A stretch of DNA of 63,889 bases, counting the filler, from Octopus bimaculoides (lineage: Eukaryota), in the NCBI RefSeq assembly GCF_001194135.2. It is 6 parts of 6 records of this genome, joined end to end, with 100 filler letters (N's around TTAATTAATTAA, not from the genome) between each part and the next. Parts side by side here need not be neighbours in the genome. Positions count along the whole stretch, not along the records: positions 26,612 to 44,606 come from NC_068984.1; 5 more parts are not named here. One strand, given 5' to 3'. Shown one piece after another: positions 1 through 63,889 of the stretch (positions are counted from its first letter, which is position 1; each line of letters starts with the position of its first letter). Below the pieces are notes generated by a model. It did not search any database and was not told the DNA's origin. It saw only the letters and a list, made by a program, of their open reading frames with translations. Made by a program: the position numbers and the translations under genes.

Positions 1-50
1 ATATATATATATATATACATATATATATGTATATATATATATATGTATGT

Positions 51-84
<34 letters not shown>

Positions 85-689
85 ATGCATATATATGCAT
101 AAATAAATATACAGAGATGCTTCTATATGTATGTAAACATGCATACAGAAACACGTAGCTGTGTGTGTGAGAGTGTGTATCTGTCGTGGGTGTGGTGTAC
201 GCGTGCGTGTGTGTAAGTGCGTGTGTGTGTGACTTTCTCAATTCAGTTATACATCAACTGACCCTCTTCTCCGCTTCATTCTCCCCCTACTGCTGTTCTC
301 ACTCGTTCCCTCTGTTTCTCTTCCTCTTCAATTAAACACGTAACAGCATACACAACACATTTAACTGCGAACTCTATAAAATATACATTAAATACTTGGT
401 TATATTTACACGCAGTGTCGTTTAACCCATGCCAGTTCTAACTGAGTGGTCACACGATCAAAACTGCACAAGACTTGACCATTCCACCTTTGTTTTAAGT
501 ATCGCGTATATAGGAACGCATTATCCAATATTTCCTACCCATCCAGAGATAATATAGTGAAGGCGGAGAATTCATGAAGACACTAATTTATCGGATAGAA
601 TGCCGTTCCTGCGGTCTGAGTTCAACTCCCAAAGAGATCAACTTGCATGTCCGTCTTTCGGAAGCAATTAAAAAATCAAATTTCCCCAT

Positions 690-735
<46 letters not shown>

Positions 736-1220
736 NNNNNNNNNNNNNNNNNNNNNNNNNNNNNNNNNNNNNNNNNNNNNNNNNNNNNNNNNNNNNNNNN
801 NNNNNNNNNNNNNNNNNNNNNNNNNNNNNNNNNNNNNNNNNNNNNNNNNNNNNNNNNNNNNNNNNNNNNNNNNNNNNNNNNNNNNNNNNNNNNNNNNNNN
901 NNNNNNNNNNNNNNNNNNNNNNNNNNNNNNNNNNNNNNNNNNNNNNNNNNNNNNNNNNNNNNNNNNNNNNNNNNNNNNNNNNNNNNNNNNNNNNNNNNNN
1001 NNNNNNNNNNNNNNNNNNNNNNNNNNNNNNNNNNNNNNNNNNNNNNNNNNNNNNNNNNNNNNNNNNNNNNNNNNNNNNNNNNNNNNNNNNNNNNNNNNNN
1101 NNNNNNNNNNNNNNNNNNNNNNNNNNNNNNNNNNNNNNNNNNNNNNNNNNNNNNNNNNAGACAGACAAACAGAGAGACAGACAAACAGAGAGACAGACAA
1201 ACAGAGAGACAGATAGACGG

Positions 1221-1261
<41 letters not shown>

Positions 1262-1512
1262 TGGGACGAATCCCTAAGAGAAACTTGGTGATAGAGACGA
1301 CGCGAAGGTTTACACTGACCTCAACCACGGCCTTTCTCATTAGCCATGTGCTTAGCGTAGACCTCAACGTTAGATCTGTTTGATTCGTCGAGTCCCACTT
1401 TACAGATATGTAAACAGACATGACAGAAGTAGATAGTCTTATAATCGTTAAAATTTATTTAGAACTGAAATCATACATTCAAATTATTTATTAACTATCA
1501 TAATGAGAATAT

Positions 1513-1745
1513 CTAATACTTAATAGACATGCCCTTTGCATTTTTCAATGCAAGGACCCTTTTGGGCATACTACGGATCAGATGACAAATATTTTCTTGA
1601 GGAATTTCTTGCCAAATTTCATGGAGTATCTCAAAAGATCTGGCTTTGAGGTTGCTTTCTTATTCTTTTTATGAAATATTCTGTCCAGTATGCCTCCAGA
1701 CGTGTTCAATAGAGTTAATATTTGGTGACTGGCTTGGCCGTGGAA
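1513..1745 (-). mobile_element. Tc1-type transposase C-terminal relic
   Basis: Minus-strand translation PSQSPNINSIEHVWRH...EIWQEIPQENICHLIRSMPKRVLALKNAKGMSIKY* matches the Tc1 SPDLNPIENxW and SMPxR..AKGG.TKY terminus. It carries internal stops. Confidence 0.8.
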
Positions 1746-2144
1746 GCCTTTTAACGCAGTTCTCTTGTCGGCACTGTACTCCGTACAATCTATGTATCGC
1801 TCACTATTCACGAAATGCTTGCTAGTTGTAGGGAATGTTTAGCCATTATTTACCGGCGTTTATTAAATAATTTAAGAAGTAGTATGTTGTTTTGTGAAAT
1901 CCTAGAGAATAAGCGAAGATAGAAGCATCTCTGCTAAAGAAAATTGAGATTAGATGTGGTCTGTCTTAATGTTTGATAATGGATTTGGTGAAAATGTTAA
2001 CAACAATTTGTATCATAAAAACTACAAAATGTTAATGTATTACTGGAATACAGAGTATGAAAAAGCAAGTAACTGAGCTTTTTGCCGAGGATATAAAGAA
2101 GATAATATAACAGAGATTAATGAAGATAATATAACAGAGCGGAT

Positions 2145-2238
2145 TACGGATCTGGAACTCATAACGTAAAGACAGACAAAATGCCGCTAAGTACTTTTGT
2201 TGCCTGGCGTGCTAATGATTCTGCCGGCTCGTTGCCTT
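2145..2238 (-). mobile_element. SINE family C fragment
   Basis: Reverse complement of the ggcggcgagctggcagaatcgttagcacgcc...ctgagttcaaat head that occurs many times in the window. Confidence 0.65.
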
Positions 2239-3019
2239 AAAGTAGATTAATATTGATTAAGAAATACATGTTATGCAACATCTTGGAAATTATAGATTGT
2301 TCTGATGTTGAGAAAAAAAAAACAATATGGCAATTGCTGAAGATGATAATGACGAAGATGAAACAGTCATAACTGCACGACTTAAATAACATTCCTATGT
2401 CATGTTGCTTGATTTGATGAATGATGTAATCAAAAGAGCTGCTTGCCGCTTTTACGGAACAAGAATTAATGAATTTACATTTATTGCATGAAAAATTACG
2501 CAGAGAGAGAAAGAGAGTGGGGGTGGTAGAGATCAAAATGGATGACGCAATTTCGTTTGAATGAGATGTTGAAAAAGGTAAGCAATAATAATGTTTGTCT
2601 CGTTAGTTCAAGTTCAAGTAGCTTGGATATTTTAACTGCGGTTCCAGAAATCTAAGATGAAAAGACAAACGAAGGAACGGACAATAATCCTCACAACATC
2701 CAGCTTCCAGATCATTGTCATTTATTTTACAGTTGCACCAAAATTCAAAACTTTGCCAATTGAAGATCAGTAAGGCTGCAGTATTCTTGGCAGGTAAAGT
2801 AATTGATACGTTTACAATTAATTTTCGTTCATTAATTTTCTTAAACTAATCATGTCACACTAACACAGGTTACTGCCCTGGTTATGACATTTAACCTGCG
2901 GTTCCAGCTTCGGGTGTCCTGGATTGTAGAGAAAATATTTTTATCTTAATTGTAATACATAATTGTATTGTTTAGAATATAGATATTCCTCCACCCCCCT
3001 CCTCATCGTCGTCGTTGTC

Positions 3020-3190
3020 ATCGTCATCATTATTTAACGTCCGGTTTTTCTGATGCTAGCTTGGATTGGATAGTTGAAACGGAGCTGGTAAGGCTAAAAA
3101 CCGGACTAGGTTCCATTGTCTGTTCTGGCATGGTCACGACGACTGGATGCACTTCCTAATGTCAACCACTCTACAGAGTGTACTGGGTCC
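3020..3190 (+). mobile_element. SINE family B fragment
   Basis: (cat)n-ttaacgtcc...ctggatgcacttcctaatgtcaaccact, the same layout as the copies at 23555, 24420, 25420, 32680 and 34400. Confidence 0.65.
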
Positions 3191-3220
3191 GTATACATGT
3201 ATATGTATGTGTTTACATAC

Positions 3221-3260
<40 letters not shown>

Positions 3261-3304
3261 NNNNNNNNNNTATATGTGTATGTAAGTATGTATGTATATG
3301 TATG

Positions 3305-3344
<40 letters not shown>

Positions 3345-4590
3345 TGTGTATATATAATTATATATACACATACATACATACAAACATATAAAAAAGATCA
3401 ATGGTTACAGCAGAAGAGTCCATGACGAATACCTGTTTGAGGCATGAGAAATTACCCGGAGAAAGATATTAATATATTATAAGTAATTTCTCTGGGATGA
3501 AATATTTGAAAAGATAGCCAAGAAGAATATATAAGTAGAGGGCCAACTTCTGACAACTCTGGGCCTTGCACTTTACATACCCATGAAGAAATATTCATCT
3601 TGGGACCAAGCTATATACATTACACTTTTCAAATTCGAAATATGTTTGATTAATTCCACAATACATATTTACTTCCAATAAATTGATTAATTGCTGCAGT
3701 TAATACCGTTGATTTTTGGGTGGTTTTTTTTTCAATTAATGATATTGTTTCATTGGTGCCAATGAGTAAAACACATTTTCGTGTATTTTATTTAGACATT
3801 TAATGTTTGACGAATTCATTTCTCTAAAAATGCTATTGTGATATACAGACATGACAGAAAGATATTGAGTTGTACAAAGGTTTAAGGCTTGAGTTATTGT
3901 GTTGCGTTGTTTGCTCTGAAAGAACAGGATTAGCTTTGGAACAAAAGGTTCTCGAAAATTGGCGTACTGATGCACTTACATGACTGAGTGGGTATGTGTG
4001 GGTGTAGAGAAAGAGACAGACAGAGAGAGAGAGAGAGAGAGAAATGCATATACATTTATGGATTTCAATAAGGATATATGATAGATATATAAAGATATAT
4101 TATATTAAATATATTTAAGTAGATATATCATATGCCTAATATATATATATATATGTGTGTGTGTGTGTATTATGTATGTATATATATGTGTGTGTGCACG
4201 TGAAGAGAGATAGAGAGAGATCTATGTATACATATACATGTGCAAATAAATATATATATATGTGTGTGTGTGTACGTATGTATCTATGGGCATTTAGGTG
4301 TGTATAAATACGTGTGTATGTATAAAGATTTAGACATTGCTGCATCTGGGAACACGAATTCATATAAACAATCGTGCAAGCCGAATACAAGAAGTAAGTA
4401 TATATATATATTTGTGTGTGCGTGTATGTATGTGTAAATATGTGTACATTTGCTTATTTATTTATTATGTATACTTATATGTAGCATAATATGATGAACA
4501 TACGTAATGTGTATTCAACTGAATATCCATTTCTAGAAGAGTTGTACATGTTTTTGCGTAAATATAAATATATATGTATGTATGCATGTA

Positions 4591-4639
<49 letters not shown>

Positions 4640-6779
4640 GTATATATGATTCATACAGTGTGAATGAAAAAGCTTGTGCATAAATTGGTTAAACCTATAT
4701 GTGGTCATATATGTAAGCAGACATGTATGTGTGTGTATTATCATGTGTGTGTCTGTGTGTGTTTGGTGTGTGCCTGCATGTGCGTGTGTGTTTATGTGTT
4801 TACTATATGTATGTACCTTTCGTCGATGCTGTAAAAGCGTTGGCTATGGAGTAAACTAATAAATGAAATGAGTATTTCAAAGAATGAGAAGAATCTGTCT
4901 AGTTGTCAAAAATATGAGTGAAAACGTATTAAGTTAGAAATGGCACTTCTGGTCTTGCAGCTATATAGGCGAACGCATCGAAATTACACTTATCAAAACG
5001 GGTATCTCTAGATAAGATATAAAATCTAAACACGGAACATGACCTTCCAATAACTAAACTTTAATAGAATCTTGAAAACGTCAAGAGAAGCTAAACACTA
5101 CGAGAATATCCAAGATCTTTCTTAACACGCATGAATTTGTTTCAAAGAAATTCATCTCCACTAAAAGATTTTTCTGCAGAATTTCAGTTGATATAGCACG
5201 GAATATTCTGAGAGTAAGTGAGTCGATTGGTATATAGAATAAGCAATATTGTAATCGTGCTATTTTGTTTCGTTTTCAGAAAAGTACAGATGTGGCTGTC
5301 TGGTTAAGAAGATCGCTTTGCAACCATGTAGCCTCGGGTTTCATAGCGATTATCGTGCACGGAACATAGTAGTCGTTTAAAGGAAACCAGTGGATTGGTC
5401 TTTAAAATATTGGTTCCAGAATCACTCATAATAATAGCCATAATACTGGAAATGGTTCCTCTGCCGCTAATATACATTCAGATCGTATACGTCACAGACG
5501 CGCCCGCGTGTATATAGACACATACCTTCATGCACAAACAAGAATATATAGTTATATATTTTAATTGAACTGTACAGTATTAGATCTACATTACGTTCGA
5601 GCTTACCTATAGCTCAGCAGAGGTAGCCGTTAACGGCTATCACTGATGAGCGCAGGGCTACATAATCGGAGTGTTACCTAAGACTCCGTTGAACCACAAG
5701 TGCAAAACAAGTTACTAAGATATATAATACTGTATATTTATATATATGTATATATATAATAAATATTTTTAAAACATGATGATGATGGTGGTGGTGCTGG
5801 TGCTGGTGTTGATAACTATGATTATGATCATGATGATGATGATGATAATAATAGTACCTTTTATTTGCCAGAGTGGTTACATAAGCAGATGACAGTAAGG
5901 AGAGGAAAAAGAGTGGGGCCGAGAGACACGATAAAGAAATATATATTCCGTATCATTGAGTAATATTCTTAAAGCCGCTATTTACTCACACAGCATATTT
6001 GGGAGCTTGTAGCTAGTTCAGTTCTTAACTAAATGGAAAACTGTTTCAAATTTTTGAAGAGGGCTACATCATGGCATAAAAAAAATTGCGATTTGATCCA
6101 GTAGAAAAAAGTTTACGTCAAAAAAATTTGATGTTATGGGCGAGTATGTAACGCCACCAATCAAGTTTATACCTAAATAGCTTTTTTTTTATTTTATAAG
6201 CAAAATATATTTATTTTAGCTTCAATGATTGAAGAAAGCATGAAAAATTTCATACTTTTGGTCCCATGCAACAAAAATTGTATCAATAACAAACGTTAAT
6301 TATACTTAAATCTAATATTTTGCCTTATATTATTTTCCTGATATTTTACAACATTAGTTAGTCCAAACATAATTAGTTTGTACTAACTAATTATGTACTA
6401 TTATTATTTTCTATAACCTATTTTAGAGTTTCTGATTATTTATTAATAATTTTTTTAAAGTGCAAAAAATATTTTGTGTTATTTTTTTTTATTTTCTAAA
6501 GAAGTAACAAGTAATAAAAAATAGAAGTTATAACTTGTAATAATTTTTTTTTAGTTTTAATAAAAGCTAATATTTTCTAAATCTAAATATTTTATTTGAA
6601 ATTTTATCCTTAGCTGCAATATTTTAAATAAAAATTTTATTCTTCTGTACTTTACCTGTAATTTTCCAGTTTTATAATGTTAAGAATATCATTTTTCCAT
6701 GTAATAGAAAATATGGAAACACACCGATGATACAATCATTTTCCTCAACTCAATAATCATAATCATCAATGCCATCATT

Positions 6780-7304
6780 ATTTCTTCTTCTTCTTCTTCT
6801 TCTTCTTCTTCTTCTTCTTCTTCTTCTTCTTCTTCTTCTTCTTCTTCTTCCTCTTCTCCTTCTTCTCCTTCTTCTCCTTCTTCTTCTTCTTCTTCTTCTT
6901 CTTCTTCTTTTTCTTCTTCTTCTTCTTCTTCTTCTTCTTCTTCTTCTTCTTCTTCTTCTTCTTCTTCTTCTTCTTGTGCCTCCTCCTCCTCCTCTTTATT
7001 CCCCTTCTTTCCTCTTCTTCGTTTTCTTCTTCTTTCCTCTTCCTCTTTCTTCTTTTTGTCTTTCCTCTTCTCTTCTTTTTCTTCTTTCCTCTTCTTTGTC
7101 CTTCTTTCTTCTTTTGTCTTTCCTCTTTCCGTCTTTCCTCTTCCCCTTTCTTCTTTTGTCTCCTCTCTCTGCCTCTTCTCCTCCACCTCCTCCTCTTCCT
7201 TCTTCGTCTTCTTGTACTACTACTTAATTTTGTTATTATTAGTATCATTATCATCATTATTATTATTATTATTATTATTACTATTATTATTACTAATACT
7301 ATTT

Positions 7305-7352
<48 letters not shown>

Positions 7353-7370
7353 ACATCTTCATTATTATGA
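6780..7370. repeat. Composite trinucleotide/polypyrimidine tract: (TCT)n, (TCC)n, CT-rich, then (ATT)n and (ATC)n
   Basis: Read directly from the sequence. It explains the poly-E, poly-K and poly-L pseudo-ORFs in the track. Confidence 0.95.
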
Positions 7371-8272
7371 TGTAATGATAGTATTAATAACAAAAAAATA
7401 ATGATTCTAACACAGCAAAAAAAAATAATAGTACTATTTTCAAAATGGCGTATTGTAGCATTTTTTTTATTTCATTCTGGCACTGTTCTAGTGAATACAT
7501 TTTTATCGATTCACACGTTTTTGCGCTTTTCCTCGTAGTTTAAAACAGCAATANNNNNNNNNNNNNNNNNNNNNNNNNNNNNNNNNNNNNNNNNNNNNNN
7601 NNNNNNNNNNNNNNNNNNNNNNNNNNNNNNNNNNNNNNNNNNNNNNNNNNNNNNNNNNNNNNNNNNNNNNNNNNNNNNNNNNNNNNNNNNNNNNNNNNNN
7701 NNNNNNNNNNNNNNNNNNNNNNNNNNNNNNNNNNNNNNNNNNNNNNNNNNNNNNNNNNNNNNNNNNNNNNNNNNNNNNNNNNNNNNNNNNNNNNNNNNNN
7801 NNNNNNNNNNNNNNNNNNNNNNNNNNNNNNNNNNNNNNNNNNNNNNNNNNNNNNNNNNNNNNNNNNNNNNNNNNNNNNNNNNNNNNNNNNNNNNNNNNNN
7901 NNNNNNNNNNNNNNNNNNNNNNNNNNNNNNNNNNNNNNNNNNNNNNNNNNNNNNNNNNNNNNNNNNNNNNNNNNNNNNNNNNNNNNNNNNNNNNNNNNNN
8001 NNNNNNNNNNNNNNNNNNNNNNNNNNNNNNNNNNNNNNNNNNNNNNNNNNNNNNNNNATATACACATATATATATATATATACATATATAATTATTTATT
8101 TATTTATATTTATATTTATGTATGTATGTATAAATGCTTGTATATAGGTGTATGCAGGTATGTCTACACTACATAAATACATCGCTAGTGATATAACTAA
8201 TAAAACACATAGATATACAAACACACATGTACAATTGAATTCATATAAATGCGTGCATATACCATGAAGGTG

Positions 8273-8321
<49 letters not shown>

Positions 8322-8845
8322 ATGCATGTATGTGTGCGGGTACGCATGGATAAATATCTTCCAGCGAGTTGTGGCAAAGAAGTGTTTGCGGACATGCGCA
8401 AAAGTTTACTACATATATACACCCACCCACACATATATCTATGAATATATTAGTACATACAAATATACATATGTATACATATATATATACTTATATATAT
8501 ACATATATATACATATATACATATATATATATATACATATATATATATAGACATATATACATATATAATGCTAGTAATATAATTAGTAACAGTACTCATA
8601 AAACTATATTATATGGAAGCACAGGTGACTGTTCACACCCATCCTTACACTATATAGGTGATGCGTGTTTCCCTGTTAGTGAAGAAGAAAACTAAGGCTG
8701 CAGTTATCAGTAACACGTTCTAATATTCTAGTACATATGACAACACAAGGTATGAAGGCACATCAATGTTCCTTTAGTACTTTTCTTCAGTTCACAAGTA
8801 AGTTGATCCGTAGCGGTAAATGTATTTTTAATGTATATACAAAAA

Positions 8846-8906
<61 letters not shown>

Positions 8907-9367
8907 GCATGTTTGTATGTATATATGTGCATAGATATATTTGTTGGTTCTATTCTTCTTTCAGAGTGTGGAATGCTACCATGCAAATGCACTGGCTCGA
9001 AGTACTTTGTGCCACTAAATTGCTATCAGTACTTATAATATGGAATTTCTGGTACATATTCTACCGAGATTAACAAACATAAACAAACTAGCATCGTTCG
9101 TTAAATCGTGAGGTGGAACACAAAAAGACCCATACTCATATATGTGTGCAATTTCGTGTTTGTCTGCGCGCGCGCGCGTGTGCGTGTGTGTGTGTGAGTG
9201 TGTGTGTGCGTGTGTAATGTATATCAATACGAAAAGAGAATATATACCATTGTACATATGAATATACACGCAAGTATCGAAATGCTTGACGGTTTATCTA
9301 TTTAAAATATCTGTTTTTCTGTTTCTCACTCTCTCAAAAGATACACGCGTATATATATATATATATA

Positions 9368-9424
<57 letters not shown>

Positions 9425-10519
9425 NNNNNNNNNNNNNNNNNNNNNNNNNNNNNNNNNNNNNNNNNNNNNNNNNNNNNNNNNNNNNNNNNNNNNNNNNNNN
9501 NNNNNNNNNNNNNNNNNNNNNNNNNNNNNNNNNNNNNNNNNNNNNNNNNNNNNNNNNNNNNNNNNNNNNNNNNNNNNNNNNNNNNNNNNNNNNNNNNNNN
9601 NNNNNNNNNNNNNNNNNNNNNNNNNNNNNNNNNNNNNNNNNNNNNNNNNNNNNNNNNNNNNNNNNNNNNNNNNNNNNNNNNNNNTATATATATATATATA
9701 TACATATATATCTGTGTGTCTGTGTTTGTGTGTATGTATATATGTTTCTATATGTGCAATCATGCGTGCGTGCATATATACATATGTTATTGAAGAGTCG
9801 GATTAGCCGTGGATTACATAATTTTTTTCTATTCTATACTATACTTGCACTACCATAAGATATATCCATATGCTATGCGTAGATACCAAAGCGTTTTATG
9901 TTTCTTATAAAAATGTTAGTCTCTTTTCTATGGAATATTCCGAATATATGCGTTAACCTGAAGTTACGGATGTTGGTTTATCGAGATATAAGCTTGAATT
10001 TCGTAGATAAACATGTTTACATATCTTATAAATATATATGTTTAAGTGGATGTGTGTATGTTTGCATATAAACATACTGGTATGAATGTGTGTATATGTG
10101 TATGTGTGTGGGGTGGGCGCAAATGTACATGCAGGCGTGTATATATGAATAACTATGTATGCATATGTGTATATGTGTGCAAGTATGTATGTTTGTATAA
10201 TTGGTAAAAGCAATCATGAAAGACAAAATACAGACTTTCGTTTGAATTTGGTCTTTCATCGTAAAACTATTTACAAAGACAGACATTGATATTTCACATA
10301 ACAAAATATTCAGTTTAGAGATTCATGCTTGAGATATTAATAAGGACCGAAAGAGAACGACCTTCGAATGTTTAACTTATAAAATTTTACAGTTGTTTTA
10401 TCGCATAGCTTTCAATCCTTTCAAATGTAGAGATGCTTTATCTTGGCAGGCACGCATATATAGATATATATATATGTGTGGGGAGAATGTGTATATGTAT
10501 ATGGATATATATGTGTATT

Positions 10520-10594
10520 CATACATAGATGTAGATAGATAGATAGATAGGTAGATAGATAGATAGATAGAGAGATAGATAGATAGATAGGTAT

Positions 10595-10645
<51 letters not shown>

Positions 10646-10646
10646 T
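10520..10646. repeat. (GATA)n microsatellite
   Basis: Long agat run, read directly. Confidence 0.95.
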
Positions 10647-10853
10647 AATATGCGTGCGTTTGTTGCGTATGTATGCTTAAATTTGTATGACTGTGTGTGT
10701 GTGAGAGTGAGAGACAGAGGTACAGGCGTAGCCGTGTGGTAAGAAATGTCCTTCCTCATCACATGGTTTCCGAGTTCATTCCCACAGCATAGCAGAATGT
10801 CTATTTATCCAAAAGCCTTATAACCATATTATATAATGGAAGCCCGTGGTATA

Positions 10854-10892
<39 letters not shown>

Positions 10893-13714
10893 NNNNNNNN
10901 NNNNNNNNNNNNNNNNNNNNNNNNNNNNNNNNNNNNNNNNNNNNNNNNNNNNNNNNNNNNNNNNNNNNNNNNNNNNNNNNNNNNNNNNNNNNNNNNNNNN
11001 NNNNNNNNNNNNNNNNNNNNNNNNNNNNNNNNNNNNNNNNNNNNNNNNNNNNNNNNNNNNNNNNNNNNNNNNNNNNNNNNNATATATATATATATATAAA
11101 TGTAGGCGTGTGGCTTACTGGTCAGTGGTGTGTTAGACAAGAACTGAACAACACGTTGAATTGTCGAGCAAGACACTTCACTGCACGTTACTAAATGGAG
11201 AATATATAGGCCATTGTCTGAGCTACGTAATAACTTGACTGTCTGAGTTACGTAATAATTGTAAAAATCTTCAGATAGAATAAACAAAAATTCCTTTGTA
11301 TACAACCAGTAACAGTAAACAGTCACACGTGAATATTTCAAGAAATCTGGTTTCTTCATCAACAAAACACATAGAACATGGATGGGTCGAGTATTGTTTC
11401 CATGTATGGACGATGAAATTTCAATAAGATAAGTAAATTATTTAATTGATACATATGAACAGGATCAGCAAAATCTGGGATTGTCGAATAGAAATTCTAT
11501 GTAAGCAGCACAACAATAGTTCATTGATAATGATTTGATGAACACTGACAAGAGATATAATTTGCTTACATTTACCTGTGGCTGTCGTTGAAATGGCGGA
11601 ACTGTACGTACATCGTGCCTAACGCCTTAAGTTATTTTCCCGCCTCATTACATTCTGAATTTAAATCCAAACATGGCGTTCATCACTGGTACAATTTAAT
11701 CCAAAACGGGTTGCATAGGATCACGTTATGCTACCACATGCGTTCAGAGGACTGTATTTCATTTCGAGCCTTCCCGCCAAGTCTTCAGTTTCGCGATACT
11801 TGTTGTATTCCACAATTCTCTGAGCTCATGACTATATGAAGGGTCACAGGCAACACTTGCTCTCCTGATTAAAGAGAAAAGAAAAACTACTGAGGTCAAA
11901 TATCAACACAGCGTGATTTTAATTTATCTTTCCCTGAGACTGGCGAAGATTTAATTGTATGTATACACGTCATACGTTTTGTTGTCCTCCTTTAATGTTA
12001 GGAATTATAATAGAACGTTGGCCGCGTTTCAAATCGATCTTTCGAGAATATTCGAAAATTCACTAAACTGTAAATATAACAAACACAGATTAGTTACTAC
12101 GTTTGTAAATTTATTCGAGTAGAAATTATTTTAAAATAATGATATATGTGCAAACAACAACAAAAAAACATTTACATGAATATATACATATATAAGTGTG
12201 TGTGTGTGTGTGTGTGTTTGTGTGTGCGTGTGTGTATAAATACGTATATGTATATATGTGTGTGATCGTGCGTGTGTATATGTGTGTTAGTAAATGTAAA
12301 TGTGTGTCTTATAGAAAGGGAATATAGCACACACACACATACACGTGCACTCACACACACACACACACACACACACACAAATACACACATACATATACAT
12401 GTATATATATATATATATGCACAAACACACACCGATATATCTATATGTATATATAAATACATGTTCGTATTTATATCATATACACTTATACGAACGAATA
12501 TATATGCGTGTATATACGTGTGTGTGTGCAAGCGTGTGTGTCTGTGTAAGAAGTATGCACATATATATATNNNNNNNNNNNNNNNNNNNNNNNNNNNNNN
12601 NNNNNNNNNNNNNNNNNNNNNNNNNNNNNNNNNNNNNNNNNNNNNNNNNNNNNNNNNNNNNNNNNNNNNNNNNNNNNNNNNNNNNNNNNNNNNNNNNNNN
12701 NNNNNNNNNNNNNNNNNNNNNNNNNNNNNNNNNNNNNNNNNNNNNNNNNNNNNNNNNNNNNNNNNNNNNNNNNNNNNNNNNNNNNNNNNNNNNNNNNNNN
12801 NNNNNNNNNNNNNNNNNNNNNNNNNNNNNNNNNNNNNNNNNNNNNNNNNNNNNNNNNNNNNNNNNNNNNNNNNNNNNNNNNNNNNNNNNNNNNNNNNNNN
12901 NNNNNNNNNNNNNNNNNNNNNNNNNNNNNNNNNNNNNNNNNNNNNNNNNNNNNNNNNNNNNNNNNNNNNNNNNNNNNNNNNNNNNNNNNNNNNNNNNNNN
13001 NNNNNNNNNNNNNNNNNNNNNNNNNNNNNNNNNNNNNNNNNNNNNNNNNNNNNNNNNNNNNNNNNNNNNNNNNNNNNNNNNNNNNNNNNNNNNNNNNNNN
13101 NNNNNNNNNNNNNNNNNNNNNNNNNNNNNNNNNNNNNNNNNNNNNNNNNNNNNNNNNNNNNNNNNNNNNNNNNNNNNNNNNNNNNNNNNNNNNNNNNNNN
13201 NNNNNNNNNNNNNNNNNNNNNNNNNNNNNNNNNNNNNNNNNNNNNNNNNNNNNNNNNNNNNNNNNNNNNNNNNNNNNNNNNNNNNNNNNNNNNNNNNNNN
13301 NNNNNNNNNNNNNNNNNNNNNNNNNNNNNNNNNNNNNNNNNNNNNNNNNNNNNNNNNNNNNNNNNNNNNNNNNNNNNNNNNNNNNNNNNNNNNNNNNNNN
13401 NNNNNNNNNNNNNNNNNNNNNNNNNNNNNNNNNNNNNNNNNNNNNNNNNNNNNNNNNNNNNNNNNNNNNNNNNNNNNNNNNNNNNNNNNNNNNNNNNNNN
13501 TATATATATACACATACATGCACAATTATAAGGTTATGTGCAAACATATGTATATATGTATATTAAATGATAAAAAATATTCGTGTGAAAGAAACAGAAT
13601 ATAATAAATGCATACATATATTCACATACGTATAGGAATTTATAAATATGTCCCTCCATATATAGACATACACGCATTTGTGTATACACACAAACTCACA
13701 CATACACACGACAG

Positions 13715-13752
<38 letters not shown>

Positions 13753-26124: not shown

Positions 26125-26265
26125 CAAAAGACGAAGACAGGTGAATGAAAAACAAGCAAGTGTATTTGTTTGACGCTTGGGGAGAATTGAAAAGTCTTTC
26201 ACGTTTCGAGCCTATGCTCTTCAACAGAAAGGAATAAGAGAAAATAAACAGAGAGAGATTAAAAA
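26125..26265 (-). repeat. Interspersed Penelope-tail-like repeat with variant hammerhead-like core (copy 1 of 3)
   Basis: Minus strand reads ctgttga-a-gagc-atag-gctc-gaaa-cgt. Homologous to 53470-53610 and 63280-63430. Confidence 0.6.
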
Positions 26266-26611
26266 ACAACATCTTGAGTCCAGTGGTCCAAAATTTGAAC
26301 TTTATATTATACGCTTATGTGGTTAACTCAGTTTGATCCTGACTGTACATCCCACACTCTTGGACTTGCATATCTTAACCACTTCCAGACCTTTAAGCAC
26401 CTCTCCTCATCTACATACCAGCACTCCACTCAGATTACCGTTGCAGCTTTGTACTCTTTTGAACTCTACCTTCACAGATCTCACTGGCTATTTTTGTTCA
26501 TATATATATATNNNNNNNNNNNNNNNNNNNNNNNNNNNNNNNNNNNNNNNNNNNNTTAATTAATTAANNNNNNNNNNNNNNNNNNNNNNNNNNNNNNNNN
26601 NNNNNNNNNNN

Positions 26612-26652
<41 letters not shown>

Positions 26653-26757
26653 ATAATCTTATATTTTATTTTATGCTTTTGCATTTTGTGATTATGTATG
26701 TAGAGCATACCCGAATGCGTTTAAAACTGTATCTTACCGTTTCATATCCATCAGTGG

Positions 26758-26957
26758 AAACCGAAACGTTAAAAGGTGGCGATCTTCAGACTTTTAAGAC
26801 AGAGAAATTAGCTGCACCGGTTGAAAGTGAAAGAAAAACTAAAGATTGCTATAGTCTGTATATATGTACCTATCTATATGCATTAGCTACAGTCGTGTGT
26901 AACTTGACCATTTCCACCTTTAGCAGATTAGAAATAACTTTTTCATTGGATAAGGCG
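26758..26957 (+). repeat. ~200-bp repeat, left member of an inverted pair
   Basis: About 85% identical to the reverse complement of 27935-28132. Flanked by the direct repeat TATCCATCAGT at 26745 and 26958. Confidence 0.85.
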
Positions 26958-26974
26958 TATCCATCAGTTGGAAA

Positions 26975-27500
26975 GGTGCTGTGAGCTGGCTGAATCGTTA
27001 GTGTCGTAAAACATACTTTGTTATAATCCTTTCGATTTAGAGTTCAAATCCTATCGATGTCATTTTTATTTTTTCCATTAACAAATGAAGGCCGCGAGCC
27101 GGCAAAATCGTTAGGGCGTGGGATGAAATGTGAAGCGGCATTTCTTCCGGTTTTTTACGTTCTAAGTTCAAATCTCACCGTGGTCAACTTTACCTTTCAT
27201 TTCTCCGAGGTACATAAAAGCAAATACCAATCAAGTACTGGGGTCGATGATATCGACTAACCCACTACCAAATTTGGTATTGTGCCAAAATTTGAAATAG
27301 CTAGCGCATCGAACAAAATGCTTAGCGGTATTTCTTCTGATTCTTTACGTTCTGAAGTCAAACCCCACAGAGGTCTATTTTACCTTTCATCTTTCCAGGC
27401 TCGATAGAATAAAGTACCAGTCAAATACTGTGGTCGAGGGTATTGACTAAACTCCATCACCTAAAAATTGTTGGTCTTGTACCAAAATTTGAAACCATCA
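26975..27500 (+). mobile_element. Cluster of tandem/nested SINE family C copies
   Basis: Recurring gagctggc..aatcgttag, aaaatgcttagcggtattt, gagttcaaat, aaagtaccag..tactggggtcgat and ccaaaatttgaaa motifs. Confidence 0.8.
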
Positions 27501-27934
27501 TTAAATGAAGTGAGATAAACTGTAAAACACCAGGAGAACCCTTATCTAAAATCCCAGTTGTTCTGCATTAAATGCCCATGGCAAGATTATTAGATTTCGG
27601 TTGATTTTATATTGTGTGTAGCGCACCTACAAGAGTAAACTTCTGATGGTCTGAATTAGCATTAAATCTTGCTGAAGATCATTCAAGCCATCTGCTTTTG
27701 TGAAAGACCTGAAAATCATCTCATATCATTCTTCTGTTGATGAAGCACTTTATCATGATGATGTCGGAGCAAAATGATAAGATACCGAATAGCTACTTCA
27801 TAAATCACAAGTTCAAATACAATACTCGATTTTTCTCTCTCTAGTTCACTTAATTTTACACAGCTCCAATGGGCATATTTAAAAAAAACAATATGTATAC
27901 AGCTTCTCCGGGAAAACTAGATGCGATCGTCTAG

Positions 27935-28132
27935 CGCCTTATCCAGTGGGAAAGTTATTTCTAAACTGCTGAATGTGGAAATTGCCAAGTTACACATGGC
28001 TGTAGGTAATGCATATAGGTAGGTACATATACACAGACTATTGCAATCAGTGTTTTTCTTTCACTTTCAACCATTGCAGTTTGTTTCTCTGTCTTAAAGT
28101 CCGAAGATTGTCACGTTTTATCGTTTCGGTTT
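27935..28132 (-). repeat. ~200-bp repeat, right member of the inverted pair
   Basis: Reverse complement aligns to 26758-26957. Confidence 0.85.
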
Positions 28133-30234
28133 TCAGGGGTTCAAATACCTTGAGAAACAGATTGGTTATCTCTGGGAATCAAATAAAATTCAATAAACAA
28201 TGGAAGTCGATGCAGTTAACTATTTTCCATTATTAAAGAAAGAAAATCAACGAAAAGACTGTAAAACCTAAACAAACAAACGGTTCTATAAAAGAAATGA
28301 ATCCTCATTCCTAAATTTATTTTGATTGTCAAATAAATATCAGATTAGTCAGAATCGATTTCTCGTCATTTTGAGCAGTATATATTAAATCGTGATTCCC
28401 TATCTAAAAGCATTCACCACGTAAATGAAAATAAACAGACAAGAATCGAAGCAATTCACTGGCAGATTAACTATATTGTAGTAACGCCGTGCGCATGCGT
28501 AGAATTAAACAACCAAGCGTTCCCGCTCAATTCATTTTCTTTCTTGCTGGCCAGCATAGAGCATGGACGTGTCAAGAAGTGTCTCTAACATTCGAACTCT
28601 GGAGACAGTCTCTTTACGTGTTAAGCTGTCTCTCTACATCTTTCGGACTTACGCTCGACAGCTCGCTCACACCTACATAACAACGTCCCAACAACAGAAG
28701 CTGTAACAAGAACTAAAGATGTATATATTTACCACCTGAATAAATGTTGTTTAAGTTGATAGTCTGGAGTTCAGCGTTCCGTTATATATTCTTATTTTAT
28801 AGTAGGAAAGTCAGGTATACAATCTAAAGATGTATAACCATCTTTCTACTTTAATATGCGTTTTTTAAAAATCTCAAAAACCGGGAAATCCTACTCAAAA
28901 TAATGGGTTTAAGAAGAGACAGTTGTACATACTAAGCAGATGAGATATTGCCTGACTTGGAAATTCATGATTTCATGATCATACTAGAGTTTCGTTCTAT
29001 TTCTGGGTTGTTGAAAATAGATATATTTCCATGGAGAAATCGGTAGAACTAACTATTCATTGACTTCATCACAACATATCAAGTATTTATCATTTCACAA
29101 ATGTATGGGATATTTAAAACGATGATCTCTTTATCAATAATACTGGTGAAAATTGTTGGGGCGGAAATTTAAATTGGTTAATGAAAATTAAGTCAGATGT
29201 TTTCACGGGTTCAAATCTATCTGTGAGTCCTTGTCGGTTGTAACATTATTTGAAAATAAACTGTCATATAATATTATTTTACATTAATGATGATGGTTTT
29301 ACTAATATCAAACCAATTTTCAATAAGTCAGAAATACAACGAAACTCTTGCTGTGATCATGAAGCCGAAACTTTTGAGTTATTCAATATTTTATCCACAC
29401 GACCAGTTCACACACACAGCCGTCTCTTTATAAACCCATTATTTGTGTAGCAGCTTCGGCTTCAGAATTATAGATTAATGGATAAAAATAGCCCAATAAT
29501 CCTCAACATTCTTTAATCTGAAAAGATTTGCTTGTCCAGTTCGTTGTTATTATTTGAATCCTATCAAATTAAATGCTATCATACTCCTTTCGATTGAAGT
29601 CGTATGTTTTCTAAAAGTTTGCTTGATCTTATACAACAAATGGACTATGTAAAAATTAATGATACTTTGAGCAGCTAACAATCAATAGCTTTCACTAGTA
29701 TCATTTATGTCTAACGGCAAAAAATTGCTTGTGGTATTTTCTTTTTGGCTATCTTTATGAATTTAAAAGACGATAGCTCGCTAGTGCCAACTTTTATTAA
29801 GCTTCAATTCCTGTCTATTTATATTTTATTTACTTGGTTTATTCTCTTCAGAGAGAGACAATCTTTTTCCCACCCTATTACAATCTAACACATTGTGCCA
29901 CCCACGGATTAATCTGTATGGAAATTGGTGATGATAATATATTTTCTATAAAGAGAATCCACAATTTATTAAAAAAAAAAACCATGATGAGTATCTGGCA
30001 TCTTTAATAAGATCAACTTTTTGTTGATTTTCCCCCTTAATTTCTGCAGCTAACCTAAAAACCTTTCGTATTGCTTTACTATTATCAATTAAACTTTTTC
30101 CATACGATTTTATTGACCGCGCGCATACGTACACAATTGATCAGTTAAAAATATATTAAAGAAAGCTGTCACTGCATTTCATTCGTGCTAAAGGTAGCAG
30201 TAGTCACTAACAATCAATGACTGGCGCACCTAGG

Positions 30235-30483
30235 TGACGTCACACAGGTAATGTAGGTAGATAACCACATTAAAAAATAAGTAGAACAGTCTAAAGGTGG
30301 TAAGCGACCACCTCGTAACAAAGAAGCTGAGGGGGGAGTTATATTGAAAAAAAAAAAAAAAAAAGGAAGAAGCAGTTTATTTACAGGAATACCTTTCCAT
30401 CCGTTACCATCACAATTGTTTTTATTTATCACAGCTTCGGGGTCTAACGTCAACTTCCGCTTATCGTCCACACTGCAACTGCC
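30235..30483 (+). promoter_or_regulatory. Candidate promoter/5'UTR of claudin-like exon A
   Basis: Perfect CRE TGACGTCA at 30235-30242, GTAAGC donor at 30300 and pyrimidine-rich acceptor ttatttatcacAG ending 30434 (possible 135-nt 5'UTR intron). Kozak-like GCCATG at the start codon. Confidence 0.3.
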
Positions 30484-30751
30484 ATGCCTGAGCGGAATTT
30501 CGCGAAGATCTTCTACTTAGCAGGTCTTACTGGGACGTTTCTAGCAGGATTGTTCAAAGTGATTTGTTTTTCCAGTTCACACTGGATCGATCGACATGAG
30601 GGTGGTGATCCAAATTTCATTAGTGCAGGTTTATGGGAAATATGTTATGATGGTTACAAAAGACCGGACTCTATGAGCGGCCAAAGCTACAAAGGATGTT
30701 ACTGGGTATTTTCAGACGAAGTAAGAGCTCTCCGGGATATTATATTGCCAT
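30484..30751 (+). CDS. Claudin-like (PMP22/EMP/claudin superfamily) coding exon A: N-terminus, TM1 and extracellular loop 1 (89 codons + 1 nt)
   Basis: MPERNFAKIFYLAGLTGTFLAGLFKVICFSSSHW...GLWEIC-x17-CYWVF...IILP shows the W-x14-GLW-x2-C..C signature. Ends CCA T|GTAAGT (phase 1). Confidence 0.88.
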
Positions 30752-31383
30752 GTAAGTACTTTATAAGCAATTATTTACTGGACATTTTTTGGTATGAAAT
30801 CATTACCTCCCTTACGTAAACAAGCTTTGAACTTTCATTATCGTGAGATGTTCGGTTTATCGCATGACTGCTTCCCAAGCTACAATCTGTTAATTCTTGT
30901 TATATTGATATCGATCTTAAATGCTGTTGACTCATTCACATTATTCTATCTTTTACTGGCGTAGTATCGGTTTGTGGTCAACAAAAGTATGTATTTGATT
31001 CAATTAGAACAAACTTCGATGTCTTTTATTTCTAAACTCACTTTTTAATAATCTTTTCACTTTTATTAAGAAACCAGACCAATTTTGTCTCCAAAGGATG
31101 GGAGTGTATCCATATCCATTTCAGGTCCTCTCAAGTTGATGATATCGATGTAGTTGATGTTCAACTTGAATTTCTGCCTGTTGATGTCTGCAGTCAAAAC
31201 ACACACACACACATAATTCTAGAGAGCAACCATTCTAGAGATGTCTTAGCAGTGCCTCTGGGCAAATTTAATGCATTGGACCTTATAGTATTTATTGACA
31301 GCAATTCACAACATGCATAGACCAGAATCAGATTTCTAGACCTGTGAGATCCCCAGGCAAATCAATGCACTGGGTCCTATAGT

Positions 31384-31548
31384 TAGGGCCTGCCTTAGGG
31401 TTGCTGGCGCCAGGTTAGCAGAACTTCGGTGCCCTTACAAGTATAGTTTTTTAAAACTTTCGCAAGGAGCTAAACTGAAAATGTAGACTAAAAAACATAT
31501 GACATCCTGGGCGACTGCCTGAGTTGCTGGTACCTTAAGTCAGCCCTG
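31384..31548. mobile_element. 165-bp hAT-type MITE
   Basis: Perfect 8-bp TSD CCTATAGT (31376-31383 and 31549-31556). Imperfect TIRs tagggcctgccttaggg / ccttaagtcagccctg. Confidence 0.85.
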
Positions 31549-32276
31549 CCTATAGTAGTAGTTAGTAGTAGTTACAGCATACATAGATCAGAATTGGGCC
31601 CCTAGACCTGTGAAACCCCTAGCAATTGCCCTGTGTGCCAATGTCTTAAGATGGTACTGGGTAAGAGTTTGGATGAAATACTTTGTAGGAGAAGCAGATA
31701 AATTTGAAAGAAGAGACAGAGGGAGTATGTATTATGCTGGTGGTGGTTGTAGTGTGTTGATGAATGAGGAGTTAACAACCAATTTCGAAGACATTTTTGG
31801 TTCAATGCAATCAAGAATAGTCTGATAAGTTTTAGATAATTGAACCTTGACTAATGTAATTCTAGCTGCTCGTGCAATCTGGCAGGTGATACCAATCAGT
31901 GGAATAAATTACATGATGGTAAGAAGAGGAGGTCTAACATCTTGCGCAGAGCTCTTTCTTGGGGAGACATGAAATATTCAAAAAAGTTACAGGATCCCAG
32001 TTTATTTATTCTTTAACAACCAGTAACCATTCCATCTCTGCAAACATATTCTGATGTAAGACTTTACTTCTTCCTCATGGCATACAATTTATTCTCATTA
32101 AGATGGTTTTGTGGAGAATTTGCTGGCTGCTTTCTCTACAAAACTGATAATGCTTCATTGCAGCCAGTAAGTTGCAATCATAACGCTTTTCTTGAAATAA
32201 AACAAAACAGAAAAACTGTAGAATATGAAGACACTAGTGATGGATTGAGATGGCAAATTGTATAAAAAAGAGATTT

Positions 32277-32433
32277 AGGCATGGCTGTGTGGTAAGAAGC
32301 TTGCTTCCCGATGACATGGTTTCAGGTTCAGTCCTACTGCTTGGCACTTTGGGCAAGTATCTTTTGCTATAGCCTTGGGCTGACCAAAGACTTTGTGAGT
32401 GGATTTGGTAGACAGAAACTGAAAGAAGTCTGT
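32277..32433 (+). mobile_element. SINE family A head
   Basis: ggcatggctgtgtggtaagaagcttgcttccc...ggttcagtcc...gacagaaactgaaagaag, followed by (AT)n. Confidence 0.85.
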
Positions 32434-32527
<94 letters not shown>

Positions 32528-32679
32528 CAACTTATGCGAAGACATGACCAACCATGGGAAATATGGCCGTTCTTGGAAACAGGTGAGGGTTGGCAAAAAG
32601 AAGGTCATCTAGTTGTAGAAAATCTACCTCAGTTAATCCTGCCTGGTCCAGGCAAGCATGGAAAACCTCCTCCTCCTCC

Positions 32680-32900
32680 TCATTATCATCATCACTGTCT
32701 GTTTTCCATGCAGGCATGGGTTGTATAGTTTGACAGGAGCTAGCAAGTCAGAGAACTGCACCAGGCTCCATTGTGTCCAGTTTAGGCACGGTGTCCTGTG
32801 GCTGGATTCTCTTCCTAACGCCATTCTCTTACATTGCACCAGCTCCACTGCTTTACACATGGCACCAGCATGGCTGTTTTTGACTTGGCACCAGTACACA
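32680..32900 (+). mobile_element. SINE family B copy
   Basis: Family B body motifs after a (cct)n/(cat)n lead. Confidence 0.75.
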
Positions 32901-33044
32901 TAAAAAAGTGAACACTAAAATGGTGACAGTGATGAAATGCAAGTTTATTATTTCCCCACATGTGATGAAGACATCATTGAATAAAAGACTTCAGTCCTTA
33001 AATATTGGAAAAAAAATATGTGTATATTTTTCTTCGTGATTTTA

Positions 33045-33240
33045 GCACAAGGCCTGCAGTTTCGTTGTGTGGTGCCAAGTATTTTAACATCAAACCCAGT
33101 ACTTGAGTGGTATTTATTTTATCAACCTTGTAAGGATGAAAGGTAAAGTCAGCTTCAACAGAATTTGAACATAGATTGTAATTGGCGGAAAACCATTAAG
33201 CATTTTGTTTGATGTGGTAACAATTCTGCCATCTTGTCAC
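33045..33240 (-). mobile_element. SINE family C copy
   Basis: tagcacaaggcctgcag...agtacttgagtggtatttattttatcaacc...aaggtaaagtcagc...gaatttgaac, i.e. family C reversed. Confidence 0.7.
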
Positions 33241-33599
33241 TTTTGAATATGGATATATTTCATGCATGTTAATACAGATCTTTGCTTTCAGATTTAAACT
33301 TTATTTTCAGATCAATTCATTAACACAAGAAAAACCGAGTGAGTCAATTGATGCATTTTGAAATTTTAATTACACACAGTTCCAAAACTATTGTAGATTT
33401 CAACATCATGGTGCTTGACTTTTCATGCTATTATGATATTCTTAGACACTATATATCATAGGTTGCTTGCACCAACTGTAAAAAAAATAAATAAACCACT
33501 TCCTATAAGGATCACGTGTGCCAATTGATGCAATGGCAACTTTTGAAAACTTGCACCTGCTTTTTGTTTATAAATACATGTGACTGCATTTTAGATATT

Positions 33600-34230
33600 C
33601 AGTAATTGCTCACAAAAACAAACTGCAGTTTGGTCAGCGCAATTCATTACAACAGAAGGGAATTGCCAGAAGTAGTAGAACAGGTGAAACCAGTGCCTGA
33701 AACTGTGGTTTTGAAATCCACAGAAAAGCCTACTGTCACACTTATATCATACCAGTGTTAAAAATCAAAGTCTGTTGTTGTTTTGAGTATCTTGCATCAA
33801 CATGTAGAAGATCCTTCTGAAAACAACCTCAAAAAGAAGCCTGACACCATACTTCTTTTATAACAAGACTAAGGTAGGCGTAGACGTGATTGACCAAATC
33901 GCAAAGCTTTATTCAGTCAAGGCAAGCAGTAGACAATGGCCAGTGCACGTTTCTTTATGATATTTTGGATGTTGCTCTTAAAACAGCTGGGTAATATACA
34001 CGTGTTTGTAACTCAGTCATTAGTCGATGGGAACATATTGAAAACGTTGCAAAAGGAATTTGTGGTGATTCACCTTGCAGTCGTTCATGTAACTATCAAA
34101 CACCCTTTTGAGGAAAGCTCTACCTCTGGAAATAAAGTCAGATGTACATGGGTGAAAAACAAAATGCCGAAACAGAACCACAGAAATGTATGGAGTCTAT
34201 AAAAAAAAACCTGTGTATGTAAATGTATGT
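33600..34230 (+). mobile_element. piggyBac transposase relic (C-terminal catalytic part and Cys-rich tail)
   Basis: With frameshifts it reads SLVSAIHYNRRELPE...TVTLISYQC*KSKSVVVLSILH...KKKPDTIL/YNKTKVGVDVIDQIAKLYSVKASSRQWPVHV/YDILDVAL/NSWVIY, then KCRNRTTEM. Confidence 0.85.
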
Positions 34231-34399
34231 TAAAATGTTCTGATGGATGTTTAGAATTTCAATAAATTTCTTTTTATTTCGTAAGGATAAATTTCTTTCA
34301 AAATATCAAACAATTGTGACTAATATCATCGTGAAGTCATAAAATTCATTAGAGTCATACATTTAATAAAGGTTTTCCACTTCTCCTTTTCTTTTTTCC

Positions 34400-34872
34400 T
34401 TCATCATCATCATTGTCGTTGCTTTTCATGTTGGCATGGGTTGGACAGTTTAACTGAGGACTGGCAAGCCAGAAGCCTGTACCAGGCTCCAATCTGATCT
34501 GGCAGGCTTTCTACAGCTGGATGCCCTTCATAACACCAACCACTCCAAGAGTGTAGTGGGTGTTTTTTATGTGCCACCAGCATAGAGGTCAATCAGGTGG
34601 TACTGGCATTGACCACGCTCAAATGGTGATTTTTATGTGCCACCGGCATGGGAGCCATCAGGTGACACTATCAATGACCATGCTCGAATAGTGCTTTTGA
34701 CATGCGACCAGCACAGGGGCCAGTCAGGTGACACTGGCAACAACCACGCTTGAATGGTACTTTTTACGTGCCACCAGCATGAGAGCCAGTCAGGTGACAC
34801 TGGCAATGATCGCGCTCGAATAGTGCTTTTGACATGCCACCAGCACAGGGGCCAGTCAGGTGACACTGGCAG
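34400..34872 (+). mobile_element. SINE family B with ~4.5 internal 66-bp units
   Basis: Family B body plus repeated gccagtcaggtgacactggcaa...gctcgaat.gtgcttttg units. Confidence 0.85.
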
Positions 34873-35079
34873 AAAAACATCTTTGCATCAACTGATGCAT
34901 TCTGGTCCTTAAAGGTAGGTGAAAAATTCAGTCCTTCTAATGTTAAGAAGAATTATAAAGCTTTACTCATTAATAAATTAGTTACACTTACATTGAAGCC
35001 ATTTGTGTACGACACAAGTGTTGATGTTGTCTGGTATTATATTATTTTGATATTGCCTGATTTTATATCTCTTATATGT

Positions 35080-35412
35080 TACTTGTTTCAGTCAATTGAC
35101 TGTTGTCATGCTGGAGCACCACTTTGAAGGATTTGTCATTGAATGTATTGACCCCAGTACTTATTTTCTTACAAGCCTGGTACTTATTCTATTGGTTCCT
35201 TTTACTGAACTGCTAGGTTATGAGGATGTAAACACATGGTTGTGGACACACACACACACACAAGAGAATTCTTTCAGTTTCTGTCTACCGAATCCTCTGA
35301 CAAGGCATTGGTTGACCTGAGGTAATAGTAGAAGACACTCTCCCAAAGTGCCATGCTGTGAAACTGAACCCAGAACCATGTGGTTGGGAAGCAAACTTCT
35401 CACCACACAGCT
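35080..35412 (-). mobile_element. SINE family A, near full length
   Basis: acttgtttcagtcaattgactg..catgctggagcacc tail and reversed head ending cttctcaccacacagc. Confidence 0.85.
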
Positions 35413-36231
35413 CCACCTGTCCCTACACTGCTTGATATATTATTTCAAATAAATCAAAAAGTAGTTTGTTGCTCTTCCCAATAAATTGATCTCTAACTCT
35501 GCAAATGAAGCCCCAAATTTGTTCATAAAGGATTCTTTGAATTCAAAAAGTTTGTTGAATTTATTTATATGGAGAACACAATTATAAATATAAAAAATAT
35601 ATAACAAATGCAATAAAATAAATTAATATCCTCATTATGAAACAAAAGGACTTTTCTAGAAACTTTTTCAATTCAGGTTTCGGAGAAATGATATTGTTTC
35701 ATTTTTGTTACAGTTACATCAAAATTGGGCTATTTTGATGCCAGAGTAATTTGGATACAGTCTTCAGGGTCCAATTGATTACTCTGTTTTGTTTTTATGT
35801 TTCATTAGAGTGGAAAGTCCTTATTCGCAAAAATAGCTTGTTGCAAAAGGCAGCAACTCTTTGACTGCCCCCCCCCCCTCATGCCTGAAGAAAACTTTCT
35901 GTTTTAACACAAGGGATACATTTTTTTAGATAATTTTACTTATGTCTAATGAGTTCTCATTGCTCCAAGAATTTCATTCTTGCCCCACTTTTAGTTCAAT
36001 TTCTATGAAAATAATTTTCACATTTATTTTCTATATCAGATTATTGTTGAATAACTCTAGCCAACTCTTCTGAACTAAAGACTATGGTTATATAAAGGTA
36101 GCTTGTCAAATGAACAGGGCTAGTGTGACATTCCGAACATATGGCTGTTAAGGTTACTAAACAAAGGAGCTTGTGTGCAGTTACTTAACAAGCTACAAAT
36201 AATTATGAAATCTCCCATAATTTACATTCTA

Positions 36232-37470
36232 TTGGGTCATCCCATAAATAATGTGGTTTTGTCAATTGCATGAAATAAAAGTCAACTTGCAATAAAGGTA
36301 GGTAGTAATTTTACCTAGTATTTATTCTTAGTGCAAGTTGTGAAGAGTGCAGTTCGATTTTAACAGTTATTTTTTCAAAACTATAATGGAAGTTACAAAG
36401 GAGCATATTTGGCTTATTTTACTTTGAGTTCAATAAAGGCAACAACACAATAGAAAGTGTGAAGAATATTAATGCAGTATATGAGGATCGGACAATAAGT
36501 GTAAGCCAGTGTCAATGATGGTTCCAGAAGTTCCAAGCCAGAAACTACAAGCCTAGAAGATGAGCCTCATCCTTGAAGATCTATAGAGCTCAACGAGGAT
36601 GTCTTGCAAACTCTGGTGGAACAAAATCCCATTGTAACTCTTGAGGAACTAACAGGGAAGCTTGGATTTGGTCATTCAACCATTCATCAACACCTGCTTG
36701 CCATTGAAAAATCAGGTTCCTCACAAACGTTCCAAGTCTAATCGCATGCATAGAGTGAATATGTGTTCTACTTTGCTGTCACATCTCATGAATAAACCCT
36801 TTTCGGACTGGATAGTGACTGGTGACGAGAAATGGGTTATCTATAAAAATGTGAAGTACCAAAGACATTGGGTAGAGAAAGGAGAAACACTGGCACCCCA
36901 GGCTAAAGAAGGTCTTCATCCATGTAAAGTGTTGTTATCTGTTTGGTGGGATATGAAAGGTTTAGTCCACTTTGAACTTTTAAACCCAAACCAAATGATA
37001 ACAAAGGAGATCTACTGCGAGCAGTTTGAGCAGTCTAAGTCAGCACTAGAAGGAAAACCACCATCTTTGATTTCAAAATGAAAGGTGTCCTTCCATCAGG
37101 ATAATGCTTGGCCACATACAGTGAAGATGACAATCCAAAGGCTGAAGTAGTTTGAATGGGAAACTATGCCCCACCCACCATATTTGCCAGGCATTGCCCC
37201 TCCTGATTATCATTTATTCCGCAGTCTTCAAAATCATTTGGATGGAAAAAATATGAATTCTGTAGACGAGGTGAGAACAGTACTGGAGAAGTGTTTTTCA
37301 TGACGGACAAGTGGATTTTGGAAGAGGGGCCTTGCAAGTCTACCAGAAAGATGGAAGAGCATTGTAGAAAATGAAGTAGAGTATATTTTAGATTAAAAGA
37401 GAACTTTATCTTAATTTTGAAAAATAAAAGTAAAAAAAAAAACAACTGCATTATTTATGAGATGACCCAA
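36232..37470 (+). mobile_element. Full-length, defective mariner (DD34D), 1239 bp
   Basis: TA TSD on both sides; TIRs ttgggtcatcccataaataatg and its reverse complement match 21/22. ATG at 36386. Motifs IVTGDEKW, FHQDNAWPH and YLPGIAPPDYHLF with a 34-residue D-D spacer. Multiple stops and frameshifts. Confidence 0.95.
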
Positions 37471-38469
37471 TACTATCTCTTAAATCTAAAGTCCAGTTAA
37501 ACAAAAAGCAAGCTACATAACCTAGAACCTTGTGTTGGAAGAGGTTTGTAGTTTTATAAAAAGCAGTTTTATAATGAGTTTTAAACAGTAATTTATATAA
37601 TCTTGTTTTGGATATTTTATTATGAATTACTAGATTGTCCTAGTCATAACTTTAAAATACATCCAGTAGAGGGCCACTATTGTTCCCAGGTCTTCTTTGA
37701 TCTGAAGTAGTAGTACCTACTTGTGTCCCAGCTAAGATTAATTAGCATGTCATGGAATTACAGACACTCAAATAGACCCAAGGCTGATGAGGTCTTTCAG
37801 CTCTTTAACTGTTCATCTAAGGGAAGGTAACTCCATACAGATCTTGCAAACTGATAACTACTGGACTTGTTGCACTTGTACCAGACCAATCCAAGTTTGA
37901 AGGACATGAGTGTTGTCTGGTTTTGCACGAACCAAGCCCATAATAATAATATTCATCATGCAGATTGTTCAACAAACCGAGACATCAGCATTAGCATTGT
38001 CACACTTTCTTCATGAGTCCAGCAGCAATAGGGAAAGATGTAACTGGGATAGGTTGAGGATACTACTAAAAGTATGCAGCTTTGACCCTGCATATGGGCA
38101 GCCATAGGGTGATGGTTGTTTTCTAGTCTTACACCATGGGGCTGTGCCTTGCTGAACCCTCATTCATTAAAGCAATGAGAGTTCATAATTGCTTAATAAG
38201 GAAAGAAATGATTGGATGGTCAAGACTGGAGCATCTTTGATTTTAGGTCAACTCGTTCATGGTTGATCTCAGATAAAACTATTACTACTCCTACAACAGT
38301 GGTTCCCAAAGGCTTGACTTTTTCACTACTCCACACACTCCATATGTTCTCGCTCAATCATTGCTAGACAGCCCAAATCGTCATCATCATCATCAACATA
38401 ATCACCAACTTTATAGAAACCACTGTTGCTTCAAAAAACATCAATAATTTGGAAAATCAAAGAAATAAA

Positions 38470-38930
38470 AAACCTCGAAGATTTTAAGTTTATTTATAGT
38501 AAACAGATCTGGCGTCACATAAAAAGCAACCACGCTGATACCACATACAAAGCACCTGTTGTTGGTGCTGCATAAAAAGCTCTTGTGCTGGTGCCACATA
38601 AAAAGCACCCTTGCCGATGGCATGTAAAAAACACCATTCAAGTGTGGTCGATGCCAGTGCCACCTGACTAGCTCCTGTGCCGGTGGCACATAAAAAGCAC
38701 CATTCGAGCATGGGTGATGTTAGTGCCGCCTGACTGGACCCCCAGCTAGTGGCATGTAAAAAGCACCCACTACACTCTTGGAGTGTTTGGTGTTAGGAAG
38801 GGCATCCAGCTGTAGAAACCATGCCAGATCAGATTGGAACCTCGTGCAGCCTCCTGGCTTGCCAGTCCTCAGTTAAACCGTCCAACTCATGCCAGCATGG
38901 AAAGCGGATGTTAAACTATGATAAGCTGAT
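38470..38930 (-). mobile_element. SINE family B, reverse orientation, with 66-bp units
   Basis: ggtgttaggaagggcatccagctgtagaaacc...catgccagcatggaaagcggatgttaaac is the family B body reversed. Confidence 0.85.
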
Positions 38931-39064
38931 GATGAGAATAAATAAAACAATCATAACTAGGAATTGAACCTTGAGCATAAATGTATATCACTGGCAACTC
39001 TTCTTCCAATTACATGTAATAGTAGTGGTGTGGTACTAACTAACTATATCCAGTTCTAATTTAT

Positions 39065-39262
39065 TGGTTTCAAATTTTGGCACAAGGCCAGCAATTCATT
39101 TTTTGGAGAGGATGACGTCAATTACTTCGGTCTCCAGTGTACAACTGGTACTTTTTTAAATCAACCCTGAAAGAACAAAAGGCAAAGTCGACTTTGGTGG
39201 AATTTGAACTCAGAATGTAAAGTGCTGCTAAACATTAGCCCTGTGTGCAAATGATTCTACTA
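39065..39262 (-). mobile_element. SINE family C copy
   Basis: ggtttcaaattttggcacaaggccagcaatt...ggcaaagtcgactttggtggaatttgaactcagaatgtaaag. Confidence 0.8.
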
Positions 39263-39374
39263 ACTTGTCGCCTTATCCACAATTCTAATTTAATTTGATT
39301 AGGAACAATACTAATTTTAAAAATAGGTGTATGGTCAATTGAATATGTTTTTACCCATAAGTATATTATAGAAG

Positions 39375-39663
39375 CAGTGGCAAACTGGGTCTAAGAGTAT
39401 TGGTTGTCAGGAGACTAAGGGGTCCCACTCGCAACTACAATACTATCATTTAATGTTTTTTTTTTGTTAAAAATATTCTTTTCAACTGTCTACAAACACA
39501 GTCAGGCTGAAATAATTAATACATTTTTCCAGGAGTGAATAAAAAACTTGAGGGGATGGGCCCTTTAGATACTAACATGAGCCCCCCCCCCATATATGGA
39601 TTCTAATGTTGCAGGGGCCCACTTGCCATCGGGCAAACTGGTAACCTGACCAGTCCACCACTC
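39375..39663. mobile_element. 289-bp hAT-type MITE
   Basis: 8-bp TSD TATAGAAG (39367-39374 and 39664-39671). Imperfect TIRs cagtggcaaactgg / ccagtccaccactc. Confidence 0.75.
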
Positions 39664-40649
39664 TATAGAAGTATATTATAGAAGTCATATCTCTGCCAGA
39701 AATCATATCCTATTGTTAAAAAATAATTGAATACTGTAATCCTAGATTCACTAGGTCTGAATAAAAATAACAAAAGCAAGCAAAAAAGACTGGATAGTGA
39801 TGGCCGATATTCATTTGATTATAGGTCCGTATGATTAAGGCTGATTTTAGATAACAGAGTGACATCAACTGTGTTTGGAATTGAACTTAGAATGGCAAGT
39901 TCCAAATTTGCTACTATAATTATCCTCTCCAACGTCTGCACTGCTCTTCTTTAACACACTGCCATCGAACTTAAGCATAAGCTTGTATAACGGAAGTTAA
40001 TAATGTCTTCTAACTTGGAGTTGAAACTGGCTTGGCTTGCTCTAAATCTCACCATTTGAATTGTAATAATAAAAAAAAGATAAAAAAAGAAAATAAAACG
40101 TCAACGTTTGCTGTTTATTAAAAGTTTAATTGTAAACTTTAAAATTCCGTCTTTCCAGCTATGATCAACCTATATATTTAGTGTTGTATACTTACAATTT
40201 CGTTTCAACACTTAGATCCTTTTCCCTTTTATTAAATACCCCTTTAACGACGATTAAGTCTTTTTGTATATGTCTATCTAACTTAAAAGAAACCTTTATC
40301 TTTTCATTGTTTGGTCTGCTGCTACGTCGATTTGTATTTTAAATAAACTGCATTGCTATTCTAGAACATATATCCTAATATTGTTTTATATGTATATTTC
40401 CTGAATAATACTGGTATGTATATCTATTTAGATTTTCCTATTCTTTTGCAAGTTTCCCGAGTGATATGTGGCCAACTGCTATCAATTTACTGTTGTCACT
40501 TGTTGAACTACTTGGCTGATTTTGTTACTCACCTGTCCTTACCTGAAGATAACAAGCATAAACAATATAGTGACTTCAAAAGTAGGTAGGTAGCCAGTCT
40601 GACTGCCTGATCGTTGTTAGTTTCCTGTGTGTCTCGTCAGAGCAAGCAG

Positions 40650-40664
40650 CCAATCGTATATAAG
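40650..40664 (+). promoter_or_regulatory. Candidate core promoter of claudin-like exon B (CCAAT and TATA boxes)
   Basis: agCCAATcg-TATATAAG about 140 nt upstream of the ATG at 40803. Confidence 0.45.
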
Positions 40665-40802
40665 GCGGCCATCAAAGCAATTATATTATATCGACAATAA
40701 CTTGAGGTTAATTTTCACCTCAAATATATTAAATATATGTAGTATTGATCAACGTAGGAACATTTACTCGTCGATAAGAGAGACGTTCGATATTGTTTAA
40801 AC

Positions 40803-41058
40803 ATGTCGAGTTCTCGAATGTTTATATATGGCTTTTCCTTGAGCGGTATAGCCCTTTTTTGTATGGTGATAGCTTTCTCCAGTCCAAACTGGTTGGAATC
40901 TTTCGAACAAGCCAACAATAAATTCGTGAAACTCGGCCTTTGGGAAACTTGTTTCAATGATTATACATTTTATCAAGACTACCAAGGAAAACGCTATAAA
41001 GGTTGCTGGTATATTTTCTCCTACGAATATAGACCGATCTGGGAGTGGCTGTCACCTC
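40803..41058 (+). CDS. Claudin-like (PMP22/EMP/claudin superfamily) coding exon B: N-terminus, TM1 and extracellular loop 1 (85 codons + 1 nt)
   Basis: MSSSRMFIYGFSLSGIALFCMVIAFSSPNW...GLWETC-x17-CWYIFSYEYRPIWEWLSP resembles Drosophila Sinuous/Kune-kune/Megatrachea-type claudins. Ends CCT C|GTAAGT (phase 1). Confidence 0.92.
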
Positions 41059-42000
41059 GTAAGTTCATAACTTTCCTTCCTCTCTTCTTAAATTCTTTCT
41101 ATAGTTGCTCACGTATTAACGAAAATTAGGTCGACAAAGATATGATCTTATTGTGTCGACCGTTTTATTCTATGTTGCACTATTTCAAAATTTCGTTTTC
41201 ATGTGGTATTCTTTTCTGTATAGATACAAAAAAACATGAAATAGTAAAGTATAATTAACTAACCGTCAAGTTAATAAATTTCTTAGAAATTGGTGTCACG
41301 TTAGTTACCTGTTTACACCTTTAATTAATCATTACCAAAATATGGCGATATGTGAAACTTTGAAATTAGTTTAGTTATAAACAACGGTCATTAAGTTATT
41401 TTCCGATAGTAAAGCATAGAACTTTCTCAAGATTAGTAGATTTTAAATACGTTCGTTTGTTAATTTGTATTTTTAAATATATTTTCCTTCTGTATCTTGG
41501 GAAAATATTGTCACCACGCATTGATCCAATTTAGTTATGTATTAAAACGACAAGTATTAGATTAAATGTGTGTTTATGAATTGTTTAATTTCACCTGTAA
41601 TTAAAATTGTAACACAAGAAATGGCGATTATATTTATTATGATACAGGTAAGACAATAGACTATCAAATAACTCGTAATTTATTATCGACAATTCGTTAT
41701 TAAAAATATCTATCAACAGGTGATTTATTACCTCTGTAACTTAACGACAAGGGCTGTGACGGTTATAATTTTCTAAAACACTTGGAAAATGGAAAAATAA
41801 ATAAGACTGTGCGACGAACTTCGCAATGTTGGCTTATATCTATAGATTTTGCACGGATACGTGGGTGTTAGGATTTATATTTTACTAACCGAAATTAACT
41901 TTGGTTAATAATTGTTTAAGAGTGTTTAGCTTACACAGACTTTGTAGTGTGTTTTATGTGTGTGCGTGTCCGCGTTATTAGGCATATACACAAACACACA

Positions 42001-43250
42001 CACAGGGTGCGTAAGATATTTGAGGACAGATTTATGTTTATAAAAAAAAAACATATAATAATAGATAACTTTATTTATCAAAAAATGCTATGAGAATAAA
42101 AATAAACCTTTTCTATAATGTTATTCAATAAAGCCATCTTCAGCGTCAACAACTGCTTCTATACGAGATCTAAATCATCTACATGCTCGAATCAAGTGGT
42201 TCTGGTTCATTCTGGACATTACCTTGACTATGGTAGCTTCCAAAGAATCTTTGGTGTTATGGGCGTGTTCATTGACCTCTCTCTCAACATCACTGGACAT
42301 GTAATAATCCAATGGATTGAGATCTGGGGAATTAGGAGGCCAAATGTTAGGAGTTGTGTGATCATGAAAATTTTCAGTCATTCCTGTGTTACTAGAGCCA
42401 TGTGTAATAGGGCAGAGTCTCAGTGGAACAGATATGGCCTTCCATTGCATACACTGTCTATCCAGGGCTTAACAATTATTTCCAGGACCTCAATGTAGGC
42501 AGCAGAGTTAACTCTAAGGCCTTGTGGAAAGAAGTAAGGGGGTATCACATGTCTTTCATTGCTGACAACCCCTAAAACCATGACATTTGCAAGACATTTT
42601 GCATGCATAACACTTGGAACTGCAGAAGGGCCTGCACATAACCATTTGTCATTTCTTCTGTTAACTTTTTGATCTTGGTTGAAGTTTTTCTTGTTTAAGA
42701 AAAACCAAATCAAATCTTCTTCTGCTGGATATTTCAGTTTGTTCAAGAACCTTTTAGATCTGATGTAGTGACTTTCTTTTGCTTTTTCTGACAAATTGAC
42801 CTTTCCTCATCACATAAGACATCATTTGATGTCTTCATGGACAACATTTCTGACTGTTCCTTCTGACACATGGAGATCTTTTGCAATTGACCTCATGGAC
42901 TTCCTGGGATTGTAATCATTGGTCTGTTGAACTTTCTGGATAAATTTAGGTGTTCTGATGACTTCAGAGCATTTAGGATGCTTTTTATGCTTTGATACTG
43001 GTGATACGTTTCCATCTTCAATCTCTGGCTCCGTAAAAACTTTGTAGACGAAAGATCTGGCAACTTTTAAAAATTGAGATATTTCTAAATCACTATACTC
43101 AGTTTTTGTAACCACAATAACAGCATGCCTCTTCACTTCTAGAGTAAGCTGAGGGTCTGCCATTATTGTTTTCTGAAACAAAGATTATATTGAGTTAGCA
43201 AAAAATGCAGCAATGACCTCAAAAAGGTGTCCTCAAATACCTTACACACC

Positions 43251-43255
<5 letters not shown>
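42001..43255 (-). mobile_element. Full-length, defective maT-like (DD37D) Tc1/mariner element
   Basis: 28-bp TIRs (cacagggtgcgtaagatatttgaggaca) match 26/28. Three broken ORFs cover the transposase: HTH region, FH*DSA and WPPNSPDLNPLDY. The D-D spacer is ~37 after repairing a small deletion. Confidence 0.9.
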
Positions 43256-43288
<33 letters not shown>

Positions 43289-43504
43289 TTATTTATTTAT
43301 ATGTATATATAAATATTGTATAAAAGATTGTGGGTAAGGCCAGAACAATGCGAAGTAAATGCAAGGCATATCACAAGAAAACAAATATATGAATTAATGT
43401 AGACTTACCTTGCATTCAATATTTTGGGGTTATGACCCCGTTTTCAAGAAATCAATGAATGTTGCCGATGTGCATGTGTGTGAGCATATGAAATAATTAT
43501 TAGG

Positions 43505-44180
43505 GCACCAAGCTGAAAGAACCCTCAGAGCGTCAAGCATAATATTTTGTTGGGTCTTTACATTCTGAGTTCAAATCCTGACGAGGTAACATTGTCATTT
43601 GTCATTCCAGGTCAATAAAATGAAGTACCAATCAAGTCCTGGGTTGATAGTATCGACTAATTCTCTCACTTCAAAATTTATGGCATTGTGCCTATTGTAG
43701 AAAGGGTTATTATTATTATTATTATTAAAGTAGCGAGCTAGCAGAATCGTTAGCACGCCGGGCAAAATGCTTAGTGGCATTTTGTCCATCTTTACGTTCT
43801 GAGCTCAAATACCGCTGGGATCGATTTTTGCCTTTCATCTTTTCAGGGGTCGATAAAATAAGTACCAGTTGAGTACTGGGCTGTTGTAATCAACTTACGC
43901 CCTCCCCACAAATTTTCAGTCCTTGTGCCTATAGTTGAAAGGATTATTATTATCATTATTATTATTATTATTAAGGCAGCGAGCTGGCAGAATTGTTAGC
44001 ATGCCAGGCATAATGCTTAGCGGCATTTTGTCTATATTTACATTCTGAGTTCAAATTCTATTGTGGTTGACTTTGCCTTTCAGGCTCAATAATATAAAGT
44101 ACCAGCTGAGCACTTGGCCAATGTAATTCTCTTAGACCCTCCCCCAAAATTGCTGGCCTTGTGCCAAAATTTGAACCATT
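43505..44180 (+). mobile_element. Three head-to-tail SINE family C copies separated by (ATT)n
   Basis: Copies at about 43505-43708, 43728-43945 and 43972-44180. Confidence 0.85.
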
Positions 44181-44263
44181 GTTATTTTGAAGCTAAAGCA
44201 ACATACCTATACAAGTGTGAACCGTTTCAGAAAAATGGGTATTCTTAATGAGATTTTCTAAGA

Positions 44264-44606
44264 ATGGAAACCTGCCACTTCAGGAAACCTGCCAGTCACC
44301 TAGTCACCTACCGATCCGGCAGACACTCTAGCCAAATCGACTACATCCTCGCCAGAAATAGGGAAAGAGGGCGGCTTATAAATGCCAAAACCTACCCTGG
44401 CGAAGAATGTACCCCACAACATAGATTAGTAGTTAGCGACTTTGGGATCAAGGCAAAATGGGTGCCCAGAATTAGACAGGCTTGGAGGAGAAGGGTGTGG
44501 AAGCTTAAAGACCCTGCAAACGGACAGAGACTTAGAGACAAGTTACTTGAAGCATTTAACGAAATAGAAGGGGATATAGCATCATACAACGTGGAAGACA
44601 ATTGGA
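44264..44606 (+). mobile_element. RTE-clade LINE ORF2 fragment (AP-endonuclease C-terminus), running into a gap
   Basis: HFRKPASHLVTYRSGRHSSQIDYIL...GEECTPQHRLVVSDF; no stops up to the N gap. Confidence 0.9.
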
Positions 44607-44974
44607 NNNNNNNNNNNNNNNNNNNNNNNNNNNNNNNNNNNNNNNNNNNNTTAATTAATTAANNNNNNNNNNNNNNNNNNNNNNNNNNNNNNNNNNNNNN
44701 NNNNNNTATATTTATCTACATTCAGATTTTTATACATATTGATATTTATATTTCGTATATTTATATTTTAAATTTTAAATTTATTATGTTGCCGCGTCAT
44801 ATTGGATGTATGTCTTTCGAAATATTAAATATTGATTTCCTGAGTATATTATTGATAAGTTTATGAATTTATTAATAATATAAAAACACATATATACACA
44901 TTTATTTGCTCAAAATAATTGAGCACTCAATATAAGTTCAGTTATATATTCTTTTAGAATATTACTTATAAAAG

Positions 44975-45015
<41 letters not shown>

Positions 45016-45016
<1 letters not shown>

Positions 45017-45400
45017 ACTCTTTTACTCTTTTACTTGTTTCAGTCATTTGACTGTGGCCATGCTGGAGCACCACCTTTAGGACTTATTCTTTATAAGCCT
45101 AGTACTTATTCTATCGGTTTCTTATGCCGAACCGCTAGGTTACGGGGACGTAAACACACCAGCATCGGTTGTCAAGTGATATTGGGTGGACAAAGATAGA
45201 CACACAGACATATACACACACAAATACATAAATATATACATATATACGACGGGCTTCTTTCAGTTTCCGTCTACCAAATCCACTCACAAGGCTTTGGTCG
45301 GCCTGAGGCTATAGTAGAAGACACTTGCCCAAGGTGCCACGCAGTGGCAATGAACCCTGAACCATGTGGCTGGTAAGCAAGCTACTTACCACACAGCCAT
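45016..45400 (-). mobile_element. SINE family A, full-length and apparently young
   Basis: Complete tail (tactcttttac...catgctggagcacc...ccgctaggttacggggacgtaaacacacc) and reversed tRNA-like head. Confidence 0.9.
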
Positions 45401-45862
45401 TATATTTATTTATATTTATATTTGTCGATAAATCTGAAAAAAAAACACTAAAAGGTTTTTTTTATTTTTTGAGCAGTAATATTTTATGTAATATTTTATG
45501 TAGTCGTTGAGCCACAGGTACACGTGTAGGACCTCAGCGACGGCAGCGATACCATTAATAGCAACAACAGCAGCACCAACAACGTAGGGACATATACACG
45601 AAAATATGTTGGAGCAATGGAGGGCTACTTTAAGCTGGGGCTAATTAACCACAGGTCCTCTTTTAGGTACCTAGAAAGGTGCAAAGTTATGGTATTGGTC
45701 AACTACACATGGCATTTAAAAGAAGAGAGAAAGTCATACAGGATTAAATTGAAGCTCTTGTGCCAACGGAAAGAGATGATGCAAACTTCGTATGCGCGCG
45801 CGCGTGTGTATATACGTATGTGTGTATGTATGTATGTATGTATGTATTCTTTTATTCTTTCA

Positions 45863-46038
45863 TTTGTTTCAGTCATTTGACTGCGGCTATGCTGGAGCAC
45901 CGCCTTTAGTCGAACACATCGACCCCAGGACTTATTCTTTGTAAGCTTAGTACTTATTCTATCGGTCTCTCTTGCCGAACCGCAAAGTTATGGGGACATA
46001 AACTCACCAGTATCGGTTGTCAAGCGATGGGGGGGAGA

Positions 46039-46045
<7 letters not shown>
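45863..46045 (-). mobile_element. SINE family A tail half
   Basis: Near-identical to 45036-45200; runs into (CA)n and a gap. Confidence 0.85.
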
Positions 46046-46074
<29 letters not shown>

Positions 46075-46334
46075 NNNNNNNNNNNNNNNNNNNNNNNNNN
46101 NNNNNNNNNNNNNNNNNNNNNNNNNNNNNNNNNNNNNNNNNNNNNNNNNNNNNNNNNNNNNNNNNNNNNNNNNNNNNNNNNNNNNNNNNNNNNNNNNNNN
46201 NNNNNNNNNNNNNNNNNNNNNNNNNNNNNNNNNNNNNNNNNNNNNNNNNNNNNNNNNNNNNNNNNNNNNNNNNNNNNNNNNNNNNNNTTGGGAAACAAAA
46301 GGATGTGTTTATTATTTTTATATATTTAAGCTTT

Positions 46335-46790
46335 TATAAACATTCCCCTCACTCTCCGGAGTACCCATGTCTTCTCCTTTTTTGCGGGTGAGGAACATAG
46401 TGATGAGCAGTTGTTAGCGCTGCCTCTTCTTCTATGTAAAGAGGTTTTTATAATCCTTCATCTCCGTCGATTGTATTTCTGAACTGCAACGCACGAATCA
46501 TCTGGGGTTCCCAATCTTCCGCCAAAAGAACTTCAGAGAACTGAAGTTCTTTTGCCGTTTTTGCTAGAGTTGAGAAGCGTTCTAGTGATAGGCCGACTAC
46601 TTCCCCCTGGATCCTCATGTTCCTCTTCTTTTTCCTCACTTGCTGATTTCGTCATCTCTGTCAGATTTTCATCCGTTAACAGATCTGACTGATCCTCGAC
46701 CACGTTATTAACGTCCTCAGTAGTCACATCGGTGAAGCCATCTCTTCCTAGCGATTTTGCCAGCTTCACTTGGCAAATTCACAAGATTCA
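46335..46790 (-). mobile_element. Tigger/pogo-like transposase C-terminal relic
   Basis: KLAKSLGRDGFTDVTTEDV...LTDENLTEMTKSASEE / GLSLERF..LAKTAKELQ..AEDWEPQMIRALQFRNTID / YKNLFT*KKRQR*QLLITMFL resembles the TIGD1-type C-terminus. Confidence 0.8.
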
Positions 46791-47507
46791 CACGATCCGA
46801 GTTTTTCCCTCGTAACTCTGAGGAAAATGGATGTCTTTTAATGAAATTGTATATAAATATCTTTTAAACAGCATGCGTTACGGATGCCTAATGTGCCACA
46901 AACCCCTTATTTTTCTTCGGAAAAAGCGGAATTATTGGAAAATGCTTTTTCTTTTCTCGATGAATGAATTACGGTGACCTAATATGCCACAAAACACTTT
47001 TTTGTCCGGAAAACGGGGGCTGTTTCTTTCTTTAAAATTTCGTTAAATTTTTACAAGTGCACATTTATAAACATTAGTGGTAACGAAGTCTGGACAAGAG
47101 ATAGAAAGAATGATACAAAATTCTTATAAAAACCACGTTAGTGTTTGTGTGTGTGGGAAACAAATTATTATATTAAAACAAAAGATCTTTTACATACCTC
47201 TTAAAAATCACTAGTTTTCAAATGGTATCCAATGATTTTACTTTCCTTTAGCAATTTTTCGTGCCGAAATTTTAATCTGGTAAACTAATACGTTTCAATT
47301 TTGTGTGGAGAGAGGGAAAGAGAGACACATATTTTCATGTAATATTCTTTGTATAGCTAAACTTCCAGTGGCATAGCAATGTGATGGCTCAAATGGAGTG
47401 AGTGAGTGATTTTATATATATGTGTGTATGTGTGTGTGTCTGTGCATCAGTGTGTATCTGTGTGTATATATAATTTCAAAATAAACAACAGGATATCAAG
47501 AAGTGAG

Positions 47508-47592
47508 GCAGTACGACCGCTTCAAGCGGCTCTATTTAATTGAACAATGCAATCATGACATCAATTTAAATGCAGGGCTATCATCAGCTGCA
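47508..47592 (-). ncRNA. Second copy of the 20661 hammerhead-like motif, with a core substitution
   Basis: UGCAG-CUGAUGA-stem II-GAAG (instead of GAAA)-CGGUCG-UA-CUGC; aligns along its length with 20661-20748. Confidence 0.5.
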
Positions 47593-47632
47593 CAAATAAA
47601 TAAATAGAATTTTAATCAGTCGGACACATTAG

Positions 47633-47691
<59 letters not shown>

Positions 47692-48639
47692 NNNNNNNNN
47701 NNNNNNNNNNNNNNNNNNNNNNNNNNNNNNNNNNNNNNNNNNNNNNNNNNNNNNNNNNNNNNNNNNNNNNNNNNNNNNNNNNNNNNNNNNNNNNNNNNNN
47801 NNNNNNNNNNNNNNNNNNNNNNNNNNNNNNNNNNNNNNNNNNNNNNNNNNNNNNNNNNNNNNNNNNNNNNNNNNNNNNNNNNNNNNNNNNNNNNNNNNNN
47901 NNNNNNNNNNNNNNNNNNNNNNNNNNNNNNNNNNNNNNNNNNNNNNNNNNNNNNNNNNNNNNNNNNNNNNNNNNNNNNNNNNNNNNNNNNNNNNNNNNNN
48001 NNNNNNNNNNNNNNNNNNNNNNNNNNNNNNNNNNNNNNNNNNNNNNNNNNNNNNNNNNNNNNNNNNNNNNNNNNNNNNNNNNNNNNNNNNNNNNNNNNNN
48101 NNNNNNNNNNNNNNNNNNNNNNNNNNNNNNNNNNNNNNNNNNNNNNNNNNNNNNNATACAAATGTAGAGCAAGAGGTAAAAACAACAGCAATAAAAAATA
48201 AAATTGAAATCAAAATATAAATAAAAATAAAAATAAAAATAAAAATAAGGGTACAGCAGGAAAAAAAAAAAAAAATAATAATAATAATAATAATAAAGAA
48301 TACATAAATGAAGGTATAGCATGTGGGACATGCAAAAATATAAAAAAGATATATGTAAAAAAAAACCCTTAGAAATACAAGGCACCCCAAAAGCCCACAA
48401 ACACTATAGATAGGTCGCTATAGGCACTCCAATGCACATCTATATGTGTGGGTTCGTGTGCACAGCCTTACTCGGATGTCCCCTTTACTGTAGGAAGAAG
48501 GCAGTTAGGATTAAAAGCTTCCCCGGGCTGCCTCCACATATAAACTCGCCCTGCAGTGGGGAAAAGAGAAAACTGGACTGGTCGGAGAATATTACTTGCT
48601 TCTATTGGTCTGTCGGCCAGCCCTTGTGATCTCTGCACC

Positions 48640-49190
48640 AGTTCAGCATTTTCTGAATGTTTTGATGTGAAAGCAGAGCTATTATCTACTGATGTCGCAT
48701 GATGTTGTAGTTAGGACACTCTATAATGAAATCCGTCGGAAGGATAACCTCGAAGACAAAGAAATAAAAACCCAAAGTATGGTAGAAGCCATAACCACTC
48801 ATGATAAAAAGGAGTACTGGTGGAATGTCCCAGTGAAGACCTCAATAAAATATAAGCACGACATGCCTGATATAATTATTTGGGATAGAGAAGAGAAATT
48901 GTGTACAGTTGTGGAAATTAGCTGCCCAGCGGATGTTAACACAAAGCTGAAGATCAGTGAAAAAGAGAATACCTACGCTGAACTATTGAGAAATCTGCAG
49001 TTACTCTATCCAGATTACAAGTTCAGGTTTATGCCTGTAATTATTGGGGCCCTGGGATATATAACATACTGCCTAAATACTAATTTTGAGAAACTGGCTT
49101 CTCAAAACCAGAAAGGAGAAAGCTAATTCGAAGACACTGCTTTTTGCTGAAGTTATCTTGGGTGAGAAACCAAGCCCCTACTAGTGGGTG
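48640..49190 (+). mobile_element. R4/Dong-like non-LTR retrotransposon 3' fragment (restriction-like endonuclease domain)
   Basis: HDVVVRTLYNEI...PDIIIWDREEKLCTVVEISCPADVN...EKENTYAEL...PVIIGALG, a PD-(D/E)xK-type RLE signature. Confidence 0.88.
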
Positions 49191-49897
49191 NNNNNNNNNN
49201 NNNNNNNNNNNNNNNNNNNNNNNNNNNNNNNNNNNNNNNNNNNNNNNNNNNNNNNNNNNNNNNNNNNNNNNNNNNNNNNNNNNNNNNNNNNNNNNNNNNN
49301 NNNNNNNNNNNNNNNNNNNNNNNNNNNNNNNNNNNNNNNNNNNNNNNNNNNNNNNNNNNNNNNNNNNNNNNNNNNNNNNNNNNNNNNNNNNNNNNNNNNN
49401 NNNNNNNNNNNNNNNNNNNNNNNNNNNNNNNNNNNNNNNNNNNNNNNNNNNNNNNNTATATATACATATACATATACATATATACCCATTAATGCGGTGT
49501 TGAGCACGTGTGTGTGTGCGCGCGCGTGTATCCCACCACCCTTGGCTGCAAATATATTTTTAACAGATCTCGGTCAGAAGTAGCGTGCATGTGGTTGAGT
49601 ATTCAAGGTATGAGTTAGCTTAATGCAATTCTCAGACGGAAGCAGTGTGACACGGTTTTATAGGTCTGAATCTTTGAATGACAAGTACAATCCACCCGAC
49701 AGACTTCTATACTGTTTCTGCCAAGCCAACTTCATTCATGTATGGGCTGTCCTGGGGCTAAAGTAAATGACATTTGCCCATATGCCACGTAGTAGAATCG
49801 AACCATGGACTCCATAATTGTAAAGCGGATTTTATATCATTCTGCTATACTGCACCTACATTATTATTGGTACCGTATCGATCTATTGACGCTTTTA

Positions 49898-63562: not shown

Positions 63563-63880
63563 GAAGGTGCATGGCTCAGTGGTTAGAAGGTCGAGTTTAC
63601 TACGATCGTGAAGCTATGAGTTTGATTCCTAGACCAGGCTGCGCGTTTTGTTATTGAGCAATATAATTTATTTCACATTGCTCCAATTTACTCAGCTGTA
63701 GAAATGAGTTCCGACATCACTGGTGCAAAACTGTATCGGCCTCTTTAATTTTCCCTTGGATAACATCGGTGGCGTGAAGAGAGAATGCTGGTATGCATGG
63801 CCGATTGCTGGTCTTCCAAAGACCACTTTGCTCGGAGGGTAACTTTCTAGGAGTAATCCCATAGTCATCCATGGGCCACC
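63563..63880 (+). mobile_element. tRNA-headed SINE-like repeat (further family)
   Basis: A-box-like gcatggctcagtggttagaa and B-box-like gagtttgattcctag. Partial relatives at 62690-62880 and 51700-51750. Confidence 0.6.
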
Positions 63881-63889
63881 CTATATATA

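What the first reader, a model, noticed from the sequence alone, without database searches (positions are those of the whole stretch)
30484..41058. Candidate variable-constant claudin locus: two paralogous first exons, each with its own TM1 and extracellular loop 1, ending at the same phase-1 donor
Seen: exons A and B each start with ATG, are free of stops, align without gaps over 64 aa with only 24 identities, and stop at the same codon (IILP+T, WLSP+C) before GTAAGT. The 10 kb between them has no N gaps and is largely explained by transposons. I found no TM2-TM4 exon there. Known: ECL1 determines claudin pairing and paracellular selectivity, and clustered protocadherins and UGT1A use tandem alternative first exons joined to shared constant exons. 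Inference: one gene produces two claudin-like isoforms with interchangeable extracellular loops on a common TM2-TM4/C-tail. I am not aware of this being described for invertebrate septate-junction claudins. Testable constraint: a shared exon 2 cannot begin AA, AG or GA, which would give a stop after exon A. A start of CN would give the family-typical LP-S-W and SP-P-W.
Basis: partly seen in the sequence, partly recalled or inferred. Interest (0 to 1): 0.85.

Follow-up and report, generated by a model that had tools for sequence, protein, structure and literature searches.

The report
Two tandem claudin-like first exons
Two diverged copies of the first coding exon of a claudin-superfamily membrane protein sit 10 kb apart on one strand with no later exons between them, so they are probably alternative first exons of one gene, as in vertebrate claudin-10 and claudin-18, but the shared exons lie outside the sequence and the link is unproven.

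Summary
Exon A (30484-30751) and exon B (40803-41058) are both on the + strand. Each starts with ATG, has no stops, and ends one base into a codon before GTAAGT. They align without gaps (26/79 identical, E=3e-18) and both carry the claudin-type W..GLW..C..C loop signature.

The family is Pfam Claudin_2 (PF13903), about 210-220 aa. Relatives have three exons: e1 (TM1 plus the whole first loop), e2 (TM2) and e3 (TM3-TM4-tail).

tblastn with ten full-length relatives and motif probes find no e2 or e3 anywhere in 26612-44606. The e3 probe finds 8 of 8 e3 copies in control loci.

Exon A is not a decayed orphan. One other species carries an A-type exon (P0034, 51% identical) with the same T|GT junction, and the flanks do not align.

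An Owenia fusiformis homologue has three first exons in tandem before a single e2.

Alternative first exons are therefore the best reading (about 0.55). The constant exons lie outside the piece, so it cannot be proven here.

The principle is already known from CLDN10 (1a/1b) and CLDN18 (1a/1b). The "septate-junction claudin" label is unsupported: the fold matches TARPs, LHFPL4, MP20 and claudins about equally. Interest is moderate.

The parts
30484..30751 (+). Exon A (A-type first coding exon). ATG, 89 codons plus 1 base (T). Encodes TM1 and all of extracellular loop 1, with W34, G49-L50-W51, C54 and C72.
   Evidence: Orthologue P0034 is 51% identical with the same junction.
30752..30757 (+). 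Splice donor GTAAGT of exon A, phase 1.
   Evidence: The junction CCA T|GT[AG]AGTA is conserved in L003.
40803..41058 (+). Exon B (B-type first coding exon). ATG, 85 codons plus 1 base (C). Encodes TM1 and extracellular loop 1, with W30, G45-L46-W47, C50 and C68.
   Evidence: Relatives are 55-75% identical and end at the same ..LSP|C-GT boundary.
41059..41064 (+). Splice donor GTAAGT of exon B, phase 1.
40650..40665 (+). CCAAT (40650-40654) and TATATAAGG (40657-40665), about 140 nt upstream of the exon B ATG. A candidate core promoter for B, read by eye.
   Evidence: not tested statistically
30235..30242 (+). Palindrome TGACGTCA (CRE-like), about 240 nt upstream of the exon A ATG. A candidate promoter element, read by eye.
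   Evidence: not tested
30417..30434 (+). Pyrimidine-rich tract ending in CAG, 49 nt upstream of the exon A ATG. A possible 3' splice site, which would mean A is preceded by a non-coding leader exon.
   Evidence: inference only
30758..40802 (.). Interval between A and B. No N, no e2 or e3. It holds a mariner relic, a pair of long inverted repeats, SINE-like copies and microsatellites. On the favoured reading it is part of intron 1 of the A isoform.

Best explanation
A and B are two alternative first coding exons of one claudin-superfamily (Pfam Claudin_2) gene. Each encodes its own start codon, TM1 and the complete first extracellular loop. Each ends in phase 1 at a strong GTAAGT donor. Each is spliced to the same e2 (TM2) and e3 (TM3-ECL2-TM4-tail), which lie downstream of 44606, outside the piece. 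B is probably transcribed from its own TATA/CCAAT promoter; A starts further upstream. The two products would share everything from TM2 onwards and differ in TM1 and ECL1, which are 33% identical.

Shown: the two exons, their homology, phase and donors; the absence of e2 and e3 between and around them; conservation of the A-type exon.

Inferred: the existence and sharing of downstream exons, the promoters, and any functional difference between the isoforms.
For: (1) Same strand, same phase, gap-free homology at E=3e-18.

(2) In relatives the gene has three exons. e3 is easy to detect: tblastn gives E from 1e-10 to 1e-27 across phyla. The SWS[FY]G probe finds 8 of 8 e3 copies in Owenia, Liolophura and Biomphalaria. 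In the piece, ten full-length queries hit only A and B and the probe gives 0 hits even with one mismatch.

(3) A is under selection. P0034, from another species, is 51% identical, with 45 invariant residues that include the family hallmarks, the same length class and the same T|GT junction. The flanks do not align. A kept coding exon needs an acceptor. The nearest candidates lie beyond B.

(4) The Owenia locus L007 has e1a, e1b and e1c in tandem, each with ATG and a phase-1 donor, and no e2 or e3 between them. A single e2 follows. e1b ends in T, like A.

(5) The AlphaFold model of relative P0033 (pLDDT 81) places the e1/e2 boundary exactly at the ECL1-TM2 junction, so e1 is a self-contained module.

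(6) The same design is established in CLDN10 and CLDN18.
Against: No constant exon is visible, and there is no transcript evidence.

In every other mollusc-like locus examined the B-type gene is an ordinary compact three-exon gene with one e1. It is paired head-to-head with a paralogue that has its own exons (L001, L002, L005, Biomphalaria L011). In the chiton the paralogues are complete tandem genes. So complete-gene duplication is the family's usual mode.

Only one A-type orthologue was found, on a 3.5 kb contig with no context.

A scores below the Pfam cut-off on its own and has a Lys inside the predicted TM1.

e2 is weakly conserved, so a very divergent private e2 could escape tblastn. A private e3 should not.
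Confidence: 0.55

Rival explanations
1. A and B are first exons of two separate paralogous genes. A's own e2 and e3 lie beyond B's gene, so B is nested in a very long first intron of A, or the two genes interleave.
For: The family normally duplicates as whole genes. The piece ends only 3.5 kb after B, so nothing downstream can be seen. Owenia has three e3 copies after its single e2, so multiple downstream exon copies do occur in this family.
Against: Same-strand nesting of a paralogue inside intron 1 is not what tandem duplication produces. In Owenia no extra e2 exists between the e3 copies, which argues against concentric separate genes there.
Confidence: 0.2
2. In this genome exon A is an orphan left by a partial duplication or by loss of its downstream exons. 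It is intact by sequence but not part of any productive mRNA.
For: No e2 or e3 follows it within 10 kb. The interval is full of transposon insertions. A is the more divergent copy and scores below the Pfam cut-off. Almost no A-type relatives are in the databases.
Against: The 89-codon frame is open. The ATG, all hallmark residues and a perfect GTAAGT donor are kept. An orthologue 51% identical has the same junction while its flanks are unalignable. That pattern means long-term purifying selection, not drift. A very recent loss of function cannot be excluded.
Confidence: 0.15
3. A and B are mutually exclusive internal exons behind one shared promoter and a non-coding leader exon, rather than exons with separate promoters.
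For: A pyrimidine tract ending in CAG lies 49 nt upstream of the A ATG, and a CAG|GTAATG lies just after the CRE-like site.
Against: B has a textbook CCAAT plus TATATAAGG about 140 nt upstream of its ATG and only a poor acceptor-like sequence. This is a sub-variant of the best explanation, because the proteins would be the same.
Confidence: 0.08

Closest known systems
Vertebrate CLDN10 (claudin-10a/10b, exons 1a/1b)
   Same: Alternative first exons, each encoding TM1 and most of ECL1, joined to common downstream exons. The isoforms differ only in that module (PMC6862131).
   Different: CLDN10 is a classical claudin (PF00822) with proven splicing and proven anion versus cation selectivity. Here the family is the divergent PF13903 group of unknown function, sharing of exons is unproven, and the two arrangements must have arisen independently.
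Vertebrate CLDN18 (18.1/18.2, exons 1a/1b)
   Same: Exon 1a-exon 2 and exon 1b-exon 2 junctions define two isoforms (PMC12317400). Claudin-18 isoform A2 is also the best sequence match in the PDB for the family profile (E=2.5e-5).
   Different: The sequence relationship is remote. Tissue-specific promoters are demonstrated for CLDN18 and not here.
Clustered protocadherins and UGT1A (variable first exons, constant exons)
   Same: Tandem paralogous 5' exons, probably each with its own promoter, cis-spliced to constant exons.
   Different: Those arrays have many variable exons and are fully documented. Only two exons are seen here. The variable exon here encodes one TM helix and one loop, not a whole ectodomain or catalytic domain.
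Owenia fusiformis locus of CAH1776236.1 (L007)
   Same: Same protein family. Three tandem e1 copies with ATG and phase-1 donors, and no private e2 or e3 between them.
   Different: The whole locus is visible there: one e2 and three e3 copies. The Owenia e1 copies are not specifically related to A or B (31-35% identity), so the array arose separately. There is no transcript proof either, and the deposited model looks wrong.
Ordinary family members (Biomphalaria LOC106072805, scallop LOC110465767, bee proteins that NCBI names 'claudin')
   Same: B is 50-53% identical to their e1 and has the same exon boundary.
   Different: Those genes have a single e1 and sit head-to-head with a paralogue. The window has no such partner within 14 kb upstream of B and has exon A instead.

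Membership tests
Claudin/PMP22/EMP/MP20/TARP superfamily (Pfam PF13903 Claudin_2) | Match to the Pfam model above its gathering score | tested here: met
   B alone scores 30.7 bits against a 29.1 cut-off. A alone scores 16.7 bits, below the cut-off, but it covers only a third of the model. Full-length relatives score 54-143 bits.
Claudin/PMP22/EMP/MP20/TARP superfamily (Pfam PF13903 Claudin_2) | ECL1 signature W ... G-L-W ... C ... C after TM1 | tested here: met
   A has W34, G49-L50-W51, C54 and C72. B has W30, G45-L46-W47, C50 and C68. These positions are invariant across the family alignments.
Claudin/PMP22/EMP/MP20/TARP superfamily (Pfam PF13903 Claudin_2) | Four TM helices with a beta-sheet ECL1; fold match to solved members | tested here: inconclusive
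   Met for relative P0033: AF2 pLDDT 81, four helices plus strands; Foldseek probability 1.0 to TARP gamma, LHFPL4, claudin-3, claudin-15 and MP20. For the window gene only TM1 and ECL1 are visible.
Septate-junction claudins (Drosophila Megatrachea, Sinuous, Kune-kune type) | Specific orthology to those proteins, or junctional localisation | not tested
   I made no comparison with the Drosophila proteins. Source names are 'uncharacterized protein', or 'claudin' from automatic naming. The fold is equally close to TARPs and LHFPL4. Localisation is not testable with these tools.
Septate-junction claudins (Drosophila Megatrachea, Sinuous, Kune-kune type) | C-terminal PDZ-binding tail | not testable with these tools
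   The C-terminus of the window gene lies outside the piece. Relatives end in -PRF, -THY and -TRY, not the classical -YV.
Variable first exon / constant exon gene (CLDN10, CLDN18, Pcdh, UGT1A type) | Two or more paralogous 5' exons in tandem on one strand, each with ATG and a donor in the same phase | tested here: met
Variable first exon / constant exon gene (CLDN10, CLDN18, Pcdh, UGT1A type) | No private downstream exons between the variable exons | tested here: met
   tblastn with 10 relatives. Motif probes give 0 hits or chance-level hits, with positive controls at 8 of 8. A very divergent e2 cannot be fully excluded.
Variable first exon / constant exon gene (CLDN10, CLDN18, Pcdh, UGT1A type) | Each variable exon has its own promoter | tested here: inconclusive
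   CCAAT plus TATATAAGG upstream of B. TGACGTCA and an acceptor-like tract upstream of A. Read by eye only.
Variable first exon / constant exon gene (CLDN10, CLDN18, Pcdh, UGT1A type) | A single set of constant exons downstream, with transcripts joining each variable exon to the same acceptor | not testable with these tools
   The piece ends at 44606 with no e2 or e3. The genome is not in the searchable collections. No RNA data are available.

The most novel reading that the evidence does not exclude
This uncharacterised lophotrochozoan Claudin_2 family repeatedly builds cassette genes. Arrays of alternative TM1+ECL1 first exons flank a single TM2 exon: two copies here, three in Owenia. In Owenia an array of three alternative TM3-ECL2-TM4-tail last exons follows as well. 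One locus could then produce a combinatorial set of four-TM proteins with swapped extracellular loops. This would have arisen independently of vertebrate CLDN10 and CLDN18.
Probability: 0.25. Interest if true: 0.6.

Novelty: new member of a known kind. Interest (0 to 1): 0.42.

Why it matters
In claudins the first extracellular loop sets pairing and charge selectivity. In TARP and LHFPL relatives the extracellular part contacts partner receptors. Swapping TM1+ECL1 on a constant body is therefore a compact way to make two functionally distinct membrane proteins from one gene.

Vertebrates do exactly this in CLDN10 and CLDN18. A confirmed invertebrate case in a distant branch of the superfamily, together with the Owenia array, would show that this exon boundary is a recurrent evolutionary 'socket'. 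It would also give a handle on a conserved but unstudied protein family.

There is a practical side too. These loci are mis-modelled by annotation pipelines: the Owenia model joins e1a to an internal part of e1c, and the chiton model fuses two genes.

Tried and rejected
Exact look-ups of the read-through ORFs of A and B found no contig, so I could not extend the piece downstream.

Word-index homologue searches with A alone and with A plus P0034 found nothing beyond P0034. A metagenome scan with A-type peptides and one with an A-specific GLWE[IV]CY[DN]G[YW]K DNA pattern found nothing.

The contigs carrying the A-type exon (L003, L004; 3.5 kb) and the loosely A-like P0080 and P0082 (L008, L009; 1.2-1.4 kb) are too short to show any context.

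Haliotis 'isoform X2' (P0054) is not on record, so I could not test whether its isoforms differ in e1.

The script machine was lost. That ruled out an HMM search of six-frame translations, dN/dS and neutral-evolution simulations. The Pfam tool refuses translations containing stop codons. I used degenerate DNA probes with positive controls instead.

Rejected ideas:
- A as an inverted copy of the conserved head-to-head partner gene. Inverting a whole gene would leave its e2 and e3 between A and B, and A is no closer to the partner e1 than to B-type e1.
- Specific orthology between A and Owenia e1b, despite the shared T junction and the H-W motif. Identity is only 31%.
- Weak tblastn and probe hits at 34574-34860 and 38729-38752. 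These are the 66-nt tandem repeats next to the long inverted repeats, not e3.
- The 'PWF' ORF at L007 29398-29511. It has no acceptor and hits an early stop.
Full report
**1. The observation**

Exon A runs from the ATG at 30484 through 89 sense codons (…RDIILP). One further base (T, 30751) precedes GTAAGT. Exon B runs from the ATG at 40803 through 85 codons (…WEWLSP). One further base (C, 41058) precedes GTAAGT.

BLASTP aligns the two without gaps over 79 residues: 26 identities, 57% positives, E=3e-18. A degenerate probe for G-L-W-x-x-C hits exactly these two sites in the whole window, against 0.06 expected.

**2. What the exons encode**

Pfam places both in Claudin_2 (PF13903). B scores 30.7 bits, above the 29.1 cut-off. 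A scores 16.7 bits.

A profile search of 1.84 billion representatives found 527 relatives. The full-length ones are 200-230 aa proteins of molluscs, annelids, brachiopods, nemerteans and arthropods. Their sources call them 'uncharacterized protein', or by automatic naming 'claudin'. They score 54-143 bits on Claudin_2.

An AlphaFold model of the Biomphalaria member P0033 (pLDDT 81, pTM 0.77) has this layout:
- TM1: residues 2-30
- four strands: 35-76
- a short helix: 80-89
- TM2: 92-119
- TM3: 125-158
- TM4: 174-208

Foldseek matches it at probability 1.0 to TARP gamma subunits, LHFPL4, claudin-3, claudin-15 and MP20, with no clear preference. By sequence the best PDB hits are claudin-18 isoform A2 and MP20.

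So this is a member of the claudin superfamily, but nothing assigns it to septate-junction claudins. The exon 1 boundary (…LNP|P92) falls exactly at the ECL1-TM2 junction. Exon 1 is therefore a complete TM1+ECL1 module. A and B both keep the W…GLW…C…C signature.

**3. Gene structure in relatives**

tblastn on five other loci shows a three-exon gene:
- e1, ending in phase 1 after …[LN][SP]P
- e2, about 51 codons, starting (P)WF…, phase 1 at both ends (Owenia: ctttcag|CC TGG TTT … TGT G|gtgagt)
- e3, covering TM3-ECL2-TM4 and the tail, with the strongly conserved IFG.K..DR.W.P.PD.N.LSWSFG

In L001, L002, L005 and Biomphalaria L011 the B-type gene is compact (3-5 kb). It lies head-to-head, a few hundred bases apart, with a paralogue that has its own exons. 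In the chiton Liolophura, e1 and e3 alternate along the strand (e3 3458; e1 10133, e3 13851; e1 19602, e3 22066; e1 27319). These are complete tandem genes, two of which the RefSeq model fuses into a 431-aa protein.

**4. No later exons in the piece**

tblastn with ten full-length relatives at E≤10 hits only A and B in 26612-44606. Everything else is noise. The e3 probe WSNTGGWSNTWYGG gives 0 hits even with one mismatch. The same probe finds 3 of 3 e3 copies in Owenia, 3 of 3 in Liolophura and 2 of 2 in Biomphalaria. The e2 probe gives a chance-level number of hits, and none of the + strand hits starts a plausible exon. The PD.N..SW probe hits only tandem repeats inside a transposon.

So A has no private e2 or e3 before B, and B's own e2 lies more than 3.5 kb downstream.

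**5. Exon A is a maintained exon**

Among all fetched relatives one stands out. P0034 is a 92-aa read-through ORF from sequencing runs ERR12370324 and ERR12374250. It scores 105 bits and 51% identity with A, but only 60 bits with B. It shares 45 residues with A, including the A-specific FS.SHWI.RH and GLWE.CY.G.K.P, and it ends ILP + T|GTGAGTA.

At the DNA level the exon aligns while both flanks do not. That is the signature of purifying selection on a coding exon and its donor. The A/B duplication therefore predates the split between the window species and the species carrying P0034, and A has been kept since. I found no other A-type sequence.

**6. A parallel in Owenia**

The locus of the Owenia fusiformis model CAH1776236.1 (L007) carries, all on one strand:
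- e1a (10001-10265, ends C|GTAAGT)
- e1b (19435-19711, ends T|GTAAGT)
- e1c (23429-23684, ends C|GTGAGT)
- one e2 (about 24207-24359)
- three e3 copies (about 26576-26809, 29813-30142, about 31204-31500)

Each e1 has its own ATG. Each e3 is an open frame running to a stop, behind a strong pyrimidine-CAG acceptor in phase 1. There is no e2 or e3 between the e1 copies, and no e2-like frame between the e3 copies.

The deposited model joins e1a to an internal part of e1c, which looks like an artefact. The Owenia e1 copies are not specifically related to A or B (31-35% identity), so the array arose independently. It shows that first-exon arrays without private downstream exons do occur in this family.

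**7. Surroundings**

About 140 nt upstream of the B ATG lie CCAAT (40650-40654) and TATATAAGG (40657-40665). This is a plausible core promoter. Upstream of A there is a TGACGTCA palindrome (30235-30242), then CAG|GTAATG, and a pyrimidine tract ending in CAG at 30434. A may therefore have its own promoter, possibly with a short non-coding leader exon. These are readings by eye.

The A-B interval holds:
- a degraded mariner (Transposase_1, E=8e-22), which sits between a pair of long inverted repeats at 34421-34655 and 38671-38905, each arm adjoined by 66-nt tandem repeats
- an inverted pair of SINE-like copies next to (TA)n

From memory, this SINE plus (TA)n looks octopus-like. I could not verify the organism.

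**8. Interpretation**

A conserved coding exon with a strong donor must splice somewhere. Nothing suitable lies before B. A and B end in the same phase. In relatives e2 begins C-N, which would read SP-P-WF after B and LP-S-WF after A.

The most economical model is two alternative first exons sharing e2 and e3. I put it at about 0.55. The rivals are:
- separate genes, with B nested in A's first intron (0.2)
- A as a recently orphaned exon (0.15)
- mutually exclusive internal exons behind one promoter, a sub-variant giving the same proteins (0.08)

None can be settled without the downstream scaffold or transcripts.

**9. Comparison and novelty**

The design is not new for the superfamily. Human CLDN10 uses exon 1a or 1b, which differ in TM1 and ECS1 and give anion- versus cation-selective channels (PMC6862131). 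CLDN18.1 and CLDN18.2 are defined by exon 1a-exon 2 and exon 1b-exon 2 junctions (PMC12317400).

Three literature searches for an invertebrate case found none, but the search was narrow. I file the finding as a probable new member of a known kind. Interest is moderate (0.42). The extra value lies in the Owenia array and in the chance that this family uses cassette exons at both ends.

Noticed in passing
L007 (Owenia fusiformis CAIIXF020000001.1:61232024-61268832) 10001-31500, + strand: Three tandem first exons (10001, 19435, 23429), one exon 2 (about 24207-24359) and three intact exon-3 copies (about 26576, 29813, 31204). All have matching splice phases. The deposited protein CAH1776236.1 joins e1a to an internal piece of e1c. 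This may be a cassette gene with alternative 5' and 3' exons.
   Followed up: partly
L001 9051-10255; L002 9408-10246; L005 about 467-1332; L011 9272-10168: In four other species the B-type gene sits head-to-head with a paralogue, first exons a few hundred bases apart, each with its own later exons. This is a conserved divergent gene pair, presumably with a bidirectional promoter. The window has no such partner within 14 kb upstream of B.
   Followed up: partly
L010 (Liolophura sinensis CM072722.1) 10001-22203: RefSeq protein XP_064596691.1 (431 aa) is a fusion of two complete tandem family genes (e1 10133/e3 13851 and e1 19602/e3 22066). A third e1 lies at 27319 and another e3 at 3458.
   Followed up: partly
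window 34421-38905: About 4.5 kb bounded by 235-nt inverted repeats (85% complementary), with 66-nt tandem repeats just inside each arm. The interior holds a degraded mariner transposase (36662-37078; its frame continues, broken by stops, to about 37400). It looks like a long-TIR or foldback-type element with a mariner inside.
   Followed up: partly
window 32284-32430 (+) and 35229-35411 (inverted copy): SINE-like repeat ending in ...GTGAGTGGATTTGGTAGACAGAAACTGAAAGAAGTCTGT followed by (TA)n. Not verified.
   Followed up: no
window 42175-43181 (- strand) and 44264-44606 (+ strand): Downstream of B there are three consecutive - strand ORFs. One has HTH-type DNA-binding hits, and another carries a DDE-like ...PPNSPDLNPLDYY... 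motif. Together they look like a broken Tc1/mariner transposase. A + strand ORF runs off the end of the piece and looks like a retroelement endonuclease by eye. It has no Pfam hit.
   Followed up: partly
window 30719-30726: Inside exon A, GAA|GTAAGAGC forms a second donor-like site in phase 0, 31 nt before the real exon end. It is not conserved in P0034, so it is probably chance.
   Followed up: no
window 40650-40665 and 30235-30252: CCAAT plus TATATAAGG lie upstream of B. TGACGTCA, immediately followed by CAG|GTAATG, lies upstream of A. Both are candidate promoter or leader-exon signals, read by eye only.
   Followed up: no
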